A DNA stretch of 64,000 nucleotides from Alteromonas sp. (GTDB lineage Bacteria > Margulisbacteria > Marinamargulisbacteria > UBA6595), in the NCBI GenBank assembly GCA_964220215.1, contig CAXPTH010000021.1, positions 926 to 64,925 of the forward strand, given 5' to 3'. Under the pieces are notes generated by a model. The model searched no databases. It saw nothing but the letters and a program-made list of their open reading frames with translations, and had not been told where the DNA came from. Of this stretch, positions 1 through 64,000 are shown one piece after another; within the stretch, counting starts at the first letter, position 1, and each line of letters begins with the position of its first letter. The position numbers and the translations under genes are program-made.

Positions 1-245
1 CTGCTGAAGTTCCGGTGATCGCCCATGCCGTTGGCGGCATCCCCGAACAAATTACCCACAATCAAACCGGTCTTTTAATCACCAAGAACATCGCTCGTGA
101 ATGGGCAAGTGCAATCCAGTATTTATACGATAATCCGGACCAGCACCAATCGCTGGCCACGGCCGGAAAACACAGCGCTCAGCGATTTGATATCCAAATG
201 ATGACTCGGTCAATCGAAGCAGTGTATGCGTCACTAGCCCCTTAA
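1..245 (+). CDS. Glycosyltransferase family 1, C-terminal fragment (5' end outside the window)
   Basis: Frame 3 is open from the window edge. AEVPVIAHAVGGIPEQITHNQTGLLI fits the GT-B/GT1 C-terminal sugar-nucleotide binding motif. ORF track 15..245. Confidence 0.7.
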   Translation, partial: AEVPVIAHAVGGIPEQITHNQTGLLITKNIAREWASAIQYLYDNPDQHQSLATAGKHSAQRFDIQMMTRSIEAVYASLAP

Positions 246-298
246 CACATGCTATTATTGCGTTATGTATGCACTTGCATAATTAGGGTATAGCCCCG

Positions 299-618
299 AT
301 GACGATACTTGAAAACAAATTAGGCATTACCAACCAGCAACACGCATCTGGCTGGATTTAATACTGAAGCACGCAATCAAACAGGTCATCGATTGGAATC
401 AAATCGACAAAGACGCCTATCTATCCGCCATGCAGCGCAGCGTCGTCAACGACCTAGACATCAAAACCCTGCTCAAGCATGCGTTAACCGATGCCATCAA
501 CGATCGTACCCTGTTCATGACCGGCATTGACGTGAGTTATTTTTACGAAGGCTACTGTGAATTTAATATACCTTGTATTATGGGACAATCATTCCCAAAT
601 TACAAGGTAAACTCATAA
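299..618 (+). pseudogene. Fic-domain protein pseudogene (internal deletion plus frameshift, catalytic core missing)
   Basis: MTILENKLGITNQ (299-337, frame 2) aligns to residues 1-12 of the intact Fic at 58046..58651. From 340 in frame 1, TRIWLDLILKHAIKQVIDWNQIDKDAYLSAMQRSVVNDLDIKTLLKHAL...GIDVSYFYEGYCEF aligns to its residues ~122-196. The HPFREGNGR segment is absent. Confidence 0.75.
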
Positions 619-642
619 CCCCACATCATCGCTTTGGGCACA

Positions 643-2025
643 CTACCGCCCATACACATCCTCAACGCGGACAATGTCATCTTCCCCCAAATAGCTGCCC
701 AGTTGGGTTTCGATAATCACCACCGGTTTGTCTGTTTTATTGGTTAAGCGATGCGTAGCACCCGTGGGAATAAACACCGTTTGACTGACGCCATAATCGT
801 GGCAAGCGGCGTCAATCTCAATGGTCGCCACCCCAGCCACGACTACCCAATGCTCCTCCCGGTGGTGATGGTACTGCAAAGACAACACACCCCCGGGATT
901 TACCGTGATTTTTTTGACTTTGTACCCATCGGCATCCACCAACACATCAAACCGCCCCCACGGCCGTTGCTCCCACCGTGTCGTTTGCTTTAACTGGGGA
1001 TATGCCGTTCGAACGGAATCAATAAGGGCTGGAACACTATCGGAGTCTTGGCTAATTAATAACGCATCGCCCGTATCCACGATCACCGCATCGTGAATAC
1101 CATTTAAAGCCACCACTTTATCCGGACACGCCACACTGTTTCCACTGGAATTTTGGGCCATCACCGTCGTGCCCGATTGCACAAAATTGCCATCATCCGT
1201 TTGGGGAAACAAGCCACCCAAGGCTCGCAAGGACCCCACATCCTGCCAATCAAACCGAACCGGCAAGCCCACCAAATTGGCACTGTGCTCCATAATGCCA
1301 TAATCAATGCTCAGATCCGGAAATTGGGCCATGCAATCGGGTTGAATGAATAGCGCCTGCTCCCCATAGTCCGCTGCTTTTAGCGCCAACATTGCTTGAG
1401 CCATGACCGCCGGCTGGCATCGCTCCAATTCGGCCAACAGACTTTGTTTGGAAAAACAAAAGAGTCCACTATTCCAAAAAAAAGTGGGCTGATTTACATA
1501 CCGCTCGGCTGTTTGAACATCCGGTTTTTCATGAAAAGCCACAATCGGACACCCCCCCAAACTCGCCGCTTCACCCATTTCCAAATACCCAAATCCCGTG
1601 TCCGGCCGCGTGGGCGTCACCCCAAACAAGACTATTTTTGCCTCTGTTTCAGCAATTAACATGGCCTGGTTCACCGCCGCTTGATACTGATCCACATCCC
1701 CAATACAATGATCCGACGGCGTAACTATAAACAAGGCATCCGAATCCGATGTCGCCAACACCGCCAAGGCAATCGCCGCCAATGTATTGCGGGCCATCGG
1801 CTCCACAATTAATGGGGCCGATACACAGTCTTGAACCAAATGCACGTGCTGCCGATTGGTCACCACCACCGTTTGATCCACAAGCCCCTGATGCCGATCC
1901 ACCGTATCAAACAACAACGACTTGCCATTCAATACGGGTAAAATGGGTTTGGGATAATTTTCCCGAGACAAGGGCCACAACCGCTTACCATGCCCCCCGC
2001 ACAGCACAACGTGATAGCGCCGCAT
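643..2025 (-). CDS. manC: Mannose-1-phosphate guanylyltransferase / mannose-6-phosphate isomerase (bifunctional type II PMI-GMP)
   Basis: 460 aa. N-terminal nucleotidyltransferase motif VVLCGGHGKRLWPLSR. C-terminal cupin motif QYHHHREEHWVVVAGVATIE. Confidence 0.9.
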   Translation of the reverse strand: MRRYHVVLCGGHGKRLWPLSRENYPKPILPVLNGKSLLFDTVDRHQGLVDQTVVVTNRQHVHLVQDCVSAPLIVEPMARNTLAAIALAVLATSDSDALFIVTPSDHCIGDVDQYQAAVNQAMLIAETEAKIVLFGVTPTRPDTGFGYLEMGEAASLGGCPIVAFHEKPDVQTAERYVNQPTFFWNSGLFCFSKQSLLAELERCQPAVMAQAMLALKAADYGEQALFIQPDCMAQFPDLSIDYGIMEHSANLVGLPVRFDWQDVGSLRALGGLFPQTDDGNFVQSGTTVMAQNSSGNSVACPDKVVALNGIHDAVIVDTGDALLISQDSDSVPALIDSVRTAYPQLKQTTRWEQRPWGRFDVLVDADGYKVKKITVNPGGVLSLQYHHHREEHWVVVAGVATIEIDAACHDYGVSQTVFIPTGATHRLTNKTDKPVVIIETQLGSYLGEDDIVRVEDVYGR

Positions 2026-2831
2026 TATGGAATCAGGGGCCCGCGTTGCGCCAACAAAGCCGCCACATCCACCGACCGCTTAATGCCCGATTGCATGTGT
2101 GTGGTTTCCAAACCATTAATATAGCCATTGAAATACCGCCGCCGTAATTTTAAATAGAGCGAGGAATCTGCACCCCCATACACAAACGTCCGGTCCGCCG
2201 GAAAGAGCCGATTATCACACAACCGCCACAATTTTTCGCCCGATACCGCAAACAACGGCCCCGCAACCGTGCACAGCGTTGGTTTTGAAATGCGATACGT
2301 TTGCCCATCCGTCGCCGTCAGCGTGCGTGGCGGAAACCATACATTGCGTTCCGGATTGCAATTGTTGTTTGTGTAGCGCATCCCCAACATGCCACACTGA
2401 GGCAAGGTTTCCGACGCCTGTACCAATTGATTAAAGTCCGATACCGAAAACAGGACGTCTGGATCCATAGACAAGACTGTTTTGGGTAAATTGTTGGCAT
2501 GAATATACTTTTTAAAAAAGAAGTTAGACGCCAATGTCTGGCCAAAATTAAAAGGCAAATCCACACACATACACTGCGGATGCTCAAAGCGATAAAACAA
2601 ATCGCGAACTGCCGGATCCGGACTATCGTTGTGAATAACTAAACAATAGGTATTGGGGCGATCCGCAATGGCCGCCAACAAATCCTGCATCGCCAATTGA
2701 ATAATATCTGGATACCGATACCATACCGACACCACCAACGTCGCCCCATGCAACTGCTGGGCAATATGGGCATTGCGACTATGCGGTGTTTGGGTGTCTG
2801 ATGTTACTTGATTCATTTCCTTCTTTTTCAT
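2025..2831 (-). CDS. Putative glycosyltransferase (GT-A-like), otherwise hypothetical
   Basis: 268-aa ORF overlapping the manC start by 1 nt. Has a Rossmann-like N-terminus (LVVSVWYRYPD...VIHNDSPDP) and a DPD (DxD-like) motif. The assignment rests mainly on context and is weak. Confidence 0.4.
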   Translation of the reverse strand: MKKKEMNQVTSDTQTPHSRNAHIAQQLHGATLVVSVWYRYPDIIQLAMQDLLAAIADRPNTYCLVIHNDSPDPAVRDLFYRFEHPQCMCVDLPFNFGQTLASNFFFKKYIHANNLPKTVLSMDPDVLFSVSDFNQLVQASETLPQCGMLGMRYTNNNCNPERNVWFPPRTLTATDGQTYRISKPTLCTVAGPLFAVSGEKLWRLCDNRLFPADRTFVYGGADSSLYLKLRRRYFNGYINGLETTHMQSGIKRSVDVAALLAQRGPLIP

Positions 2832-2849
2832 GGTACCATATTATTTATA

Positions 2850-4895
2850 ATGAGTGTGAGCATGTTAACCATCGCAACCGGTATTATTATCAGCATTGGC
2901 ATTCTGGGCCTGTGTTTAATTCGGCACGATACCCAATCCATATTCACGCCAAGCAGCGATGTTGCCCGACTCATTGGACTCATCCAAAACGGGTTGCGGG
3001 TCTTTCGAAACCGCAGCTTGATTAGCATGGCACAAATTATTCTTTATCTCAGCGTGCTTCTGGTTGGGTTATCCCTAGTGATCGAACACCCTTTGTCCAT
3101 TTGGCCCTATTTGATTGCCTTTGTGTTGGGCGGCAGTATTATGAGTGCCATTGGCATTGGCATGCAACCGATATTTATCCGACTATTGCCCGCCATTATT
3201 CACCGCGCCAATCGCCAACTATCCCCCAGCCTCAGCACCACCTACTCAGCCTGCGTCGGAATTGGCTTAGTTAGCACCAGCGCGCTGACATTGGGTTTAA
3301 TGGGCTGCTACACCTGGTTGGGAGCAACGCCCTTGGTGGGCTACGGGGTGGGTTGTGTGTTGGTGGCCTTCGTGTGGCGCATCGCCGGTGGCATCTTTAA
3401 ACCGGCTTCGGATATTGCCTCGGATTTTGTGAACACCAAGTCGGTATCCGATGGACGCAACGTGGCCATGATTTTAGATACAATGGGCGATTTTATTGGG
3501 TCATTTTTAGGCTTTGGGATTGATCTGCTCAGTGCCTTTGTTTTTGCCTTAGTTGGCTGTTGTTTGTTTGCCATTAGCCTGTACCAGTCTGGGGTCATTC
3601 ACGCCGATACCTACATCATGCTCATGGAACTGCCCTTTACAATTGTAGCGATTTCACTGTGCATCGGAGCCGCTAGTTATTTCTGGGCACGGTATCGAAT
3701 CACAAAACGCCCCAATAATATTTTGCTGGAAACCCTCTACATCACCCTCATTATTAGTGCCTTAATTATCTATGTCTTGATTAATAACGTATGGGTGGAC
3801 ACCACCTTCAAATCCGTGTGGATCAACGACCAACGCCTATCGTTGTTAATTCCCTATTTGATCGGCCTCGTGGGCGCCTTGATCATCAGCTTTACCTCCG
3901 AATACATGAGTGCGCCTTACTTTTCGCCCAACAAAACCGCCAGCAAACGCATCGAATTTGGCAGCTCCCTCACCCTACTGCATGCCCTGAGCGACGGGTT
4001 TAAAAGCCATGCCATTCAAGTGAGTTATGTGTTTATTATTATGGGCAGCAGTGTGTATTATGCCGGGATTTATGGGGTGGCCTTTGCCAGCTTGGGCATG
4101 CTGTCTATGACCCCCCAGTTGGTCGCCATTGTTAGCTTTAAAGCCTTAACTGGCAGTTTGTATAAACTATCGAATTTGGCTAAATTGCCCCATATTGAAA
4201 GCAAAAATATTAAAAAACTATACAGCATTAGCCAAACCACCATTGCCCTTGGCAATAGCTTTAATACCAGTGCCGCTACGATTGCCTCAGCCGGCTTATT
4301 TCTCGCTTTGTTGCTCATTGTGACCCCGGACACTAGCCTTAGCATGACCCTGACCCCCACACTCGTTGTTGGGCTATGTGTGGGGATTACGGCTCCGTTT
4401 GTCATCCGATCCAGTCTGCTCAGTGGCATGGTGCATGTGGCCATTAAACTGATCGAAGAAGTGAATCGCCAATTGCGTGACATCCCGTATCTGAAAGAAA
4501 ATAAAGCCACTCCCGATAGCGTCACAGCCACAGACCAAGCCTGCCGGCACATCATGGGCATGCTCGCCATCCCGGGCTTGCTGGTCACCCTGCTGCCTCT
4601 GGTCATGGGCTATGCCCTGGGCGCCCCTGCCGTTTTGGGATTTAGCCTGGGTATTTTGATCAACAATCTGATCCAAACCTACTACTGGTCCAATACTGGC
4701 GAAACCCTCGGGCATATTAAAACAACCATTGCCTCCGGCCGCCTGGGTGGCCCCCAAAGCACAAACTTCACCGCCATTGTGCGCGCCGATGCCATGGGCG
4801 ATGCGTTTAAGGACTTGGTGGGGCCCCACGGCAGCATTATATTAAAATGCGCAACTATTATTTCAGCACTTTTAATGGTATTATTGGCTCTATGA
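2850..4895 (+). CDS. hppA: Membrane-bound pyrophosphatase (M-PPase/HppA) family protein, highly divergent
   Basis: Polytopic membrane ORF. RIAGGIFKPASDIASDFV...GRNVAMILDTMGDFIGSFLGFGIDLL and the C-terminal ADAMGDAFKDLVGPHGSIILK align to M-PPase signature blocks. Start moved to the ATG at 2850 to avoid overlapping the divergent gene; 2808 is also possible. Confidence 0.7.
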   Translation: MSVSMLTIATGIIISIGILGLCLIRHDTQSIFTPSSDVARLIGLIQNGLRVFRNRSLISMAQIILYLSVLLVGLSLVIEHPLSIWPYLIAFVLGGSIMSAIGIGMQPIFIRLLPAIIHRANRQLSPSLSTTYSACVGIGLVSTSALTLGLMGCYTWLGATPLVGYGVGCVLVAFVWRIAGGIFKPASDIASDFVNTKSVSDGRNVAMILDTMGDFIGSFLGFGIDLLSAFVFALVGCCLFAISLYQSGVIHADTYIMLMELPFTIVAISLCIGAASYFWARYRITKRPNNILLETLYITLIISALIIYVLINNVWVDTTFKSVWINDQRLSLLIPYLIGLVGALIISFTSEYMSAPYFSPNKTASKRIEFGSSLTLLHALSDGFKSHAIQVSYVFIIMGSSVYYAGIYGVAFASLGMLSMTPQLVAIVSFKALTGSLYKLSNLAKLPHIESKNIKKLYSISQTTIALGNSFNTSAATIASAGLFLALLLIVTPDTSLSMTLTPTLVVGLCVGITAPFVIRSSLLSGMVHVAIKLIEEVNRQLRDIPYLKENKATPDSVTATDQACRHIMGMLAIPGLLVTLLPLVMGYALGAPAVLGFSLGILINNLIQTYYWSNTGETLGHIKTTIASGRLGGPQSTNFTAIVRADAMGDAFKDLVGPHGSIILKCATIISALLMVLLAL

Positions 4896-5674
4896 AATCG
4901 CGTCTAATCATTGGGAATTGGAAATCGTATTTGGGGCTAACCGATGGCATCGCCTTAGCCAAAGCCTTGGTGGATCACCACGTTCCGCAGGCCAACCAAA
5001 TCGTGGTTATTTGCCCCCAATTCCCGTTGCTGGGTGCCATCAGCCAAGTATTGCCTTTTCACCAACAAACATCCAACGGAATTTTGCTGGGTTCCCAGGA
5101 TATTTCAGCCTGGGATGCCGGCGCTCATACCGGTGACGTGTCCCACAGCCTTCTGAACGATTTGGGCTGCCAGTATAGCATTATTGGCCATTCGGAACGC
5201 CGCCAAGGCAACCAAGAAACCGATGCTATGCTAAAAGAAAAACTCGTGATGGCCATAAACAACGGCATCACCCCCATCCTTTGCGTAGGCGAACCCTTGG
5301 ATGTCTACCAAAGCAAACAAACACTCGCCTTTATTGAAGCCCAACTAACGGCTGTGTTTTCAGACTTTCCCGCTATTCCGGATCAATTGATTATTGCCTA
5401 TGAGCCCATTTGGGCCATTGGGAGCAATATTATCCCCAGTTTATCGGAAATCGAAACCGTGCATCAACACATTAACAAGGCCCTCCAGCAGTTGTTTCCC
5501 GTAACCCCCAGTGAGTCGATTCGCGTCATTTACGGCGGGTCGGTTAACGCAGACAACTGCAAAAGCATAATCCAACAACCCAGTGTGGATGGGTTTCTCG
5601 TTGGGCGAGCCAGCGTCTCTGAGCTGGATTTTTTGAGCATTATTGTGAATAGTAATAAGGAGTTTACATCATGA
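4892..5674 (+). CDS. tpiA: Triosephosphate isomerase
   Basis: Motifs IIGNWKSY, IIGHSERR, AYEPIWAIGS and YGGSV. ATGA overlap with the upstream stop at 4892-4895. Confidence 0.9.
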   Translation: MKSRLIIGNWKSYLGLTDGIALAKALVDHHVPQANQIVVICPQFPLLGAISQVLPFHQQTSNGILLGSQDISAWDAGAHTGDVSHSLLNDLGCQYSIIGHSERRQGNQETDAMLKEKLVMAINNGITPILCVGEPLDVYQSKQTLAFIEAQLTAVFSDFPAIPDQLIIAYEPIWAIGSNIIPSLSEIETVHQHINKALQQLFPVTPSESIRVIYGGSVNADNCKSIIQQPSVDGFLVGRASVSELDFLSIIVNSNKEFTS

Positions 5675-6249
5675 AATACACACCCGTTATCGGCGCTTTA
5701 TTGGCCATCCCATTCATTACTGGATTTTTTGGTGGCGGTGACAATCCCATGATTCGTATGGAAACCAGCAAAGGCAGCATCACCATTGAATTATTCAAAA
5801 AGGAAGCCCCCAAAACCGTTGAGAATTTTTTGGCCTACGTGGACAGCGGTCATTTTGACGGCACAATCTTTCACCGCGTTATTCCCGGGTTTGTCATTCA
5901 AGGTGGCGGTTACACCGAAACGTTTGATGAAAAAGACACGCAAGCGCCCATTAAAAATGAAGCAACCAACCAACTAAGCAATAAACGTGGAACCCTGTCC
6001 ATGGCCCGAACGAGCGATGTGGATTCAGCCACAAGCCAATTTTTTGTAAACTTAGTCGACAACACCATGCTGGACCACCGAGACGAAAGCCGAGCCGGTT
6101 ATGGCTATTGTGTGTTTGGCAAAGTTGTAGAATCGGATCTGGATGTGGTTGATGCGATTGCTGGCGTTGATACGCATACCCAAGGCTATCACCAAGATGT
6201 ACCCGTTGAACCGGTTGTCATTGAGTCTGTGACCCGCATTGACGACTAA
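5671..6249 (+). CDS. Peptidyl-prolyl cis-trans isomerase, cyclophilin type, with N-terminal signal/anchor
   Basis: FHRVIPGFVIQGGG, SMARTSDVDSATSQFF and YCVFGKV are cyclophilin motifs. Hydrophobic N-terminus. ATGA overlap with tpiA. Confidence 0.9.
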   Translation: MKYTPVIGALLAIPFITGFFGGGDNPMIRMETSKGSITIELFKKEAPKTVENFLAYVDSGHFDGTIFHRVIPGFVIQGGGYTETFDEKDTQAPIKNEATNQLSNKRGTLSMARTSDVDSATSQFFVNLVDNTMLDHRDESRAGYGYCVFGKVVESDLDVVDAIAGVDTHTQGYHQDVPVEPVVIESVTRIDD

Positions 6250-6254
6250 ACCCT

Positions 6255-7259
6255 GTGGGCGCCGATAACCGCAACTACAACGACGGCATGGGCGACATGC
6301 AAGGCTACCGAACCATGCCCAATTTCAAATGGTTTCGACTCGCTGTTGTGAGTATTGTTATGATTATAAGCACCATTGCCTTGGTGTTTTTAGGGCATTT
6401 TGTGTCCTCGAAAAACCAACCAACCCGACCCCTAACCGTTCCAGCTTCCGTACCCCCACCCGCTGTTATAGAACCCACCACCGAAAACCCAATGCCACGG
6501 GTGCCCGAACGGTTTGACTATAAGCTCATTACCAGCACCCATCTTGGGTACCAAGCGGCTGAAACACACGCCAACCAATTCGCTACGAAAGGCATTGAAT
6601 CGTATATTTGGGAAGTAAACCAAGCCGACCCCCCCTTGTATGCGATTCAACTGGGGGCCTACCCCACACGCAGTGACTGCGACAGCCAAGTCCTCCGGCT
6701 CAAAAAAACCGGCATTTTGGCTCGGTGTTGGCACCCTGCTGATGGATTTGACGGCTTTCATGTCGATAAACCCAAACCCACCACCTATTACAAAGTAATT
6801 TTGGGGGCATTTCCCAATTATGCAGCCGCTCAAGCAGCCAGCGCTGGCCTGTCCCCCTATATTTGGGAAAACAACGGCATTTACGTTGCTCAAGTGGGCG
6901 CCTATTCCACAGAGAATGAAAGCCAAGCCGCCGTTGAAAAACTCGCCAAACGGGGCATCATTAGCTACGTTTGGCAAGAACGCGACGGATTTGATGCCAT
7001 TCGAAACCGAGCGGTTTCAACCCCACCCCCCAAACAAAATTACCATGTTGTTATGGGCGTATTTAAAACGCAAGAATTAGCCAAACAAAAAGCATCCAGC
7101 ATCGCCAGTATAACCAACTACATTATTTGGGAAAACGCATTGGGCGATAAAACGGTGTATCGCATTTTGTTGGGATCCTACACAAGCAAAGCCGATGCGA
7201 AAACCAAACAAAAGGAACTAAATACCCAAGGCATTCAGTCCTTTGTTATTTTTGAATAA
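6255..7259 (+). CDS. SPOR-repeat (peptidoglycan-binding) membrane protein
   Basis: N-terminal TM segment (FRLAVVSIVMIISTIALVFLG), a P-rich linker, then about 4 SPOR-like repeats (YAIQLGAY..., YKVILGAF..., YVAQVGAY..., YHVVMGVF..., YRILLGSY...). The start (GTG at 6255) is uncertain. Confidence 0.7.
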   Translation: MGADNRNYNDGMGDMQGYRTMPNFKWFRLAVVSIVMIISTIALVFLGHFVSSKNQPTRPLTVPASVPPPAVIEPTTENPMPRVPERFDYKLITSTHLGYQAAETHANQFATKGIESYIWEVNQADPPLYAIQLGAYPTRSDCDSQVLRLKKTGILARCWHPADGFDGFHVDKPKPTTYYKVILGAFPNYAAAQAASAGLSPYIWENNGIYVAQVGAYSTENESQAAVEKLAKRGIISYVWQERDGFDAIRNRAVSTPPPKQNYHVVMGVFKTQELAKQKASSIASITNYIIWENALGDKTVYRILLGSYTSKADAKTKQKELNTQGIQSFVIFE

Positions 7260-7271
7260 ATAAATTAAAAC

Positions 7272-7300
7272 TTGACGTTATTCTCCAGGCTCGGTACACT
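7272..7300 (+). promoter_or_regulatory. Candidate sigma70-type promoter upstream of comM/yifB
   Basis: TTGACG (7272-7277), 17-nt spacer, TACACT (7295-7300). Lies only ~8 nt before the ATG at 7309, so the mRNA would be nearly leaderless. Confidence 0.3.
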
Positions 7301-7308
7301 GAGTCATT

Positions 7309-8832
7309 ATGGCTTTATCCAAAACCTTGGGCACAACATTATCCGGCATTGACGCCATACCCATTGTTATTGAAATTGACGCCCACAACGGGCTGCCTGG
7401 CGAAACCATTGTTGGCTTGCCCGATACCGTTGTTAAAGAAAGCCGTATTCGCATTCGATCCGCCATCAAACAGTCTCAGTTTAAGTACCCGCTGCAAGCC
7501 TATACGATTAACTTGGCCCCAGCTGAAATTAAAAAAGAGGGCCCTTTACTTGATTTGCCAATTGCCATGGGAATTTTACAAGCCACCGGCCAACTGCCTG
7601 CCGATGAAGCCTCCTTGTTTGTGGGCGAGCTAAGCCTAGGCGGCGCCCTTCGGCCGGTTCATGGCATTGTCTCCATTTGCGATATGGCCAAAGCCAACAA
7701 AATTGCCCGTGTCTTTGTCCCCGCCGACAATTACCATGAAGCCGCCTTGATTAAAGGCATTCACATTATTCCCATTCAAAGCATCATGGATGTATGCGAA
7801 TACTACCAAACCGGAACCGTCCCTCAGCAACCCCCTAAACCCACGCGTTTGGTTGCCAGTGCCACCCAGCTAGACTATGCCGATGTTCGGGGCCAACACA
7901 TGGGCAAACGCGCCTGTGAATTGGCCGCCGCTGGCCGACACAATATTTTATTCATTGGCCCTCCCGGATCGGGCAAGACCATGTTAGCCAAACGATTGCC
8001 CAGCATTTTGCCCAAGCTGACCCACGATGAATCCATTGACGTGTATAAACTCATGAGTATATCTCGGCACAAACTTGATGGGGATACGCCCTGCCAAGAC
8101 CGGCCGTTCCGAGACCCCCACCACACCATTTCCTACGCCGGCATGGTGGGCGGTGGCCGATCCCCACGCCCCGGAGAAATTAGCCTCGCCCACCACGGCA
8201 TTTTGTTTTTAGACGAACTGCCGGAATTCCAACGCCCAGTCTTAGAAGCCTTGCGACAACCATTAGAATCCCATGCCATTACCGTATCTCGGGCCAATTT
8301 TTCACTAAACTATCCCGCCAATTTTATGCTTGTGGGCGCCATGAACCCCTGCCCATGCGGCTACTGGGGCGATACCAAACAATCGTGTACCTGCCCCGAA
8401 TACAAACGCAAATGGTATTATCAAAAATTATCCGGCCCCTTGCTAGACCGAATTGACATTATTTGCACCATTCCACGACCCGATCAGGCGGCACTCATTA
8501 ACCCCCATGCCAGTCCAGACACCCAAACATCCCGTGTGATTAAAGATCGGGTTGCCATGGCCATCCAACGGCAACAGGCCCGCCGGACCCAGCCCAACGA
8601 AGCCCCCTGGCAAAATGCCCAACTCGCTATTCAAGAAGACTGCTTTGCGCTCAACGATAGCTGCCAACAACTGATGCACCACATTATGGACAAAGGACTG
8701 CTAACTGGACGAACATTTACAAAGTTAATTCGTGTCGCCCGAACCATTGCCGATCTCGCCGACAGCGACACCATTGAAACCCAACATATTACGGAAGCCT
8801 TACAGTTTCGGCAACTGCAACACGCTACTTAG
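7309..8832 (+). CDS. comM: YifB/ComM family Mg-chelatase-like AAA+ ATPase
   Basis: 507 aa. Lon-protease-like N-domain (GLPGETIVGLPDTVVKESRIRI), Walker A GPPGSGKT, FLDELPEF, and a C-terminal Mg-chelatase subunit ChlI-like region. Confidence 0.9.
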   Translation: MALSKTLGTTLSGIDAIPIVIEIDAHNGLPGETIVGLPDTVVKESRIRIRSAIKQSQFKYPLQAYTINLAPAEIKKEGPLLDLPIAMGILQATGQLPADEASLFVGELSLGGALRPVHGIVSICDMAKANKIARVFVPADNYHEAALIKGIHIIPIQSIMDVCEYYQTGTVPQQPPKPTRLVASATQLDYADVRGQHMGKRACELAAAGRHNILFIGPPGSGKTMLAKRLPSILPKLTHDESIDVYKLMSISRHKLDGDTPCQDRPFRDPHHTISYAGMVGGGRSPRPGEISLAHHGILFLDELPEFQRPVLEALRQPLESHAITVSRANFSLNYPANFMLVGAMNPCPCGYWGDTKQSCTCPEYKRKWYYQKLSGPLLDRIDIICTIPRPDQAALINPHASPDTQTSRVIKDRVAMAIQRQQARRTQPNEAPWQNAQLAIQEDCFALNDSCQQLMHHIMDKGLLTGRTFTKLIRVARTIADLADSDTIETQHITEALQFRQLQHAT

Positions 8833-10638
8833 CTACTTAAACCCCCGCTTGAGTTGCTCAAAATATTGCTTCGTATGCGTGCGAACAACCGGAAACAGCA
8901 TCAGCAACGCAATCCCATTTGGAATAACCATCAGCCCAATGGCCAAGTCCGACAAGCCCAAGACCACCGATAAGTTTAATACCGCACCCAAAAATACAAC
9001 CCCAATAAACACCACCTTAAACACCGGGACAAACCGCTTGCCAAAGGTATACACAACCGCAGTTTCCCCATAATACGACCACGTAATTAAGGTTGAATAG
9101 GCAAAAAATAATACCGCAATCGCCAGAAAAATAGACCCAAATCCCGTAAAGAAGTGATCAAACGCCACCACCGTTAAGTCAATACCGGATAACGATTGCA
9201 CCCACATCAATTGATCAATATGCCACGGCCGATCCGATTGAAATTCTACCCAAATGGGCTGATTCACCCGATCCGCCAGCCCCCATTGAGCCAAATCCAA
9301 TACCACATAATCCCACTGCTCCGAATCCCGAACCATCCACTGACCCGCCGAAGTTGCCGCCGTCTGCACCAACTGAACCGCTACCACCGGCTTGGCCGCA
9401 TCCACCGAGTCATACACACGCACCCACCGATTGCCCGACCCCATGCTCGCAAACCGCAAATGCGTTGCCGTACTGGCCGGTTCCAAGACAATCCGCTCCG
9501 AGCGCTGAACCACATGGCCCAAAAAAGCCAATACATTCCCCGAATAATGCGGCGCCAACGCCAACGGATTGGGCGGTGCTTGATCCGTAACGTGCCACTG
9601 GGTCTGCGTCATCGCCACCCGGTCAAACGTCACCGGATTGCCCGTTTGAAAATACCGCCCATCCCCAAAATACCCACTCATAATAATCACCATCGCCGTG
9701 GCCGTACACACAATCATCGTGTCAATCAAAGGCCCCAACGTCGCCACAACCCCTTCCCGAATCGGGTAATTTGTTTTAACCGCCGCATGCGCCACAGAAG
9801 CCGAACCCAACCCCGCTTCATTGGAAAACACCCCCCGCCGGACCCCCCAAATCATCACCATGCCCACGGAGCCACCCGCCACCGCACTGCCCGTAAACGC
9901 ATCATACACAATAATAGAAAAAACAGTTGGAATGTGCTGCGCATTCATCACACAAATGATAATGGCCGCAATCAAATACACCGCACACATCACCGGAACA
10001 ATACGAGCCGCCACCCGACCAATCCGACCAATTCCCCCCACAATCACCACCCCCACAACCCCCATCAACACCAAACCCGTCACCCACGCCGGAATCCCAT
10101 GATGAGTCGCCAATACCGAAGCCGCTTGATTGGCTTGAAACAAATTGCCCGCCCCATACGCCCCCAACATTAGAAAAAAACCGTAAATTAAAGCCAACGG
10201 GCGCCAGCGTGGCCCCAAACCTTTTTCAATATAATACATCGGGCCACCGTAGACGACACCCGTTTTAGTGTCCACATGCCGATACTGCGTGCCTAAAAAA
10301 CATTCCGCATATTTTGTCGCCATCCCAATAAACCCCACCAACCACATCCATAAAATAGCCCCCGGCCCCCCCATAGCAATCGCAATGGACACCCCCGCAA
10401 TGTTGCCCAAGCCAATGGTCCCGGAGAGCGCCGCCGACAAGGCTTGAAAATGGGTGATTTGACCCGTTTCATTGGGATCATCGTACCGACCCTGAACCAA
10501 GGCCAACGCATGGGAAAAGGACCGAAGCTGAATCAAGCGCAACCGTAGGGTATAATAAACACCCAGACACAGACACAGCCCTGTAACTGGATAATACCAA
10601 ACCCAACCGACTAACGTTGTTATAATTGCTTCAACCAT
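8833..10638 (-). CDS. Alanine/glycine:cation symporter (AGCS) family transporter with a ~150-aa inserted domain
   Basis: N-terminal QALSAALSGTIGLGNIAGVSIAIAMGGPGAILWMW and C-terminal FAYSTLITWSYYGE are AGCS hallmarks. At 601 aa it is longer than the ~450-480 aa I recall as typical. Confidence 0.85.
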   Translation of the reverse strand: MVEAIITTLVGWVWYYPVTGLCLCLGVYYTLRLRLIQLRSFSHALALVQGRYDDPNETGQITHFQALSAALSGTIGLGNIAGVSIAIAMGGPGAILWMWLVGFIGMATKYAECFLGTQYRHVDTKTGVVYGGPMYYIEKGLGPRWRPLALIYGFFLMLGAYGAGNLFQANQAASVLATHHGIPAWVTGLVLMGVVGVVIVGGIGRIGRVAARIVPVMCAVYLIAAIIICVMNAQHIPTVFSIIVYDAFTGSAVAGGSVGMVMIWGVRRGVFSNEAGLGSASVAHAAVKTNYPIREGVVATLGPLIDTMIVCTATAMVIIMSGYFGDGRYFQTGNPVTFDRVAMTQTQWHVTDQAPPNPLALAPHYSGNVLAFLGHVVQRSERIVLEPASTATHLRFASMGSGNRWVRVYDSVDAAKPVVAVQLVQTAATSAGQWMVRDSEQWDYVVLDLAQWGLADRVNQPIWVEFQSDRPWHIDQLMWVQSLSGIDLTVVAFDHFFTGFGSIFLAIAVLFFAYSTLITWSYYGETAVVYTFGKRFVPVFKVVFIGVVFLGAVLNLSVVLGLSDLAIGLMVIPNGIALLMLFPVVRTHTKQYFEQLKRGFK

Positions 10639-10739
10639 GGTGATAAACTTGGCAGTATTTTACCAAGTATTGAGTTGATGCGCAAGCATAGTATATACTA
10701 TAGTTCTCTATATTAAGAGAGTACTATAGAGACGATACA

Positions 10740-11126
10740 ATGAACACACACACAGCCCGATCCATAACCTGCAGAACCCTATTGGTTCCGGTTATGTCAG
10801 CACTCTTAATTCTGAGCTTCGCAATCGAAATCGCCACATTGCCCATAAACGCAACCCCACTGTACGCCGGTAACGTGGACATTTTGATTATCGAGTCCGA
10901 TACCTACTACATCGATGAAACCGACCCCACCCACGACGACTACCAGCACTACAACGACTACGATCAAGGATACAGCCCCTACGAATTGTATGGCGAGGAC
11001 CAAAACCAATACTGGGAAAGCCCCGCCGGCAATGTCTTTGACATCATCGAACAAAACCTAATGCTCGATAACCCCAATGACCAAGACGACGGCATTTATT
11101 TCCAAGACGGGTTCCAAACGATTTAA
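10740..11126 (+). CDS. Hypothetical small secreted/anchored acidic protein (D/Y/N/Q-rich)
   Basis: 128-aa ORF with an N-terminal hydrophobic signal-like segment (LLVPVMSALLILSFAIEIA). The remainder is strongly acidic and low in complexity. I recognise no family. Confidence 0.4.
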   Translation: MNTHTARSITCRTLLVPVMSALLILSFAIEIATLPINATPLYAGNVDILIIESDTYYIDETDPTHDDYQHYNDYDQGYSPYELYGEDQNQYWESPAGNVFDIIEQNLMLDNPNDQDDGIYFQDGFQTI

Positions 11127-11196
11127 CGCCTAAATTTTGCCCAGTCTATTGCTGAATAAACTCGACAAACGCACCCGTATCCAGTATTCTAGATAG

Positions 11197-12966
11197 ATGA
11201 CGAATGAACAACGCAGGCTAGCCGGTCACCTAAGCAGCCAAACGATCGGGGAAACCGTAACCCTCAACGGTTGGGTGGACGTGGTTCGCGACCATGGCCA
11301 ATTGCTTTTCATTCACTTGCGGGATCACACCGGTATCGTGCAAGTGGTTGTGGATCAGGACAATCCTCACTACGCCCAAAGCAAACAACTGCGTAGCGAG
11401 TACGTGATTGGGGTCACGGGCCCTGTGGTTGAACGCGAGGCATCGGCTAAAAACCCCGACATGCCCACCGGCGAGATTGAAGTGCATATTACCAGCCTCA
11501 TCGTTTTCAATACCGCTGAAACACCCCCGTTTGTTGTGAGTGAGAAAGACACCCACAGTGTCGATGAAGATATTCGATTGCAACACCGCTATCTGGATCT
11601 GCGCCGGCCCACCATGCAACAGCGGTTAATCCAACGGCACCGCATCGTCAAAACCATCCGCGATTACTTTGATCGGCATGACTTTATCGAAGTTGAAACC
11701 CCCATGCTCACCCGAAGCACGCCCGAAGGCGCTCGTGACTACTTGGTGCCCAGCCGCGTGCACGATGGCAGTTTCTATGCCCTGCCACAATCCCCCCAAC
11801 TGTTTAAACAATTGCTCATGATGAGTGGCTTGGGCCGCTACATGCAGATTGCACGGTGTTTCCGCGATGAGGACCTCCGCCCCAATCGACAACCCGAATT
11901 TACCCAGTTGGACTTTGAGGCCAGCTTCATTGATGAGCACTTTATTATGGATTTAATCAATCCCCTGATGCAGACATTATTTGCCGAAGCGAATCTCCCT
12001 TTTACACAACCCGTTCGCACCCTAACCTATGCCGATGCCATAGCCCGTTACGGCAGTGATAAGCCCGATCTGCGATTTGGTCTTGAGTTTGTTGACTTAT
12101 CCCCAGTATTTGGCGAGACAGCCTACAAAATTTTTCGAAGCATTTTAGACAACGGGGGCTGCATCAAAGGCATTCGACTCCCCAAGCAGTCCCCCAATTT
12201 AAGCAAAAGCCGACTCCAAGACCATTATGCCAAAACAGTCGTCCCGCAGTTGGGGGGTAAAGGGATGACGTGGTTGCGGGTTGTGGACAACCAACTCGAA
12301 TCCAGCGTGCTGCAATTCTTTTCAGATACAGAACAAGCCAACCTCAAAACGGCCATGGCTGCTGAATCCGATGATGTGATCATGATTATTGCCGATACCG
12401 ACCCACAGGTAGTGCACGATGTTTTGGGCGACCTACGCCTGCATGTCGCTCGGGATTTAGATTTAATTGATAGCCAAAAAGTCATCGGTTGCTGGATTAC
12501 CGAATTTCCACTATTTGAAAAACGCAACGGGCAACTTAATTTGTTGCATCACCCATTCACACAACCCACCACCGATATTACCCAACTCACAACGGAAGCT
12601 GAGTACCTAAGCATCACCGCTCGGGCCTACGATCTGGTCATCAATGGGGAGGAAATTGGGGGGGGTAGCATTCGGATTCACGATGCCACCATTCAAAACA
12701 AAGTCTTTGATATTGCCGGACTGAGCGATGCTGACATCCACGAAAAATTTGGGTTTTTTATCCAGGCGTTACAATACGGAACCCCACCGCATGGGGGCAT
12801 GGCTGTCGGATTGGACCGGCTCGTTGCCATGTTGTGCCAAACCGAGTCCATCCGCGACGTGATCGCATTTCCTAAAAATCGGATGGCCGTATGCCCGCTC
12901 ACCAAAGCACCGGCATCGGTCCACGCCGATCAACTCAACGAACTAAACATACAACTACGAGGTTAA
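11197..12966 (+). CDS. aspS: Aspartate--tRNA ligase
   Basis: 589 aa. N-terminal OB-fold anticodon-binding domain. Class II motifs (FIEVETPML, FRDEDLRPNRQPEFTQLD, GGMAVGLDRL). Confidence 0.95.
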   Translation: MTNEQRRLAGHLSSQTIGETVTLNGWVDVVRDHGQLLFIHLRDHTGIVQVVVDQDNPHYAQSKQLRSEYVIGVTGPVVEREASAKNPDMPTGEIEVHITSLIVFNTAETPPFVVSEKDTHSVDEDIRLQHRYLDLRRPTMQQRLIQRHRIVKTIRDYFDRHDFIEVETPMLTRSTPEGARDYLVPSRVHDGSFYALPQSPQLFKQLLMMSGLGRYMQIARCFRDEDLRPNRQPEFTQLDFEASFIDEHFIMDLINPLMQTLFAEANLPFTQPVRTLTYADAIARYGSDKPDLRFGLEFVDLSPVFGETAYKIFRSILDNGGCIKGIRLPKQSPNLSKSRLQDHYAKTVVPQLGGKGMTWLRVVDNQLESSVLQFFSDTEQANLKTAMAAESDDVIMIIADTDPQVVHDVLGDLRLHVARDLDLIDSQKVIGCWITEFPLFEKRNGQLNLLHHPFTQPTTDITQLTTEAEYLSITARAYDLVINGEEIGGGSIRIHDATIQNKVFDIAGLSDADIHEKFGFFIQALQYGTPPHGGMAVGLDRLVAMLCQTESIRDVIAFPKNRMAVCPLTKAPASVHADQLNELNIQLRG

Positions 12967-12970
12967 CATT

Positions 12971-14575
12971 ATGAGTCAAACTATTTTATTTTCTGAATTG
13001 GGATTATCCCAAGAAACACTGGCTGCCATCACAGCCAAAGGGTTTCAACACCCCACACCCGTTCAAGCTGAAACCATTCCGCGCATTCTGAACGGCACCA
13101 ATCATATTATTGCTCAAGCCCAAACAGGGACCGGAAAAACCGCCGCATTTGGCTTGCCCATTCTGGATACACTGGATTTTAGTGCCAAGCATACCCAAGC
13201 GTTAATTTTAGTGCCCACTCGGGAATTGGCCGGCCAAGTGTGTGCCGAATTGGTCTCCCTGTCGGGGCAAAACAAAAACACCATTATTCCCGTGTATGGC
13301 GGACAACCCATGGACACCCAATGCCGAGCCCTCAAGCGTGGGGCCTGCATCGTTGTGGGGACACCCGGCCGGGTCATTGACCATCTAAAACGCAAAACCT
13401 TGCGCGTGGATCAAGCGCGCTACTTGATTTTGGATGAAGCCGATGAAATGCTGAACATGGGCTTTATCGAAGACATTGAATCGGTTATGGAATACACCCC
13501 TAAAGATACCCGAATTTTACTCTTTTCTGCCACCATGCCGGATCGCATCCGAACCTTGGCCGCCAACTATATCCCCGATTACGAACACATCAAAATCAAG
13601 TCCAAAGCCGTCACTACCCCCCTCACCGAGCAACTGTACTTTGAGGTTAAAAATCGGGATAAATTCGAAGCGTTGTGCCGCATTATTGACCATCAAGTGG
13701 GGTTTTATGGCATGATCTTTTGCCGAACCAAGCGCGATGTCGATGAGATCAACAACCAACTGATTCAACGCGGCTATACCAGCGAGCCGATTCACGGCGA
13801 TATCAACCAAACCCAACGGGAACGCACGCTCAGCCGGTTCCGAAAAAAAACGATTCATATTTTAGTCGCAACCGATGTGGCCGCTCGTGGGATTGATGTA
13901 GACAACCTCACCCACGTTATCAATTATGCCCTACCCCAAGACCCAGAAAGCTACGTGCACCGGATTGGCCGAACCGGCCGGGCTGGCCAAAGCGGTACCG
14001 CTATTACCCTCATGACTAGCAACGAATACCGCCAACTGGTATTCATTCAAAAACTGGCCAAAACAACAATCGAACGCCGTCAATTACCGGCCGTGTCTGA
14101 AATTGTTGAAAACAAGAAAAAAAGCATTACCGATCGATTGGAATCTCAACGCGATACCCGTGTGGGCAACCAATACCGCCAATGGGCCGAAGAACTACTC
14201 ACCGATGCCGACCCAACCACCACGGTTGCCACCATTTTACAACACTGTTTTGACAGCGTACTTAGTACCGATCAATATGCCGATATTGACACGTCCGTTA
14301 AATCCGGAAAAAAAGGCCGAGACGGGGGCATGGACAGCCACGGAAAAGCCCGCTTGTTTGTGGCCAAAGGCAAACGCGACAAAATAACACCCAAAGGCAT
14401 TATTGCATTAATCAAAACCCATGTTAAAATTAAAGACTCGGATATCCGACAAATTCAAATCATGGAAAACTTTTCATTTGTAAATTTACCGTTTGATCAC
14501 GCCGAAACACTCGTGCGCAATCTAAAAAACAGCAACGAACGGCCCATCATTACCTACGCAAAAAAGAAGCGGTGA
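12971..14575 (+). CDS. DEAD-box ATP-dependent RNA helicase with DbpA-type C-terminal RNA-binding domain
   Basis: Motifs Q (GFQHPTPVQ), AQTGTGKT, DEAD, SAT and HRIGRTGRAG, followed by a C-terminal DbpA-like RBD. Confidence 0.9.
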   Translation: MSQTILFSELGLSQETLAAITAKGFQHPTPVQAETIPRILNGTNHIIAQAQTGTGKTAAFGLPILDTLDFSAKHTQALILVPTRELAGQVCAELVSLSGQNKNTIIPVYGGQPMDTQCRALKRGACIVVGTPGRVIDHLKRKTLRVDQARYLILDEADEMLNMGFIEDIESVMEYTPKDTRILLFSATMPDRIRTLAANYIPDYEHIKIKSKAVTTPLTEQLYFEVKNRDKFEALCRIIDHQVGFYGMIFCRTKRDVDEINNQLIQRGYTSEPIHGDINQTQRERTLSRFRKKTIHILVATDVAARGIDVDNLTHVINYALPQDPESYVHRIGRTGRAGQSGTAITLMTSNEYRQLVFIQKLAKTTIERRQLPAVSEIVENKKKSITDRLESQRDTRVGNQYRQWAEELLTDADPTTTVATILQHCFDSVLSTDQYADIDTSVKSGKKGRDGGMDSHGKARLFVAKGKRDKITPKGIIALIKTHVKIKDSDIRQIQIMENFSFVNLPFDHAETLVRNLKNSNERPIITYAKKKR

Positions 14576-17500
14576 CCCGCGTTATCGCGTTTTTTATTCA
14601 AAACCCCATTTGGGTCCGAGCCATTATGATCGGGCTGGTGGGGTTTGGTTTGGTATCCCTCAATAGCCTCAACAGTTCTTTTTTTGCACCCATTGACCCC
14701 AAAACCATCACCGTTTCAGCCACCTACCCCGGGGCATCCCCCGAAGAAATCGAACGGGGGATTATTTTAAAAATTGAATCCAATTTAACCAACCTGGACG
14801 GCATCGCCCGGATGACGTCCCAATCGTACGAAAACCGCGGAAGCCTAACCCTTGAACTCAAAAAAACAGCCAACGGCGCAACGGTCCTGGAAGACGTTAA
14901 ACAAGCCATTGACCGCATCAGCACCTTCCCCAGCGGCATGGAACCCCCCATCATTAGCAAAACCAAAATTATTGACCGGGCCATTCGCATTGTACTCACG
15001 GGGGATACCGATCTCAAAACCCTCAAAACAACCGCCAAAAAAATTGAAAACGACCTGAGAGCCTCCGGTAAAATCAGCATCATTGAGCTCAGCGGCTTTC
15101 CCAATGAAGAAATCGACGTCCAAGTCACCGAAGCCAATCTACTGGCCCACAACCTAACCATTCGTGCCGTGGGCCAAGCCATTCGCAATGCCAACATCGA
15201 AATCACCGGCGGGCAAATTGAGCAACGCAACGAAACCTTTCTCATCCGAAGCAATACCAAACGCTACACCGCTGCCGAATTGGGAAGTATTATTGTCAAA
15301 ACCAACCCCGATGGCAGTGTCGTGCGATTAACCGATATCGCCACCGTCACCGACGCCTGGGCCAATACCCCTTACGCCGTGTTTTACAACGGCCAGCCAG
15401 CCGTGACCATTGCCATTAATAAAACACCCAATGAAGATATTTTGGACATTGTTCGCACTGTTCGCCAGTATGCAACCACCTTCAATCAAACCCACACCGA
15501 TATCCAAGCCTACATCAGCGATGACCGCAGCATTAGCCTGCGCCAACGCATCGCCTTACTCTCTAAAAACGGCCTCATGGGCTTTGGCCTGGTCTTGGGT
15601 GTCCTGGGCTTGTTTTTAAACCTGTCCATCGCCTTTTGGGTCGCACTCAGCATCCCCTTATGCTTTATGGGCCTGTTTATTGTGGGCGGTTTTATCGACT
15701 TAACCATCAACGTCATTTCCCTATTTGGCATGATTGTGGTGGTGGGGATTTTGGTCGATGATGGCATTGTTATTGCCGAAAATATTTACCAAAAAATTGA
15801 ATCCGGCATGAACCGGCTCGACGCCGCCATCACCGGAACCGTGGAAGTCCTCCCGTCGGTTACCGCTTCCATCCTGACCACCATGATTGCGTTTATGCCC
15901 TTTTTTTTCATCGATGGCCGCATTTCGGATATTCTCAACGATATGGCCGTGGTGGTTATTATTACACTCGCTATTTCGTGGCTGGAGGGCGCCCTGATTT
16001 TACCGGCCCATATTGCCCATAGCACCCCCCGCCCCATTGGGGCACTCAAACACCGGTTTAATACCTGGGTCGATACCCTGCGCTACACACATTATGCACG
16101 CGCGCTTACACTGGTGTGCCGCCATCGCATCCTAACGGTCCTGGTACCCGTCGGGTTGCTCATGCTGACCCTGACAGCTGTTAAAAGTGGTCGGATTCCA
16201 TTTGCATTTTTCCCCTTTGTCGATTCCGATGCCATTACCGTCCAATTGGCCTTGCCCCCCGGTTCCAGTGAAACACGCACCCTCTATTGGCTGGATACCA
16301 TTGAGGCCAAGGCTATCGAAGTTAACCAAGCCTTTCAAGCCAAACGAGCCGATCAAAAACCCATTATTTTAGCCATTACCAAACAACTCACCGCCGATCA
16401 CAAAGGCCAAGTCTTCCTCCAATTACTCGATGGCGAAACCCGAAATTTAGAAAGCTTTCGCATTACCGAAGCCTTACGCACCGCCGTGGGCACCATCCCC
16501 GAGGCCCAGACCCTTGAATTTGGCTCTCGATCCTTTTTTGGCAAACCCGTTGAAATCTCACTCCTGGGAGACAATCCCAACACGCTCGCTACCGCCAAAG
16601 CCCAGCTCAAAGCCAAACTCATGGCCCACCCCAAACTCAAAGACGTGGTGGAGGCCGATGCCCAAGGCCTGCGTGAAATTCACATTGACCTAAAACCCAA
16701 CGCCTACCGATTGGGCTTCACCAGCCAACAAATTTTGCAACAAATCCGCGACAATATTTTTGGATATGAAGCCCAGCGCTTGCAACGTGGCGACGATGAT
16801 GTGAAAATTCGGGTCCGCTACACCGAGTCCGAACGGCAATCCATTGCCAACCTGGAACGCATGCAAATTTATACCGATTCGGGCCAGCGCTACCCCCTCA
16901 GCAGCTTGGCAGACTTCCGAATCCAACACGGGGTTTTGGCAATCAACCACTTAGATGGGTTCCGAGAAGCCACCGTGTCCGCCGCCTTGGCCAACACCCA
17001 AGCCCCACTCCCCCCCATTTTAGCCGATATCCAAACCACCATCGTGGCCCCCTTATTAACCCAATACCCCACCCTTACCGCCACCTTTGGGGGACAAAAA
17101 CGCGAAACCGATAAAACCACCCAATCGGCTAAAATTGTCTTGCTGGTACTAATTTCAGCCATGTTTATTGTCATTAGCGTGGGGTTGCACTCGTTTTTAC
17201 AAGCCAGCCTGGTCCTTCTGCTTGTCCCGTTCAGCTTCATTGGCGTCGCTTGGGGGCACGCCATTCACGGCATTAGCATTAATATCTTATCCACCTACGG
17301 GATCATCGCCCTCACCGGCATCACCGTTAATGATGCCATTGTGTTGATTAATCGCTTTAACCGCTGCATTCGTGACGGCGATCCGCTCAACACAGCCATC
17401 ATCACCGCGGCAACCACCCGATTCCGAGCCATTATTTTAACCTCCTTAACGACCATTTGCGGCCTGGGCCCCTTGATTTTTGAAACCAGCCGCCAAGCGC

Positions 17501-17718
17501 AGTTTCTCATCCCCATGGCCATTTCAGTTGCCTATGGGCTTATCATCACCACCGTGAGCATTTTGGTCATCGCCCCGCCATTGTTGCTGGGCCTCAATGC
17601 GTGCCGCCGCGGACTTCATTGGCTCAAAACCGGCCATTGGGTCACCCCCGAACAGGTGGAGCCAGCGTACCAGCACGCCCACGTGTATCGGTCATTAAAA
17701 AAAGGAGACACCGTATGA
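14572..17718 (+). CDS. RND efflux transporter permease (AcrB/HAE family)
   Basis: 1048 aa. 12-TM RND topology with two large periplasmic loops. GTG start overlaps the helicase stop (GTGA). Confidence 0.9.
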   Translation: MTRVIAFFIQNPIWVRAIMIGLVGFGLVSLNSLNSSFFAPIDPKTITVSATYPGASPEEIERGIILKIESNLTNLDGIARMTSQSYENRGSLTLELKKTANGATVLEDVKQAIDRISTFPSGMEPPIISKTKIIDRAIRIVLTGDTDLKTLKTTAKKIENDLRASGKISIIELSGFPNEEIDVQVTEANLLAHNLTIRAVGQAIRNANIEITGGQIEQRNETFLIRSNTKRYTAAELGSIIVKTNPDGSVVRLTDIATVTDAWANTPYAVFYNGQPAVTIAINKTPNEDILDIVRTVRQYATTFNQTHTDIQAYISDDRSISLRQRIALLSKNGLMGFGLVLGVLGLFLNLSIAFWVALSIPLCFMGLFIVGGFIDLTINVISLFGMIVVVGILVDDGIVIAENIYQKIESGMNRLDAAITGTVEVLPSVTASILTTMIAFMPFFFIDGRISDILNDMAVVVIITLAISWLEGALILPAHIAHSTPRPIGALKHRFNTWVDTLRYTHYARALTLVCRHRILTVLVPVGLLMLTLTAVKSGRIPFAFFPFVDSDAITVQLALPPGSSETRTLYWLDTIEAKAIEVNQAFQAKRADQKPIILAITKQLTADHKGQVFLQLLDGETRNLESFRITEALRTAVGTIPEAQTLEFGSRSFFGKPVEISLLGDNPNTLATAKAQLKAKLMAHPKLKDVVEADAQGLREIHIDLKPNAYRLGFTSQQILQQIRDNIFGYEAQRLQRGDDDVKIRVRYTESERQSIANLERMQIYTDSGQRYPLSSLADFRIQHGVLAINHLDGFREATVSAALANTQAPLPPILADIQTTIVAPLLTQYPTLTATFGGQKRETDKTTQSAKIVLLVLISAMFIVISVGLHSFLQASLVLLLVPFSFIGVAWGHAIHGISINILSTYGIIALTGITVNDAIVLINRFNRCIRDGDPLNTAIITAATTRFRAIILTSLTTICGLGPLIFETSRQAQFLIPMAISVAYGLIITTVSILVIAPPLLLGLNACRRGLHWLKTGHWVTPEQVEPAYQHAHVYRSLKKGDTV

Positions 17719-18833
17719 TTAAATCTGTAACCTGGGTTCGCCTTGGCCTTGGCCTTGGCCTTATACTCGCCATTGCCATACTCAACCACACCCTAGGACA
17801 ACCCGATAGCGACCCGGCACAATCCCCCCCACCGGCCCGCATCCCCATCGTGGACACCCAACCCGTCCGCAACCAAACCCACCGCGGCAGCCTCGTTGTC
17901 TACGGCCAAATTAAAGCCGTGGATACCGTGAACTGGGTAGCGGCTGTCCCTGGCGTTATTCAACCCACTCGCGTGCAGTTTCAAGCGGGGATTCCATTCA
18001 AAAAAGGCGATGTTCTCATTGCCATTGATAACCGCGAGCAACGCTATCAGCTCAATGCGGCCACCAGCGCATTCATGACCCGCATTATTCAACTCATCGC
18101 CGAGTTAGACATCGACTACCCCGACCAAGCCCCCCCATGGCGACAATTTTTAAGCCAAATCCAACTGGACCACCCCTTGCCCGAATTGCCCAACAGCGAT
18201 ACCCGCATCCGCTATCGCTTGGCCGCCCTAGGCATTTTAAGCGATTATTATGCCATCCAAAAGCAGGCCGTTGTGTTGGAAAAATACACCTTAATCGCCC
18301 CATTTGATGGCGCCGTGAAAACCAGTGCCGTTCGCCCCAACACCTACGTATCCCCCGGGCAGCCCTTGGGAACCATCATGGACCTCAGCCAGCTGCACAT
18401 CCACAGTGCCGTTCGTATGGAACAGGCGCAATTTCTAGATCCTGACAGCCCCGTTCAGGTGGCTGCCACAGCACTGAACCAAACCTGGACCGGCACCCTC
18501 ACCGCCATCAACGCCAACATCGACCCCAGCACCCAAAGTGTCCCCATTACGGTGGCCTTACCGCCTAAAACCAACGCTCGCGATGGCACCCACGTCTCCA
18601 TGACCACCACCACCCGACCCATCCCCAACGTGATGCGCATTGATCAACAGCTCCTCGTCAACAATACCGCCGTTTATGGCGTGGATGCCGCCACATTGGT
18701 CGCCTATCCCGTGACCGTCGTCTTGCGCGAAACCGATACCCTCTTGGTGCGGGGCCTCCCGGATAATCGGGTTATTTTGTCAAAGCCGGTACCCGGTGCC
18801 TACGTGGGCATGCCCGTACAACCCACACCATGA
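17715..18833 (+). CDS. Efflux RND periplasmic adaptor (membrane fusion protein)
   Basis: ATGA overlap with the RND stop. N-terminal anchor, a lipoyl/barrel-sandwich region (GVIQPTRVQFQAGIPFKKGDVLIAID), then a coiled-coil hairpin and beta-barrel region. Confidence 0.8.
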   Translation: MIKSVTWVRLGLGLGLILAIAILNHTLGQPDSDPAQSPPPARIPIVDTQPVRNQTHRGSLVVYGQIKAVDTVNWVAAVPGVIQPTRVQFQAGIPFKKGDVLIAIDNREQRYQLNAATSAFMTRIIQLIAELDIDYPDQAPPWRQFLSQIQLDHPLPELPNSDTRIRYRLAALGILSDYYAIQKQAVVLEKYTLIAPFDGAVKTSAVRPNTYVSPGQPLGTIMDLSQLHIHSAVRMEQAQFLDPDSPVQVAATALNQTWTGTLTAINANIDPSTQSVPITVALPPKTNARDGTHVSMTTTTRPIPNVMRIDQQLLVNNTAVYGVDAATLVAYPVTVVLRETDTLLVRGLPDNRVILSKPVPGAYVGMPVQPTP

Positions 18834-20026
18834 GCCGCTGGGTGCTACTGATTTTACTGTGGGTGGGGCTGTGTACCCACACGCAGGCAGCCCTAACCTT
18901 AGATGCAGCGCTTCAACACACCTTGGCCAACAATTACGCCATCCAGATTGCCCATACCCAAGCGGCCCGTGCCCAAACCCAAACTGGCCTGAGCCAAGCC
19001 AATCTCTTGCCCACCATTACCGTTCGCCAAACCAAGACCGATCAACCCACCAGAACCCCGGGCATCAGCACTCAAACCAACCAAACTACTCAAACCACCG
19101 GGACCATTCAGCAAACCCTCTTTGCGGGACTCACCGGCATTACCCAGTGGCGCAAAAACAAATCGTTGGCCGATCTGACTCAACTGCAAGCCGAACAGGT
19201 CTTGGAAACCACCCTGTATACCACCACGTTGGCGTTTTATGACCTGGTGGAGGCCCAGTATCGGCTGGCCGTTGCTGAATCGGTTGTTGCCCTATCGGAA
19301 GACCGGCTCAACCGTGTCCGGATTCGGGCGGACCTGGGCGGGGAGTCCCAGTTGGCGGTACTCAATGCGACTGTGGATTTGAATACCGACAAAACAGAAT
19401 ACCAGAACGCCTTAGCGGCACGCAAAGCCGCCGAAATCCAGCTCAACCAACAGCTCAACCAAGCCTTAGACACCCCGCTCACGGCGGAATTACCGCCGCC
19501 CCTATCCGTGCCCACTTCCGGCATTCGTCAGAATCGGGCGATTCGCATTGCTGAGCAGTCGCATCGGTTATCGCAGTTGGATCAGCAGTTGGTGCTGGGT
19601 GCGCTATTCCCGAGTGTCACGGTTCGGCATACGATGCAAGACGCCCGGGAACCGATCAATACCCTCGAAGCTCAGTGGTCATTGACTGGATGGCGCCATA
19701 AACAGGCGTGGGATGCTGCGACGCTGACCCATGCCGAAACGAATTTAAACAGAGCCCGTGTCCGGCAATTGGTGCAGGCCCAATGGGCCCAAGCTTTGGT
19801 GGATTATGACCGCACGCGGACGTTGCAGGCGCATGAGTTGGAGACAGTTCGGGTGGCGAAGCGGAATTTTGAGCGCACGCAGGCGTTGTTTCATGCGGGG
19901 CAAGTGTCTGCGTTGGTGTTTCGGGATGCCCAGTTAAAATACACCCAAAGCCAGTACCGCGCCCACCAGGCTCAGATTCAGTTGGGCAAAGCCATTGCCC
20001 GAGTGCATCAACTAGCGGGGGGTTGA
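18830..20026 (+). CDS. TolC-like outer membrane efflux protein (OEP family)
   Basis: ATGA overlap with the MFP gene. Signal peptide, then an OEP repeat beginning LTLDAALQHTLANNYAIQIA. Two internal OEP repeats. Confidence 0.8.
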   Translation: MSRWVLLILLWVGLCTHTQAALTLDAALQHTLANNYAIQIAHTQAARAQTQTGLSQANLLPTITVRQTKTDQPTRTPGISTQTNQTTQTTGTIQQTLFAGLTGITQWRKNKSLADLTQLQAEQVLETTLYTTTLAFYDLVEAQYRLAVAESVVALSEDRLNRVRIRADLGGESQLAVLNATVDLNTDKTEYQNALAARKAAEIQLNQQLNQALDTPLTAELPPPLSVPTSGIRQNRAIRIAEQSHRLSQLDQQLVLGALFPSVTVRHTMQDAREPINTLEAQWSLTGWRHKQAWDAATLTHAETNLNRARVRQLVQAQWAQALVDYDRTRTLQAHELETVRVAKRNFERTQALFHAGQVSALVFRDAQLKYTQSQYRAHQAQIQLGKAIARVHQLAGG

Positions 20027-23000
20027 GGTTGTTGTTTGGATTTGGGGTTGGTTTTGGGATCGGCTTTGGGTTTGGTAGCGGCTGATTTGGTAGCGGCTTT
20101 GGCTTTGGGATCGGCTTTGGCTTTGGCTTTGGGATCGGCTTTGGCGGCAGCTTCGGCGGCTTTGGCTTCTTTGCGGGCTTTGGAATCGGCGGCGGCGGCG
20201 GCGGTAGCGGCGGCGTTTTTGGCTGATTGTTTTGCGGCTTTTAATATTACTTCGGCGTTTTCGACTTTGGTTTGGGCAAAACTGATTTTTCTACTTAACT
20301 CATTATTGCGGTCTTTGATTTGTCGGATGCATTCTATAATTTCTTCATTATTCTCAAAACCTTGGGCAGCTCTATTTGCCTCAATCAATAAATCATCGAC
20401 ACGTTGCCTCTCTTGTTTAACTTTTTCCATATATTCTTGTGTTTCTGCTAATTGACTTGCCGCTTTATCAACTTTCGTTTTAGAATTTTCTTCTAATTGT
20501 GGGGGGGTGCCTATGTCACTATTTTTCAATTTTTCTTTTGCATTTTGAACAGCCTGCAAAGCTTCTTTTAACTTCGATAGTTTCTCTTCAATGTTTATAA
20601 CGACTTGATTGGCAGCTTCAGCGGCTTTATTGGCAGCTTCAGCGGCTTTATTGGCATCGGCAGCGACTTGATTGGCAGTTTCAGCGGCTTTCTTGGCAAT
20701 TAATTTAGTTTCTTCTCCTAAGTATGTTTTATTGTCGGCAGCTTTAGCGGCTGTCTCGGCAGCTTCAGTAACTTTTTCCATGGTAGCTTTGGCAGCTTCA
20801 GCGGCTTGTTTGGCATCGGCAGCGGCTATCTTGACAATTTGGACAGCATCTTCAAGTTTATTAACATTGGGAGCAGTTTTAGCCCTGTTCTTGGCATTAG
20901 TGGCAGCGGTCTGGGCATTTGCAGCAAAATCCTTGGCAGTGGCAGCAAAAGCTTTGACTTCTTTTAATAAATTTTCAACATCTTTATTCGGGTTTAACCG
21001 CATTTCTTCCGATTTATGACATTCCTTCAAATGCTTAAGTTGATCAATACCATAATCAGATTTGTCTCCTTTATCCATGGTTGCTTCCAGAGCACTCAAG
21101 TCTACAACCATTTCCTGGATTATTGCTAAAAGTTGTTTGTATTTTTCCCGTCTTATATCTCCTCCCTGACCACGTTCTAATATATTTTCTTTCAGATTAT
21201 TTTGAAACCATGTTGAAAATTCTACATTTATTTTTGGTGAGAGTGTACCTTCAATTTTTAAACGAATACCATCAAGATAGTTTCTATTAGTATCTTCGCT
21301 ATTATTTAAAATTTTAGGCAATAAGTCGTTCTCCTTATATGTTTCTCCGTTTGTTCCATAATACTCAGCTACTAATTTCTTAATACTATTAAAATCTTTT
21401 TGATTAGTCAAAGTAAGAAAAGCCTTTTGTTTAGCCGCAAGCAGGTCCTTTTGATCACCTATATCAAGACTTTCTTGAGGCTTTAGGGCATCTATTAAGG
21501 CCTTTATCTTTTCTTTTAATTTTTCAGGGTAACTTTTATCCAATTCTGTTTCTTCTAGCACTTGAACAACAGCTTTAAATTTACTTTCATGTTTTTTATA
21601 TTTGCCACATGGGAAAATGGTTTTCATCTCTTTTGTAAAATCTTCTGCATTAATTCGCTCTAGCGCAAGATCTTGCAATGTTGAAATAAAATCAACTGCA
21701 TCCTTGTCAGTAGCGTCGTTTTTATCAACACTTAAAAGACTGTTAACAATATTCATTTTAACCTCTGCCCGTTTTGATATAACCATCATGTTGAGCATAT
21801 CTTTAGCATAGGGATCTGTATTCAAATCTTTGTTTAAGTGCTCTATTATTCTTTCTCTGTTTTGTTTACCGTAGTATGTGATTTGTCCAAGTGATTCTTT
21901 TTCAGATCTGCGATACCGCCCAATAAATTGAACCACATTCATAGATGCCCCTGATTCCATTAAATTGTCCGATGCAATATGAAACTCTACAGCTAGATTA
22001 TCACCGTCTGCAGGTTGTTTAGAAGAACTAGAAAACTCATCAAAATCATGGCCATAACAGTTATCCCCAAAGTAGACAAAATCAATTTTATTTTTTGCTA
22101 CTGTTTGTTTTTTCAAAAACTCCACTGCTTTGTCTTTGCTAGTAAATGTTTGTGTCACTACATCGGTTGTAATTTCATACTCTCTTGACTTAACAATAAC
22201 ATACTCTCTTGACTTAACAAAAACCCGTGTTCTATTAGTATTTTGAGAAAATGAAGTTTGTTCATCACTAAGCCAAAAGTACCGTTGTTTCTCAGGATCT
22301 TCACCCAAAACAGAATCAATAGTTTCTTGTGTTTGTGGTGTATTCAAATTCTTATTAAGATCAATCGCTATCAACTGGTTAATTTGTGAGACTGCCGCAT
22401 CTCTATGTTGACCAAGGGTTGCATCAGTTGCATCATCAAATGTCAATTCTTTTAAACGAGACTTTATATTCTCGAGTTCATCTTTATTCAGTTTTAATTC
22501 TGTTAGTTCTTTTAATGTGGCCAACCAATTCGCTAGATAAGCGGTTGTCCCTGGTGATGTAGCAATATACTGATGGACGCCAATATTCAAACTCATATTA
22601 TTTAAAAATGCTTGGCATATGTATACTAAGTCATTTGAGTCTCCAATTGATGCTTTAAATATTTTCTTTTTATCATCTGGGATTATATTACACAAGCCTT
22701 GTATAAAGTCTTGTTTTTCTTTTTGTTCTGAGTCTGAAAATGTATGCCTCTCATCAAAAATAAATGCTATAGTATCAGTTTGTTTTGCAGAATCGTCAGA
22801 GGCTTGTTCGGGACTTTGTATTCTGCTTAATTCTGTCTCAACAGCTTCCAGAAATTTTGTAGTTTTTTGTTCCATTTCATTTTCAAAACCAGGAATTGGT
22901 GAAAATAAATGAACATTTGGTTTTTTCATTGATTGCATCATCGTCATCAACGCCGTTTTACCGGCTCCAGTCCCCGCTGACCATCGGTTATAAAGGCCTT

Positions 23001-26000
23001 TTGTTGGTTTCTTCGAAATAAAATATTGGACCACCTGCTCCTGAGTTGGAATTTTTTTAGATGCGTTAACGAGTTCTGCAAAACATTGGTTTATAGATTC
23101 ATTTGCTAGATCAGCATCTGTCCATGGAATTCCAGTCTTACCAAGACTATCTTGTACATCTTGTGTTGTATATGACTTCAAAAAATCAGTCATACTATAC
23201 TTTCTTCCTTTTAATGTGGGGTCATTATAATACCTCAAACTTCCTGCATGTTTTTTTAGTGTCACCATTGCGATCACCGTTTCTATATTTGGGAAGGGGG
23301 GGGGAGATCCATCTGCTGTTGTATCTGCTGTTGTATTTGATGAGTTAGCTTTTTGATAAAGATCAGCGAATTTGCCTTTACTTTTGGTTAAACCTGTTTG
23401 TGATAATTTTTCTAAAACAGCTTGTATTTGTTCAATATATGTGGGTGGATTTGTTCCTGAGCTCCCTGCTGACGTAGCCGTTGTACCCTTCCTTTCAAAT
23501 TTATCCTTCAGAAAAGCCAAACGAATCATTTCTTCATTTTTATTTAATTGATTTTCTGTTTCTGTTTCTTTAGACCATTCAGCAAGTGTTTCCATATTGT
23601 CACTGTATTTTTGGATGGTTTGGATGGTTGTGCTGTGGTTTGAATCACTTCTTTGAACGTCTAATCCTTTGAGATATTCTAGATAGTCTTGAACCGCTTG
23701 CTGTTTTTGGGATTTGATATCAGTTTCTAACTCTCCCAAAGCTGTTGCTAAATCTTCCACAGCTTTTGTAGCCTCTTTTTTGGCTGTTTGGGCTGTTTGG
23801 GCGTCTGGAACACCATCACCCTCGGCACCGAGCACTGCGCTGTATTCCGTATCGGCTGCCTCTAGACTACTCTGAAGTTCTTCATGCTTTTGGTCTGCTT
23901 TTAAATCGTTTAACTGCTCCACTATCGCCTGAAGGGCTGCAATTTTGGCAGCTGGGGCTGCGCCTGAAGCTGTGGATGGTATCGCTTTTTTTGTGTCTTC
24001 TATCTTGACTGTTGCTGCCTTGGCTTGGGTGGTAATGGATTCATACGCTGCTGTCGCTGCTTCCGCTGCCAACCGCTCTTCTTCTACTCTTATAACTGCT
24101 TCTAACTCCCCCAAAGCTGACACAGCGGTTGTGGCGTTTTGTTTGGCTGTTATAGCCTTTGTTTGGGCTTCTGTAGCCTTTTTTTGGGCTTCTGGAACAC
24201 CCTCAGCACCGAGCACGCCGCTTTTTGTTGCTTCTTTATCGACTTGATCTAGACGCTCTTTAAGTGTTTGATAACTTTTCGTTTGGTATTCTTTTAATTC
24301 TTTTAACTGCTCCACTCTCTCCTGAAGGGCTTCAATATTGCCCTCTGAAGCTGGGTCTTCGCCTGAAGCTGTGGCTGGTATCGCTTCTTCTAATTTTGTT
24401 TTTATCTCGGTTGTTGCTTCGTTGGCTTTGGTGGTAATTTCTCCATACGCTTTTTTAGCCGCTTCTGCTGCTTCCGCTGCCAACCGCTCTTCTTCCGCTT
24501 TTCGGGCCGCTTCTGCTGCTTCCGCTGCCACCCGCCTTTCTTCCGCTTTTTTCGCTGCTTCCGCTGACTCTTTTCGGGCCGCTGCCTCTGCTTTTTCTAA
24601 TTCTCCCACAGCTTTTCCTAACGCTTCCACAGCTACTTTAGCTTCTTCTATCTTGCCTGTTGCTGCCTTGGCTTCGGTGGTAATGTCTCCATACTCTGCT
24701 ATCGCTGCGGCGGCTTTTTTCGCCGCTTCCGCTTCCGCTTTTCGGGCCGCTTCCGCTGCTTCCGCTGCCAACCGCTCTTCTTCCGCTTTTCGGGCCGCTT
24801 CCTCCGCTTTTTTCGATTCGAGGGATTGGATAGATTCTTCTAAAGTTCCCAAAGCTTTTTTTAACGCTTCCACAGCTGTTTCTAAAGCTTTCACAGCTCC
24901 TTCGGCTCCTTTTTTGGCTTCTACACCATCCGCACCGAGCACTGCGCTGTATTCCGTATCGGCTGTTTTTAGACGATCTGCAAGTTGTTTATAAAGTTCC
25001 GGTTGTTCTGCTTGTAATGGTTTTAACTGCTCCACTATCGACTGAAGGGCTGCAATCTTGGCAGCTGTGTCTTCGCCTGAAGCTGAGGCTGTTTTCGCTG
25101 CTTCTACTTCTCTTTTCGCTGCTTCTGCTTTTTGTATCTCGGCTGTTGCTTCGTTGGTAATTAGTACATACTCTGCTATCGCTACTGCGGCTTGGATGGC
25201 TTTGATGGCTTCTTCGGCTGTTGTTTGGATGGCTTCGTTGGATTTTTCTTTGATGTCTTTGATGGCTTTGATGGATGCTTCGGCTGTTGTTTGGATGTCT
25301 TGGATGTCTTTTTCGGCTGTTGTTGGGATGGGTTTGATGTCTTTTTCGGCTTTTTCTTGGATGGCTTGGATGGCTTTTTCTTTGATGGCTTTGATGGCTT
25401 CTTCTTGGATGGCTTGGATGGCTTGTGCTTTGATGTCTTCATTGGCTTGGATGTCTTGGATGGCTTGGATGGCTTCGTCTTTGATGAAGCGGATGTCTTT
25501 GATGAAGAGGATGTCTTGGATGTCTTTTTCGGCTTTTTCTTTGATGGCTTTTTCTTTGATGGATTTGATGCCTTCTTTGAATGTGTCTGGGATGTCTTTG
25601 ATGGCTTTTTCTTTGATGGCTTTGATGGCTTTTTCTTGGATTTTTTGGATTTTTTGGATGGCTGCTTCCACTCTCACCTTACGAACTTTATACGCCGCTT
25701 GTATCTTTTTTGTGGCGGCTTCTTTTTTCGCCGCTTCCGCTGCGGCTTTTTCCGCTGCCACCCGCTTTTCTTCCGCTTTTTGGGCCTTTTTGCCTTCTTT
25801 CGTTTGTGTGTCTAAGAGGACTTGTTGAGCGTCTTCTTCCGCTAAGCGGAGGATGTCTTCCAGTATGTTCGCCACTGATTCAGAATTTTTGGGGTCATTG
25901 AGTGCTTTTTTTAGTGCTTCCGCTGATTCACTAAGACTTTTACTACTACTACCACCAGCAGCATCCTTGGGAGTACCACCAGTGCCATCGGCTACACTTA

Positions 26001-26895
26001 ATTTTAACTTTTCCACAGCTTCTTTGGCTGCTTCTTGGGCTTCTTGGGCTTCTTTAGCTTCAGCAATATCCAGACTGTCATCTTTGGACAACTCATTGTA
26101 TTCTTCATCGACTTCCTTTAGACGATTTTCAAGACTTTTGCGGTCGTTTCTTAACTTACTTTTTAAAGCTTCTAAATTTTCCCGAAATTTTTCAAGATCT
26201 AACTCTGATTTGTTTTCTATATGATCTTGTACTGTTTTTAAGTGTGTTTTACACTCATAAACTACCTCTCCAAACTTTCGTTCGGCCTCTAGTTTAATTA
26301 ATTCATAGTCTTTTTTTATTTTTTGGAGTTTGAGCGCCTTAATTTTATTTTCGAGTTCCTTAATTTGAACTTCGGTATTGTCACTTTTAGTTTGATGTTG
26401 AGCCCTGAGTTCTTGAAGTTCTTCTGTTAATTCGCTAATCTTATCTTGGTTTGATTGAATTTCGTTTGCGAGTTCGTTTGTGAGTTCTGATGCTTTAGAT
26501 TGATTAAAGTGATTGGCAAATTTTTCAGCTTCATAGTCAAAATATGCACCTATCCCATAACCCAAAACGCCAGCACCGAAGCCAGTACCCGCACCCGCAG
26601 TAAGAGAAATAAGGAAAACCCATCCTACAGGACCAGTTGCCAAAGCAAGAGCTACGGCAATACCTAAAGCGGTTCCCCCCAGTCCCCCCCCAGCTCCATA
26701 TTGTTGACGATAATTTGATGACCTTGATGTTGGTGAAAAACTAACTGGTGATTGTGTAATTGACGGTTTGATTTTTGAAATTGGATCTGGAACTATCCCT
26801 TGAAATGGAGCTGAAGCTTTATTTTCCCTTGGATTTATTAGACCTGGAACTATCTTTGGATCTGAACCTGAACCTGGAGTTACACCGGATGACAC
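20008..26895 (-). CDS. Giant hypothetical protein (2,295 aa): membrane hairpin, coiled-coil repeat scaffold, embedded P-loop/DExH-like NTPase, K/A/P basic tail
   Basis: Uninterrupted 6,888-nt ORF. GTG start follows a GGAGG Shine-Dalgarno site. Walker A GTGAGKT (res 1308-1314), IAFIFDERH (D1381-H1384), FIGRYRR (res 1657-1663). No family recognised. Confidence 0.8.
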   Translation of the reverse strand: MSSGVTPGSGSDPKIVPGLINPRENKASAPFQGIVPDPISKIKPSITQSPVSFSPTSRSSNYRQQYGAGGGLGGTALGIAVALALATGPVGWVFLISLTAGAGTGFGAGVLGYGIGAYFDYEAEKFANHFNQSKASELTNELANEIQSNQDKISELTEELQELRAQHQTKSDNTEVQIKELENKIKALKLQKIKKDYELIKLEAERKFGEVVYECKTHLKTVQDHIENKSELDLEKFRENLEALKSKLRNDRKSLENRLKEVDEEYNELSKDDSLDIAEAKEAQEAQEAAKEAVEKLKLSVADGTGGTPKDAAGGSSSKSLSESAEALKKALNDPKNSESVANILEDILRLAEEDAQQVLLDTQTKEGKKAQKAEEKRVAAEKAAAEAAKKEAATKKIQAAYKVRKVRVEAAIQKIQKIQEKAIKAIKEKAIKDIPDTFKEGIKSIKEKAIKEKAEKDIQDILFIKDIRFIKDEAIQAIQDIQANEDIKAQAIQAIQEEAIKAIKEKAIQAIQEKAEKDIKPIPTTAEKDIQDIQTTAEASIKAIKDIKEKSNEAIQTTAEEAIKAIQAAVAIAEYVLITNEATAEIQKAEAAKREVEAAKTASASGEDTAAKIAALQSIVEQLKPLQAEQPELYKQLADRLKTADTEYSAVLGADGVEAKKGAEGAVKALETAVEALKKALGTLEESIQSLESKKAEEAARKAEEERLAAEAAEAARKAEAEAAKKAAAAIAEYGDITTEAKAATGKIEEAKVAVEALGKAVGELEKAEAAARKESAEAAKKAEERRVAAEAAEAARKAEEERLAAEAAEAAKKAYGEITTKANEATTEIKTKLEEAIPATASGEDPASEGNIEALQERVEQLKELKEYQTKSYQTLKERLDQVDKEATKSGVLGAEGVPEAQKKATEAQTKAITAKQNATTAVSALGELEAVIRVEEERLAAEAATAAYESITTQAKAATVKIEDTKKAIPSTASGAAPAAKIAALQAIVEQLNDLKADQKHEELQSSLEAADTEYSAVLGAEGDGVPDAQTAQTAKKEATKAVEDLATALGELETDIKSQKQQAVQDYLEYLKGLDVQRSDSNHSTTIQTIQKYSDNMETLAEWSKETETENQLNKNEEMIRLAFLKDKFERKGTTATSAGSSGTNPPTYIEQIQAVLEKLSQTGLTKSKGKFADLYQKANSSNTTADTTADGSPPPFPNIETVIAMVTLKKHAGSLRYYNDPTLKGRKYSMTDFLKSYTTQDVQDSLGKTGIPWTDADLANESINQCFAELVNASKKIPTQEQVVQYFISKKPTKGLYNRWSAGTGAGKTALMTMMQSMKKPNVHLFSPIPGFENEMEQKTTKFLEAVETELSRIQSPEQASDDSAKQTDTIAFIFDERHTFSDSEQKEKQDFIQGLCNIIPDDKKKIFKASIGDSNDLVYICQAFLNNMSLNIGVHQYIATSPGTTAYLANWLATLKELTELKLNKDELENIKSRLKELTFDDATDATLGQHRDAAVSQINQLIAIDLNKNLNTPQTQETIDSVLGEDPEKQRYFWLSDEQTSFSQNTNRTRVFVKSREYVIVKSREYEITTDVVTQTFTSKDKAVEFLKKQTVAKNKIDFVYFGDNCYGHDFDEFSSSSKQPADGDNLAVEFHIASDNLMESGASMNVVQFIGRYRRSEKESLGQITYYGKQNRERIIEHLNKDLNTDPYAKDMLNMMVISKRAEVKMNIVNSLLSVDKNDATDKDAVDFISTLQDLALERINAEDFTKEMKTIFPCGKYKKHESKFKAVVQVLEETELDKSYPEKLKEKIKALIDALKPQESLDIGDQKDLLAAKQKAFLTLTNQKDFNSIKKLVAEYYGTNGETYKENDLLPKILNNSEDTNRNYLDGIRLKIEGTLSPKINVEFSTWFQNNLKENILERGQGGDIRREKYKQLLAIIQEMVVDLSALEATMDKGDKSDYGIDQLKHLKECHKSEEMRLNPNKDVENLLKEVKAFAATAKDFAANAQTAATNAKNRAKTAPNVNKLEDAVQIVKIAAADAKQAAEAAKATMEKVTEAAETAAKAADNKTYLGEETKLIAKKAAETANQVAADANKAAEAANKAAEAANQVVINIEEKLSKLKEALQAVQNAKEKLKNSDIGTPPQLEENSKTKVDKAASQLAETQEYMEKVKQERQRVDDLLIEANRAAQGFENNEEIIECIRQIKDRNNELSRKISFAQTKVENAEVILKAAKQSAKNAAATAAAAADSKARKEAKAAEAAAKADPKAKAKADPKAKAATKSAATKPKADPKTNPKSKQQPQPPAS

Positions 26896-27076
26896 TACTA
26901 CCTCCCCACTATTTTTAGACTGTATTTTCTAATAAAACTACAAGCCAGTATACAACAAAAAAATTGAAATGTCAATGTTTTAATAAAAAACTGACCGGCT
27001 AGTTTAACTACTATCCATTGCTGATACATACCAACAGAATGCCCCCTCGATGAGAACTTTAAACCTGTCCGTTGCA

Positions 27077-27250
27077 CTTAAAAGTCCCCTTTAGGGGATT
27101 TAGGGGCCTAGGGATTTAGGGGCTTAGAAAGTCCCCTTTAGGGGATTTAGGGGCTTAGAAAGTCCCCTTTAGGGGATTTAGGGGCCTGGGGGTAGTGGCT
27201 TGGGGATTTAGGGACTTGGGAGTAGTGGCATAGGAATTTAGGGGCCTAGG
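27077..27250. repeat. G-rich tandem repeat array (~31-bp period) with embedded TCCCCTTTAGGGGA hairpins
   Basis: Two perfect 31-bp copies of TTAGAAAGTCCCCTTTAGGGGATTTAGGGGC at 27124-27154 and 27155-27185, plus a near copy at 27077-27107. Degenerate ~30-bp units continue to ~27245. Six GG(G/A)ATTTAGGG(G/A) cores. Confidence 0.85.
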
Positions 27251-27261
27251 AGTTTAATCAA

Positions 27262-27834
27262 TTACCAGATCCCGCCAGCGCCATACGGCGTGCCAGAACT
27301 TGTGTTGGCATCCATCGAACGAACATCCCGTGGTGTGGACCCATAATGCCTATTATTGAAGCTATTTACGGTGCTCAGATTGTCTAAATTGTCTAAATTA
27401 TCTAAATCTGTTAAACCCAAGTACGCATCCACAATCCCTGAAAATACCGTATAGTCATTGGAAAACGTTAGCGCAATGCCCCCGAAGTCCGTATCCTGGA
27501 CAATCGCTACCGATGGGGCTACCGCTTCCACATAATCCAACGGAAATTGAGGATCCAACGAAACCCGAAACACCACCGCATACGCCGCCGGTTGCAACGG
27601 CCCCAAATCAAACACCCCCGACGGCTGGGTAATTACAGCATCAGACACCACCCGATCGGTCTGAATATTAATCACATACACCGCAATCGGTCGTACCGAA
27701 TTTTGAATAACGCCCCGCATGGATGCCCCCACAATCGGGGTTGACAGTGACACACAAATCACACAAAATAGTACAACGATTATGCGCAACCTGTTTCCCA
27801 ATCGCTTGTCTACTTTGCCTACGTTTAATTGCAT
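27262..27834 (-). CDS. Hypothetical secreted protein (possible carboxypeptidase-regulatory-like beta-sandwich) with DNL repeat
   Basis: 190-aa ORF with a signal-like N-terminus (RLRIIVVLFCVICVSLSTPIVGA). (DNL)x3 is encoded by a 9-bp tandem repeat at 27379-27414. The fold call is weak. Confidence 0.5.
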   Translation of the reverse strand: MQLNVGKVDKRLGNRLRIIVVLFCVICVSLSTPIVGASMRGVIQNSVRPIAVYVINIQTDRVVSDAVITQPSGVFDLGPLQPAAYAVVFRVSLDPQFPLDYVEAVAPSVAIVQDTDFGGIALTFSNDYTVFSGIVDAYLGLTDLDNLDNLDNLSTVNSFNNRHYGSTPRDVRSMDANTSSGTPYGAGGIW

Positions 27835-28708
27835 GGTACTCGTGTTTAGTATACTCCTGATTGCATCAACCGGCTATGCTCAAAACAATTTGCACGGTGC
27901 TGGGGCTACTTTACCCTATCCGTTGCTCAAAAAACTATTTCGAGAATACCAATACAATACCGGAAAACCCATTATTTTTGAAGCCATTGGATCCGGCAGC
28001 GGCTTAGCAAAGTTTAACGCCAATGCCGTTGATTTTTTGATCACAGATACCCCGGATGAGACCACCCTTAATGCCCCCAACCGGATCGCCGTACCCATCA
28101 GCATCAGTGGCGTGGCTGTTGCCTATAATTTACCCAAAAACCCCGACTTAAAACTAAATAAAGCGATTTTAAAAGCCATCTATTCCGGTGAAATCACCCA
28201 TTGGAATGACCCCGCCATTACAGAACTAAACGCCCCCGAATTAATGCCCAACCTGCCCATCCAAGTGGCCACACGCCCTGCCAAAAGCGGAACTTATTAC
28301 ATTTTTACCCAGTTTTTGGACACCAACTCCCTCCAGGGCAATCACGTCGTGCCCGGAAGTCTCGCCATGGCTCGGTTTATTGATGAAACCATCGGCAGTG
28401 TGGGGTTTTTAGGGTTAAACCATGCCATTGACCAACACTTGAAAATTGCCCGTATTGAAAATAATGTTGGGGCGTTTATTATCCCAAACCCCCACGTAAT
28501 TGGCATGGCCACAACTGAAAACTCTCCGTATGCGTACCCAATTAGTGGGCTGTCTTGGCTGGTGTTTGATGCCAAGCAAACCGAGGTCCGCCAGTTAGCG
28601 CAATGGTTGTTAGAAACGGGGCAATATTATCACAAACAATTCCAATATGCACCCCTGCCCCAACAGCAGCGGGTCCAATGGTTAAAAAAACTAGAGGTTT
28701 CTCAATGA
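27833..28708 (+). CDS. PstS-family phosphate-binding periplasmic protein
   Basis: GAGATLPYPLLKKLFREYQ...AIGSGSGLAKF matches the PstS/PBP type-2 N-terminus. Start is ambiguous (27719, 27782 or 27833); 27833 minimises overlap with the divergent gene. Confidence 0.75.
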   Translation: MVLVFSILLIASTGYAQNNLHGAGATLPYPLLKKLFREYQYNTGKPIIFEAIGSGSGLAKFNANAVDFLITDTPDETTLNAPNRIAVPISISGVAVAYNLPKNPDLKLNKAILKAIYSGEITHWNDPAITELNAPELMPNLPIQVATRPAKSGTYYIFTQFLDTNSLQGNHVVPGSLAMARFIDETIGSVGFLGLNHAIDQHLKIARIENNVGAFIIPNPHVIGMATTENSPYAYPISGLSWLVFDAKQTEVRQLAQWLLETGQYYHKQFQYAPLPQQQRVQWLKKLEVSQ

Positions 28709-30327
28709 AACACGTTGCAACTGTCGGACTGGGTATTCTTCTATTCGCCACACGGGTGTTTGCCACTGAATCTGCCATTTACAGCCCCAGTGAAGCCCCA
28801 ACAGTAACGGCTAAAACAAACATTTTGATTAAAGGAAAAACGCCCTTTAAGGAAGCGGTGTTTGTGAATGGGAAACCCATCGAGGTCCAACCCAGTGGCC
28901 AATTTTACAACCGCTACCCCATTGCCATTCCCAGCAACCAAACACTGGTGATTACCCTCTTGGATGCTGAAAAAACACCCCAGCACAGCTACCATCATGT
29001 TGTAGCCTTACCCGGTCCATCGGATATTGGCAGTTTAAACGACCCACAACGGTCCAACTACTTGTATACCCTCAACAGCCCCTTTATCCACAAAAGCATG
29101 AGCCAAAAAAACCTGTTTCAGCCCGTATCTCGGGCGGAATTGGCCTATTTCAGCCATGCCATTCTTCAGCAAGACCCCCAACCCCCAACGCCCACAAACT
29201 ATTCCGATGTGGATGCAACTGCTTGGGCCAAGCCAGCCATTGATCAACTCGTGGCCAATGAAATCATGCGCGAATACATGGACGGTCGGTTCCACCCTGA
29301 AAAACCAATTTCAACACTCGAATACATTATTACGGTTGTCCGAGCCTTGAATTTAGAATCTGAAACCGACACTACCCCGCTGCCGTATAGCGACATTGAC
29401 CCGGACGACTGGACCACACGGTTTGTTCGCATCGGCTACACGCACCAATTACTCCCAAACACCCCCCAGTTAAACGGCAATGCGCAATTGGATTACCAAA
29501 CATTTTTATCGCTTTTGGGTCGAGTTCCCGCCGTTCAAGCCTACATTAACGCCCAACGCAATGCCGCAGCGCCATCGGCTGACATGGCCACAATTATGGC
29601 CAATATTCAAGCCTATCAGGCGCACCCACGCACAACGATTGTCATGGACTCCCTACAAAACGGTGATATTCTCTATGCCCCCACAACCACCTTATCGGTA
29701 ACGGTTAACCCAGTTGCACCCTTTCAGTTTAATCAAACGACGCTAACCCCCGATGCATCGGGACACCGTCAGATCGCCGTATCCGTATTTGAACCCGGAC
29801 CCGTGCCAATCACGATTACCGCAGGACCATTTAAAAAAACAATGACGGCCTATTATTTTCCGTGGTACCCCGAATTAAATAACCATTGGATTAGCGGAAC
29901 CATTAGCCGCTTACGCTATGTTCGAAAACTCGAAACCCCTCGGACGTTTTCCCCCACACAAACCATGAACCGGGCCGAGTTTAAAGCGTTGTTTTTATGG
30001 GCAACCGGCTTACCTGAAACAACCGACACAACCCCATGGTTTTCAGACACCGGCACCAACCCACTGCTAACACGGGCAGAAGCGGGCGCCGCTATTGCCA
30101 AATTTATTGGCCACACCCCCGATCGCACATCCAGCATGGACAACAGCGTCTTTCGCGATGTCCCCAATGGGCATTGGTTCCGGCCGTATTTGTCCACCTT
30201 GTTGGCGAAAAATATTGTCCGGGCAAATGCCCAATTTAACCTGAATCGACCCATTACCGAGGCCGAAGTGGTTTATATGCTCAGCCAAACAGCCCCGGTT
30301 CAACACGACCTCAACGCCGCCCTGTAA
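28705..30327 (+). CDS. SLH-domain-containing secreted protein
   Basis: ATGA overlap with the PstS-like stop. Signal peptide MKHVATVGLGILLFATRVFA. SLH-like segments (YSDVDATAWAKPAIDQLVANEIM, FRDVPNGHWFRPYLSTLLAKNIV, LTRAEAGAAIAKFI). Confidence 0.7.
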   Translation: MKHVATVGLGILLFATRVFATESAIYSPSEAPTVTAKTNILIKGKTPFKEAVFVNGKPIEVQPSGQFYNRYPIAIPSNQTLVITLLDAEKTPQHSYHHVVALPGPSDIGSLNDPQRSNYLYTLNSPFIHKSMSQKNLFQPVSRAELAYFSHAILQQDPQPPTPTNYSDVDATAWAKPAIDQLVANEIMREYMDGRFHPEKPISTLEYIITVVRALNLESETDTTPLPYSDIDPDDWTTRFVRIGYTHQLLPNTPQLNGNAQLDYQTFLSLLGRVPAVQAYINAQRNAAAPSADMATIMANIQAYQAHPRTTIVMDSLQNGDILYAPTTTLSVTVNPVAPFQFNQTTLTPDASGHRQIAVSVFEPGPVPITITAGPFKKTMTAYYFPWYPELNNHWISGTISRLRYVRKLETPRTFSPTQTMNRAEFKALFLWATGLPETTDTTPWFSDTGTNPLLTRAEAGAAIAKFIGHTPDRTSSMDNSVFRDVPNGHWFRPYLSTLLAKNIVRANAQFNLNRPITEAEVVYMLSQTAPVQHDLNAAL

Positions 30328-31859
30328 TGCGACACACACTGGAACAGGCATTAACTGACGCCATCCAGACGGCCGGGATTGACTGTCATGGGCAAGCCTT
30401 GGATTTGCATGCCCCCAACCAAAGCAGCCATGGGGATTATGCAACAGCCATTGCTTTTCGATTGGCCAAAGTGATGAAACAAGCCCCAGCTCAACTTGCA
30501 GAAACATTTATTCAGGCCCTTCAGCCCGCTATGGCCAACCAAGCCACACTGTCGCAAATCAACGGCTTTATTAATATTACGTTAACGCCCAGCGCTCGGT
30601 TAATGCACATTGAAGCGCCGGCTGAATACCCCGTTAAGCCCCGACGAATTTTATTGGAATTTGTATCGGCAAACCCCACCGGACCCTTGCATATTGGGCA
30701 TGGACGCTGGGCCGTTTTGGGCAGCTGTTTGGCCAATTTATTGCGTGCCGTGGGGCATCGAGTCGATACGGAAAATTACATCAACGATGCTGGCAATCAG
30801 ATTGCCTTGTTTACCGCCAGTGTTGCCGCAGCCAAAGCCGGCGAAGCGATTCCTGAAGATGGGTACCACGGAGCCTATATTCAAACCATTGCCAATGAAA
30901 ATACCGATCCGGTTACCCACATGCTGAACCAGCATAAATCGGATTTAGCCGCCATTGGGACCCACTTTGACCACTGGTTTCGGGAACACACCTTGCATGC
31001 CGACACAGCCATCCCAGATGCCCTGGCGCATCTCAACACCCATTGCTACACCCACGATGAAGCGGTTTGGTTCAAAAGCACCGCATTCGGGGACGATAAA
31101 GACCGTGTTTTGGTCAAATCGGATGGGTCCTTGACGTATTTTGCCGTTGACATTGCCTACCATTGGAACAAACTGCAACGCGATTATGACCAACTGATTA
31201 ATATTTGGGGGGCGGACCACCACGGGTATGTGCCCCGTGTATCGGCAGCGGTTCAAGCCCTTCAAAACGGCCACGATCAGACTGAATTAACCGTCTTAAT
31301 TGGACAATTGGTCAGTTTAGTTCGAGACGGCGAACCGGTTCGCATGAGCAAGCGCAGCGGCGATATGATTTATTTCCGGGACGTCATTGACGATATTGGC
31401 GCCGATGCCACCCGCTTTTTCCTCATTCATAAAAGCAGCGACTCCCACATTGAATTGGACTTGGATTTGGCCCATCAAAAAACAGCTGAAAACCCAATTT
31501 TTTATATTCAATACGCCCATGCACGCATTTGCCAACTGCTCCAAAAAGTAGGGGAAATTCCCGACGCAAGTGTCCATCACATTGCCGACGCCTATGCCGA
31601 GGCAGACCGGCCCTTATTGCAATGTTTAATGCACAGCGGCGATACGATCTTGGATGCCGCAAACGCCTATGCCCCCCACCAGTTGGCAACCTATGCCTTG
31701 GAACTGGCCCGGCACTTTCATCGGTTTTATGAAACCAACCCCGTCTTAACCAGCACCGGGGTTCAGAAAGCCTACCGATTATGGGTCATTGGGCAGGTCC
31801 AGCAGACCCTGCAACGGGTATTGGGCATTTTGGGTATTTCAGCCCCCACACGCATGTAA
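30327..31859 (+). CDS. argS: Arginine--tRNA ligase
   Basis: Class I motifs SANPTGPLHIGHGR (HIGH) and MSKRSG (KMSK), plus the DALR anticodon-binding C-terminus. Confidence 0.9.
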   Translation: MRHTLEQALTDAIQTAGIDCHGQALDLHAPNQSSHGDYATAIAFRLAKVMKQAPAQLAETFIQALQPAMANQATLSQINGFINITLTPSARLMHIEAPAEYPVKPRRILLEFVSANPTGPLHIGHGRWAVLGSCLANLLRAVGHRVDTENYINDAGNQIALFTASVAAAKAGEAIPEDGYHGAYIQTIANENTDPVTHMLNQHKSDLAAIGTHFDHWFREHTLHADTAIPDALAHLNTHCYTHDEAVWFKSTAFGDDKDRVLVKSDGSLTYFAVDIAYHWNKLQRDYDQLINIWGADHHGYVPRVSAAVQALQNGHDQTELTVLIGQLVSLVRDGEPVRMSKRSGDMIYFRDVIDDIGADATRFFLIHKSSDSHIELDLDLAHQKTAENPIFYIQYAHARICQLLQKVGEIPDASVHHIADAYAEADRPLLQCLMHSGDTILDAANAYAPHQLATYALELARHFHRFYETNPVLTSTGVQKAYRLWVIGQVQQTLQRVLGILGISAPTRM

Positions 31860-31861
31860 CC

Positions 31862-32824
31862 ATGCATCCGTTTGTGTATGCCGTGCATCAATCGGTGCTT
31901 CGTGATGACCTGATTGATTTTGATGCACCCATACTTGTGGGATTTTCAACCGGACCGGACTCAGAATTTTTATATCACTACCTGAATCATGTGTATCGCC
32001 CAGATCTCTTGCATTTGGTCTATGTCAATCATCACCTTCGTCCAGCCACAGACTTGGCCCATGAACTAAGCCGGGTCGCCGCATTGGGGCAGCGCCATCC
32101 CGTGCATAGTGTGGATGCGCCCATTACAGGCTCCAGCGGCATTGAAGCGCGCGCACGCGAGGCCCGGTATACCGAGTTTGAGCGAATTGCCCGCGAGCAG
32201 GGTATTGCGCAAATTAGCACCGGCCATCATTACGATGATCACATCGAAACCATTTTGCTCCAGCTCATTCGAGGCACCCAACGGGGGTTGCGAGGCATTG
32301 CCCAAACAAAGCCCTGGGGACCTGGGGTCTTGATTCGGCCGTTAATCCACTGCTACAAAGCCGATATTTTGGCCTATTTAGACGCCCACCAACTCCCCTA
32401 TACCTGCGATAGCACAAATACAGACACCCAGTTTACCCGCAATAAAATTCGCCACACCCTGCTGCCCCTGTTGCAAAGCCTCAACCCCAAGATTCACGAC
32501 CGGCTCAACACCTTCGCCACCTATCACGAACGGGTTCATGATTTTTTAGACCAGCACCATGCCGATGCCTATGCCCGCATTATTAAGCAGCACCAGCACT
32601 GCCAGATTGACCGCCACTACTTGATTCAGCAACCCAACATTACCCAACGCTACCTGCTCTTGCACATGGCTCAGCACGTAACACAAACACCCGCCAATCA
32701 TCAGCATATCCAAACAATACTGGCCCTCGCCAACACACCGCCCTTCCCCAAATACACCCAATTACCCGGCCATGTCCACGTGACCATTCAAACCGAAACA
32801 GTCTCGCTGAAACGTACACGTTGA
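31862..32824 (+). CDS. tilS: tRNA(Ile)-lysidine synthase
   Basis: PP-loop variant GFSTGPDS, plus HHYDDHIET and CDSTN motifs. Start set to the ATG at 31862, just after the argS stop. Confidence 0.8.
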   Translation: MHPFVYAVHQSVLRDDLIDFDAPILVGFSTGPDSEFLYHYLNHVYRPDLLHLVYVNHHLRPATDLAHELSRVAALGQRHPVHSVDAPITGSSGIEARAREARYTEFERIAREQGIAQISTGHHYDDHIETILLQLIRGTQRGLRGIAQTKPWGPGVLIRPLIHCYKADILAYLDAHQLPYTCDSTNTDTQFTRNKIRHTLLPLLQSLNPKIHDRLNTFATYHERVHDFLDQHHADAYARIIKQHQHCQIDRHYLIQQPNITQRYLLLHMAQHVTQTPANHQHIQTILALANTPPFPKYTQLPGHVHVTIQTETVSLKRTR

Positions 32825-32850
32825 CACACTGTACTGAGATTCAGTATCAT
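32821..32850 (+). promoter_or_regulatory. Candidate sigma70-type promoter for the TonB-dependent receptor operon
   Basis: TTGACA (32821-32826), 18-nt spacer, TATCAT (32845-32850). An AAGGA RBS lies near 32879-32883, ahead of the ATG at 32896. Confidence 0.35.
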
Positions 32851-32895
32851 TTAATCAAGTAACGAATTGTATTTAAATTAAGGATATCGAATCAC

Positions 32896-34932
32896 ATGAA
32901 TTATCGACACATATTTCTATTGGCCCTTGGCTTCAGTATTGCGCTTCAGGGCACGACGTTGTCGGAAGTTGAGGTCATTGGGCATTCCCCAACATCCACC
33001 CAGGAACTACCTGGATCGGCCGACGTGATTAGCGAAGAAACCTTGCAGCGGGCCCAGCCCTTAACCACAGGGGAAGCCTTGATGCGGGTCCCTGGTGTAT
33101 CGGTACGCAACGAAGACGGGTTGGGCTTGCGGCCCAATATTAGCATTCGGGGGATCAATGGAAACCGAAGCAAAAAAGTATTATTGCTTGAAGATGGTCT
33201 CCCCATTGCCCTAGCACCATATGGTGAAAGCAGTGCGTATTATTCCCCACAAATTGACCGGATTGCACGCATTGAGGTCTTAAAAGGCAGTGGCAGCATT
33301 TTATATGGCCCCCAAACGATTGGAGGCGTGGTCAATTTTATCACCGCCGAGCCCCCAAGCAGCCGAACGGTCAAAACAACCCTAGCCATGAGTAGTTTTG
33401 ATACCAATAAGGCTCAGGTTCAATACGGAAACCGATGGGGGGATCACGGACTCTTGGTCAATTACTTGCGCCGATCCGGCCAAGGGTTCCGAAGCCCCAT
33501 GCCCTTTGACATTCACGATGTAAGCATTAAATATGGCCTTACCCAGTCGGAGCGATCTGAGCTGAGCCTGCGGACCCATTACTACACGGAGCGATCCGCA
33601 TCGACGTATACGGGACTGACCGAGCCTATGTTTCAAGAAGACCCCCGCCAAAACCCCGCCATTTATGACCGATTGTATGTGGAACGAGCGGGTATTCGCC
33701 TCGGGCATCGGTATTATACAGACTCCGCCTTAATTAACACGGCCGTTTATGGCTACCACACCAGCCGAAATTGGTGGCGACAAAAGTTTCATCGATCCAA
33801 TACCGGTGTACTTACACCTTTAATGACAAACGAAGGCAACAATCGGTACTACACCGTTGCCGGATTGGAAAACCGCATTGAGTGGGATGCATTAACCGTT
33901 GGCGCACGCGTGCACCACGAATTTGAAGACAGAAAAAAAATTAAAGGTTCATCTCCAACTGCTCGCAGTGGCAATCTAAACAGCCATGAGCACCGCAGTA
34001 CCGATGCCGTGGCCACCTATGCCCAGTACCGGTATGCTGTGAATGACCGCATCGACATTATCCCCGGGTTACGACTGGAACATTACCAGCAACGCCGGGC
34101 CATTTTAGTTTCAAGTGACCAGGCAAAACATAAAAGCGGGACCACCCAAACCACCGCCTGGATTCCTGGCATCGGTGCGACGGCCTATGTAACGGATCAG
34201 GTTCAAGTTTTTGGGGGCGTGCACCGCGGCTTTGCGCCGGCATCGTTTAGTGATGCGTTAAACAGTAATGGCCAAGACCAGCAACTCGACCCTGAAGAAA
34301 GCTGGAATTATGAAGCCGGTATCCGAGGCGCTTTATCTGAGCATACGCATTTTACCAGCACCGCCTTTTTTACGGACTACTTCAATCAAATCGTTGATAA
34401 TTCATCAGCCGTGTACACAAGAGCCAATGGTGGGCGCTCCCAGACCACCGGGGTTGAGCTTGGGCTTCAGTATGCCCGGCCATTACCCAATGGCTTTCGG
34501 CTCACGTCATCGGCTGGGCTAACCCTACAAACAGCGATTTATACGGCTGATTCTGAGTTCGATTCAGACACAGAAACTACTCATGCGAAATCTGGCAACC
34601 GGGTGCAGTACACACCCAGCGAGCAGTACCAAGCGTCTGTAGGGCTTGAAACCGCCAAAGGGTTTTCCGTGGAGGTCTCCGGTGTGCACACTGGCATGAT
34701 GTATTCGGATGCCGCCAATACTGAATCCGGCAGTGCCGATGGTCAAACGGGGGTTATTCCGGCGCACACCGTCTACAACATCAGTGCCAGCCAGGCCTTT
34801 ACCCCCCGACTCACCGGCTTTGCCAGCATTAAAAATCTATTTGATTTAAGCTACATAGCCTCCCGACACCCCACAGGCATTATGCCGGGCAATAGCCGTA
34901 TTATTGAAGCCGGGATAACCTACCACTATTAA
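32896..34932 (+). CDS. TonB-dependent outer-membrane receptor (siderophore type)
   Basis: Signal peptide, TonB-box-like LSEVEVIG, plug domain (GVSVRNEDGLGLRPNISIRG) and a terminal aromatic residue (...ITYHY). Confidence 0.9.
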   Translation: MNYRHIFLLALGFSIALQGTTLSEVEVIGHSPTSTQELPGSADVISEETLQRAQPLTTGEALMRVPGVSVRNEDGLGLRPNISIRGINGNRSKKVLLLEDGLPIALAPYGESSAYYSPQIDRIARIEVLKGSGSILYGPQTIGGVVNFITAEPPSSRTVKTTLAMSSFDTNKAQVQYGNRWGDHGLLVNYLRRSGQGFRSPMPFDIHDVSIKYGLTQSERSELSLRTHYYTERSASTYTGLTEPMFQEDPRQNPAIYDRLYVERAGIRLGHRYYTDSALINTAVYGYHTSRNWWRQKFHRSNTGVLTPLMTNEGNNRYYTVAGLENRIEWDALTVGARVHHEFEDRKKIKGSSPTARSGNLNSHEHRSTDAVATYAQYRYAVNDRIDIIPGLRLEHYQQRRAILVSSDQAKHKSGTTQTTAWIPGIGATAYVTDQVQVFGGVHRGFAPASFSDALNSNGQDQQLDPEESWNYEAGIRGALSEHTHFTSTAFFTDYFNQIVDNSSAVYTRANGGRSQTTGVELGLQYARPLPNGFRLTSSAGLTLQTAIYTADSEFDSDTETTHAKSGNRVQYTPSEQYQASVGLETAKGFSVEVSGVHTGMMYSDAANTESGSADGQTGVIPAHTVYNISASQAFTPRLTGFASIKNLFDLSYIASRHPTGIMPGNSRIIEAGITYHY

Positions 34933-34933
34933 A

Positions 34934-35548
34934 ATGCCTGTATCTTTAGCCAGTATCATTGAACCGGTGGGGGTATTAATTTACCCCCTTGCTGTGTGCT
35001 CCTTGGTATCCGTTTGGGTAATTTTGGATAAGTCTGTTTTTTGGATTCAGTATTTGCGGCGGCGCAATCGGCCCTACTTAACCCAATGCTTAGCGGCGGT
35101 GCAGCGCAATGATAACGCAGGAGCCTTGGCCATTGTTAAGCAACATGCCCACCCCGTGTTGCGGGTGTTTGGCACGGCGTTGCATTGCCATACCCGGCAT
35201 CAGAGCAGCCAATTGCACTATGCCTGTTCCCGTGAATTGCGGGGCATGCGCAGTCGCCTGAATGCCCTAGTCACGATTATTACCATATCCCCATTGTTGG
35301 GTATTTTGGGTACGATTGTGGGTATTATAAAAGCCTTTCAAGGCCTGTCAATTGAAGCGGGGCTCGACCCAACGGTGATGATTCAGGGCATTTCCAGCGC
35401 CTTGTGGACCACGGCCATTGGATTAAGCATTACCATTGTGACGTTTATCCCCTATTATTTTTTTCAATCTCGGGTTGAAAAAGCCGGGCATGACTTGGAA
35501 GACTGGGCGACCCAATTCGAATTGGCGCGAGCCGGGGAGTTGGGATGA
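34934..35548 (+). CDS. exbB: MotA/TolQ/ExbB proton-channel family protein
   Basis: 204 aa with 3 TM segments. Conserved C-terminal GLLGTIxG-like motif (PLLGILGTIVGIIKAF). Sits in a TonB operon. Confidence 0.85.
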   Translation: MPVSLASIIEPVGVLIYPLAVCSLVSVWVILDKSVFWIQYLRRRNRPYLTQCLAAVQRNDNAGALAIVKQHAHPVLRVFGTALHCHTRHQSSQLHYACSRELRGMRSRLNALVTIITISPLLGILGTIVGIIKAFQGLSIEAGLDPTVMIQGISSALWTTAIGLSITIVTFIPYYFFQSRVEKAGHDLEDWATQFELARAGELG

Positions 35549-35922
35549 TTTTGCACACGGAGAAAAAACCAGCGGTGCATGTGGACATGATTCCCTTAAT
35601 TGATAGCTTGTTTGTGCTACTGGCTTTTTTTCTTATTGCGGTGTCTACCATGGTGATTCAAAAAACCTTGCCCATTCAATTGCCCACCGCAGCTACGGCA
35701 GTGACGGTTACTGACCCGATTCCCACAATTAGCATTGACGCCAACGAGCAACTCTATTGGTCCGGGCAACCCATTGCCTTGAATGCCCTCACGGGAGTTC
35801 TACCCGAAACCGACCGCGTGATTATTCAAGCCGATGAAAACGTCCGCCAAAAAGTTATTGTGCAAGTGTTAGACCAAGTCAAACGCAATCAGATTCAAAC
35901 CGTCATGGTGCAAACCCGATGA
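35545..35922 (+). CDS. exbD: ExbD/TolR biopolymer transport protein
   Basis: 125 aa. IPLIDSLFVLLAFFLI is the ExbD TM motif. ATGA overlap with exbB. Confidence 0.85.
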   Translation: MILHTEKKPAVHVDMIPLIDSLFVLLAFFLIAVSTMVIQKTLPIQLPTAATAVTVTDPIPTISIDANEQLYWSGQPIALNALTGVLPETDRVIIQADENVRQKVIVQVLDQVKRNQIQTVMVQTR

Positions 35923-36455
35923 AACTGAGCAGTATACTGATTACGGCCACCACAATTGCCCTGCACATGGCCGGTGGATTGGCGGTCAACAGCTGGCTGG
36001 CCAATCATGCGGGGAACACCCCACAGCTTGGGATTCAGCCGTCGGTGATTGAATATGTTCAATTGGCCGAGGAGCCCATCACGCAACAGGCTGTTGAACC
36101 CGTTAGTACTGCGCCTGCACCCATCGCTCTAAAACCCAGTGCTCCTGCGACTCCGGCCCCGGCGCCCTTAAGCATTGTCAAAGCGAGTCCGATTGCAGCG
36201 GAAAACAAGCCCCCCCACTACCCCCGCATGGCCCTCCGGCGGCAACAGGCTGGAACGGTCTTGTTGCGGGTGCATGTCTTGGCGAATGGCACGCTTGATA
36301 CCGTCCAACTGCACGAATCATCGGGCCACCGGTTGCTGGATCAAGCCGCCATTGCCGCAGTTTCTGATTGGCAGTTTTCACCCCAAACAGCCAATGGGCA
36401 ATTCGAAAACAGCTGGGTGAACATCCCCATTACCTTTAAGTTAAAAGATAGCTAA
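35919..36455 (+). CDS. tonB: TonB-family energy transducer (C-terminal TonB domain)
   Basis: N-terminal anchor, P/A-rich linker, and C-terminal PPHYPRMALRRQQAGTVLLRVHV...GHRLLDQAAIAAV..W.F. ATGA overlap with exbD. Confidence 0.75.
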   Translation: MKLSSILITATTIALHMAGGLAVNSWLANHAGNTPQLGIQPSVIEYVQLAEEPITQQAVEPVSTAPAPIALKPSAPATPAPAPLSIVKASPIAAENKPPHYPRMALRRQQAGTVLLRVHVLANGTLDTVQLHESSGHRLLDQAAIAAVSDWQFSPQTANGQFENSWVNIPITFKLKDS

Positions 36456-37081
36456 CCCTTACGCTTTCGTAAAAAAACCTCACGCGTTTCGCTTTGTAAA
36501 AACCGATTGGTTTGCTTTTGATTGCCCCAGGTATCCGTGGGTGTGGGGCCATAGTCATGCCCGGGGTAGATCACCGTATCATCGGGCAAGGGCCACAGGG
36601 TTTCGAATAACGCCGTATAGAGCTGCGCCACATCGCTATGGGGAAAATCCGCACGACCACACCCATCCACAAACACAGTATCCCCGGTGATCAACTGCTT
36701 CCCTAGTTGATAACACACCCCGCCGGGGGAATGACCCGGTGTATGCAATACCGCAATGGTATGCCCCGCAAAGGGTATCGTTGCCCCCACAGCCAATCGA
36801 TTCAAAACCATGGGAACAGGCGGATCATAGTGGGCGTACTCCGAAATATAGACAGGTACCTTGTTCAATGCCAGACACTCCGGCACACCCGATACATGAT
36901 CATAATGCTCATGGGTCAACAAAATCCCCACAACCGTTAACCCATGCTGAGTCACAATCGCTTGAAGCTCCGGAATGTCCCAAGCCGGATCCACAATAAG
37001 CGCCTCAGACCCCGACTGAATCACATATTGCATATTGCCCATCGGCCCCGCCCAATGGGTATGAATCACACAATCACTCAT
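36452..37081 (-). CDS. MBL-fold metallo-hydrolase (glyoxalase II-like)
   Basis: THEHYDHVSG (HxHxDH motif), plus HTPGHSPG and GDTVF. Confidence 0.8.
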   Translation of the reverse strand: MSDCVIHTHWAGPMGNMQYVIQSGSEALIVDPAWDIPELQAIVTQHGLTVVGILLTHEHYDHVSGVPECLALNKVPVYISEYAHYDPPVPMVLNRLAVGATIPFAGHTIAVLHTPGHSPGGVCYQLGKQLITGDTVFVDGCGRADFPHSDVAQLYTALFETLWPLPDDTVIYPGHDYGPTPTDTWGNQKQTNRFLQSETREVFLRKRKG

Positions 37082-37710
37082 GCCAATTGCCGTTTTAAAT
37101 AGTTGTATTCTCGCAAAATATCCCGAACGTACGCGCGAGTCTTACGCGCCAAGCGTCGAGACGCCCGAACCGATGAATACCCCTGATAATACGACGCCAA
37201 CGCCATGGTATTCACTTCTGCATGGCCGGCCCAATTGTTGCGCATTTGGGTGAAATACGCCACGGTTCCGGATACATTTTGCCGAATATCAAACGGATCG
37301 GTAATCCCCAAAAGCTCGTAGTTAAAATCTTTAATCTGGCCCAAGCCTCGGGCCGATGTTGCGCTGACAGCATACCGATTAAACCCCGACTCGCGCGCAA
37401 TCAAGGCCGCAATTAACTTGGGATCCACCGAATAGGTTCGGCTATAATCCACAATAGCCTGCGCAATGCGCCGGGCTTCTTCATACTCAACGGTGGTATA
37501 CCGGTCGGTTATATACGTGTAGATAACCTCAAAATCAGCCTCAAATTGCTGCAACGATTTGCCATAGTCATTGGACGTGCGCGGTGTTGGGGATGCGGTT
37601 GATTGCGTCGATTGGGATACTGCCGGGGCAGAATCTCGCACATCGTTTGGGGTCTTGTTCCCCCCAAGCAATAAATACAAAATAACAATGGCAACCGGAA
37701 CTATTGCCAT
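37078..37710 (-). CDS. Lytic transglycosylase (SLT domain) protein
   Basis: N-terminal anchor. Catalytic-glutamate region ALIARESGFNRYAVSATSARGLGQI, and the AYYQGY motif. Confidence 0.8.
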   Translation of the reverse strand: MAIVPVAIVILYLLLGGNKTPNDVRDSAPAVSQSTQSTASPTPRTSNDYGKSLQQFEADFEVIYTYITDRYTTVEYEEARRIAQAIVDYSRTYSVDPKLIAALIARESGFNRYAVSATSARGLGQIKDFNYELLGITDPFDIRQNVSGTVAYFTQMRNNWAGHAEVNTMALASYYQGYSSVRASRRLARKTRAYVRDILREYNYLKRQLA

Positions 37711-38840
37711 GCTTGAACCACCGTTTGAATATAGGCATCAATGCCGCTGAGCGGCACCTGAGTACTGGCACGGGATCGCCGATCAATCACCTCAACCGCC
37801 TGGGCTTCGATATGCTTGCCCACCACAACTTGAAGGGGATAGCCAATCAAATTGGCATCTTTAAACTTAGCCCCCACAGAGCTATCTCGATCATCCAACA
37901 CAACCGAATATTGGGCGTTTAATCGATCATACAACGCCTGAGCTTCCGTCATTTGCGTGGTGTTTTTGGTATTGGCTACAATGATCACCAACTGAAACGG
38001 CGCAACGGCTGGCGGCCAACACATGCCATCCGCATCGTGATGCGCTTCAATAATCGCTGCCATGGTCCGGCCAATGCCAATGCCATAACAGCCCATAAAA
38101 AACGGTTGTTGCTGCCCATTGCTGGCATGAAACTCAGCCTGCATGGGCGCTGAATACACATGACCCAGTTTAAAAATATGCCCCAATTCAATGGGCTCCT
38201 CGGTTTGTGTGACAAATTCAGCCGATTGATCCCCCCCAATGGCGCCCGAATCAGCCGGTACACAGGTGGTGGCCAATCCAAGCGCTTCAAATAATGCATG
38301 GTAAATCCCCATCATGGTATCGTACTGACGGTCCAAACACTCGGCTGTTGCATGAAATGAGTACGCATCTTTCATGCTAAACTCACGCCCACGCATGAGC
38401 CCCGACCGAGGCCGAATTTCATCCCGAAACTTAGTCTGAATTTGATACAAAGTCACGGGCAATTGTTTGTAGGATCGAATGCCGTAACTGGCCAACGAAC
38501 AAATCACTTCCTCATGGGTTGGCCCCAAACAAAAGTCATTGTTGTGCCGATCTACAATACGAAACAACTCCGGACCATATTTATCCCAGCGGCCCGATTG
38601 CTGCCAAAGCCCACTGGGAATTAACACCGGCAAGAGCACTTCTTGTGCGACGGGGTCGAGATACTGGCGAACGATGGCTTCAATTCGCTTGAGCACACGC
38701 ACGCCCATGGGCAAATAACTATAGATTCCGGCGGATATTTGATGAATGAGCCCAGCCCGAATCATCAGCTGGTGACTGGGCATAACGGCATCGTTGGGTG
38801 CCTCTTTTAATGTTGGACAAAACAACTGTGTTGCACGCAT
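37701..38840 (-). CDS. proS: Proline--tRNA ligase, bacterial type, lacking the INS editing domain
   Basis: MRATQLFCPTLKEAPNDA...SHQLMIRAG N-terminus. Motif 2 FRDEIRPRSGLMRGREFSMKDAYSF. Motif 3 GCYGIGIGRTMAA. Only ~7 residues link ADSGAIGGDQSAEF to ELGHIFKLG. Confidence 0.9.
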   Translation of the reverse strand: MRATQLFCPTLKEAPNDAVMPSHQLMIRAGLIHQISAGIYSYLPMGVRVLKRIEAIVRQYLDPVAQEVLLPVLIPSGLWQQSGRWDKYGPELFRIVDRHNNDFCLGPTHEEVICSLASYGIRSYKQLPVTLYQIQTKFRDEIRPRSGLMRGREFSMKDAYSFHATAECLDRQYDTMMGIYHALFEALGLATTCVPADSGAIGGDQSAEFVTQTEEPIELGHIFKLGHVYSAPMQAEFHASNGQQQPFFMGCYGIGIGRTMAAIIEAHHDADGMCWPPAVAPFQLVIIVANTKNTTQMTEAQALYDRLNAQYSVVLDDRDSSVGAKFKDANLIGYPLQVVVGKHIEAQAVEVIDRRSRASTQVPLSGIDAYIQTVVQAWQ

Positions 38841-38889
38841 GGTGTTTAGTATAGCGAAATTCATCAAAATCTGCTACAATTTCCTGTCT

Positions 38890-40137
38890 ATGGGCACCTA
38901 TCAAACACCGCGGGGAACCGTTGATTACCTTCCCGATAAAACCCCCTTATGGCAAACAATTGAACGGACGGCTCGGCACATTTTTGAGCTGTACAATTAC
39001 CAAGAAATCAAGACCCCTATTTTTGAATCTACCGAGCTGTTTACCAGTAGCATTGGTGGCGATACTGACATTGTATCCAAAGAAATGTATACATTCTTAG
39101 ACAAAAAAGGCCGCTCGTTAACCCTTCGGCCCGAAGGCACTGCCGCCATTGCGCGTTCGTACATTCAGCATGCGTTGCACCGAAAAGGCAAGCACCACTT
39201 GCTCTTTTATGTGGGGCCCATGTTTCGGTATGAGCGTCCCCAAGCGGGCCGATTTCGTCAATTTACTCAAATTGGGGTTGAAAATATCGGGTCCCCAGAC
39301 CCCGCCTGCGATGCCGAAGTCATTATTATGGGCATTCAGTTGTTTAAAGCCCTGGGGATCCAAGGGATCGTTCCCCAGCTCAATACCGTGGGCTGCCCCA
39401 TTTGTCGGCCCGTCATTGAAGAACGGCTCAAACAATTTTTAGAATCCAGCCTTCGCGCGTTGTGTGGCGATTGCCAAACACGCTTTGATACCAACCCGCT
39501 GCGCATTTTAGACTGTAAAAAAGGTAGTTGCACCCCCTATTTTTCAGCCATGCCGGATATCCGACAGTCCATTTGTCAGGCTTGCCATGATCACTTTGAC
39601 CAAGTGCTAACCTACTTAGACACCCATGGCGTAACCGTTGAAATTAATCCCAACCTAGTGCGTGGCCTGGATTATTACAATCGAACGGCCTTTGAGCTGG
39701 TATCCAACCATTTGGGCTCACAAAATGCCATTTGTGGTGGGGGGCGCTATGACAGCTTAATTTCGCGATTGGGTGGGCCCAACAGTCCCGCTGTCGGGTT
39801 TGCCTTTGGGATGGAACGACTCATGGCCCTAGTCGACACAGCCATACCCCCCGTCCCCATGGTCTACATTGGCTGTTTGGATGATGATCACTACAGCCAC
39901 TGTTTTTCATTGGCCCACCAACTGCGTGACCATCGCATCAAAGCCATCCATCACCGGGATGCCTTGAGCATCAACGGGCATTTAAAGCGGGCATCCAAAT
40001 CCAATGCGGCCCTGTCCGTGATTATTCAACCCGATGGGCAATCGGCCACGGTGTACGCATCAGGCCAAACCACACTGCCAATGACCGATGTCTTGGCCCA
40101 TATTATTGAGCATACTCCCCAAACACCAATGATGTGA
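38890..40137 (+). CDS. hisS: Histidine--tRNA ligase
   Basis: PRGTVDYLP, LRPEGTAAIAR, FRYERPQAGRFRQFTQ and GGGRYD motifs. Start set at the ATG at 38890 (MGTYQTPRG). Confidence 0.9.
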   Translation: MGTYQTPRGTVDYLPDKTPLWQTIERTARHIFELYNYQEIKTPIFESTELFTSSIGGDTDIVSKEMYTFLDKKGRSLTLRPEGTAAIARSYIQHALHRKGKHHLLFYVGPMFRYERPQAGRFRQFTQIGVENIGSPDPACDAEVIIMGIQLFKALGIQGIVPQLNTVGCPICRPVIEERLKQFLESSLRALCGDCQTRFDTNPLRILDCKKGSCTPYFSAMPDIRQSICQACHDHFDQVLTYLDTHGVTVEINPNLVRGLDYYNRTAFELVSNHLGSQNAICGGGRYDSLISRLGGPNSPAVGFAFGMERLMALVDTAIPPVPMVYIGCLDDDHYSHCFSLAHQLRDHRIKAIHHRDALSINGHLKRASKSNAALSVIIQPDGQSATVYASGQTTLPMTDVLAHIIEHTPQTPMM

Positions 40138-40155
40138 TACACTAACGAGAGAATT

Positions 40156-40905
40156 ATGTCAGCCTTGAAGTCTTTTGAAGCATTTACCGTTATTCCAGCC
40201 ATTGATTTGTTATCCGGTTGCGTGGTTCGGCTAAAACAAGGCGATTATGCACGTGTCACCCAGTATACTACCGATCCCGTATCGGTGGCTCAAGCATTTG
40301 AAGCGGCTGGGGCCACCCATTTGCACATTGTGGATTTGGATGGCGCCAAGTCTGGGTCAACGGACAATGCCGCTGCCATTGCGGCCATTCGGGATACCAC
40401 CCAGTTAACCATTGATGTTGGGGGTGGCATTCGCAGTCCTGAAGCCATTGAGCATTATGCAGCGATTGGGATTGATCATTTTGTTTTGGGGTCGTGCTTA
40501 ATTGATAATTTAGACTATGCGCGTGACCTCATTCAGGCCTACCCCCATCGCATTATTGCCGGCCTCGATCACAAAAACAATTTATTATGCGGCTCGGGCT
40601 GGACCCAAACCTCCAGCATTGACGTTGATACTATGATTCAATCCCTCAATGCCCTACCGTTGCATAGTATTATTTTAACGGATATCGCGACCGACGGCAT
40701 GATGGCGGGTCCCAATTTAGAGCACCTTGCGCAGTGCATCCGCATTAGCCAACACCCCATTATTTTATCCGGGGGTGTTCACAATGCCGAAGCCGTGATT
40801 CAAGCCAAACAGATTGGTGCTGCCGGATGCATTATTGGAAAAGCCTTGTTGTCCGGCGCCTTATCCCTCAATGAAATTTATGCCATACTAAGCCCATCAT
40901 GTTAG
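40156..40905 (+). CDS. hisA: 1-(5-phosphoribosyl)-5-[(5-phosphoribosylamino)methylideneamino]imidazole-4-carboxamide isomerase
   Basis: IPAIDLLSGCVVRLKQGDY, VGGGIRS, DIATDGMMAGPN and SGGV motifs of HisA/HisF-type TIM barrels. Confidence 0.85.
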   Translation: MSALKSFEAFTVIPAIDLLSGCVVRLKQGDYARVTQYTTDPVSVAQAFEAAGATHLHIVDLDGAKSGSTDNAAAIAAIRDTTQLTIDVGGGIRSPEAIEHYAAIGIDHFVLGSCLIDNLDYARDLIQAYPHRIIAGLDHKNNLLCGSGWTQTSSIDVDTMIQSLNALPLHSIILTDIATDGMMAGPNLEHLAQCIRISQHPIILSGGVHNAEAVIQAKQIGAAGCIIGKALLSGALSLNEIYAILSPSC

Positions 40906-42557
40906 TACTAAATATTTTGGGTGGTTTGGGGGTTTTCTTGTACGGGCTAAAACTCATGTCCGATACGTTGCAAAAAATATCCTCCTCCAAACTGCGTTCG
41001 TTTTTTAACAAGTTTACCAAGAACAAATTAATTGGCATTGGGCTTGGGGCTGTGGTCACCAGTATTTTGCAAAGCAGTTCGGCCACAACGGTGATTTTAG
41101 TGGGATTTGCCAATGCGGGGGTCATTAAGCTCACCCAGTGCATTAGCATTATTTTTGGGGCCAATATTGGTACCACAATTACGGCACAAATTATTGCGTT
41201 TAAAAGCAGCACCTTAGCATTGCCGCTCATTGGAGTAAGCGCTTTGTTTTTGCTATTGGCCAAAAAACCCAAAACACGGCGTATTGGTGAATTGTTGCTG
41301 GGCTTGGGCCTGTTATTTTTGGGACTCAAGCTGATGGGATCGTATTTAAAGCCATTGAAAGAAATTCCGTTATTTTCTGAATTGTTTGTTAGTTTTGGGA
41401 CCAACCCGTTGCTGGGAATTTTAGTCGGCACCCTCGTCACCATGGTGTTGCAAAGTAGTTCGGCGACTACAGGGATGATTATTGCCCTGGCCAGTATGGA
41501 TGCAATTAACTTTCAATCGGCCTTTGCTTTGGAACTGGGTGGAAATATTGGCACAACAATTACCGCACAAATCGCCTCCATCAATACCAATATCACCGCT
41601 CGGCGAACGGCCTGGGCGCACACCTTATTTAATGTTATTGGGGCCACGTATATGTTAATTTTGTTTTATATTAAGGTCCATGGGCAACCCATTTTCTTGC
41701 ATCTCATTAATCTATGCACACCTGGAAACGTCTTTGCTGGTGAAAATTTAGCCCGGCATATTGCCAATGCCCACACGGTATTTAATGTCTTCAATGCCAT
41801 CATTATGTTTCCCTTTATTGGCAAGCTGGCCAAATTAACCCAATACATTGTTCCAGGAGAAATTACCAGTCAAGCTCAAACCAAATCGTACATTGATGAT
41901 CGGTTTTCTACCTCCCCGCCCATTTCCCTCATGCAAGCCCGCAAAGAACTTACTCAAATGAACCACCATGTGCATCAGCTCACCACAACGGCCTACAACA
42001 AACTACTGGGCAAATCCAAGCCCTCGCTATCCAATCAAGAAACAGAAAATACCGAGCAAACCGTCAATCAAATGCACAATAAACTCACGCAGTTTTTAGT
42101 TGGCCTCAATGTGAATATTTTAACGGAATCGCAGCACATTAAAAGCAACAAGCTTATTCATACCACCGGGCATTTGGAGCGCGTGGGGGATTATGCCAAC
42201 ACCATTATTAAACGCATTGATGACCAAAATATTCGATTGCCCGAATCCCTCACGCGGATTATTGAGCCCTTATTTGATAAAATCAACCATCAGCACCGGC
42301 TCATTGATCAGATTTTATTGGGGCAACCCAGCGCCCAAAACTCTGAAACGGTCAACCAGCGGGCCATTGAGTTGGAGCAAATGCTACGGCGGGAGCACTT
42401 GAGTGCCATGCGAACCAAAAAATTAAGCACCCAGCAGGGCTTGGCAATTGTGGGCCTTATTCACAATTTAGAGCGGATTTCATCGCATTTAAAGCAAGCC
42501 GCTCAGTCGATCCCGCATACGCAACATGCCTCTTCGGTCGACGTCGAAACGGACTAG
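40899..42557 (+). CDS. Na/Pi cotransporter family protein with PhoU-like C-terminal domain
   Basis: Duplicated QSSSATT motifs (ILQSSSATTVILVGF, VLQSSSATTGMIIAL) and a helical PhoU-like C-terminus. Confidence 0.85.
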   Translation: MLVLNILGGLGVFLYGLKLMSDTLQKISSSKLRSFFNKFTKNKLIGIGLGAVVTSILQSSSATTVILVGFANAGVIKLTQCISIIFGANIGTTITAQIIAFKSSTLALPLIGVSALFLLLAKKPKTRRIGELLLGLGLLFLGLKLMGSYLKPLKEIPLFSELFVSFGTNPLLGILVGTLVTMVLQSSSATTGMIIALASMDAINFQSAFALELGGNIGTTITAQIASINTNITARRTAWAHTLFNVIGATYMLILFYIKVHGQPIFLHLINLCTPGNVFAGENLARHIANAHTVFNVFNAIIMFPFIGKLAKLTQYIVPGEITSQAQTKSYIDDRFSTSPPISLMQARKELTQMNHHVHQLTTTAYNKLLGKSKPSLSNQETENTEQTVNQMHNKLTQFLVGLNVNILTESQHIKSNKLIHTTGHLERVGDYANTIIKRIDDQNIRLPESLTRIIEPLFDKINHQHRLIDQILLGQPSAQNSETVNQRAIELEQMLRREHLSAMRTKKLSTQQGLAIVGLIHNLERISSHLKQAAQSIPHTQHASSVDVETD

Positions 42558-42560
42558 ACC

Positions 42561-43760
42561 GTGAATACCTTAACGATTATTGGCATGGCACTGGGTTTGG
42601 GACTCATGGCCAGTGTTCTGATTCGCAAGCTACGCTTACCCCAAGTCATTGGGCATATTATCATCGGAACTGTCTTGGGTTTATCGGGCTTAAATATCTT
42701 TAACCTGGATAATATTCATGATTTTTTACCCATTTCTAGCATTGCTTTGGGCATGATTGGCTTTTTGATTGGTGGTGAATTGCGGTGGTCGCGTTTGAAA
42801 AAAATTGGACGATCCATCGTCATTATTACGGCATTTGAAACGGTATGTTCGTTATTGGCGGTATTTTTAATTGTGTGGCTCATCACGCGTAGCATTCCCT
42901 TTGCCTTGATTTTAGGGTCTCTGGCGAGTGCCACGGCTCCCGGTGGAACGACGACGGTGATTCAGGAATACCGGGCCCGGGGGCGACTCACGTCAACTTT
43001 ATTTGGGGTCGTGGGCATGGACGATGCCTTTGCCATTATTTTGTATGCCTTTTCCTTTAACCTAGCCAAATCCATGTTAATTCCAAATGCTGTATTTAGC
43101 TGGTCCTCGATTATTCATGCGGGGATTCATGAAATTGGGGGAGCGTTGCTATTGGGTAGTGTCATGGCCAGCATTATTTTACTTACTATTCGTTTATTTA
43201 AGAATGATGATGCTAAAAACGTATTGTTGCTCAGCGGCTTATTTTTATGTGTGGGCATTGGCACCCATTATCAGTGTTCGATTATTTTAACGACCATGTG
43301 CATGGGCATTATTATTGCCAATCGAAAACCCAACCAATCTCGGCATTATTTTACGTTATTGAGTCAATTCACCCCGCCCATTTATATTCTATTTTTTATT
43401 CTAGTCGGTGCTCGGCTGCAAGCCAATATTCTGATCACCATGGGCAGTGTGGGCGTGGCGTATGTTGTGTTTCGAACTTTGGGCAAATTGGTGGGTAGCT
43501 GGCTGGGTGCTGTGTTGGCCAAAGCGCCGGCTAAGGTATCCAAAAATTTGGGGCTGTGTTTGCTCAGCCAAGCGGGGGTGGCCTTGGGGTTGGCCATTTC
43601 AACGTATCACGAACTGTCCACACTATCACCATTGGCGAATACAACCGGTTTGTATATACTAAATATCATCACCGGTAGTACGCTGTTGTTTCAAATTGTT
43701 GGCCCAATATTAACCAAATTAGCCTTACAGCGGGCGGGTGAAATTCAAGGAGATGCATAA
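42561..43760 (+). CDS. Cation:proton antiporter (Na+/H+ exchanger / CPA family)
   Basis: 399-aa polytopic ORF with a GTG start. Profile is typical of Kef/NapA-like CPA transporters (GHIIIGTVLG, GGELR). Confidence 0.7.
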   Translation: MNTLTIIGMALGLGLMASVLIRKLRLPQVIGHIIIGTVLGLSGLNIFNLDNIHDFLPISSIALGMIGFLIGGELRWSRLKKIGRSIVIITAFETVCSLLAVFLIVWLITRSIPFALILGSLASATAPGGTTTVIQEYRARGRLTSTLFGVVGMDDAFAIILYAFSFNLAKSMLIPNAVFSWSSIIHAGIHEIGGALLLGSVMASIILLTIRLFKNDDAKNVLLLSGLFLCVGIGTHYQCSIILTTMCMGIIIANRKPNQSRHYFTLLSQFTPPIYILFFILVGARLQANILITMGSVGVAYVVFRTLGKLVGSWLGAVLAKAPAKVSKNLGLCLLSQAGVALGLAISTYHELSTLSPLANTTGLYILNIITGSTLLFQIVGPILTKLALQRAGEIQGDA

Positions 43761-44444
43761 ATGCTAGATAAATATTTTGGATTTATTAACCTAAGTTTGG
43801 ATACCGAAGAGGCGGTAGTTGAGGCGTTCATTGAGCATACGGCTCTGGACAAAACGGAGCATCAGCACTTGGTGGCGATGTTGCGCGGGTTGTACCAAAA
43901 TTCGGGGGATCTGGTGGAGGTGGAATACGGTAAAATTCGGACCATTACGTTGGAATCCTCAGCGGAGTTTGAGCAGATGGCTGAGCAAATTATTACCAGT
44001 GACTTTTCAGCCAACAAACAAGCACGTTTGTTGACCATTTATACCCGAATTTGCAATATATCCACAGCGATTATTGCATGTGCAAAACGGATGTTGATTT
44101 TGAAACGCATTGGGGGCACCATCCCGGAGTCTTTGCATCCTGAATTGCTCGCAATGATGGATAGTCTTGAAACGATTAATGATCGGTTTAAAGATACGTT
44201 GTCGGCATTATTGGGAAACCGAAAAACCATTGCGACGGCGATCCATGCCGTGAAAGAAATTGAGCAAACGGTGGATCACCAACGTGGGGAATGCTTGACG
44301 CATTTGTATCAGCTAGCCAATACAACGGACATCCCAGCGGGGACGTTTCGTTGTATTGAAAATATTATTGAACATATTGAAACAATTGCCGATACCGTCG
44401 AATCAGCGACGATTTCTATCGAATGGCTGCTACTGGCAGAGTAG
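43761..44444 (+). CDS. Hypothetical helical protein (possible PhoU/DUF47-like regulator)
   Basis: 227-aa ORF starting 1 nt after the antiporter stop. Predicted all-helical. The family call rests on context only. Confidence 0.4.
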   Translation: MLDKYFGFINLSLDTEEAVVEAFIEHTALDKTEHQHLVAMLRGLYQNSGDLVEVEYGKIRTITLESSAEFEQMAEQIITSDFSANKQARLLTIYTRICNISTAIIACAKRMLILKRIGGTIPESLHPELLAMMDSLETINDRFKDTLSALLGNRKTIATAIHAVKEIEQTVDHQRGECLTHLYQLANTTDIPAGTFRCIENIIEHIETIADTVESATISIEWLLLAE

Positions 44445-44466
44445 TCCCCCGCCAGCAATGGCTAAC

Positions 44467-45063
44467 TTATCCCGAATAGCGACTGGATACAAACGCCCAG
44501 TTTACATGATTCCAAAATGCAGCCACATAATCTGGACGGCGATTCTGGTAATGCAAATAATACGCATGCTCCCACACATCCAAGCCCAACAACGGCTGAT
44601 GCCCATCCATCAGCGGATTGTCTTGATTGGGGGTTGAGCTAACAACCAATTGCCCATTATTCACCGACAACCACGCCCAGCCACTCCCAAACCGTGTTTT
44701 GGCCGCTGTTTCAAACGCCGTTTTAAATTCTTCAAAACTACCAAACTGCTGCGCAATCGCATCCGCCAAGGCTCCCGATGGCGCCTGACCCGATTCCGGT
44801 GATAAACATTGCCAAAATAACGCATGATTGTAATGACCACCCCCGTTGTTGCGGACGGCTGTTCGCTTCGCTTCCGGCACCTCATGCAACCGCCCCATCA
44901 AATCCTCAACCGATACACTGGCCAAGGCCGTACCCGCCAAGGCATCATTCACGTTGGTCACATACGCTTGATGATGCTTCCCATGGTGAATTTGCATGGT
45001 GTTCGCATCAATAAATCCAGCCAACGCATCGGGTGCATAGGGCAATTCTGGCAATGTATACAT
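44467..45063 (-). CDS. Fe/Mn superoxide dismutase
   Basis: [21 protein letters not shown] and DVWEHAYYL motifs. Confidence 0.95.
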
Positions 45064-45218
45064 ACCGTTTATCTCCTTCCTTTAATTTGATTACTACGTC
45101 TTCAAATTTTAGTGTACCGTAAAACCGATTGGCTTGCAAAATATTGTGTAAAATATTGACAAAAACCCCCAATTATTGCTATTTTTTAGTCAGTAATCCA
45201 CCCCATAATGATGACACA

Positions 45219-47858
45219 ATGACCCTATCACTTTCTGATCCAGACGGCTACCACCACAGTGCCCTAGACGTCTTTTATGAAACCATTCGGGAAACCCCCT
45301 ATGCCCATGAATTGGATCGTGTTTTGCGTGTCATTGAGGCCCCTTCCCCAGCGGAGCGCCACACAATTCTCATGGGCATTCCGGCCAATGAATTTGATGC
45401 CTTTATTCATGTGTTTCACATTACCATGTTTGTGCATCACAGCCTTGAAAACCCCACCCCAGCCACGGATCCAACGCCCGTAACCCATGCCCTTCAAACA
45501 CTATTAAACACCGTGCCCTTGGAAGATGCCTTGGCCCTACTTCCCGGGGCAATTACCGACGTGCTCACCACCCACCCCGTGGACATGGACCGCGGATTGG
45601 TGGTCTCACACAAGCAAGATTTTGAGCAATTGTGCCAAACCTGGGAACACACCAAGCGCACCTACGCGCATGTGACAGACACCCACGATACACTCCTCAT
45701 TCGCGCCACATTAAATAATACCTACCAGCAATTAAAGCACGTCATTTTATTGCTCATCTATACCCCGAATTATCGGCAAAATCGTATTCACGCAGAATCC
45801 GAGCAACGGCATTTGTCTCGGGCCATCAAAGACCATGAAATGGCGATTTTAACCCATTGGCGAAAACTCATTACCGTCGTACAAGTCTTGTGCCTTCAGC
45901 ACGTATTACGCACACTGGATGACCCAGCCTATGCCCAATACACCCAACTGCCGCCCATCCAAGCCAGCTATGTCACATTGGCCGCACTGCCTGTACTGAA
46001 TCGCCATGCCTTATTCCCAACCATTGCCAATTTATCCCATACCCTGTATTACCATTTAGAAACATGGCGGGGCGACATGGACGGAAACCCGTATGTCAAC
46101 GCCAACACCGTGGCTCTGAGCCTTGCCTATGGCCGAAAACGCTGTTTTGAGCGACTCTCCGCCGATGATGCCGTAATTCGGTATCGGTACAACACGCCGG
46201 CATTTTTGCGCATTGAAGCGGAGCTGTCGGATCGCTTATCTACTTTAGAAACAACTGGAGACCCAGCCTGGGTAGCCTATATTCAGGACCGACACGCCGC
46301 CGGTTGGCCCCCCGTACAAATCTACAGTGGACTGGCCTATTACCGCATGGTTGAAATGACCGAAGCGGCGGAGTTGTTTTCACGCACCCCAGACACCCCA
46401 GCAATGCTGCATACTGGCTATGCAACCGATGCGGATTTTTTAGCCGTCACAGAGCCTTTGGAAGCCTTAGAGGCCAGCTTGGGCTTCACCCATGGGTTTT
46501 GGCACACGCAACGCCAATTGATTCAACTGCGTGGATTATCTCTGGGGCATCCCCACATTCGGCACAGCGAACACGCCAATCACACACTGGCTTTAGAACT
46601 CATGGGCATGACCCCAACCGCATGGGCGGCGTTATCCGAACCCGAGCAATGTGCCCAATTGCTCCATTGGCTAGACACGGCTACCCCGATTACCCAGATC
46701 CCCGATGCATTATCCCCGGCCAGCCATGCCTTGTTGAATAATTATTTGGGCATGATGGCCGTGGCACCCACGAGCCGACTCATTCAAAGTGATTCCATGG
46801 AATATTTGCCATCACTGAGGGCCAGTTTGACCCTACTGCGGTTGGTGAGTGTGTGGATTGGGCATACTGGAACTTGGGTAATTTTGTGTGAAAACGAAGC
46901 CAGCATGGCCACCAGCATTGCCGCTATGAACGACCCCACCCAACGCGCCTTATTTCACAATGTAATTATGATGTGTGCCGGTTCTGATAATCAAAAAAAA
47001 CTAGGGCCCTTTTATTCAGCCTATCTGAATACCACGTTTCTGAAAACCGCCCAAGCCAATGGTATTGACAGCTTTTTTGGCGTTGGCGACTCGCCCTTGC
47101 GATCGGCCTTGCACACGCCATTTTGTACGTTTAAAACCCTGCAGCCGGGCAGTCGAAAGCATCATTTTTTTGCACAGCGCATTCAGCAATATGTGTCGCA
47201 TCGCTTAGCCACGCATATCCAAAATTGTACCCACTATTGGGTATCTCAGCATAGGCCGTCCCCCATGTCCGATTCTATTTTTCAGCTATTGGGCGCATCG
47301 ATGTACCCCCCCTACAAAGCCGCTGTGCAACACAATACAGCGCTTCATGCGGCCATCCAATCCATTGCAAGCATTGCCACCACCTATTTTTCACGCCCCG
47401 CCACAAAACCGGCCTCAAACGATTCGGTGTTAACCCAAATTCGTGCGATTGATAGCGGACGCGCGCAGTTAATTTTGAATACCTGCGACCCCCAATTGGC
47501 GGGCTTATCGGTTGGCATTGCGGACTTTTTGGATGCGTTAGCCACGGCTAACATTGAAACCGATGCTTGCTATGACTTTTTTAATCACACCCCAACTGGC
47601 CAGGCACTATTAAATACTTTGGCCTATTTTCATACGATTTTAGATGATCGCCTGGACACCCCGGCAGCGATTCGAACGGTCACACAAGCCGATGTTCAAG
47701 CCGCTTATGCAGCACTGAGTGGCCAAACGCTACTGGGTCAATCGGACCCCACATTGGCCATTGTCCGGTGCATCTGGCAGTGCGTCACCAACCGAACGGA
47801 TTTGCACGAACACAAGGCCAACACCCTCTTGCTCTTTGGCGCCAATTGGATGGTTTAA
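45219..47858 (+). CDS. ppc: Phosphoenolpyruvate carboxylase family protein, divergent
   Basis: VLTTHPVD (TAHPT-like) and WRGDMDGNPYV (GGDRDGNP-like) place it in the PEPC family. Later catalytic motifs are degenerate. Start set at the ATG at 45219. Confidence 0.65.
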   Translation: MTLSLSDPDGYHHSALDVFYETIRETPYAHELDRVLRVIEAPSPAERHTILMGIPANEFDAFIHVFHITMFVHHSLENPTPATDPTPVTHALQTLLNTVPLEDALALLPGAITDVLTTHPVDMDRGLVVSHKQDFEQLCQTWEHTKRTYAHVTDTHDTLLIRATLNNTYQQLKHVILLLIYTPNYRQNRIHAESEQRHLSRAIKDHEMAILTHWRKLITVVQVLCLQHVLRTLDDPAYAQYTQLPPIQASYVTLAALPVLNRHALFPTIANLSHTLYYHLETWRGDMDGNPYVNANTVALSLAYGRKRCFERLSADDAVIRYRYNTPAFLRIEAELSDRLSTLETTGDPAWVAYIQDRHAAGWPPVQIYSGLAYYRMVEMTEAAELFSRTPDTPAMLHTGYATDADFLAVTEPLEALEASLGFTHGFWHTQRQLIQLRGLSLGHPHIRHSEHANHTLALELMGMTPTAWAALSEPEQCAQLLHWLDTATPITQIPDALSPASHALLNNYLGMMAVAPTSRLIQSDSMEYLPSLRASLTLLRLVSVWIGHTGTWVILCENEASMATSIAAMNDPTQRALFHNVIMMCAGSDNQKKLGPFYSAYLNTTFLKTAQANGIDSFFGVGDSPLRSALHTPFCTFKTLQPGSRKHHFFAQRIQQYVSHRLATHIQNCTHYWVSQHRPSPMSDSIFQLLGASMYPPYKAAVQHNTALHAAIQSIASIATTYFSRPATKPASNDSVLTQIRAIDSGRAQLILNTCDPQLAGLSVGIADFLDALATANIETDACYDFFNHTPTGQALLNTLAYFHTILDDRLDTPAAIRTVTQADVQAAYAALSGQTLLGQSDPTLAIVRCIWQCVTNRTDLHEHKANTLLLFGANWMV

Positions 47859-50800
47859 TGCGTCATCCAAACGGACGCTTTGCCCAAAATTGCCTGAAGA
47901 ACCGGCACGCATTCCGCTGAAACCCCGTACTGCATGCCCGCTAAAATCACGGTATCCTGGGCGTGTATCAACACCCGGCAGTCCCCCGGATGCATTTTAA
48001 TCATGCTATGCACTTGATGCACCATCGCAGGGGAATACAAAACGGCATTCACATCCACATGCATCGCCTGCTTGGATGCATGGGCCTGCATGGGAGTAAT
48101 GGCTCGGGCCGTTAGGGTACGTTCATCATCGGATTTGGTTCGAATCGTCCCCATAATTGTCACCACAGCGTCATCGTGAAACGATTCAAAAATTGCCGGG
48201 GAATCGGCTTGCTCAAACACCAAAACATCCAGGCTATGCGTTTGATCCGACACGATCCCGACACCCATTTTCTTGCCCGATTTGCTTTGCACCACCCGGC
48301 ACCCCGTTAATACCCCAACCACCTGAACCGAGGCATTGCCGGATGCCGATTGCAACACCGTTTCTAACCGATGCTCCGGTTGAATAACCACCGAATCCAA
48401 CGGATGCCCAGACAAATACACCCCCAGCATTTCTTTTTCAAACCCCAACAATTGTTCCGGTGGTATCGCCGGCACGCGCACATCGACGCTCGCATCGGGC
48501 TGGGTCTCCGTCCAACTAAACAAACTTTGTTGGCCATTTTTTTGAGCCTTAACCTGGCGCTGGGCCCACTCCAAATCCGCCGCATACCGATGCAATAAAA
48601 CATCCCGGGTGTCCCAGTCTAAAAAACACCCGCTCTTAATTAAACTTTCCACCACCCGTTTGTTGACCTGCCGCAAATCCACCCGCATCAAAAAATCCCG
48701 CAAATCGGTATACGGTCCCAATGCCCGTTCAGCTAAAATCGACTCAATGGCTTGCTCCCCCACGTTGCGAATCCCCCCGAGTCCAAATTGTATGGCAGCC
48801 TGCGACCTTTGGGCAACCGTTGCGCCCAACTGCGAGGTGTTAATATTGGGCAAGTGTATGGCGATGCCCAAACGCCGAGCCTCATGGACATACAAGGCCG
48901 TTTTATCGCTATCGGATTGGACGCTGTTGAGCAACGCAATCATGTAGGGCACCGGATAATGGGCTTTTAAATACGCCGTTTGATACGACAACAAGGCATA
49001 GGCCACACTATGCGATTTGTTAAAGCCATATTCGGAAAATTTATAACACAATTGAAAAATAGCCTCCGCTTTGTCTGCCGCAAAGCCCCGCGCCTCAGCC
49101 CCAGATAAAAACTGCGCTTGCAACTCATCCATGACCGATTTTTTCTTTTTACCCATAGCCCGACGCAACATGTCCGCTTGGCTCAGGGTAAACCCACCAA
49201 TCACACTGGCAATTTGCATGACCTGTTCTTGGTATAAAATCATGCCATAGGTATCGGCCAAAATGGGGGCCAACTCCGGTACGCTGTACGTGGTTTCAGT
49301 CTCACCTTTTTTATTGGAAATAAACTCACTCACCATGCCCGATCCCAACGGCCCAGGTCGATATAGCGCCAATAAGGCCACCACATCCTCAAACGTGCTG
49401 GGGGCCAAGTCCACAATCAATTGCCGCATGCCTTGGCTTTCCAATTGAAAAATACCCGTGGTATGCCCCGATGCCAAGAGCGCATAGGTGTCCGAATCCG
49501 TTAAAGGTACCGTCGCGATATCAAAGTCCGTCCCTGTGGCTCGAATTAACTCCACGGTTTCTTGGATAACCGTCAGGTTTCTCAACCCCAAAATATCCAT
49601 TTTTAACAACCCAATCGTTTCCAAATCCCCCATCGAATATTGGGTGGCAATTTGATCATCATTGCGCATCAACGGCACCGTTTCGGACAACGGGTCTCTC
49701 GAAATGACCACCCCCGCCGCATGGGTTGAGGTATGCCGAGGCACCCCCTCCAAGGGCTTGGCTTGCTCCAACAAATCCGCCAATTCTGGCTTTTCCCGAC
49801 ACAAGGCCTGCAAATCCGTCACCTGCTCCAGCGCCTCCGCAATCGACACATAATGCCCCGGCTGCGAAGGAATCAACTTAGCCAATCGATCCACATCCGC
49901 CAACGGAATATTGAGCACACGCCCCACATCCCGAACCACCCCCCGAGGGGCCATGGTTCCAAACGTCGCAATCTGAGCCACGTGAGCAGCCCCATAGCGT
50001 TCCACCAAATACGCCACCACTTCATGCCGGCGCTTGATACAAAAGTCCAGGTCGATATCGGGCATGGATATCCGATCGGGGTTCAAAAACCGCTCAAATA
50101 GCAAATTGTACGGCAACGGATCCACTTGAGTAATGTCCAAGGCATACGCCACAATCGAGCCGGCTGCCGACCCCCGACCAGGCCCAACTGGAATGGATTG
50201 ATCATAACAATACACTAAAAAATCGTAAATAATTAAGAAATAAAACGAAAACCCCATGCGTTGAATAACCTGAAGCTCATGCGCCACCCGATCTTCAATT
50301 TCTTGGGTTACGGTATCGTATTTTTTTCGAATTCCCGTCCACACCAACTGGGACAAGTAGTCCTCTTTTGACAACCCATCCGGGCATTCAAATACTGGCA
50401 ACAAGACTTGGTCAGTTTCAATGCTGATCTGAATCCGATTGGCAATCGTTGCCGTTGCAGCAAGCGCATCGGGGTAATCGGGGAACAAGGCATCCATGGC
50501 CTCAACCGATTTGAAATCATGCGCCTCACTGCGCAACGCAAGCCGCGTATTGGCTTCCAACGTCTTGCCCTGCTGAATGCAATTCACAATGGTTCGCAAC
50601 CGCGCATCCGATGGCTGTGCATAATACACATCGTTGGTCACCACCAACGGAATATCCAAGGTTTTTCCCAACTGAGCCGTTCCCTGAATAATGCTTTCTT
50701 CCTGAGACTCCCCCAATCGCTGAATCCCCAAATAAAACCGGTCCCCCAGCAACGCTTTGAACCGTGTCGCCATAGCATGAGCCGCGTCGTCCTGATGCTG

Positions 50801-51175
50801 CTTGATGCAATTGGCCACCGGACCGTGATACCCATGGGCAATCACAATCAAATCCTCATGGCATTGTTCCAGCAGGTCCCAATCCATGCGCGGGGTATAG
50901 TAAAACCCATCAATATTCGCTGCCGATACCAATCGCACCACGTGTTGGTACCCCCGATCCGACATTGCCAACAGAATCACCCGATCCCGTGCCCGAACTT
51001 TTTTAGAGATTGTTTCGGTAAAGGCCAATTCACACCCAATAATGGGGGTAATACCAGCCGCTTTAGCCGCCATGTAAAAGCCAATGGCCCCATGCATAAC
51101 CCCATTGTCCGTTAGGGCGACAGCGGACATCCCGGCGGCTTTGGCTCGCTCCACCAAATCAGCGGGTGAGAGCAA
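47855..51175 (-). CDS. dnaE: DNA polymerase III alpha subunit
   Basis: 1106 aa from the first canonical start (TTG at 51175), with PHP, polymerase core, HhH and OB domains. The conserved HLHCHSYYSLLDG motif lies in frame just upstream (to 51232), so the true start is probably non-canonical. Confidence 0.95.
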   Translation of the reverse strand: MLSPADLVERAKAAGMSAVALTDNGVMHGAIGFYMAAKAAGITPIIGCELAFTETISKKVRARDRVILLAMSDRGYQHVVRLVSAANIDGFYYTPRMDWDLLEQCHEDLIVIAHGYHGPVANCIKQHQDDAAHAMATRFKALLGDRFYLGIQRLGESQEESIIQGTAQLGKTLDIPLVVTNDVYYAQPSDARLRTIVNCIQQGKTLEANTRLALRSEAHDFKSVEAMDALFPDYPDALAATATIANRIQISIETDQVLLPVFECPDGLSKEDYLSQLVWTGIRKKYDTVTQEIEDRVAHELQVIQRMGFSFYFLIIYDFLVYCYDQSIPVGPGRGSAAGSIVAYALDITQVDPLPYNLLFERFLNPDRISMPDIDLDFCIKRRHEVVAYLVERYGAAHVAQIATFGTMAPRGVVRDVGRVLNIPLADVDRLAKLIPSQPGHYVSIAEALEQVTDLQALCREKPELADLLEQAKPLEGVPRHTSTHAAGVVISRDPLSETVPLMRNDDQIATQYSMGDLETIGLLKMDILGLRNLTVIQETVELIRATGTDFDIATVPLTDSDTYALLASGHTTGIFQLESQGMRQLIVDLAPSTFEDVVALLALYRPGPLGSGMVSEFISNKKGETETTYSVPELAPILADTYGMILYQEQVMQIASVIGGFTLSQADMLRRAMGKKKKSVMDELQAQFLSGAEARGFAADKAEAIFQLCYKFSEYGFNKSHSVAYALLSYQTAYLKAHYPVPYMIALLNSVQSDSDKTALYVHEARRLGIAIHLPNINTSQLGATVAQRSQAAIQFGLGGIRNVGEQAIESILAERALGPYTDLRDFLMRVDLRQVNKRVVESLIKSGCFLDWDTRDVLLHRYAADLEWAQRQVKAQKNGQQSLFSWTETQPDASVDVRVPAIPPEQLLGFEKEMLGVYLSGHPLDSVVIQPEHRLETVLQSASGNASVQVVGVLTGCRVVQSKSGKKMGVGIVSDQTHSLDVLVFEQADSPAIFESFHDDAVVTIMGTIRTKSDDERTLTARAITPMQAHASKQAMHVDVNAVLYSPAMVHQVHSMIKMHPGDCRVLIHAQDTVILAGMQYGVSAECVPVLQAILGKASVWMTH

Positions 51176-51228
51176 GCCGTCCAGTAATGAGTAGTAACTA
51201 TGACAATGTAAGTGTGCCGAAAAAATGG

Positions 51229-51858
51229 CTATTTTGTCTTATTATAATACTCAGCAATAAAGCTCTTATCTAAGACAAATGGAATGTCTTCATACGTGGG
51301 TTTGGTGGTCACAGTTCCCACAGGCTTTTCACTGTCCGTTACGGTTAAGTAATCAGGCAATTCCAATCGTGGGGATTGGCGGGTTTGTTGCACAATAGCA
51401 TTGGCATAATAAGCCTCTACCAATTGCACCGTTGAGCCCACACGAACAACGTACGATGGAATCGTCACCCGTTGCCCATTGACCAATACTTTTTTGTGAA
51501 CAATCATTTGACGCGCCGCCAAAATACTCGGAGCAAATCCCAATCGAAACACAATGTTGTCCAATCGGCTTTCAAGCAAGGTAAAAAAGTCTTCAACCCA
51601 GTTCAAGTGCGTGCCTTTTTTGGACCGCTTCACGAACAATTTAATTTGTCCCTCACGCATCATGTAGTGAAACCGCAATTTTTGTTTCTCAGCCAATCGC
51701 TTGCCAAACTCAGAGGTTGACTGGCGGCTTTTAGGCCCGTGATGCCCCGGTGGATACTTGCGCTTGGCCAACGCCCCCGGGCGGCCCATGCCGGGAAGCT
51801 CAATGCCCAACCGACGTTGTACTTTAAATTTTCGTTTTTTGTTGCCTGAATTTGCCAA
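51229..51858 (-). CDS. rpsD: 30S ribosomal protein S4
   Basis: (M)ANSGNKKRKFKVQRRLG...YPPGHHG S4 N-terminus plus an S4 RNA-binding domain. The TTG start at 51856-51858 lies 6 nt downstream of AAGGAG. The ORF-track ATG at 51927 adds 23 residues unlike S4. Confidence 0.9.
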   Translation of the reverse strand: MANSGNKKRKFKVQRRLGIELPGMGRPGALAKRKYPPGHHGPKSRQSTSEFGKRLAEKQKLRFHYMMREGQIKLFVKRSKKGTHLNWVEDFFTLLESRLDNIVFRLGFAPSILAARQMIVHKKVLVNGQRVTIPSYVVRVGSTVQLVEAYYANAIVQQTRQSPRLELPDYLTVTDSEKPVGTVTTKPTYEDIPFVLDKSFIAEYYNKTK

Positions 51859-52010
51859 AATACACTCCTTATAACTCTTAATTATATAATCCCAAATAGT
51901 CTTGGGTGTTTGTCTGTTTCCATTCAATGAACAGTTGGTAGCAGCCTAGAAAGAACCAATTGCATTGCATTATTGGCTTTATTATGGCATCTTTTACTCA
52001 ATTTTTCAAG

Positions 52011-52496
52011 TTACGACCAACGCGGCCAAATCTCTCGCTTATTGGCATTAAATAGCGAAAACACTAAGTCCTCACACAGTCTTGAATCGCTCAAATACCC
52101 CTGGTAGCCATTCTCAAAGCTACCGGTATTATTCATTATTTTATTAAAAATTAATTCAACCATTGTATTAAACTCATGATCTGGCATTGTTTTGGGGCCT
52201 TCCTGACGCACGCAGTTTTCAATGATTAATTTAATCGCCTGAGTGCTTAAAGTATTACTCAGTGCTTGTGTTGAATATTGTACCGGGATCGGATTCGATA
52301 GCGGTTGCAACGAAAAAGCTCCCGATTCGGACTGTACTTCGGACTGTACTCCAGACTGCACTTCGGACTGTACTTCAATCGACGTACATGGCTTATAGAC
52401 TCGATGATTTCGGATACGTTTAGCCCCCCCCTTGGGCATACCCTTAGGGGCTGCTATAGGCACTGATGGCTTAAATGAGTTAGATACGCTTGGCAT
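52011..52496 (-). CDS. Hypothetical protein with (S/G)(E/V)VQ tetrapeptide repeat
   Basis: 161-aa ORF in a visibly AT-rich patch. A 4 x 12-bp tandem repeat at 52327-52374 encodes EVQSEVQSGVQSEVQS. No family recognised. Confidence 0.45.
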   Translation of the reverse strand: MPSVSNSFKPSVPIAAPKGMPKGGAKRIRNHRVYKPCTSIEVQSEVQSGVQSEVQSESGAFSLQPLSNPIPVQYSTQALSNTLSTQAIKLIIENCVRQEGPKTMPDHEFNTMVELIFNKIMNNTGSFENGYQGYLSDSRLCEDLVFSLFNANKREIWPRWS

Positions 52497-52629
52497 AGAA
52501 TAGTTGTTATAAAGTATTTAAAAAATAAGAATTAATGAAAAACGAAATTATAGCAGTGGATCCAGTCGATTTGCAACCCAGCCTCCACCCGAAATAAATG
52601 GCCGTGCATGGTATACTAAACAAAGCATA

Positions 52630-53586
52630 ATGATGACCGACACTTCCTCAGCAATGGCAGCAATTATTGATGCCAATATCAATCGATTAGCCGAAGGGCT
52701 GCGTGCCATTGAAGAATACACTCGGTTTGTGGCTAAAAACAAAGCGTTAACCGATCAATTGGCTGACCTGCGGCATTGCATCCGCCAGCACCCATGCAAT
52801 CATGTGGCGCATTTATCCGCCCGGCGGACCGGCCAGGACCAGCGGGCTGCAGAACCCCCGCCCAAACGCACCGATTGGACCGCCTTGCTTCGGGCCAATT
52901 TCAGCCGCGTGACTGAAGCCTGCCGGGTCTTGGAAGAGTACACCAATGCCGCCCTATTTACGGAAGTCCGGTACGCCGTGTATGACCTTGAAAAAACCAT
53001 TGTGCTCACCCTGCTAAAGCCAACCCTATCGCGCGGGGTTTATGTTATTGCCGATACGGTTGACCCCTTGCTCAAGGCTGCCGCTGAGGGTGCGTGTATG
53101 ATTCAACTGCGGGATAAACACGCTGAAAAACGAACCCTATTTGAAAGAACCCACGCCTTAATGGCACAAAAGCCGTCGATTCCGGTCATTGTGAATGACC
53201 ATATTGACATTGCCATTGCATGCAACGCCGATGGTCTGCATACGGGGCAAGACGACCTTCCCCTCGAAATTATCCGGGATCAGCTGGGCCCCCACAAGCT
53301 GATTGGGCGAACCTGCCATTCGGTTGCGCAGGCCAAGGCGGCTGAAGCCGCCGGTGCAGATTATGTGAGCCTGGGCCCGATTTACGAAACCCCATCCAAA
53401 CCCGGACGCCCCGGCATTGGCCCGGATGCCCTGGCAGATGCCCAGCAATTGCGCATTCCATTTGTGGTCATTGGGGGGATTAATCAAGACACCCTGTCAA
53501 GCATATTGGCCTACAACCCGCCCATGATTGGTGTCATCCGAGACCATGCGCATGTCCGAGAATTAACCCGTCAATTACTGACATGA
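52630..53586 (+). CDS. thiE: Thiamine-phosphate synthase with N-terminal extension domain
   Basis: C-terminal ThiE TIM barrel (IQLRDK, VNDHIDIA, ADGLHTGQDD, YVSLGPIY, VVIGGI). N-terminal ~110 aa (IIDANINRLAEGLRAIEEYTRF) match the extension I recall in long-form ThiE. Confidence 0.85.
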   Translation: MMTDTSSAMAAIIDANINRLAEGLRAIEEYTRFVAKNKALTDQLADLRHCIRQHPCNHVAHLSARRTGQDQRAAEPPPKRTDWTALLRANFSRVTEACRVLEEYTNAALFTEVRYAVYDLEKTIVLTLLKPTLSRGVYVIADTVDPLLKAAAEGACMIQLRDKHAEKRTLFERTHALMAQKPSIPVIVNDHIDIAIACNADGLHTGQDDLPLEIIRDQLGPHKLIGRTCHSVAQAKAAEAAGADYVSLGPIYETPSKPGRPGIGPDALADAQQLRIPFVVIGGINQDTLSSILAYNPPMIGVIRDHAHVRELTRQLLT

Positions 53587-54068
53587 CGACCCAATATTAT
53601 TATATTGCCGACCGAATCTTTCCCAAAGCGCCCATCACATCGGCATGGGTCGCCAGCATTCGCCAACACGCCAATGCAACGCCCCATGGCGACGCCCTGA
53701 TTATCTATCACGTGTCGCACGAACCCACGACAACGCAACTGCGCATTGTCTTGGACTATGCCACACAAACACCCGAAGAGAGCCTGGCGTATTACCATCG
53801 ATTTTTGCAAGCCCTAGCTGAATTTTTTAATGCAGCCCTACCCATCAAATCCCTCAATTTAATTCGAGAGGGCGATGCCTTTGGAACCACCCATGCCGTG
53901 GGGTCAACCTGGGTCCTAGACTTAGCTCTGGACCACTACGACGGGGCCTTGTTTTCAGCCTATGGCGATTGTTATGGCGAGGCCAAAAGCGTCGTGGTTC
54001 AACTCAATGAATTGCACACTGTCGCTCAATTGGCTTGGCAATCGGTTATCGAGACGTATATCCCATGA
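53583..54068 (+). CDS. Hypothetical protein
   Basis: 161-aa ORF linked by ATGA overlaps to thiE upstream and the membrane-protein gene downstream. No family recognised. Confidence 0.45.
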   Translation: MTTQYYYIADRIFPKAPITSAWVASIRQHANATPHGDALIIYHVSHEPTTTQLRIVLDYATQTPEESLAYYHRFLQALAEFFNAALPIKSLNLIREGDAFGTTHAVGSTWVLDLALDHYDGALFSAYGDCYGEAKSVVVQLNELHTVAQLAWQSVIETYIP

Positions 54069-54889
54069 CCAGTTTATTCATTGTTTGCCTATTTACTGGC
54101 TTAATTCATTTAACTGAAAGTTTGGTTTATTCGTTTCGATTGGCGGGCATCCGAACCCGACAATTGGCCATTGCCCTGTCTTTTGTTACTTCGACGCTAC
54201 TGGTATCTCGATTGTCAAACTTATTTCAAGCGCCGTTGTTGGGCGCCATGGTGGACCGGGCGATTTTAAACCAAGCGGCACCCACCCTGGCCCTCACCTT
54301 TCGGATCGTGATTCTTGCGGCAACCCTGGGGGCCTTGATCGGCCTGATGCTGACACCAACGGCCGTTCGGGTATTTCAAACAGCCGTTGTGTCGTTTCGC
54401 CAACACGGATCGATTATTCGACTGATGCTTAAACTCCGGCATGGGCGCACGTGGACACGGCTCTGGCATCAGTGCCAACGCCCCAAATTTCGCCCAATGC
54501 TTGCGCTACTGGCCCGGTGGCGCTATTTACCCAAGTCCTTTTTATACCTTAATATTTTTGTCACAGCCATCTATACGATTGGGGTTTTATGCGCCCTGTA
54601 TGCGGGAGCCTTGTTGCCTGAATTCCGAGCAACGGCCATTCAATTATCGGGATTAATTAATGGCATGGCAACGATCTTGCTGACGCTCTTTGTGGACCCT
54701 GCCGGTGCCCGAATCACAGACCAAACCTTTCACAATCATCGCCCCGAAGCCGATGTCAAAGCCACGATTGTGTACTTGCTACTGGGTCGACTCATCGGCA
54801 CGGCCATGGTTGCCCAGCTCCTGTTTTTGCCCTTTAGTCATTATTTAGCGACGGTAACCCGGTGGCTTTCCACCTGGTTGGTTCTATGA
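54065..54889 (+). CDS. Polytopic membrane protein, possibly lipid II flippase Amj (DUF2837) family
   Basis: LFIVCLFTGLIHLTESLVYSFRLAGIRTRQLAIALSFVTSTLLVSRLSNLFQAPLLG resembles the Amj/DUF2837 N-terminus as I recall it. ATGA overlaps on both sides. Confidence 0.5.
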   Translation: MTSLFIVCLFTGLIHLTESLVYSFRLAGIRTRQLAIALSFVTSTLLVSRLSNLFQAPLLGAMVDRAILNQAAPTLALTFRIVILAATLGALIGLMLTPTAVRVFQTAVVSFRQHGSIIRLMLKLRHGRTWTRLWHQCQRPKFRPMLALLARWRYLPKSFLYLNIFVTAIYTIGVLCALYAGALLPEFRATAIQLSGLINGMATILLTLFVDPAGARITDQTFHNHRPEADVKATIVYLLLGRLIGTAMVAQLLFLPFSHYLATVTRWLSTWLVL

Positions 54890-56856
54890 TTACCAACCCC
54901 TTGGCCTATACCGAAGCCATTCATCAGTTAATTGCGTATACCCTGGCCTATGAATTGGGTACACCAATGGTATCGGATGCGGCGTATGATCAGCTGTATC
55001 AACAAGTTCAACTGTATGAACGCAACAACCCCACCCACATTGCCGAAAACTCCCCCACCCAAACATTTCCCCACACCAATTTATTCCAGCCCTTTCAGCA
55101 TGATCCCAACACCCCCATGATCTCCTTGGCCAATGCCTACACGCGGGATGATTTGACTGCGTTTGACACCCGTATCAAAAAAACCATTCAAGCGCCGGTC
55201 ACCTACTGCCTAGAGCCCAAGCTAGACGGGGTGGCCGTCTCCGTGCATTACGACGCTGGGCGATTGCGTGTGGCCGCCACGCGTGGCAACGGCACCCAGG
55301 GGGACGTGATTACCGCCCATGTTCGAACCATTGATCATTTACCCAAAACGCTACCCGAACCCGTGACCCTGGAATGTCGGGGTGAGTTGTTTATGACCCA
55401 TGCGGACTTTCACGACCTAAATGCACGCAGCGACACCCCCTTTTCAAACCCACGCAATACGGTTGCGGGCACATTGCGACAATTGGATCCGGCGGTCAGC
55501 CAAGACCGGCGACTGTCGATTATCATCTACCAAGGCCTGCCCCAAACGGGGCCATCGATTGACACGCATCATGCCATGATTCAGTGGTTAACCGAGTTGG
55601 GGCTTCCCACCAATCTGCCGCATGTGTCCGTGCACCATACGATTGAATCCGCCTATGCGGGGGTTCAAAATTTCTTTCAGCATGCATCGCTGGGCTATGA
55701 CACCGATGGGTGTGTGATTAAAGTCAATGAATTGGCCGCCCATGCCGAGCTGGGACGAACGGCCAAAAGTGTCCGGTGGGCGGTTGCCTACAAACCTGTG
55801 GCCAAGCGCGCCCTCACCACGGTCACAGCCATTGAGCCGCAGGTGGGTCGAACGGGGGTATTAACACCCGTGGCCCATCTGGAACCCGTGGCAGTTCAAG
55901 GCGTGGTTATTCAACGGGTCTCGTTATACAACTACGATGAAATTGAGCGCTTGAACATTCGTCCGGGGGATCGGGTTGAAGTGGCTCGTGCGGGGGATGT
56001 GATTCCCAAAATTATGGCCGTCGTTTGCCCCAGCTCGGATCCATTGCCCCCACTGCCCACTCAGTGCCCGGTATGTTCCAGCGATGTCCTTCACGATGGG
56101 GCGGCGTTGCGGTGCCCCAATGTGGGCTGCTTGGCCCAGCTCAAGGCCCGCCTCACCCACTACGCAAGTCGGGATGCGCTGAATATTGATGGGTTGGGAC
56201 CGGCCATTATTGAGCAATTGGTGGATACCCAGTTGGTGCATCGATTATGCGACTTATACACGGTGTCGGTGGACCAATTCATGCAGTTGGATAAGTTGGC
56301 CGAAAAATCAAGCCGGCAGTTGGTGGATGCGATTGCGGCCACCCAAACGCCCACCTTGGGCACGTTTTTATATGCCATGGGCTTGCCGGGTGTGGGAGCA
56401 ACCGTAGCGCGGCAATTGGCCCACCACTTTCAAACCCTGGATGCCCTATTGGCCACCCAGGCTGAGGCGTTGGTTGAATTGGACGGCATTGGGGAGCGGC
56501 TGGCCAGCGCCATTGTCAGCCAATTGCCAACCCTGCGTCAGGTATCCGATGAACTGTATGCGGTAGGCCTTCGAATTCAATCCCCCACAGCATCAACCCC
56601 TACGCCAGAGACACCGTTTACCAATAAAACCGTGGTGATTACCGGAACATTGGCCACCCTAAGCCGCAAAGACGCTGAGGCGATGGTGCTAAACTTGGGG
56701 GGACAGATCGGCCAAACCGTGAGCAAAAAAACCGATATCGTGGTGGTTGGCGAATCCGCCGGAAGCAAAGCCAAAAAAGCCGCCGATCTGCAAGCCGCCG
56801 GGGTTCCTATCGTCATCTGGGATGACGCAACGTTTTGTCAGAAACTAAACAGTTAA
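54886..56856 (+). CDS. ligA: NAD-dependent DNA ligase
   Basis: Adenylation motif CLEPKLDGVAVS (KxDG), OB fold, Zn finger (CPVCSS...CPNVGC), HhH repeats and a C-terminal BRCT domain. Confidence 0.95.
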   Translation: MITNPLAYTEAIHQLIAYTLAYELGTPMVSDAAYDQLYQQVQLYERNNPTHIAENSPTQTFPHTNLFQPFQHDPNTPMISLANAYTRDDLTAFDTRIKKTIQAPVTYCLEPKLDGVAVSVHYDAGRLRVAATRGNGTQGDVITAHVRTIDHLPKTLPEPVTLECRGELFMTHADFHDLNARSDTPFSNPRNTVAGTLRQLDPAVSQDRRLSIIIYQGLPQTGPSIDTHHAMIQWLTELGLPTNLPHVSVHHTIESAYAGVQNFFQHASLGYDTDGCVIKVNELAAHAELGRTAKSVRWAVAYKPVAKRALTTVTAIEPQVGRTGVLTPVAHLEPVAVQGVVIQRVSLYNYDEIERLNIRPGDRVEVARAGDVIPKIMAVVCPSSDPLPPLPTQCPVCSSDVLHDGAALRCPNVGCLAQLKARLTHYASRDALNIDGLGPAIIEQLVDTQLVHRLCDLYTVSVDQFMQLDKLAEKSSRQLVDAIAATQTPTLGTFLYAMGLPGVGATVARQLAHHFQTLDALLATQAEALVELDGIGERLASAIVSQLPTLRQVSDELYAVGLRIQSPTASTPTPETPFTNKTVVITGTLATLSRKDAEAMVLNLGGQIGQTVSKKTDIVVVGESAGSKAKKAADLQAAGVPIVIWDDATFCQKLNS

Positions 56857-57013
56857 GGAACCACTGCTCGTTACTATACGGCTTCCCCTTCGATACACTT
56901 GCTGCCGCAATCACTCAGGGAGCGGACTCACTTGTTTGAATTTTTCAATTTAAATCACCCGTTTCGCAACAGTCCCCATATTGGCTTAGTGTGTTGTGGC
57001 ATGGTGGGGGGGG

Positions 57014-57223
57014 TCATAGACCACCCCGCCCTTCGGGCACCCCTCCACGGGAGGGGAATTTTTTTTAAGTGGTACACCAACGTTAATCATTAACTCCCAC
57101 TCCATTTATTATTCCCATCCCATGGAGGGGATTTTTTTTAAGTGGTACACCAACGTTAATCATTAACTCCCACTTCATTTATTATTCCCCTCCCATGGAG
57201 GGGTGCCCGAAGGGCGGGGTGGT
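57014..57223. repeat. Repeat block left of DUF559: 38-bp element (copy A, +), two ~73-bp tandem units, 38-bp element (copy B, inverted)
   Basis: A is ACCACCCCGCCCTTCGGGCACCCCTCCACGGGAGGGGA at 57020-57057. Units start at 57067 and 57140. B, at 57186-57223, is the reverse complement of A apart from the 3-nt hairpin loop. Confidence 0.9.
57040..57066 (+). terminator. Intrinsic-terminator-like hairpin (first of eight hairpins, seven T-tailed) downstream of ligA
   Basis: CCCCTCC-ACG-GGAGGGG followed by AATTTTTTTT. The same hairpin plus T-run is reiterated in the tandem units through 57924; the copy B hairpin at 57187-57203 lacks the T-run. Confidence 0.4.
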
Positions 57224-57578
57224 TCTTTAAAACCGCCAAAACTGTATCCATATCTTGCAAAATGTCTTTTACGTTAATACGGATCACCGTTAATCCTAAA
57301 CCATTTAGAAACGCATCACGCTCGGCATCGTAATCTTCACGGCCTTGGTGTGAGGCGCCATCGGCTTCTATAACTAACGATTTTTCAGCACAATAGAAAT
57401 CAACAATATAGTGACCTATAATTTTTTGGCGATCAAAATCTAGCCCTTTTAATTGCTTTTTCTTGAGTTGATTCCACAGTAAGGCTTCGTGCAACATGCC
57501 CGATTTACGAAGTTCTTTAGCGCGTTCTTTGAGTTTGGGGTTATAGGGGAGAGATTTGTAGTTTTTTGTTTGTCTCAT
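57156..57578 (-). CDS. DUF559 (Vsr-like PD-(D/E)xK) endonuclease-domain protein
   Basis: EALLWNQLKKKQLKGLDFDRQKIIGHYIVDFYCAEKSLVIEADGASH...DAERDAFLNGLGLTVIRI is the DUF559 core. The last ~23 codons are encoded by repeat copy B plus the adjacent unit. Confidence 0.85.
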   Translation of the reverse strand: MRQTKNYKSLPYNPKLKERAKELRKSGMLHEALLWNQLKKKQLKGLDFDRQKIIGHYIVDFYCAEKSLVIEADGASHQGREDYDAERDAFLNGLGLTVIRINVKDILQDMDTVLAVLKNHPALRAPLHGRGIINEVGVND

Positions 57579-57924
57579 AGACCACCCCGCCCTTCGGGCA
57601 CCCCTCCACAGGAGGGGAATTTTTTTTTAAGTGGTACACCAACGTTAATCATTAACTCCCACCCCATTTATTATTCCATCCCATGGAGGGGAATTTTTTT
57701 TAAGTGGTACACCAACGTTAATCATTAACTCCCACTCCATTTATTATTCTCCTCCGATGGAGGGGAATTTTTTTTTAAGTGGTACACCAACGTTAATCAT
57801 TAACTCCCACCCCATTTATTATTCCCTCCGATGGAGGGGAATTTTTTTTTAAGTGGTACACCAACGTTAATCATTAACTCCCACTCCATTTATTATTCCC
57901 TCCGATGGAGGGAAATTTTTTTTT
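57575..57924. repeat. Repeat block right of DUF559: 38-bp element (copy C, +) followed by four ~73-75-bp tandem units
   Basis: Copy C lies at 57581-57618. Units start at 57629, 57702, 57777 and 57851. Each reads AAGTGGTACACCAACGTTAATCATTAACTCCCAC(Y)(Y)CATTTATTATT, then a CCCTCC-NNN-GGAGGG hairpin and a T8-10 run. Confidence 0.9.
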
Positions 57925-58045
57925 GAATCCAGCTCGATGACCCACTGGAAACTGCGACTTTGCGCAGTGTGACGAATAAAAAAGGTCTTCTTCTGCACAG
58001 TGTGACGCGAGGCGGTTATTTTTAGTCCAGTCAATGCCATCCATG

Positions 58046-58651
58046 CTACAGGTCCTCCGTCTTGAATTCGCTATAGCCTTCGTAAAAATAACTCACATCA
58101 ATGCCCTCCATAAACAAAGAACGATCATCAACTTGGCCGGTGAGTGCGGTTTTTAGCAGGGCTTTGATTTCCAGATCTTTCACCACACTGCGCTCCATGG
58201 CTGAAAGATAGTTTTCTTTGTCGGCTTGGTTCCAATCGATAACCTGTTTTATTTCTTGCTTGAGTATTAAATCTAGCCAAATGCGAGTCGTTCGGCCATT
58301 TCCTTCTCTGAACGGGTGCGCAATATTCATTTCGACATATTTTTGGATGATCTCATCAAAATGACTCTGGGGCATAGCATCAATATGGTCTAAGGAAGCG
58401 CTAAGGTACATCACTGGCACAAATCGAAAGCTACCCTTTGAAATATTTACGTCGCGCATTTTTCCTGCAAAGTCGTAAATGTCTTCAAAAAGATAGGCAT
58501 GAATAGTAGATAGCCCCTTGAACGACCCGACTTCTACATTGTTGATATCACCAGAGTCAAAAAGCTGTTTGGCCTTTTGTTTGCTTATTTTTTCTTCTAA
58601 TTTGGCTAGTTCAACCTGATTCGTGATGCCTAATTTATTTTTCAGTATCAT
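58046..58651 (-). CDS. fic: Fic-family protein (AMPylase-type motif, class III with C-terminal inhibitory helix)
   Basis: 201 aa. HPFREGNGRTTR (res 112-123) matches HxFx(D/E)GNGRxxR. C-terminal SYFYEG (res 187-192) matches the (S/T)xxxE(G/N) inhibitory motif. Confidence 0.9.
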   Translation of the reverse strand: MILKNKLGITNQVELAKLEEKISKQKAKQLFDSGDINNVEVGSFKGLSTIHAYLFEDIYDFAGKMRDVNISKGSFRFVPVMYLSASLDHIDAMPQSHFDEIIQKYVEMNIAHPFREGNGRTTRIWLDLILKQEIKQVIDWNQADKENYLSAMERSVVKDLEIKALLKTALTGQVDDRSLFMEGIDVSYFYEGYSEFKTEDL

Positions 58652-58824
58652 GCGGGTTCTCCCTCAATCTCCACTACAATCGCATCAATATCCGCACGCA
58701 GGTGATAAAACAGGGTACCTAAAACATATTGCTTAAAATCCCAGCCATCAACAGCACCGCGAACATCGTTCGCAATTTTCCATATCTGGCTTTGTAGTGA
58801 GGCTCGTTGCTGTGTATTTGTCAT
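58648..58824 (-). pseudogene. hsdM: Type I restriction-modification methylase (HsdM) N-terminal stub
   Basis: 58-codon ORF, absent from the track because it is under 60 aa: MTNTQQRASLQSQIWKIANDVRGAVDGWDFKQYVLGTLFY, then unrelated residues. GGAG RBS. Its TGA overlaps the fic ATG (ATGA). Matches the HsdM N-terminal domain only. Confidence 0.75.
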
Positions 58825-58996
58825 GGTCTTTCTCCTTATTATTGGCTCGGTTGACTACCCGTTAGATTTAGCATGGCTTTAGACACCGCAATTTCCTAAA
58901 CATTATATCCTAGTTTACATTAAATAATTGGCAGTCGTAAGTGTTTTTACTTTAGCCTAAACGCGGCCCCAATCAGATTTTCAATCTGAACAAAAG

Positions 58997-59455
58997 CTAA
59001 ACAATATCAAATGGAATATAGCCGTTGTATTTAAATGCGGTCATCAAGTCGGGGTTCACAAATAAATAGCTATGGCGTTGAATACGGTACTGGCCCCAAT
59101 CGCATTGGGAAATTTCTTGAAAGGACTCGCACCGAACCGCCACACAATCATTGGTAAACGGACTGTGGACCACCAGCGCATCCAGACTCTCACCACTGGT
59201 TTTATGGGTCATTTTAATCAAATCCCACTCAAAAATATACTGACTATTTTTGTCTTTAACCGTGCTATACGCATCTTTGTGTTCATACGCAATGGCATCC
59301 CCCGCCCACCACAGCAAATCCGTCGAATAATAGTGCAGGGTGGGCGATACATAGCGCATATAACCCACAATATGATCCCCATTGCGCAACCGAAACAACG
59401 AGTACGCTTGTGTATCCAGCATCCGGCTACGCCGCCTCCATTTTAAAAAATGCAT
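58997..59455 (-). CDS. Hypothetical protein
   Basis: 152-aa ORF. An alternative ATG at 59422, 12 nt downstream of a GGAGG, would give 141 aa. No family recognised. Confidence 0.45.
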   Translation of the reverse strand: MHFLKWRRRSRMLDTQAYSLFRLRNGDHIVGYMRYVSPTLHYYSTDLLWWAGDAIAYEHKDAYSTVKDKNSQYIFEWDLIKMTHKTSGESLDALVVHSPFTNDCVAVRCESFQEISQCDWGQYRIQRHSYLFVNPDLMTAFKYNGYIPFDIV

Positions 59456-60200
59456 CCGGATTTGCCATAATGTGCTTCAGAAAGGCAACGGGTCGCGCCA
59501 AGTCCGCCCCATCCACATACCGGTGATCCAATGTGGCATTAATCACCACGGTAAACCGGCCATCGGGTCGACGCTCGGGCTTTCCTACCGCAACGATACA
59601 CGCATTACGCGCCGTGGGATACAACGGAATATACGCATCCGATAATCCCAACGACCCCAATGACGTGAGAATGAACGATCCAAACGGATCCACCGGATAC
59701 CCGGGCACCGGCACGCGCAGTGTATTGGTCACAAAATCCAACAGTCGCACCGTCGGCCGCATCATAAACGATGGAACAAACTGAAGCCGCCGATACGTTT
59801 GTCGCATCAGCGTGTCGGGATTTTGCTTCAAATCCGCAACCGCAGCATGCACCGTTTGGGATAAGTCCGCCAGGTGCATCGACGCAATATCACGGATGCT
59901 CACCCCCGATAATTCATAGCCATACGCCATCGACAAATGTGTGGTTAAAAATGCATCCACTTGGTTGCGCTGCACCAAGCGGCCACAATGCAACCGCCGG
60001 TTTAAGTTGGGGTATCGGTCCATCACACGCGCTAACGCCCACGTCATAACATGATTGACCGTAATACTCTGCGCATTGTGACGAGCCAAATAAGCTTTAA
60101 CCGCTGTGTAATCCAACTCTAAACGGGCGTAAATGGCCGGTTGATTGGGCGCCGACCATGTATGAATGGCTAATTTTCGAAAGACACTTAGCGATGGCAT
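59427..60200 (-). CDS. 2-oxoacid dehydrogenase acyltransferase (E2) catalytic-domain protein, stand-alone
   Basis: C-terminal LDHRYVDGADLARPVAFLKHIMANP matches the E2/CAT-like DHRxxDG active-site motif. No lipoyl or E3-binding domains. Start set at the ATG at 60200. Confidence 0.65.
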   Translation of the reverse strand: MPSLSVFRKLAIHTWSAPNQPAIYARLELDYTAVKAYLARHNAQSITVNHVMTWALARVMDRYPNLNRRLHCGRLVQRNQVDAFLTTHLSMAYGYELSGVSIRDIASMHLADLSQTVHAAVADLKQNPDTLMRQTYRRLQFVPSFMMRPTVRLLDFVTNTLRVPVPGYPVDPFGSFILTSLGSLGLSDAYIPLYPTARNACIVAVGKPERRPDGRFTVVINATLDHRYVDGADLARPVAFLKHIMANPDAFFKMEAA

Positions 60201-61159
60201 GCCGCTCCACATAAAAAATACAGCAGCTGTGTAGCATTGATAATCCCTGTGCTTGTTGCAGCACCGGCCGCTTCCACACAATCAAAGCCAATAATCTGTC
60301 GCCCAGACGCCACCACCTGTTGAATTAAATACGTCACGTGCGGGTAGTGAAGCCCACCCGGAACTGGGGTCCCCGTATCGGGCACAAACCCCGGCTCTAA
60401 GCCGTCCACATCCACGGTAATATACACCTGCTCCGGCAACGGATCCACCATGCGCTGACACAGCGATTGCCACGACTGCCCCTCGAATAATGCCGTTTGC
60501 AAATCCCAATCAAACCAGGTATGAAACCCCTGATCATTCGCAAATGCCACTTCATCCAAACAATAATCCCGAATCCCCACTTGAACAACCGTATCCACGG
60601 CCGATACGCCCGCACATCGCCGCATGACGCTGGCATGAGAATGCTGCAAACCTTGATAGGCATCCCGGCAGTCCATATGGGCATCCACTTGCAAAATCCC
60701 AAACTGAGTGCGATGCTGGGCAATCCCAGCCACAACTCCAGCAGTAATGCTGTGCTCCCCACCCACAACCCCCATGCACGTTGTGTAGTTCGCCGATACG
60801 GTGTTCGCAATGGCGGCATGCACCGCTTCACACGCTGCATTTAAATCATCCGCTGCAGGCGAATTATCCAACCCATGCCACTCGGCCATATACGCACGCG
60901 CCGCTGGCGCATACATGCGTTGATACGTTGTCACCCGCTCAGGAGTCGGGATTGACTGAATCCCACGATCCACCACCGCCGTGCCAAACCAGGGATGGTG
61001 CACATCCACTTGATGCGACACCGCAAGCATATGCAGGGGTGCTTCGGCCGTTCCCGCTCGAAAGCTGGTGGTTAAATCCCAGCCAAGTGCCAAGATTGGC
61101 AGGGGATGGGCGGAACATTTGGGTAAATCAAACCAGGTTAAATTTGGGGTTGCGCTCAT
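60188..61159 (-). CDS. Arginase/agmatinase/ureohydrolase family protein
   Basis: GGEHSIT, QVDAHMDCRD and ITVDVDGLEPGFVPDTGTPVPGG are the metal-binding ureohydrolase motifs. Start set at the ATG at 61159. Confidence 0.85.
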   Translation of the reverse strand: MSATPNLTWFDLPKCSAHPLPILALGWDLTTSFRAGTAEAPLHMLAVSHQVDVHHPWFGTAVVDRGIQSIPTPERVTTYQRMYAPAARAYMAEWHGLDNSPAADDLNAACEAVHAAIANTVSANYTTCMGVVGGEHSITAGVVAGIAQHRTQFGILQVDAHMDCRDAYQGLQHSHASVMRRCAGVSAVDTVVQVGIRDYCLDEVAFANDQGFHTWFDWDLQTALFEGQSWQSLCQRMVDPLPEQVYITVDVDGLEPGFVPDTGTPVPGGLHYPHVTYLIQQVVASGRQIIGFDCVEAAGAATSTGIINATQLLYFLCGAACHR

Positions 61160-61291
61160 AAGTATGTATAATACCATGTTTAAAATTATTCGTATGGAGG
61201 TATTGATATACCCATGTGGTCTAGAAGCTGCTGACAACCCAGCTTCTAATGGGGAGCCACATGGCTGAGCTATTCGTAGCTCAGCCCCCTA

Positions 61292-64000
61292 TCAGCTGGC
61301 GTAAAACCTTTGGATGGACTGAACATCAAAGGATGACTGGGCGTCCACAACCGCTTGAACCAGCATAGCAAACCCTTCAATAGTGGATATAAAGGGAATC
61401 TGATGCTCCAAAACGGCTCGGCGCAAAATACGCTCATCCTCCACATGGTGATGCGCACTGGTATTGACCACCCAGTCAACCCGCTCATGCTCAACCAACG
61501 TCAAGGACGAGGTATCGTTTTGATCGGCAATTTTATGCACACACTCACTCGCAATCCCATGCGTATTTAAATAATCATGCGTGCCTTGTGTTGCATAAAT
61601 ACGCACACCCAACTGCACCAGTTGGTTCACGTACGGCAATATAAATGGCTTATCCCGATCATTCACCGTGACAAACACCGCTTTAGGCGTTGGATTTTCC
61701 AACGATAGCGTACTTTGACGCGTCGCGACCTGCGCTTTTAAAAACGCCTGCGATACCGTTTTATCAATACCCATCACCTCTCCGGTTGACTTCATTTCTG
61801 GGCTGAGCAAGGTATCGGTATCTGAAAACTTGTTAAACGGAAACACCGCTTCTTTGACCGTATAATAACTCGGGATCACTTCAGACAATCCCATCGACTG
61901 AATCATTTCTCCCAACATCACCCGCGTGGCATACTTGACCCAAGGGACCCCAGCCGCTTTGGCAATGAAGGGTACCGTGCGAGACGCCCGAGGGTTCACT
62001 TCCAATACATAAAGCTGGTCATCTTTAATGGCAAATTGGACATTCATTAAGCCCACAACACGCAACGCTTTTGCCAAGGCAATAGCCGCTGCACGCATGG
62101 TGTCTTGCATCGCTTCGGATATTGAAAACGGTGGAAATACACAGGTTGAGTCTCCAGAATGCACCCCCGCTGGTTCAACATGCTGCAAAATACCAATCAC
62201 AATAGCATCCGTGCCATCCCCAATACAGTCAACATCCGCCTCAATCGAGCGATCCAAATATTGGTCGATGAGGACCGGTTTATCCCGCATGGGCCCAGCC
62301 ATATAGTAGCGCATATACTCAATCAAATCCGATTCGGTATAAATTACCCGCATTGAGGTTCCCCCAATCACGTAAGACGGACGAACTAAAACTGGATACT
62401 GAACCGATTCAGCCGCTGCAATCGCTGCCTCCAACGACGACGCCATAGCACTGTTGGGTTGTTTTAACCCACACTGGTCCAAAAGCTGCTTGGTTCGTTC
62501 ACGATCTTCACACCAGTCAATGCTATCCGGCGATGTGCCCAAAATAGGGATGCCCGCCGCATGCAATTCCGATACCAAGTTTAATGGGGTTTGCCCACCC
62601 AATTGAACAATGACCCCTTTGGGTTTTTCAGCCTTGTAAATGGCCAACACATCCTCAACCGTGATTGGCTCAAAAAACAAGCGATCGGAACAGTCAAAAT
62701 CCGTTGATACTGTTTCCGGGTTGGAATTAACCATAATGCTGGTGTAGCCCGCTTCACGCACTGCAAACGATGCATGCACACAGCAGTAATCAAATTCAAT
62801 GCCCTGGCCAATGCGGTTGGGGCCACTGCCCAAAATCATCACGGATTCTTTTGAATTGTCTTGACGCTCATCGCAGGTTTCATAGGTTGAATAATAATAC
62901 GGAGTTTGCGCTTCAAACTCAGCCGCACAGGTATCGACCAAACTGTAGGTCGGCGTCACCCCAAAGACCTCGCGACGCTCCCGAATGGTATCCACAGACT
63001 CACCAGAAATTCGGGCCAATTGCACATCCGAAAACCCATTGCGTTTCGCCAATAGAAGACCCGCTTTTGACGTAACGTCCAGCGTTTTACCCAGGTGAAC
63101 AATGGCTTCAAACTGCCACAAAAACCACCGATCAATATGCGTGAGGGTGTGAATCCTATCCACGGACCAACCTTGAGCCAAGGCTGTATACACATCCAAC
63201 AACCGATGGGCATGGGGGATAGCCAATCGCTGGGTCAATGTTTGGTCATCCAAAGTTTGGGGTTCCTGATCAAACCCAAATCCAAAACGCCCCAATTCTA
63301 AGGACCGCAAGCCTTTTTGCAAAGCTTCTTTAAAGGTACGGCCAATTGCCATCGCCTCACCAACCGATTTCATGCTAGTGCCCAAACTAACGATCGCATT
63401 CTTGCTAAATTTTTGCGTATCAAATCGGGGCAATTTGATCACACAGTAATCAAGAGCCGGCTCAAAACAAGCCGGTGTGGTTTGGGTAATATCATTGGTT
63501 AATTCATCCAGCGTATACCCAACGGATAACTTGGCCGCTAGTTTGGCGATGGGAAACCCCGTCGCTTTCGAGGCCAACGCTGAGCTGCGTGATACCCGTG
63601 GATTCATTTCAATAACAATAATTCGCCCATCGGCTGGGTTTAAGGCAAATTGAACATTGGCACCACCGGTATTCACCCCAATTTCGCGCATAATATCAAT
63701 GGCTGCATTGCGCAAACGCTGGTAATCTTTATCGGTTAATGTTTGCGCCGGGGCTACCGTAATTGAATCCCCAGTATGCACACCCATGGCGTCAATGTTT
63801 TCAATTGAACACACAATCACAACATTATCACTGTGATCGCGCATGACTTCCAATTCAAATTCCTTCCAGCCCACAATGGACTCTTCAATTAACACTTCGG
63901 TCATAATGCTGTTGCGCAACCCACTGTCTACAATGGCACACAATTCCTCTGGATTTGCCGCAATACCCCCACCGGTCCCCCCCAAGGTAAATGCAGGACG
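61292..64000 (-). CDS. carB: Carbamoyl-phosphate synthase large subunit (N-terminus outside the window)
   Basis: Open to the window edge. Two ATP-grasp halves, an oligomerisation domain and a C-terminal MGS-like allosteric domain, with typical CarB blocks ([30 protein letters not shown]). Confidence 0.95.

Follow-up and report, generated by a model that had tools for sequence, protein, structure and literature searches.

A giant orphan gene exchanged as divergent allele cassettes in a marine Margulisbacteria-like genome

A single uninterrupted reading frame of 2,295 codons, set among housekeeping genes in the 64-kb stretch of DNA analysed here (the window), raises three connected questions: whether it encodes a genuine protein, what that protein is built of, and why it differs so strongly between strains that are otherwise almost identical. 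The gene, its start signals and the edges of the variable segment in which it lies are as follows.

20008–26895, minus strand: giant ORF, 6,888 nt, 2,295 codons plus stop, GTG start
26901–26905, minus strand: GGAGG ribosome-binding site, kept in allele L010 5' of its ATG
26947–26975, minus strand: sigma-70-like promoter TTGACA-17-TATACT (11/12 match), the top promoter-like site of the region
27081–27256, no strand assigned: 31-nt tandem repeats at the upstream cassette edge, each with a terminator-like hairpin, TCCCCTAAAGGGGA
20115–27233, no strand assigned: approximate extent of the variable cassette (gene, promoter and part of the upstream repeats), from blastn break-points

The initial annotation had described this frame, its GTG start shortly after a GGAGG and its overlap with a convergent tolC-like gene, and all three descriptions stand. 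The spacer between GGAGG (26905–26901) and GTG is 5 nt (TAGTA), the GTG opening at the sixth base, and the OEP/TolC-like gene, at 18830–20026, shares 19 nt with the 3' end of the giant ORF. This overlap is allele-specific, as the giant ORF of allele L009 terminates 5 nt short of tolC. The divergent allele L010 retains the promoter (TTGAAA-17-TATACT) and the ribosome-binding site, begins with ATG ("MASGV" in place of "MSSGV" here) and has a single copy of the upstream 31-nt repeat.

That the frame might stem from collapsed repeats or a chimeric assembly, or be a pseudogene in the making, is a reading that we regard as very improbable. In its favor, some short-read contigs break inside the repeats near the 3' end (20764, 20287 and 20074), the related contigs L010 and L012 end the giant gene abnormally, and the substitution pattern looks neutral. 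Against it, an identical protein is called in GCA_041228815.1, and the 2,295-codon ORF was recovered whole, with 99.65% identity, from the independent metagenome-assembled genome (MAG) GCA_041240485.1, which departs from the window at two SNPs and two 21-nt indels that preserve the frame; this agreement speaks against the collapsed-repeat artefact that the initial annotation had allowed for. Partial divergent alleles were recovered from further metagenomes. The internal repeats share just 70–74% identity and are therefore too divergent to collapse in assembly. No allele sequence contains an internal stop, the early-ending L010 and L012 being possible chimeras, whereas random placement of the substitutions that separate two alleles created a mean of 19 stops and a minimum of 7 (2,000 trials). 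Gaps in protein-guided allele alignments always fall between codons, hydrophobic positions are strongly kept, and in the core of the ORF, with a GC content of 34%, an alternative frame of that strand is interrupted by 80 stops over 929 codons. An assembly artefact is thus an unlikely source of the long frame, and the giant protein that the ORF encodes is real and restricted to its lineage.

The initial annotation could not assign this protein to a named family, and neither could we: sequence and profile searches of Pfam, NCBIfam, PADLOC, PHROGs and the PDB gave no named-family match, and HMMER, run exhaustively over 1.84 billion representatives, returned nothing beyond orthologue fragments. 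Full-length homology to an S-layer, adhesin or SMC family, which the annotation had left open, was not found, and no relative appeared among phages, plasmids and viral contigs, including by tblastn against phages and plasmids. Among roughly 15 billion proteins, only ~9 sequences are related, all from the same clade. The giant protein is an orphan, without detectable relatives beyond its own small clade.

Read from the N-terminus, its parts are the following.

26701–26895, minus strand: residues 1–65, P/S/G-rich leader (S 20%, P 15%; composition, hydropathy)
26539–26697, minus strand: residues 67–119, Gly-rich bilobed hydrophobic stretch (Kyte-Doolittle scan)
25996–26535, minus strand: residues 121–300, E/K/L coiled coil 1 (heptad periodicity z=4.6)
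25180–25695, minus strand: residues 401–572, AIK/AIQ micro-repeats (I 20%, K 18%, A 17%)
23698–25179, minus strand: residues 573–1066, A/E/K-rich modules (alignment, DNA repeats, heptad z=8.7)
21706–23325, minus strand: residues 1191–1730, AT-rich globular core with P-loop NTPase motifs (GC3 0.25)
22954–22977, minus strand: residues 1307–1314, Walker A AGTGAGKT, invariant in 4 alleles
22744–22773, minus strand: residues 1375–1384, Walker B / DExH-like TIAFIFDERH, invariant in 4 alleles
21907–21930, minus strand: residues 1656–1663, QFIGRYRR, fitting Q-x-x-G-R-x-x-R of SF2 motif VI, invariant in 3 alleles
20926–21705, minus strand: residues 1731–1990, helical C-terminal part of the core, with a recombination patch (1777–1799) and the invariant LLAIIQEMVVDLSALE
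20206–20925, minus strand: residues 1991–2230, A/K/E coiled coil 2 (heptad periodicity z=4.7)
20011–20205, minus strand: residues 2231–2295, K/A/P polycationic tail (A 35%, K 23%, P 12%)

Most of these parts had been recognized in the initial annotation, and the leader, hairpin, both coiled coils, micro-repeats, core motifs and basic tail are all recovered here. The leader is probably disordered and, by hydropathy, lacks a signal-peptide-like hydrophobic segment; its character is similar in the related protein P0008. The Gly-rich hairpin corresponds to one stretch, the sole hydrophobic segment of the protein, interpretable as a pair of helices joined at a "TGP" turn; R58 and R63 lie N-terminal to it, it has a weak glycine-zipper match (E=0.08), and P0008 keeps its hydrophobic character with an NP turn instead. 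Over residues 1–300, coiled coil 1 included, P0008 is 47% identical to the protein of the window. In the AIK/AIQ region the DNA is genuinely repeated in tandem, the periods ranging from 9 to 66 nt. The A/E/K-rich modules, found also in P0004 and P0008, do exist but are not four equal units: three are complete (~130–160 aa) and one is truncated, with ERLAAEAAEA sub-repeats inside them and identities to the first module of 42–61% in protein and 72–74% in DNA. The proposed IQ-like motif (IQAAYKVRKVR, residues 398–408) was not matched by any Pfam profile when the whole protein was scanned at E≤1, and straddles the ends of the fragments used in the scan at E≤10. Coiled coil 2 is encoded by 21-nt (heptad) tandem repeats with indel polymorphism, seen at 20608–20628 and 20735 in comparison with L002, and the tail, with a net charge of +10, recurs in alleles L009 and L008. 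By heptad periodicity, coiled coil makes up over half of the protein.

We propose that the core is a P-loop NTPase of the ASCE type. Sequence blocks in the core are kept across three to four alleles, and Walker A, FIFDERH and QFIGRYRR are unchanged in three to four alleles that elsewhere are 64–80% identical. The best Pfam match of fragment 1280–1460 is the DEAD family (PF00270, E=8e-4), whose score of 19.6 bits falls short of the 26-bit gathering cut-off; its alignment spans the PT..Q element, motif I and the next strand, and the same family is among the top weak matches of L009 (E=0.021). As in SF2 helicases and translocases (DEAD/DEAH, PF00270 + PF00271), the core has a collinear series of PT..Q (in the Q-motif-like IPTQEQ, residues 1282–1287), AxTGxGKT, a following strand, hhhhDExH (FIFDERH) and Q-x-x-G-R-x-x-R (QFIGRYRR), with ATSPG at the place expected of motif III. 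Unlike those enzymes, it gave no match to the Helicase_C profile (Pfam scan of fragments at E≤10) or in a PDB sequence search, even at E≤10; motifs I and II lie just 68 residues apart, which is short for SF2, its halves are separated by ~270 residues with a helical insertion between them, and the whole is embedded in ~1,500 residues of coiled coil, plus a membrane hairpin. AlphaFold2 models reached a pLDDT of 36 and 42, and Foldseek matches of such models are meaningless.

FtsK/SpoIIIE and the type IV coupling proteins combine an N-terminal membrane anchor and a long low-complexity linker with a cytoplasmic P-loop motor bearing hhhhDE. The giant protein resembles them in architecture only, namely in the predicted anchor, the linker, the putative P-loop motor and a possible DNA-binding basic region, and no match to the FtsK_SpoIIIE, HerA or TraG profiles was obtained at E≤10. 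Its linker is coiled coil, not PQ-rich, a second coiled coil and a tail follow the motor, and the gene is hypervariable, whereas the motors of that kind are conserved.

The most unusual property of the gene is its mode of evolution, which combines allele cassettes, foreign-looking codon usage and a pN/pS of at least 1. By blastn, identity to relatives is 93–98% outside the cassette, and within it 74–80% or unalignable. Between strains whose flanks are ~98–99% identical, the allele cores share only ~80% identity and the C-terminal coiled coils cannot be aligned; for L009 against the window, the values are 98.3% in the flanks and 80.4% in the core, coiled coil 2 being unalignable in DNA. This coiled coil is swapped wholesale between allele types (C-terminal to the core, the coil measures ~310 aa in type-1 and ~250 aa in type-2 alleles), a 7-codon patch within residues 1777–1799 was imported from a type-3-like allele, and type-2 alleles from four metagenomes are 99.5–100% identical to one another. 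Relative to UBA6595, dS is 0.03–0.6 in the giant gene, a value that the strong AT bias could lower, compared with 1.4–1.6 in the flanking AcrB and DEAD genes and 0.39 in HlyD. GC3 is 0.25–0.32 across all alleles as against 0.40–0.66 in the flanking genes. The giant gene is exchanged as a cassette and, as judged from only three to four alleles per region, all from short-read metagenomes, discrete allele types recombine within and between species.

Substitutions fall evenly across codon positions (312:241:275 and 175:160:171, as against 201:107:533 in AcrB), and pN/pS is 1.2–1.6 in three independent comparisons, against 0.17–0.25 in the flanking genes. It rises to 2.2–2.7 in the best-conserved intervals (p = 0.001–0.015). 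Three alleles carry three different residues at 54 of 390 codons (14%), and just 22 of 227 invariant residues have any synonymous change. The conserved blocks also show very low dS, and because of this their conservation may partly reflect recent recombination and not constraint. Variation affects 18% of hydrophobic and 56% of polar positions (p = 4e-11). Since near-identical strains differ by fast-evolving allele cassettes, a genetic arms race is suggested; a pN/pS near 1 is equally expected of a loosely constrained "spacer" protein. Allele cassettes, codon usage and pN/pS had no place in the initial annotation.

From the sequence we infer, with a probability of about 0.4, an inner-membrane-tethered cytoplasmic fibre that bears a P-loop NTPase and ends in a polycationic tail, its gene being exchanged as a cassette under diversifying selection and possibly serving in phage defence. 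A disordered leader would open the protein, followed by a two-helix hydrophobic hairpin predicted to leave both ends in the cytoplasm, ~900 residues of coiled-coil spacer modules, the putative ASCE-type NTPase, whose nearest, sub-threshold likeness is to RecA domain 1 of SF2 helicases, the second coiled coil and, lastly, the K/A/P tail, which may bind nucleic acid or another polyanion. The gene would act as a swappable allele cassette between conserved housekeeping genes, in which amino-acid changes pile up at polar, presumably exposed, positions at least as fast as neutrality predicts. Its hydrophobic scaffold, NTPase motifs and uninterrupted frame are preserved throughout, and this combination points to genetic conflict. 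The protein would most likely serve to detect or counter invading DNA close to the membrane, powered by ATP. Zorya, with its ZorA and ZorD components, is a membrane-associated anti-phage system with long coiled-coil elements and helicase or nuclease partners. Like such systems and single-gene defence ATPases, the putative defence protein would unite a membrane anchor with an SF2-like ATPase and a very long coiled coil in the cytoplasm, all within a single chain, and its locus behaves like a variable island of deviant composition subject to horizontal exchange. It differs from them in that no PADLOC match, MotAB-like stator, recognizable nuclease or partner genes were found for it; the annotated neighbours include no other defence or mobile-element genes, a Fic/DOC gene lying ~31 kb off.

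Somewhat unlikely, in our estimate, is a structural spacer or tether without any conflict, cytoskeleton-like or linking nucleoid to membrane, which would drift under AT-biased mutation because its length, helicity and charge matter but its exact sequence does not, its allele types arising by ordinary recombination. The predominance of coiled coil, the membrane anchor and the basic tail would suit a tether, relaxed codon selection would match the low GC3, and pN/pS is close to 1, not far above, over most of the gene; sequence divergence at constant length in coiled-coil spacers is described in PMC5082667. Here, however, the length varies between types 1 and 2, the globular core and not the coils alone has pN/pS above 1, with p = 0.001–0.015, and three-state codons are frequent despite very low synonymous divergence. 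Drift would also have to yield discrete allele types 20–60% different between strains ~99% identical elsewhere, and exchange of the gene between species more recent than that of its flanks.

Both remaining readings would place helical parts outside the cytoplasm of the cell. Chlamydial Inc proteins have a disordered N-terminus, a bilobed hydrophobic domain of 50–60 residues and coiled coils. The giant protein has these elements in the same order, and this N-terminal resemblance is the one basis of the secreted, membrane-inserting effector of a host-associated or predatory bacterium proposed in the initial annotation, which our results do not support and which we judge improbable. Such an Inc-like effector would insert into a host or prey membrane and have a disordered N-terminal secretion signal and coiled coils in the cytosol of the host. 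Effectors typically show diversifying selection, and the Marinamargulisbacteria include one intracellular animal symbiont (PMC6784892). Against export, the protein shares no sequence similarity with Inc proteins, is 10–20 times their typical size, very large at 2,295 aa for type III or type IV export, and has an NTPase core; no secretion-system genes, type III included, are among the annotated genes of the 64-kb window, and no homologue was found in any other lineage, host-associated ones included. Allele fragments in Tara Oceans surface water come from planktonic fractions (two from 0.22–0.45 µm, one from 0.45–0.8 µm), which indicates small free cells. The hairpin, the lack of a signal peptide and the conserved ATP-binding motifs are explained no less well by a cytoplasmic protein tethered to the membrane than by a secreted one.

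An envelope fibre or surface antigen diversified by phage or grazer recognition is likewise unlikely, if less so than the effector. The locus is hypervariable at surface positions, deviant in GC3 and flanked by envelope genes, with TolC, HlyD and AcrB encoded at one end and an SLH protein and a TonB-dependent receptor at the other, and the A/E/K-rich modules recall the periplasm-spanning helices of TolA. Yet the protein has neither a signal peptide nor a single signal-anchor, the 53-residue hairpin returns the chain to its starting side, and invariant ATP-binding motifs would be useless outside the cell; Pfam scans revealed no beta-rich adhesin, RTX or SLH modules, and the adjoining pump belongs to the RND systems and not to the ABC type I exporters. 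Hypervariable loci of the surface-antigen or phage-receptor type in marine bacteria, such as the hypervariable regions of SAR11 mentioned in bioRxiv 10.64898/2026.03.20.713316, are similar in being strain-specific cassettes of deviant GC between conserved genes, where metagenome assemblies break. They differ in their variable gene content from the locus described here, which is a single gene with homologous, divergent alleles at a fixed place and a product that looks cytoplasmic.

The window carries on its minus strand, at 20008-26895, a single open frame of 2,295 codons with a GTG start codon, the product of which is new in both sequence family and architecture and the function of which we infer. 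The initial annotation had judged this giant protein unassignable to any named family, and the searches bear this out: neither the whole protein nor nine fragments of it gave a significant match in Pfam, NCBIfam, PADLOC or PHROGs, where apart from the DEAD family only sub-threshold noise was returned; the anti-phage defence models of PADLOC-DB 2.0 yielded 0 families at E ≤ 1; and the PDB sequence search found nothing for the single protein and was empty even at E ≤ 10 in two family-profile searches. A weak signal recurs for Pfam DEAD (PF00270) alone, the top match for residues 1280-1460 (E = 8e-4; 19.6 bits, below the family cut-off of 26 bits) and seen at E = 0.021 in the divergent allele on metagenome contig Ga0255759_10001120 (L009); the alignment begins at a Q-motif-like 'PTQEQ' and continues through the Walker A motif and the next strand. 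Kinship with the DEAD-box helicase family encoded in the window itself was rejected (hhalign probability 0.4%; BLASTP aligns the Walker A alone). With residues 1067-1983 as query, exhaustive HMMER scanning of 1.84 billion representatives retrieved the query itself, three fragments from close relatives and one match, P0005, that was rejected as spurious, being a repetitive adhesin. According to word-index searches, in which the queries yielding relatives were shorter than the 917-residue core, and cluster look-ups, the entire family amounts to about nine sequences in ~15 billion. No relatives were found in the viral contigs, phage genomes and plasmids searched, the literature search returned no mention of the accessions and no earlier description of the protein, and an Rfam scan of the window gave no match. 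The AlphaFold2 models are of low confidence (pLDDT 36 from the single sequence, 42 from a 5-sequence alignment), and because structure prediction failed, the Foldseek matches obtained with them (TM-scores ≤ 0.15) are meaningless.

Parts of the giant protein, by residue number (gene at window 20008-26895, minus strand)
1-65: leader rich in Ser, Pro and Gly, without a hydrophobic signal (hydropathy, composition)
67-119: sole hydrophobic stretch, Gly-rich, with two lobes flanking 'TGP' (hydropathy)
121-300: heptad periodicity, z = 4.6 against shuffles
401-572: AIK/AIQ micro-repeats, made of short tandem DNA repeats
573-1066: modules of 130-160 residues, three complete and one truncated; heptad periodicity, z = 8.7 against shuffles
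1191-1990: core, AT-rich, of ordinary composition
1307-1314: Walker A motif AGTGAGKT, in the core
1375-1384: DExH-like TIAFIFDERH, in the core
1656-1663: QFIGRYRR, in the core
1991-2230: heptad periodicity, z = 4.7 against shuffles
2231-2295: tail with Ala 35%, Lys 23% and Pro 12%, net charge +10

The bilobed hydrophobic domain is retained in P0008, a protein returned by the searches, and within the core both AGTGAGKT and FIFDERH are invariant across 4 alleles, while QFIGRYRR, which fits SF2 motif VI, is invariant among the alleles compared. The modules described in the initial annotation are present, but there are not four complete ones. Its IQ-like element, IQAAYKVRKVR, lacks profile support: a whole-protein scan found no match to the IQ profile (PF00612) at E ≤ 1, the element is one loose match inside a K/R-rich helix, and in the fragment scan at E ≤ 10 it straddles fragment ends. 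The core also contains a 24-nt tandem duplication in perfect frame (window 22177-22224, VFVKSREY / VIVKSREY), at the place of which one of the other allele types (type 2) has a shorter, different sequence.

Motif I (AxxGxGKT) and motif II (DExD/H) of the SF2 helicases are both present, but the profile of the first RecA domain falls short (PF00270, 19.6 against 26 bits) and residues 1540-1730, which include the motif VI-like QFIGRYRR, give no PF00271 (Helicase_C) match to a second RecA domain at E ≤ 10; since agreement at the level of motifs is not matched by the profiles, we do not file the protein as an SF2 helicase. It is not an ATPase of the SMC, Rad50 or MukB type, in which an N-terminal Walker A and a C-terminal Walker B are joined by an antiparallel coiled coil, whereas here the two motifs lie 68 residues apart in mid-protein, and no such profile matches. 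A translocase of the FtsK/SpoIIIE/HerA type was likewise rejected, no such Pfam or NCBIfam family being found at E ≤ 10; only weak AFG1/ZapE matches were seen (E = 0.005-0.12). In its way of working the giant protein would at most resemble membrane-anchored P-loop motors of the FtsK or coupling-protein kind, or a coiled-coil-mounted defence ATPase. A GTPase of the dynamin/mitofusin type was rejected too, as an NKID element is present but there is no DxxG beyond the Walker B strand. The protein has neither the Pfam domains of type I-secreted RTX proteins, giant adhesins or S-layer proteins nor an N-terminal signal-like segment, and the pump adjoining its gene is RND-type.

The giant frame cannot be a chance ORF: GC in the core is 34%, and 929 codons read in a different frame of that strand contain 80 stops. 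A ribosome-binding GGAGG lies at 26905-26901 with the GTG five bases further on, and TTGACA-17-TATACT at 26975-26947 is the best promoter-like site of the region. Although DNA identity in this part is just 74%, the allele on metagenome contig Ga0671602_0638 (L010) keeps both a TTGAAA-17-TATACT promoter and the GGAGG, with an ATG start at the same position and an N-terminus that reads 'MASGV' against 'MSSGV' in the window. Placed at random, the observed substitutions would produce ~19 stop codons; the actual count is 0. Contig JBERCX010000021.1 (MAG GCA_041228815.1) is identical to the window, and a second MAG, GCA_041240485.1, contains the whole ORF at 99.65% identity, the near-identical assemblies differing within the gene by two non-synonymous SNPs and two in-frame 21-nt indels and at just two positions across 5.8 kb outside it. 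That the frame should be an artefact or a decaying gene is, on these observations, very improbable. The indels, one 21-nt deletion and one 21-nt insertion, separate the two MAGs at heptad-type 21-nt tandem repeats ('AAEAANK'-type) in the second coiled coil (window 20604-20698 and 20735). Two independent short-read assemblies of related contigs both end precisely at 20764, which points to a length polymorphism in the population.

The gene is exchanged as an allele cassette. Relative to the window, L009 is 98.3% identical across the flank at 10740-20115 and 80.4% in the core, and is wholly unalignable in the second coiled coil (20115-21007); L010 has flanks of 93-96% identity and 74% in the 5' part of the gene. 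The break-points delimit a cassette of ~20115-27233 that takes in the gene together with its promoter and some of the 31-nt repeats arrayed upstream. The alleles fall into discrete types: type 1 consists of the window and the allele in the second MAG, type 2 of four alleles from four metagenomes (L009, L011, L013 and L014) with mutual identities of 99.5-100%, and type 3 of the relative in the MAG 'bacterium UBP8_UBA6595' and the Tara Oceans fragments. L009 and L013 differ at nine bases, all of them non-synonymous (9/9) and within residues 1777-1799, and since 6/7 codons there agree with the type-3 allele this is a recombination patch. Against UBA6595, dS is 1.4-1.6 for the flanking AcrB and DEAD genes, 0.39 for HlyD and 0.03-0.6 for the giant gene, from which it follows that exchange between the lineages postdates their split. 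GC3 is 0.31 in the giant gene (0.25 in its core) against 0.51-0.66 in its neighbours, and is similarly low in the other alleles. Beside the cassette, tolC (18830-20026) shows a synonymous divergence from L009 of 0.18, compared with 0.01-0.03 for acrB, the DEAD-box gene and aspS farther off, as would be expected if divergent flanking DNA came in with the cassette.

Differences in the giant gene are spread evenly over the three codon positions (312:241:275 against L009 and 175:160:171 against UBA6595), as compared with 201:107:533 in AcrB and 49:21:235 in the DEAD-box gene. The core has a pN/pS of 1.2-1.5 against either relative, residues 1-330 reach 1.3-1.6 against L010, and the best-conserved windows 2.2-2.7 (binomial p = 0.001-0.015), whereas flanking genes lie at 0.17-0.25. 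In a three-way alignment of residues 1600-1990, 54/390 codons specify three different residues, and only 22/227 invariant residues show any synonymous change. Surface residues thus change at or above the neutral rate. Constraint on the protein is nevertheless evident, because hydrophobic sites are less variable (variable positions among hydrophobic residues 18%, among polar ones 56%; p = 4e-11), the NTPase motifs are invariant, every gap in protein-guided alignments falls between codons and in frame, and stops are absent. Along the gene dS varies about 20-fold, and conserved blocks are conserved at synonymous sites as well, which fits a recombination mosaic; variable segments with a locally higher mutation rate would fit too. 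Codon exchanges involving K, E, Q, N, D and T account for the excess of changes that involve adenine (72%). The gene was rejected as the target of a diversity-generating retroelement: such targets have nearby a reverse transcriptase and a template repeat almost identical to a short variable region, and show adenine-specific changes, whereas here the changes extend over >3 kb, and the window contains no second near-identical copy and, among its annotated ORFs, no reverse transcriptase.

UBP8_UBA6595 is the sole GTDB species representative with a relative, and its genome was treated as belonging to the Marinamargulisbacteria by Matheus Carnevali et al. (PMC6349859). Three family fragments bear Tara Oceans names from station 067, surface, two from the 0.22-0.45 um and one from the 0.45-0.8 um size fraction. 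The Marinamargulisbacteria are an uncultured sister lineage of the Cyanobacteria; cyanobacterial HIP1 repeats were considered and number 0 copies. Their genomes are small (0.5-2.0 Mb), and one of them is an intracellular placozoan symbiont (PMC6784892). With genomes of this size, a 6.9-kb gene takes up ~0.3-1% and represents a large investment. Its setting is a housekeeping and envelope region, with AspRS, DEAD-box helicase, AcrB, HlyD and TolC leading up to it on one side, neighbours shared by UBA6595 and L009, and on the other a small secreted ORF, a PBP-like protein, an SLH protein, ArgRS, TilS, a TonB-dependent receptor, ExbBD and TonB. No mobile-element, secretion-system or further recognised defence gene occurs among the annotated ORFs of the 64-kb window.

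The giant protein is a real, folded orphan in which a hydrophobic hairpin, coiled coils and P-loop motifs are combined with a basic tail. Given the hairpin, the arginines that precede it, the ATP-binding motifs and the lack of a signal peptide, both termini would be cytoplasmic; the core, which may be SF2-like, would hydrolyse NTP and the tail would bind nucleic acid. A gene that lacks detectable relatives among ~15 billion proteins, yet stays open in each allele sampled, passes from strain to strain and from species to species, and replaces its amino acids at the neutral rate or faster, probably takes part in an arms race, whether against phages, hosts or competitors; the most plausible opponents would be phages, encountered on the inner side of the membrane. 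We give a membrane-tethered cytoplasmic NTPase fibre under conflict-driven diversification a probability of roughly 0.4. A specific role in phage defence is a more doubtful proposition. Equally tentative is the fuller picture of a single-polypeptide conflict system of a hitherto undescribed kind, in which an NTPase tethered to the membrane, mounted on coiled coils and equipped with a tail that binds nucleic acid would guard the inner membrane face against phage or foreign DNA and be kept by marine Margulisbacteria as recombining allele cassettes under diversifying selection, possibly with a local mechanism that raises the substitution rate of the variable stretches.

A structural spacer or tether drifting in sequence is a rival reading that we hold to be rather unlikely; it would still make the gene a clear natural case of selection on length and fold, not sequence. 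An exposed envelope fibre or antigen would suit the envelope setting and the variable surface, and is disfavoured by the missing signal-like segment; we consider it a weak candidate. The N-terminus is like that of chlamydial Inc proteins, residues 67-119 having the bilobed hydrophobic domain of ~40-60 residues typical of them, but with no secretion system annotated in the window and relatives sampled from 0.22-0.8 um plankton fractions, a secreted Inc-like effector is improbable. If the conflict reading is true, the protein would represent a new architecture among bacterial immunity or interaction systems, a single chain uniting an anchor, a long coiled coil, an NTPase and a polycationic tail, and it would provide a tractable marker with which to follow strain-level dynamics across ocean metagenomes.

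Several features of the surroundings and of the related contigs may be added.
14572-20026: RND pump operon of AcrB, HlyD-type adaptor and OEP/TolC with overlapping starts and stops; the adaptor has no precomputed Pfam family in the contig tables and gives HlyD_D23 and HlyD_3 in a direct Pfam scan
27081-27256: at least 3 tandem copies of the 31-nt unit GGGATTTAGGGGCTTAGAAAGTCCCCTTTAG, each with a terminator-like hairpin TCCCCTAAAGGGGA followed by T-rich sequence
27376-27834, minus strand: small ORF directly upstream of the giant gene, 152 residues as called in the MAG, with an N-terminal hydrophobic signal-like segment and a 'DNL' triplet repeat
45129-47858: ORF of 909 residues
58046-58651: Fic/DOC-family gene

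The 31-nt array lies between the small ORF and the promoter of the giant gene, just where the variable cassette has its upstream boundary; the motif is absent elsewhere in the window and single-copy in L010. The small ORF, which has no family match, is part of the conserved flank (96% identical in L010). The Fic/DOC gene, ~31 kb off amid housekeeping genes, holds the sole domain of a toxin- or effector-like type that was seen in the window. The only Pfam match of the 909-residue product is a weak one to PEP carboxylase (E = 5e-6, one region); the protein is perhaps a highly divergent PEPC, perhaps something different. In L010 (1482-2846) the giant-gene homologue ends after 454 codons at a junction at about 2819, where an ACAGCC microhomology leads into the middle of the SLH-protein gene (window 29074), oriented as an inversion between the two genes would leave it; either such an inversion is real and disrupts both, or the assembly is chimeric. 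Contig ERZ2944636 NODE_21525 (L012; coverage about 1) matches the giant gene over bases 61-793 alone (residues 1132-1395), after which the ORF stops and the remaining contig is unrelated, and is probably a low-coverage chimera.

Follow-up and report, generated by a model that had tools for sequence, protein, structure and literature searches.

A putative, extremely diverged P-loop NTPase module in a hypervariable giant protein of Marinamargulisbacteria

The giant gene and the architecture of its product

The window (the whole 64,000-nucleotide stretch of DNA that was analyzed) holds housekeeping genes, with no secretion-system gene among them. Its minus strand also carries an AT-rich gene whose translation between positions 20008 and 26895 runs for 2,295 codons without one stop. 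An identical giant protein is encoded on contig JBERCX010000021.1 (NCBI GCA_041228815.1), a second assembly holds a copy at 99% identity, and the position of the gene is kept across three genomes or contigs. The gene is preceded by a strong promoter and a ribosome-binding site, both predicted. These elements and the segments of the encoded protein are as follows.

27094-27253, no strand assigned: array of ~31-nt tandem repeats with TCCCCTAAAGGGGA palindromes, between the upstream open reading frame and the promoter of the giant gene
26947-26975, minus strand: predicted sigma-70-like promoter, TTGACA-17-TATACT (11 of 12 matches; top site in a scan of 19800-27400)
26901-26907, minus strand: Shine-Dalgarno sequence GGGGAGG, 5 nt 5' of the GTG of the giant open reading frame
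20008-26895, minus strand: giant open reading frame, 2,295 aa, GTG start, stop codon at 20008-20010
26695-26895, minus strand: Ser/Pro-rich N-terminus, residues 1-67 (S 19%, P 15%)
26536-26694, minus strand: putative membrane hairpin, a Gly/Ala-rich double hydrophobic segment called from hydropathy, residues 68-120
23716-26535, minus strand: helical arm 1, residues 121-1060, coiled-coil-like with internal repeats (A+E+K = 49%)
20926-23715, minus strand: globular center, residues 1061-1990, the best-conserved part between alleles (profile against the L002 allele)
20146-20925, minus strand: helical arm 2, residues 1991-2250, Ala-rich, hypervariable and cassette-like
20011-20145, minus strand: basic tail, residues 2251-2295, Lys/Ala/Pro-rich with KADPKAKA repeats (K 27%, A 27%, P 18%, no Glu)

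All five matches to the TCCCCTAAAGGGGA motif fell within the repeat array, with 0.03 expected by chance. The earlier note had described a membrane hairpin together with long coiled coils, and both were recovered as a hydrophobic double segment and two periodic helical arms. In 19-residue Kyte-Doolittle windows, values above 1.4 were reached over residues 67-111 only (maximum 2.03), and this strongly hydrophobic region, a 54-aa Gly/Ala-rich double segment, is the single such stretch in the giant protein. No signal-peptide-like segment was found in the N-terminus (residues 1-67). The z score for a periodicity of 3.5 to 3.6 residues was 8.6 in arm 1 and 8.5 in arm 2, compared to 2.0 in the center. 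Both arms, which flank the center, have an Ala/Glu/Lys-rich composition, and the helical rod amounts to ~55% of the protein. The DNA of arm 1 contains many in-frame tandem repeats, and its product gave weak Pfam matches to Golgin and Spectrin. At its C-terminal end the L002 allele, which was found on the contig of a sister strain, reads KAKAKPKPKAK.

Motifs of the globular center

Three motifs of an SF2/DExH-like core had been reported in the earlier note, and each was found in the minus-strand translation exactly where it had been placed. They are given here with further candidate elements.

23035-23049, minus strand: PTQEQ, candidate Q-motif-like element, residues 1283-1287, 20 residues upstream of the P-loop
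22954-22980, minus strand: Walker A or motif I, SAGTGAGKT, residues 1306-1314, read directly
22882-22908, minus strand: LFSPIPGFE, candidate motif Ia-like strand and loop, residues 1330-1338
22744-22770, minus strand: Walker B or motif II, IAFIFDERH, residues 1376-1384, with DERH at 22744-22755
22549-22566, minus strand: IATSPG, residues 1444-1449, an ambiguous candidate, motif III-like (SAT) or sensor-1-like
22176-22224, minus strand: 24-nt tandem duplication giving KSREYVIV-KSREYEIT (TRF: period 24, 2.0 copies, 96% matches)
22033-22071, minus strand: FGDNCYGHDFDEF, candidate motif V-like element, residues 1609-1621
21907-21933, minus strand: VQFIGRYRR, matching the motif VI pattern QxxGRxxR exactly, residues 1655-1663

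AGTGAGKT (residues 1307-1314) has the form of SF2 motif I, xxTGxGK[ST], and the RadD and HrpB controls have the identical TGAGK[ST] wording. IAFIF-DERH has the form of SF2 motif II, a DExH/D that ends a hydrophobic strand, and QFIGRYRR (residues 1656-1663) agrees with SF2 motif VI at the level of the pattern only. Walker A, Walker B, and QxxGRxxR were invariant in each allele covering them, with AGTGAGKT and IAFIFDERH identical across five alleles and VQFIGRYRR identical in the window allele, L002/P0002, and L001/P0004. In hhalign comparisons, SAGTGAGKT was paired with the P-loop of the SF2 profile and also with that of the AAA+ profile, and IAFIFDERH with the SF2 'llIvDEaH' block; VQFIGRYRR was paired with Q~iGRagR over 21 columns only, at a probability of 0.4%.

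Candidates were also obtained for motifs Ia and V, for which the earlier note had advised looking. The 'hlfspi' of LFSPIPGFE was paired by hhalign with the SF2 'ilil~P' block, and a low-confidence AlphaFold model placed a strand at residues 1328-1331. FGDNCYGHDFDEF is conserved in all alleles and was paired with the SF2 'vlVaT~i~~~GiD' block in a greedy, non-significant hhalign alignment only. PTQEQ was paired with 'pt~~Q' in the greedy alignment and lies inside a sub-threshold Pfam DEAD alignment (query 18-96 to profile 3-82). IATSPG, within a block 90% identical to L002, was aligned by no profile. The 24-nt duplication falls within residues 1551-1580, the stretch of the core with the lowest conservation, where identity to L002 drops to 23% and indels occur.

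The distance from motif I to motif VI was 346 aa, compared to 272 to 595 aa in 11 SF2 controls. From Walker A to Walker B, it was 71 aa, including a variable acidic linker of ~14 aa; all 12 SF2 controls were longer (83 to 296 aa), and AAA+ controls had 52 to 68 aa. This interval appears to have room for one beta-alpha unit only, and one strand was predicted there by the low-confidence model.

The likelihood of finding these motifs by chance was assessed with 20,000 composition-preserving residue shuffles of the whole giant protein. A loose Walker A alone occurred in 22.6% of the shuffles, Walker A followed 40 to 160 aa later by hhhhDE in 0.43%, Q..GR..R at any place in 0.42%, Walker A followed 230 to 500 aa later by Q..GR..R in 0.015%, and all three motifs in order in none of the 20,000. 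These figures somewhat overstate the significance because the motifs were picked after the sequence had been read.

Evidence for a P-loop NTPase fold

At the level of sequence, Walker A and a Walker B with a catalytic-type Glu on a hydrophobic strand mark an extremely diverged ASCE-type module. The segment carries Walker A and a Walker B whose acidic pair lies on a hydrophobic strand, and it shows similarity to profiles across its length. Below threshold, the isolated first lobe gave Pfam matches to DEAD (E=1e-3), ResIII, AFG1_ATPase (E=1.4e-3), AAA_22, and AAA_30. Its hhalign score against an SF2 lobe-1 profile was 29.8, compared to 12.0 +/- 1.5 for column shuffles, or 11.6 standard deviations above them, and it reached 84% against an AAA+ profile over the P-loop, alpha1, and beta2. 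Since nearly all of the sub-threshold Pfam matches were to P-loop families and the hhalign score stood so far above the shuffles, we regard the P-loop (ASCE) module as genuine, and the core very probably adopts a P-loop NTPase fold. This part of the earlier SF2/DExH-like assignment thus held.

At curated thresholds, no profile or structure search assigned the module to a family. The whole giant protein had no match in Pfam, NCBIfam, or PADLOC, the separate lobes gave only noise against PHROGs and NCBIfam, and phmmer and profile searches of the PDB returned no helicase or P-loop match and only weak matches to consensus TPR designs. AlphaFold2 models of the core, built from a single sequence (pLDDT 35.6) or a six-sequence alignment (pLDDT 39.4), were both unusable. 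A Foldseek search, which the earlier note had proposed as a check on the helicase assignment, was run with the second model, whose low confidence makes the matches meaningless; they had TM-scores of at most 0.25 and no helicase was among them. Partial matches to ASKHA kinases were set aside, as they came from a low-confidence AlphaFold2 model with target-normalized TM-scores of ~0.2.

Comparison of the two lobes with SF2 helicases

With the isolated first lobe, Pfam DEAD was the first or second match in two alleles (E=1.1e-3 and 2.3e-3), with 18 to 19 bits against a cut-off of 26, and its alignment began ~20 residues upstream of the P-loop, where PTQEQ stood opposite the Q-motif region. ResIII followed at E=0.07 to 0.3. 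Profile-level recognition of an N-terminal RecA lobe was not obtained, the best DEAD score being 19.1 bits against the cut-off of 26. The first lobe reached 27% against the SF2 profile in hhalign and the ABC ATPase YejF 77%, so it did no better than ABC ATPases, and in the motif-chain test it scored 49.7, less than the AAA+ and ABC controls and less than any SF2 family when left out (all at least 65). In single-sequence hhalign comparisons to 11 E. coli SF2 proteins, the best partner was RadD (18.5%), with a colinear alignment over the stretch between the two Walker motifs. A homology search with E. coli RadD, made for a deep ResIII profile, returned only orthologues (82 to 99% identity). SF2 affinity of the first lobe is weakly supported.

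The earlier note had taken the spacing of its motifs I and VI to fit two RecA-like lobes and had read VQFIGRYRR as an arginine-finger motif. The spacing is indeed within the SF2 range and the pattern is exact at an SF2-typical distance, but a second RecA lobe was detected by neither Pfam, PDB profiles, hhalign, nor the motif chain, and the pattern is not supported as part of a Helicase_C-like domain. Pfam gave no Helicase_C match in the second lobe even at E<=10. Against a multi-family SF2 lobe-2 profile, hhalign gave 0.4%, with a score of 14.4 compared to 11.0 +/- 2.0 for column shuffles, and a gap-tolerant motif-chain test gave z=1.0. In the leave-one-out calibration, the 10 to 11 true SF2 families, including SecA, HsdR, and HrpB, scored 88.8 to 99.5%. 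Taken together, the order and wording of the motifs (PTQEQ, TGAGKT, DERH, QxxGRxxR) are SF2-like, yet the module cannot be classified as an SF2 helicase; three textbook helicase motifs in the correct order do not suffice for such a call. We put SF2 descent of the module at somewhat less than an even chance.

Distribution and hypervariability of the gene

As far as the searched databases reach, the giant protein family is an orphan restricted to Marinamargulisbacteria (marine Margulisbacteria). HMMER searches of 1.84 billion representative proteins returned only five close fragments and P0007, a tandem-repeat adhesin that was rejected as spurious because its E value of 1e-8 arose by summing over four repeats that are nearly the same and match with ~40 bits apiece. 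No relatives were found in a viral-contig scan, and a search of the E. coli genome gave no match. One genome used for comparison, UBA6595, is that of a Marinamargulisbacteria member (PMC6349859), and the group includes an intracellular symbiont of Trichoplax (PMC6784892).

Compared to the sister contig, the flanks of the gene were 98.3% identical over 9.4 kb (pS 0.009 to 0.026), and the core of the gene was 80% identical to the L002 allele. In the center pN was 0.18 and pS 0.16, and arm 2 was unalignable to L002 (pN ~0.5, pS ~0.7). BLASTP with arm 2 gave no match to L002 and a match to L001 with 41% identity over 177 aa; the C-terminal arm is matched in the other species but not in the sister strain. 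Compared to UBA6595, flank pS was 0.63 to 0.67, that of the gene was 0.175, and that of residues 1601-1720 was 0.04. GC3 was 0.25 to 0.36 in the giant gene and 0.51 to 0.65 in its flanks. These comparisons describe a hypervariable, low-GC3 locus whose alleles are common to different species and appear to be exchanged between lineages. The near-identical flanks around a core of ~80% identity, the swapped C-terminal arm, and the cross-species alleles suggest that phages, grazers, or hosts exert a strong diversifying pressure on small pelagic Margulisbacteria.

The NG86 dN/dS ratio was ~1, motif-bearing blocks included, although NG86 may overestimate omega under skewed codon usage. Because the ratio is ~1 even in the motif blocks, the conservation between alleles is no positive evidence of purifying selection on the catalytic residues. 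Conservation of the motif blocks among "orthologues" is likewise no sign of selection, synonymous sites being equally conserved.

Alternative readings of the core

That the center is a true SF2 (DExH) helicase or translocase with two lobes, of which the second, RecA-like one provides the motif VI arginine finger, and that fast evolution has erased all but the catalytic motifs, is a possible but doubtful reading. It would account for the exact Q..GR..R at a control-like distance from motif I, the RadD/HrpB-type P-loop, the DExH form of motif II, the P-[ST]-x-x-Q ~20 residues upstream, the absence of the motif triple from all shuffles, the place of RadD as best single-sequence partner, and DEAD (PF00270; compare ResIII, PF04851) as the most consistent top Pfam family, if below threshold; the greedy hhalign alignment was also colinear for Q, I, Ia, and II and for V, VI, and the terminal strand. 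It is at odds with the second lobe, which failed the calibrated profile tests that SecA, HsdR, and HrpB passed, with the higher scores of ABC and AAA+ ATPases on the SF2 profile, and with a motif I-to-II interval that is below those of all controls and would leave no space for a Ib unit. Conservation within the core is lowest in the putative motif IV region, where the tandem duplication also lies, and the low-confidence model has an antiparallel beta-meander at residues 1536-1584, not a beta-alpha-beta arrangement. The core also differs from these helicases in sitting between helical arms of ~940 and ~260 aa with a membrane-hairpin anchor. The short interval and its one predicted beta-alpha unit are nearer to AAA+ and recall the compact Walker A-alpha-beta-alpha-Walker B layout of AFG1 (ZapE). 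A single-domain ASCE NTPase, AAA+/AFG1-like or STAND-like and followed by helical and unrelated alpha/beta or TPR-like domains, with QxxGRxxR as a fortuitous match, is a reading that we consider rather unlikely. The lack of SF2 signal in the second lobe, a TPR-consensus-like stretch immediately after QFIGRYRR (E 0.1 to 0.4), an AAA_22 match (E=0.046), and AFG1_ATPase (E=1.4e-3) and ZapE (E=4.8e-3) matches spanning both Walker motifs in the L002 allele all point this way. The AFG1 and ZapE matches were sub-threshold, however, and absent from the window's own allele, and the AAA+ alignment covered only 26 columns around the P-loop, ending after beta2. The AAA+ profile match is not class specific, because ABC and SF2 controls reach 90 to 94% on the same profile. 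No alignment was obtained for the sensor-1, arginine-finger, or lid region, NACHT and NB-ARC gave no matches, the P-loop has the form TGxGKT and not the PGxGKT of AAA+, and Q..GR..R falls in the right interval in only ~1.5e-4 of shuffles.

Chlamydial Inc proteins combine an unstructured N-terminus, a bilobed hydrophobic segment of ~50 aa, and coiled coils; to our knowledge, they lack an NTPase core and are much smaller. The giant protein has a similar layout, with an unstructured N-terminus, a 40- to 60-aa bilobed hydrophobic segment (residues 67-111/120), and helical periodicity after it, and it is likewise lineage specific, fast evolving, and orphan, a likeness of architecture only. It could be in essence a fast-evolving structural, fibrous, or antigenic protein, whether exposed on the surface or secreted as an Inc-like membrane-inserting effector, with Walker motifs that are decayed relics or non-catalytic nucleotide-binding sites. 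The dN/dS of ~1 throughout, the hypervariable locus with cassette-like arms and low GC3, and the large share of helical rod are compatible with this, as is the occurrence of an intracellular Trichoplax symbiont among Marinamargulisbacteria (PMC6784892). We nevertheless judge it improbable: the catalytic-type residues are all intact in every allele, and a purely structural role leaves unexplained why the globular center is the most conserved part. There is also no signal peptide, nothing here indicates a type III secretion system (no secretion-system gene lies within the 64-kb window) or a host-associated lifestyle, and the relatives were sampled in free-living size fractions (for example, TARA 0.22-0.45 um).

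Possible role of the giant protein

Overall, we lean slightly toward a diverged ASCE NTPase module within a lineage-specific, 2,295-aa membrane-hairpin protein. From the N-terminus, such a protein would consist of the Ser/Pro-rich segment, the Gly/Ala membrane hairpin, the ~940-aa arm, a center of ~930 residues bearing the NTPase, the ~260-aa arm, and the Lys/Ala/Pro tail. Since there is no signal peptide and a hairpin would leave the N- and C-terminal ends on the same side of the membrane, most of the protein is probably cytoplasmic, where ATP is available. The NTPase may then work as a switch or motor that is driven by nucleotides and kept far from the membrane by a long stalk, and the basic tail is a candidate binder of nucleic acid or another polyanion. 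We know of no described counterpart for this arrangement of hairpin, long helical arm, NTPase, second helical arm, and basic tail. If the core is active, it would represent a P-loop NTPase lineage that is invisible to sequence methods.

Because the locus is hypervariable, low in GC3, and exchanged between lineages, with dN/dS of ~1, a role in conflict is likelier than a housekeeping one, and we put the chance that the protein acts against a phage, host, or competitor at about even. In PADLOC-DB 2.0, the whole protein and the center had no match at E<=1, and segments matched only at E>=0.002 with at most 15 bits. Zorya is a membrane-anchored anti-phage system with a long coiled coil, in which a ZorA tail is combined with the ZorD helicase. 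Both combine a helicase-like ATPase with a membrane anchor and a very long helical stalk, and both have a hypervariable, island-like locus; the giant protein differs in being one polypeptide with no MotAB-like channel, no recognizable effector domain, and no PADLOC match. In its most specific and quite speculative form, to which we give little credence, the protein would be a single-polypeptide conflict module in which an SF2-derived motor is carried on a >100-nm helical stalk from the membrane hairpin and ends in a nucleic-acid-binding basic tail, under diversifying selection and with cassette exchange between Marinamargulisbacteria species. It might then be a sensor or translocase that is tethered to the membrane and acts on phage DNA entering the cell, or an Inc-like effector in a host membrane. 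Among the loci seen here, the giant gene varies the most, and the candidate phylum to which it belongs is known from sequences alone.

Architecture of the giant protein

The giant gene encodes, as far as sequence can show, an orphan P-loop NTPase core within an unusual, hypervariable giant protein. The membrane hairpin and two long helical arms described in the earlier note were borne out by hydrophobicity, composition, and periodicity.

The giant gene (window coordinates) and the segments of its product (residue numbers)
20008-26895, minus strand: giant ORF, 2,295 aa, GTG start
Residues 1-67: Ser/Pro-rich N-terminus, without a signal-peptide-like segment
Residues 68-120: Gly/Ala-rich double hydrophobic stretch, the sole one in the protein
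Residues 121-1060: helical arm 1, Ala/Glu/Lys-rich, 3.5-3.6-residue periodicity (z=8.6)
Residues 1061-1990: centre of globular composition, best conserved between alleles (periodicity z=2.0)
Residues 1991-2250: helical arm 2, Ala/Glu/Lys-rich, 3.5-3.6-residue periodicity (z=8.5)
Residues 2251-2295 (window 20011-20145): Lys/Ala/Pro basic tail with KADPKAKA repeats

The basic tail (2251-2295) can be likened to histone-H1-like basic tails, and the allele on the related JGI contig Ga0255759_10001120 (L002) has one too, of differing sequence (KAKAKPKPKAK).

A P-loop NTPase core

The motifs from which an SF2/DExH-like core had been proposed lie exactly where they were placed: SAGTGAGKT (Walker A) at residues 1306-1314, IAFIFDERH (Walker B) at 1376-1384, and VQFIGRYRR at 1655-1663. 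When the residues of the giant protein were shuffled 20,000 times, a Walker A followed by hhhhDE within 40 to 160 aa arose in 0.43% of shuffles, Q..GR..R at any position in 0.42%, and the ordered triple in 0/20,000, figures that are optimistic because the motifs were picked after the sequence had been read. The sub-threshold Pfam matches of the isolated first lobe (residues 1267-1470, around Walker A and B) were mostly to P-loop families: DEAD (E=1.1e-3 and 2.3e-3 in two alleles), ResIII (E 0.07-0.3), and, for the L002 allele, AFG1_ATPase (E 1.4e-3) and AAA_22 (E 0.046); a shorter sub-segment of the window allele's lobe matched AAA_30 (E 0.16). Ten or eleven helicase-like proteins went into our SF2 lobe profiles: UvrB (second lobe only), RhlE, RecQ, RecG, HsdR, RapA, Lhr, RadD, HrpB, and SecA of E. 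coli K-12 and the window's own DEAD-box helicase. Against the lobe-1 profile the first lobe scored 29.8 (hhalign), compared to 12.0 +/- 1.5 in column-shuffled alignments, and against an AAA+ core profile it reached 84%, covering the P-loop, alpha1, and beta2. Judged on these comparisons, the core appears to be a real P-loop NTPase.

Relationship to SF2 helicases

Descent of the centre from SF2 helicases is possible but somewhat doubtful. In its favor, the DEAD alignment opens about 20 residues before the P-loop and therefore pairs PTQEQ with the Q-motif region, the P-loop wording TGAGK[ST] is common to RadD and HrpB, motif II is of the DExH form, and an exact Q..GR..R lies 346 aa from motif I, compared to 272 to 595 aa in the control proteins. 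The chief competing explanation is a compact ASCE module of a different class (AAA+/AFG1-like or STAND-like) with unrelated domains after it, in which case Q..GR..R would be fortuitous. Profile evidence goes against SF2 descent: the second lobe (residues 1540-1720, around VQFIGRYRR) had no Helicase_C match even at E<=10, and PDB profile searches with each lobe returned no helicase. In a leave-one-out calibration with known SF2 families, including the divergent SecA, HsdR, and HrpB, all were recognised (97.2 to 99.5% for lobe 1 and 88.8 to 99.5% for lobe 2), whereas the first lobe reached 27% over 29 columns around Walker B and the second 0.4%, its alignment limited to 21 columns around motif VI and its score (14.4) no different from shuffles (11.0 +/- 2.0). 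The first-lobe signal is not SF2 specific, since ABC ATPases equal or exceed it against the same profile (YejF, 77%). With a gap-tolerant motif-PSSM chain, the first lobe (z=2.3) fell below ABC and AAA+ controls, and the second (z=1.0) scored 18.2, compared to at least 40.6 for all true SF2 proteins.

Spacing and conservation also tell against SF2 descent. Walker A and B are 71 aa apart, below all 12 controls (83 to 296 aa), and the intervening segment holds one predicted strand, a long helix, and a variable acidic linker, thus leaving no space for a Ib unit. Within the core, conservation is lowest (23% identity, with indels) in the stretch first read as motif IV, which also bears a 24-nt tandem duplication. 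Foldseek matches were meaningless because the two AlphaFold2 models were of low confidence (pLDDT 35.6 and 39.4). The observation made in the earlier note is confirmed and its SF2 interpretation partly supported: the P-loop core, motif wording, and motif I-to-VI spacing stand, but the second lobe gives no profile signal and that of lobe 1 is unspecific. Present evidence does not warrant the label "SF2 helicase".

The in-frame duplication (window 22176-22224, residues ~1558-1573) gives KSREYVIV-KSREYEIT; the L002 allele and a homologous protein, P0001, lack it and have RVIVNPDGYTI at that place. Directly past QFIGRYRR, ITYYGKQNRERIIEHLNKDLNTDPYA (residues ~1671-1700, window ~21796-21885) resembles the consensus TPR repeat, with non-significant profile matches to designed CTPR proteins (E 0.1-0.4).

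Homologues and allelic variation

By sequence comparison the giant protein is an orphan. The whole protein had no matches in Pfam, NCBIfam, or PADLOC, its core (residues 1166-1798) none among PDB sequences, and the viral contigs searched contained no relatives. An exhaustive HMMER search of residues 1080-1990 against 1.84 billion representative proteins returned, apart from the protein itself, only three close fragments and a repeat protein judged spurious; word-indexed searches gave five close fragments, each of marine metagenomic origin (e.g., TARA_067 surface, 0.22-0.45 um fraction). The repeat protein, P0007 (1,345 aa, tandem-repeat, adhesin-like), matches residues 1429-1530 (AFLNN...IATSPGTTAYLANWLATLKEL) four times at 30 to 33% identity and was rejected as a relative, its summed E of 1e-8 being inflated by repeat copies; the recurring S-x-G-x-T-A-x-L-A-x-W pattern of the match is curious. 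On a short JGI contig (L004:68-1352), the homologue P0008 breaks off just past Walker B and an out-of-frame gene overlaps its end, a frameshift that stems either from pseudogenisation of the allele or from misassembly.

Hypervariability of the giant gene was an unexpected property of the locus. We compared window 20008-26895 with L002:1-3562 and with L001:1-2548, from the MAG "bacterium UBP8_UBA6595"; this MAG has been treated as a Marinamargulisbacteria genome (PMC6349859). Judged by flanks, L002 is of the same species as the window and L001 of a different one. Window and L002 flanks (10740-20115) are 98.3% identical across 9.4 kb, with pS of 0.009 to 0.026 in flank genes; the OEP gene next to the giant gene reaches 0.16, a pattern suggestive of recombination tracts extending into it. 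This identity breaks off precisely where the giant gene ends on its 3' side. The centre of the giant gene has 80% nucleotide identity, pN of 0.18, and pS of 0.16, and therefore an NG86 omega near 1; in the C-terminal arm pN is ~0.5 and pS ~0.7. Compared to L001, flank pS is 0.63 to 0.67 and gene-centre pS just 0.175, falling to 0.04 over residues 1601-1720. The window allele's C-terminal arm is 41% identical to that of L001 over 177 aa and had no BLASTP match to L002. The alleles of the giant gene, most of all in the C-terminal arm, resemble those of a different species more closely than those of the sister strain.

These alleles are decoupled from genome phylogeny, as a mosaic exchanged among Marinamargulisbacteria under little amino-acid constraint. 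The ORF is kept by selection, since 2,295 AT-rich codons remain open. Motif invariance among alleles argues only weakly for catalytic constraint, as synonymous sites in the same blocks are conserved to an equal degree. Given the mosaic and low constraint, the locus behaves like a conflict or antigen locus and not like a housekeeping enzyme.

Possible function

From the architecture, which is what the analysis establishes, we infer a mechanism. Because there is no signal peptide and the hairpin returns the chain to its starting side, the simplest location for the C-terminal 2,170 residues, with the NTPase among them, is the cytoplasm, which would put the putative NTPase where nucleotide is available. 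It may serve as a motor or switch driven by nucleotide, with a long helical stalk holding it at the membrane's inner face and the basic tail as a candidate nucleic-acid binder. The hypervariability hints at a fast-evolving interaction partner, for example a phage; the PADLOC search matched no known defence family. An Inc-like secreted effector is a further, less likely possibility, in view of the intracellular symbiont known within Marinamargulisbacteria (PMC6784892).

Genomic setting

An identical giant protein is found in GCA_041228815.1 (contig JBERCX010000021.1), and a second assembly carries a 99%-identical copy. L001 and L002 have the gene at the same position, with an AcrB-HlyD-OEP efflux operon and DEAD-box helicase and aspartyl-tRNA synthetase genes as neighbours; the remaining window genes are housekeeping (tRNA synthetases, DnaE, LigA, CarB, transporters). 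At its 3' end (window 20008-20026), the giant gene shares 19 nt with the 3' end of the OEP (TolC-like) gene, which runs convergently to it. The start signals of the giant gene are as follows, the promoter being the top-scoring sigma-70-like site within the scanned region.

Signals upstream of the giant gene
5 nt upstream of the GTG: Shine-Dalgarno GGGGAGG (sequence read)
26975-26947, minus strand: sigma-70-like TTGACA-17-TATACT, 11/12 matches, just beyond the Shine-Dalgarno

Between this promoter and an upstream ORF lies a ~31-nt tandem repeat array (GGGGATTTAGGGGCTTAGAAAGTCCCCTTTAG) with TCCCCTAAAGGGGA palindromes (window 27094-27253); all 5 matches to the palindrome motif fall within it, compared to 0.03 expected by chance. 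The array could serve for termination, regulation, or recombination at the border of the variable locus. The upstream ORF (27262-27834, minus strand; 152-190 aa) matched no Pfam or NCBIfam family; its product carries a hydrophobic segment at the N-terminus and a repeat of Asp, Leu, and Asn (LDNLDNLDNL). GC3 is 0.25 to 0.36 in the giant gene versus 0.51 to 0.65 in its flanks; a second, milder GC dip (0.455 to 0.462) spans Na/Pi-cotransporter, Na/H-exchanger, and PhoU-like genes at window 40001-44000.

Follow-up and report, generated by a model that had tools for sequence, protein, structure and literature searches.

A DUF559 nuclease gene flanked by a two-hairpin module that recurs across phyla

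The DUF559 gene described here lies at 57014-57924 of the window, i.e. the 64-kb stretch of DNA that was analysed, and is bracketed by copies of a two-hairpin module of about 44 bp that is found beside the same gene in many phyla. On balance we lean towards regarding the region as a copy of a cassette, composed of DUF559 and the module, that is widespread and spreads horizontally, i.e. a nuclease-plus-repeat partnership of the kind known from RAYT transposases and REP elements. We read its behaviour as that of such a partnership because the module is also found on its own, as single copies or pairs, as tandem arrays and in frame within genes. The recurrence of the module beside the same gene in more than a dozen phyla is indicative of an as yet undescribed selfish element made up of nuclease and repeat. 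The first-pass annotation of this DNA knew of no mobility or repeat-related role for DUF559, and none was found in the literature searched, where neither the module nor a partnership of DUF559 with repeats is described.

Organization of the DUF559 locus

The first-pass annotation had read the locus as A+, U1, U2, B-, DUF559 on the minus strand, C+ and U3 to U6, where A, B and C are copies of a GC-rich element and U is a unit of about 74 bp. Every element was found where it had been placed (Table 1). The three GC-rich copies share the 27-nt core ACCACCCCGCCCTTCGGGCACCCCTCC without a mismatch; no fourth copy of this core occurs in the 64-kb window and none is expected from shuffled sequences. 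The R1 covariance model and the core match agree that the window holds three modules (A, B and C) and no further one. The six U units do have one orientation, i.e. a 34-nt U core occurs six times without mismatches, always on the plus strand. Tandem Repeats Finder reported the two halves of the array separately, at 57050-57203 (period 73, 2.1 copies, 96% matches) and at 57611-57924 (period 74, 4.2 copies, 95%). Inverted repeats connect A with B (40 nt, 98% complementary) and B with C together with their flanks (54 nt, 85% complementary).

Table 1. Features of the DUF559 locus and its neighbourhood (positions in the window).
Feature	Position	Strand	Description
ligA	54862..56856	+	convergent with DUF559
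Module copy A	57018..57060	+	R1 covariance model 67.1 bits, E=7.5e-15; exact core match at 57020; ACCACCCC, hp1 GCCC-TTC-GGGC, ACCCCTCC-ACG-GGAGGGGAAT; TCATAG precedes at 57014-57019
U1	57067..57139	+	73 bp; body of ~54 nt with GTTAATCATTAAC palindrome, degenerate hp2, T8 run; U core start 57067
U2	57140..57203	+	terminal hp2 (57184-57203) doubles as hp2 of module B; U core start 57140
Module copy B	57183..57225	-	3' module of DUF559; R1 63.9 bits; core at 57197-57223
DUF559 ORF	57156..57578	-	140 aa; Pfam PF04480
Module copy C	57579..57621	+	5' module of DUF559; R1 67.7 bits; core at 57581
U3	57629-57701	+	first of four tandem units; Tandem Repeats Finder, core match; U core start 57629
U4	57702-57776	+	as U3; U core start 57702
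U5	57777-57850	+	as U3; U core start 57777
U6	57851-57924	+	as U3; U core start 57851
fic	58046-58651	-	Pfam Fic E=1.5e-13
HsdM N-terminal fragment	58648-58824	-	58 aa; Pfam HsdM_N E=2.2e-6

A closer look at the elements modified this picture in two respects. The GC-rich element had been described as 38 bp long. Its three copies were recovered, but its 3' half (hp2, CCCCTCC-NNN-GGAGGGG) is common to the end of every U unit; in other words, only about 20 nt, i.e. ACCACCCC and hp1, are unique to A, B and C. The direct repeats formed by A+U1 and C+U3 are indeed nearly identical, and together with a preceding TCATAG they align over about 132 nt with few differences. The hexamer is thus common to both repeats, but it does not go back to a second DUF559 start: the GGGGTGGTCTATG junction of the relative L123 is where the next gene, AAA_13, starts, a gene that was lost in the window lineage. 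Another locus (L127) has the same remnant junction as the window. Judged from these junctions, module A is what remains of the border to the lost downstream gene.

Both modules of the cassette adjoin the gene closely. Module C, which is inverted with respect to B, stops 2 nt short of the DUF559 ATG (CAT at 57576-57578), and the first bases of module B encode the (N)HPAL residues of the DUF559 ORF. Positions 57219-57578 code for the conserved domain, and the 21 codons at the end of the ORF, which come from module B and U2, fall outside it. On the plus strand, each of the units U3 to U6 closes with an hp2-like hairpin followed by a run of eight or nine T, and the hp2 parts of these units are weak matches to R1 (23-27 bits).

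The fic gene and the HsdM fragment (58046..58824, minus strand), which lie upstream of the cassette, are what is left of a type I restriction-modification operon. Intact operons of this type with the same cassette are found at L123 and at two other loci; the window cassette sits in a decayed operon, with fic and ligA on its two sides. Beyond the end of ligA, module A and U1/U2 provide the first terminator-like hairpins. The GC content of the region is 41-42%, as against 49% for the window.

The module in other phyla

The GC-rich element is not a local feature: it is a module of about 44 bp that recurs across phyla. It starts with (A/C)CCACCCC and consists of ACCACCCC, the covarying hairpin hp1 and then ACCCCTCC-loop-GGAGGGGAAT, which forms hp2. 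A pattern scan of genomes found it at no fewer than 120 loci in at least 15 phyla, where about 0.02 matches are expected by chance, and several other genomes gave more than one locus. The pattern contained 23 specified bases and a 4-nt hp1 loop, which is the commoner variant; the window module has a 3-nt loop and its source genome was not retrieved. The 3' arm GGAGGGG lies outside the pattern and is present in 127 of the 132 matches (at most one mismatch).

The first hairpin is conserved as a structure. A stem of at least 4 bp is formed in 45 of 65 distinct hp1 inserts but in only about 4.5% of shuffles, and the stems represent at least 12 different sequences. Among 30 distinct modules, hp1 pairing reaches 97%, versus 48-66% in slid controls, and there are 13 double-change cells versus 3.4 in shuffles, none of the 500 shuffles being as high. 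The hp1 hairpin therefore covaries across phyla. Both hairpins also fold stably as DNA (about -11 kcal/mol, z -2.4 to -3.2). An E-value scan of 56000-59000 against Rfam gave only sub-threshold chance matches, so the module is not a described RNA family.

It is conspicuous that the blocks of the module are identical between phyla even though the synonymous sites of DUF559 are saturated. We take this near-identity as a sign of horizontal spread; some other universal constraint could also keep the module nearly invariant. AATT, then unrelated sequence, follows hp2 in other taxa. The T-run of the window is absent from the module there and is thus a local property that does not define the module.

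The DUF559 protein

The assignment of the ORF to DUF559 is secure (PF04480, E=7.5e-34, 116.3 bits against a cut-off of 20.6, residues 15-116), and its sequence matches that of PDB 3HRL (E=1.7e-18). The Vsr-like PD-(D/E)xK fold proposed at first pass is borne out by the AlphaFold model (mean pLDDT 84.2), for which Foldseek retrieved 3HRL (E=1.7e-5, TM 0.63/0.79) and, as second-best solved structure, the catalytic domain of the homing endonuclease I-Bth0305I (3R3P_B, E=6e-4, TM 0.61/0.72). The match to Vsr itself (1CW0/1VSR) is weak (E=1.4). The acidic/His core (D ... E-x-D-G-x-x-H) is present in the window ORF as IVDFYC ... IEADGASH; in 53 homologues D60, E71, G74 and H77 are invariant and D73 is kept in at least 90%. 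The gene is under purifying selection, with dN/dS at 0.06-0.14 in six comparisons; against the L123 copy, which is 97% identical, it is 0.34. The family is large, i.e. 20,761 clusters at 50% identity match the window protein. We know of no substrate or role assigned to DUF559, and the literature searched on the family defines no substrate for a protein of this type.

Cassettes and modules inside host genes

Cassettes and modules reside in frame within host genes. Cassettes of this kind were found inside HsdR, a DPPY-motif methyltransferase and a type IIG enzyme, and further in fumarase C, a class-V aminotransferase, HsdS, type ISP/MmeI enzymes, iPGM, QueA and Mur ligase. Solo modules are in frame in an AcrB-like pump, an NRPS and a glycoside-hydrolase-like ORF (the last family was assigned by eye). 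The inserts are compact, about 150-170 aa in total, and the cassettes are flanked only by module peptides of 13-17 aa. There are no splicing blocks. With Pro/Gly-rich peptides encoded by the hairpins at its borders, the insert presumably stays in the mature protein. Carriers in culture include Balneatrix alpica, Desulfonatronum thiosulfatophilum, Serratia microhaemolytica ZS-11, Mesonia phycicola DSM 21425 and Bacteroides sp. 51.

All 69 AcrB orthologues with alignable anchors are without an insert. HsdR orthologues at 75-85% identity lack DUF559, but their loop, besides being hypervariable, accommodates other peptides of the hairpin type, so that a clean empty site is not definable here. An inspection by eye of the sequence outside about 15 cassettes gave no consistent target-site duplication. 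No match at E<=1e-15 was found by tblastn of DUF559 in 72,556 plasmids, and none by blastn of the Serratia cassette in 5,426 E. coli genomes. Only two loci came from viral contigs, one of them a close homologue. These plasmid, E. coli and viral searches yielded no presence/absence pairs in closely related complete genomes, and no two near-identical genomes were seen to differ in the presence of the element.

Association of the module with DUF559

The first-pass annotation had suspected a link between DUF559 genes and the GC-rich element, and in many phyla such genes are systematically flanked by it, i.e. other copies of the gene carry it too. The association was seen from both sides. Starting from the module, 15 of 133 sampled copies abut a DUF559 homologue, with the same junctions. 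DUF559 leads the Pfam families (9) in a set of 150 ORFs next to sampled modules, followed by HsdR helicase domains (4), and the other families among the top 25 have at most two members each; no transposase is among these 25. DUF559 is the only recurrent protein family beside the module in this set, and its junctions are always the same. Starting from the protein, the module-encoded HPAL.GTPP.EGN, or a frame variant of it, forms the C-terminus of at least 87 of the 120 best homologues (66-94% identity), and all seven close-homologue loci that were fetched by protein have an inverted module (M-) upstream and a direct module (M+) downstream. Module peptides are still found beside DUF559 at about 50% protein identity, as read directly from the flanks of family representatives. 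The junctions between DUF559 and the module are, in other words, fixed to the nucleotide across phyla. DUF559 may bind, cut or mobilise the module.

A different reading is that the modules are autonomous REP/MITE-like hairpins, spread by host replication and repair or by another enzyme, and that DUF559 is merely a frequent neighbour; the module would then have come to the 3' end of DUF559 by chance and would attract further copies through homologous recombination or slippage. This would agree with the finding that 118 of the 133 sampled modules (about 89%) have no DUF559 within 300 nt, and with arrays and in-gene copies that exist without the gene. In some genomes many copies moreover lie in larger repeats (e.g. 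in the Clostridium MAG CROMO_A_128 and in Chamaesiphon), and the HsdR loop hosts other hairpin-type inserts, too. Nevertheless, we consider it unlikely, given that DUF559 is the sole recurrent neighbour, that the junctions do not move by a nucleotide down to about 50% protein identity in spite of saturated synonymous sites, and that amplification of modules favours sites right beside DUF559 or its remnant. An example of the latter is L045, where seven tandem modules with a period of 73-74 nt stand beside a deleted DUF559; local amplification beside the gene is also seen at four further loci.

Variability of the U array

The 74-bp unit differs greatly in status from the GC-rich element: U units were found only at the locus of this lineage and in one relative. 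The unit is a lineage-specific product of the Marinamargulisbacteria, composed of one module half (hp2) and a body of about 54 nt and tandemly amplified. The array is variable. In the window lineage the numbers of U copies upstream and downstream of DUF559 are 4:2, at least 6:2, at least 1:7, 3:at least 3 and 1:1, and copy-number differences between short-read assemblies may in part be assembly error. Of the structural variants envisaged at first pass, changes in copy number were thus encountered between assemblies, but no inversion among population contigs. Close relatives differ in the hp1 loop of the 3' module, a difference that would fit conversion between modules.

The U units invite a regulatory interpretation, in which the hairpins would act in cis as terminators, mRNA stabilisers or insulators, or as a panhandle of the 5' and 3' modules that keeps down the translation of a nuclease that may be toxic; the tandem U units would be terminators in series, shielding DUF559 from ligA read-through. 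A scan for terminator-like sites found 10 against 2.0 +/- 1.6 expected, all of them on the plus strand, i.e. downstream of ligA or antisense to DUF559. A promoter scan gave no promoter-like site in the array on either strand. In the predicted transcript the 5' and 3' modules pair over about 40 bp, the start region included (MFE -183.7 kcal/mol, z = -10), and both hairpins have the stability as DNA that was noted above. However, the T-run is confined to this lineage, the modules occur in both orientations and in frame inside unrelated genes, and a generic terminator role fails to explain their identity across phyla. As the primary explanation we therefore find this improbable, but as a secondary, co-opted addition a regulatory effect is compatible with the cassette interpretation.

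Inverted repeats of 40-54 nt on both sides of a gene could also constitute a programmed inversion switch that flips DUF559 and, inside a restriction gene, would serve as an on/off toggle. In a study of programmed inversions, the "DUF559 domain-containing protein" is 14-fold enriched among the predicted targets (PMC9881135, Table 1), an enrichment that is a model prediction and is not discussed further there. No recombinase gene was found within 10 kb on either side, and the gene and the U units have one orientation in all assemblies spanning the locus and in L123, so that a switch of this kind seems very improbable. Finally, an artefact of short-read MAG assembly is scarcely credible as the source of the array: seven of eight contigs with an identical fic gene do stop 100-180 nt past fic, at the array edge, and the L002 contig ends inside the array, but NCBI MAGs, four JGI contigs and one ENA contig, all independent assemblies, show the same architecture with identical units, and comparable arrays exist in L045, the complete chromosome of an unrelated MAG, which leaves a doubt about the exact copy number only.

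Proposed mechanism

We return to the nuclease-plus-repeat partnership as the explanation that we favour. According to this model a small PD-(D/E)xK nuclease gene resembling Vsr and I-Bth0305I would be co-inherited with the module, one copy being inverted just 5' of the start codon and the other direct and overlapping the last codons. DUF559 would recognise the invariant blocks CCACCCC, ACCCCTCC and GGAGGGG on the hairpins, either in a cruciform or in single-stranded DNA, and would nick there. Repair, gene conversion or template switching after the nick would then duplicate modules locally and yield arrays of the form (M-)n-DUF559-(M+)n, and occasionally a module or the whole cassette would be copied into another site. 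One possible route is insertion into an existing hp2 palindrome, because removing the cassette between two hp2 loops restores a regular U junction. In the Marinamargulisbacteria lineage, the hp2 half with its body of about 54 nt has been amplified into an unstable tandem array, the units of which also resemble intrinsic terminators on the plus strand. The analysis shows the anatomy of the locus, the association across phyla, the covariation of the hairpin, the purifying selection on the gene, its residence in frame within host genes and the variability of the array; the action of the nuclease on the module and the way in which copies arise are inferred.

A bolder version of the model can be put forward tentatively, and we hold it to be rather doubtful. 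DUF559 would represent a new selfish class that nicks its own modules and copies modules and gene into new sites, including the loops of essential enzymes, in frame; this would amount to homing with neither intein nor intron, and solo modules would be footprints or landing pads. If DUF559 were to nick the hairpins, a nuclease cassette would be colonising coding sequences in frame, in restriction and housekeeping enzymes alike.

The conserved module gives the DUF559 family a first testable substrate. It also has practical consequences: modules cause chimeric or extended ORF calls (the HPAL.GTPP.EGN tails), break metagenome assemblies and inflate predictions of programmed inversion.

Comparison with known systems

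Vsr and NGO0050 (PDB 3HRL) belong to the same superfamily as DUF559, share its catalytic core and, like it, frequently have DNA methyltransferase or restriction genes as neighbours. Vsr is, however, a housekeeping T:G mismatch nickase that is paired with Dcm and has no flanking repeats, whereas DUF559 neighbours type I, IIG and III m6A systems, where T:G repair has no obvious role. I-Bth0305I (EDxHD, Vsr-like) has the closest solved fold after 3HRL and is likewise a selfish nuclease gene inside host genes. In contrast to it, DUF559 is inserted in many genes and not in one cognate target, and its flanks are hairpin modules and not host exons. An intron or intein homing gene was rejected for the window, as the Rfam scan of 56000-59000 gave no intron family (best score 20 bits against a gathering score of 56). 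Inteins with homing endonucleases also place a nuclease domain in frame into loops of conserved enzymes (here fumarase, iPGM, QueA, Mur ligase, a SufS-like enzyme and HsdR/HsdS), but DUF559 inserts have no splicing blocks and are bounded by hairpin-encoded Pro/Gly-rich peptides.

With MITE and IS transposons the cassette has in common terminal inverted repeats (40-54 nt, 85-98% complementarity). A transposon of this type was rejected, as no consistent target-site duplication was seen in about 15 cassettes and no transposase domain at the locus, within 10 kb on either side or among the listed families of module-flanking ORFs. The U units of the window are like intrinsic terminators, i.e. a GC-rich hairpin followed by a T-run. 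Among in-frame MITEs, Rickettsia palindromic elements (RPEs) are 100-150 bp long, restricted to one genus and without a nuclease gene, whereas the module is about 44 bp long, cross-phylum and coupled to DUF559.

The analogy with REP/BIME elements and RAYT, which had been drawn at first pass, holds in several respects. A single small nuclease gene is bracketed by inverted, short GC-rich palindromic repeats that differ in copy number; the module is also dispersed, with REPIN-like inverted pairs (e.g. at L009, L026 and L054), and BIME-like alternating or tandem arrays with conserved linkers occur as well (e.g. at L132, at L045 and in the U array of the window). In both systems the hairpin structure is kept by compensatory changes. 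The analogy does not extend to the enzyme, the head of the repeat, its invariance or its in-frame residence. DUF559 has a PD-(D/E)xK fold and not the HUH/Y1 fold of RAYT, and no Y1_Tnp domain was found among the genes within 10 kb on either side or in the top 25 families of module-flanking ORFs. The module consists of two hairpins with invariant C-rich blocks. With an enzyme other than an HUH transposase and a repeat that lacks a GTAG/CGTC head, the cassette is not a member of the REP/RAYT family. REP-RAYT pairs co-diverge, are for the most part vertical and stay lineage-specific, while the DUF559 module is nearly identical across phyla; unlike REP elements, module and cassette are often in frame within coding sequences. 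If DUF559 nicks the hairpins, it would represent a second and mechanistically independent solution to the REP/RAYT lifestyle.

Organization of the repeat region

The first-pass annotation had read the region as A(+), U1, U2, B(-), DUF559, C(+) and U3-U6, and this layout proved correct by core matches, repeat finding and the inverted-repeat and Pfam searches. A 27-nt core, ACCACCCCGCCCTTCGGGCACCCCTCC, is found in the GC-rich modules A, B and C with 0 mismatches (chance expectation none), and no further copy occurs in the 64-kb window. The six tandem units do share a single orientation, i.e. an exact 34-nt U core is present six times, always on the + strand; Tandem Repeats Finder gives period 73 with 2.1 copies and period 74 with 4.2 copies. 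A and B form an inverted repeat of 40 nt (98%), B and C one of 54 nt (85%). The earlier description of A+U1 and C+U3 as near-identical direct repeats holds, since few positions differ over the ~132 nt along which TCATAG-A-U1 can be aligned with TCATAG-C-U3.

The right half of the 38-bp element is a hairpin, hp2 (CCCCTCC-NNN-GGAGGGG(AAT)), and an identical hairpin closes every U unit, the hp2 of U2 being also that of module B. Unique to A, B and C are ACCACCCC and a small hairpin, hp1 (GCCC-TTC-GGGC). As read from the sequence, deleting all between the hp2 loops of B and C would restore a normal U-to-U junction. The GC content of the repeat region is 41-42% vs 49% in the whole window. Each U body has a perfect palindrome, GTTAAT-C-ATTAAC, that a protein could bind; no promoter-like sites were found in the U array.

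The window has other repeats as well. A second, unrelated hairpin array consists of ~31-nt units (AGTCCCCTTTAGGGGATTTAGGGGCTTAGAA), 2.4 copies at 100% identity followed by degenerate ones, each unit containing a CCCCT-TT-AGGGG hairpin. Elsewhere, dense tandem repeats with periods of 6-66, in multiples of 3, suggest that this stretch encodes at least one large repetitive protein, probably from the minus strand.

Coordinates of the features discussed (window positions unless another locus is named)
Feature	Position	Strand	Remark
Core of module A	57020	+
Core of module B	57197-57223	-
Core of module C	57581	+
Palindrome, first U unit	57083-57095
DUF559 ORF	57156-57578	-	PF04480, E=7.5e-34
fic and 58-aa HsdM N-terminal fragment	58046-58824		fragment overlaps fic start by 4 nt
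Second hairpin array	27085-27260
Dense tandem repeats	20000-25700
Period 48 repeat	24448-24566
Period 66 repeat	25191-25400
Two module arrays, L045	6360-6960; 3495-4146		7-9 full modules
Cassette and truncated copy, L073	6474-7749

Conservation of the module across phyla

One genome per species was scanned with the pattern CCACCCCGCCC-NNNN-GGGCACCCCTCC, whose loop (NNNN) is one base longer than the hp1 loop of the window copy. At least 120 loci matched, vs ~0.02 expected by chance. The matches listed include Cyanobacteriota, Bacteroidota, Planctomycetota, Bacillota, Pseudomonadota, Spirochaetota, Fibrobacterota, Calditrichota, Armatimonadota, Acidobacteriota, Chloroflexota, Verrucomicrobiota/Kiritimatiellota, Rhodothermota and three CPR groups. 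The 3' arm GGAGGGG, which lies outside the search pattern, is present in 127 of the 132 matches listed (at most 1 mismatch, after a 2-12-nt loop), usually with AAT directly after it.

In copies that the pattern does not constrain, the hp1 stems vary yet all pair (GCCC/GGGC, GGCC/GGCC, GGTC/GACC, GTCT/AGAC, GGCGC/GCGCC, GGCAGGC/GCCTGCC, GTCAGCC/GGCTGAC and others). Read from the ends, 45 of 65 distinct inserts pair over 4 bp or more, vs ~4.5% of shuffles. When 30 distinct modules are aligned, the structure is 97% paired (slid controls 48-66%), and there are 13 double-change cells vs 3.4 in shuffles, with 0 of 500 shuffles as high. hp1 and hp2 make up a predicted single-strand fold of ~-11 kcal/mol, and Rfam holds no family resembling it. 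The two-hairpin DNA module is conserved; drawn from the 3' arm conservation, the hp1 pairing and the covariation, it can be written as (A/C)CCACCCC, an hp1 conserved in structure and free in sequence, and a sequence-conserved ACCCCTCC-loop-GGAGGGGAAT.

DUF559 as the partner of the module

Close homologues of the window's DUF559 are systematically associated with the module, a check that the first-pass annotation had proposed, and the junctions are the same across phyla. With a covariance model of the 30 distinct modules, an inverted module (M-) lies upstream and a direct one (M+) downstream in 7/7 loci of close homologues retrieved by protein (L123, L124, L125, L130, L132, L133, L134). The 5' junction reads AATTCCCCTCC-nnn-GGAGGGG-TG-hp1'-GGGGTGGT, a few bases before the DUF559 start, and at the 3' junction the domain ends in AAC-CAC-CCC-GCC-CT (N-H-P-A-L). 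The tail HPAL.GTPP.EGN, or HPALRAPLQRRGI where the length of the hp1 loop puts it in another frame, is found in at least 87 of the 120 best homologues (66-94% identity), and ~28 of the read-through tails listed contain two to ten modules (read by eye). The module peptides NSPPLEGC/W..GVV, FPSxGGV..GRGG and PPRPxGTPPxEGN still stand beside DUF559 at ~50% identity, as seen in 50%-cluster representatives.

The nuclease itself is under purifying selection: six comparisons give dN/dS values of 0.06-0.14, and the value for the L123 copy, which is 97% identical, is 0.34. Between phyla its synonymous sites are saturated, and the module blocks are unchanged nonetheless. Among the homologues D60, E71, G74 and H77 are invariant and D73 nearly so. 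The module has been co-inherited, for a long time and across phyla, with a nuclease that is under selection and apparently active.

The main rival explanation is autonomous spread of the modules, with DUF559 as a preferred neighbour. A DUF559 homologue adjoins 15 of the 133 sampled modules, always in the same arrangement. Among the 150 ORFs next to sampled modules, DUF559 accounts for 9 and cassette-carrying HsdR for 4 (cassette meaning the DUF559 gene with its flanking modules), the other top-25 families having at most 2 each; no transposase is among these families. DUF559 is the module's one consistent partner. The reading we prefer is that DUF559 would recognise and nick the module, new module copies then arising by repair or template switching.

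Local amplification

Modules have been amplified locally and repeatedly beside the DUF559 gene. The U-body 22-mer was found only in four JGI contigs, two with the flanking genes of the window (L127, L129) and two with only DUF559 and its arrays, and in one ENA contig, L123, whose DUF559 is 97.5% identical to that of the window over the 120-aa domain and 93% over the full-length query. The U copies upstream and downstream of DUF559 number 4:2 in the window, at least 6:2 in L002, at least 1:7 in L126, 3:at least 3 in L128 and 1:1 in L123, with 3 upstream in L129. Differences of this kind, which point to an unstable array in one natural population, may be real variation or assembly difficulty, and are probably both. 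The U array systematically breaks short-read assemblies: seven of the eight independent assemblies with an identical fic gene (L135-L142) end 100-180 nt downstream of fic, at the start of the array. The hp1 loop of the 3' module is TTC in the window, which makes the 3' and 5' modules perfect inverted copies of each other, and TAAA in L123, L126 and L128, where the frame of the C-terminal tail is changed; conversion of one module by another would fit these differences.

Arrays beside DUF559 are not peculiar to the window lineage. Two arrays with a period of ~73-75 nt occur in L045, the chromosome of an unrelated gammaproteobacterial MAG, and in one of them seven full M- modules with a 73-74-nt period lie beside an internally deleted DUF559 remnant (~12 codons) and an M+. 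The period is that of the window's U array, ~7 helical turns; the linker differs. Still other linkers are seen in L038, L132, L133 and L028, where the arrangement is (M-)n-DUF559-(M+)n or a repeated M+-body-M-.

A regulatory or terminator role of the hairpins is possible as a side effect. On the window + strand every U unit reads as a hairpin followed by T8-9, with 10 terminator-like sites vs 2.0 expected, but since the T-run is missing from modules elsewhere this feature is local to the window lineage.

Location of cassettes and solo modules

Many cassettes lie in restriction-modification loci, after hsdS (L123, L124, L125, L013, L073, L134) or, in one locus (L083), before hsdR. Modules and cassettes also reside in frame in many unrelated genes. 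In-frame cassettes were found in HsdR (L105, 1235 aa; L028; L050), a DPPY-motif methyltransferase (L021), a type IIG enzyme (L081), type ISP/MmeI enzymes and HsdS, here between the two target-recognition domains. Other hosts of in-frame DUF559 are fumarase C (P0410), a class-V aminotransferase (P0458), iPGM (P0468), QueA (P0399) and a Mur ligase (P0459); in most of these, DUF559 splits the Pfam domains of the host or has them on either side. The length is at least 300 aa in 43 of the 150 best representatives, and in-gene copies whose N-terminal flank was read lack their own Met. Solo modules occur in frame in an AcrB-like pump, an NRPS and a glycoside-hydrolase-like ORF (family by eye); the ~26-aa insert is absent in 69/69 AcrB orthologues with alignable anchors. 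Free-standing cassettes in ordinary neighbourhoods are seen in L132 and L133.

In the HsdR homologues P0128-P0247 the loop from RA(T/S)G(F/Y) to ESPESYG is hypervariable, its anchored segment spanning 38-93 aa. Depending on lineage it contains peptides typical of other GC-rich hairpin repeats (SSPLSGKGAGV, FDSAKPPVTRYLSEVEG) or apparent module scars (P.EGN-MVN-ESPESYG), so that hairpin-type elements in general seem to collect there. L073 has a full cassette and, ~780 nt apart, a second copy truncated after 22 codons; the same hsdS 3' end precedes each copy, and this points to a local duplication that includes the cassette.

The window matches contig JBERCX010000021 of MAG GCA_041228815.1, and its S4 and GlnA proteins belong to 90% clusters labelled Candidatus Marinamargulisbacteria. 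Here the DUF559 neighbours are housekeeping genes, with convergent ligA on one flank and fic with the HsdM fragment on the other, and there is no recombinase or transposase within 10 kb of the cassette. The L123 operon is intact: hsdM, rhuM, hsdS, hp2-body-M-, CT-ATG DUF559, M+-body-M-, CT-ATG AAA_13. By this comparison the HsdM fragment beside fic is a remnant of a type I restriction-modification operon; L123 and L134 have the operon intact, with the same DUF559 cassette in it. As L123 has the same junction before AAA_13, the window's A+TCATAG is the junction to a lost downstream gene.

Comparison with known systems

An invertible switch is also possible as a side effect, and a hint of it is that DUF559 is enriched among the inversion targets predicted in PMC9881135; however, a single orientation was seen. 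Returning to the nicking and copying proposed above, the DUF559-module system can be placed among repeat-associated nucleases, and there is a real chance that it forms a new class of in-frame selfish element. No published description of the module, its peptides or the DUF559-repeat link was found in the open-access literature searched; an earlier description elsewhere is possible.

The nearest analogue in fold is the Vsr-like homing endonuclease, although DUF559 here is without intron or intein. The predicted structure (mean pLDDT 84) matches 3HRL best and the I-Bth0305I catalytic domain next; the match to Vsr is weak. In behaviour, the nearest analogue is REP/BIME with RAYT. The likeness to REP/RAYT proposed in the first-pass annotation holds in this sense and does not extend to family membership, because two of the four listed defining features, the HUH enzyme and the GTAG/CGTC head, are absent from the DUF559 system and its module.
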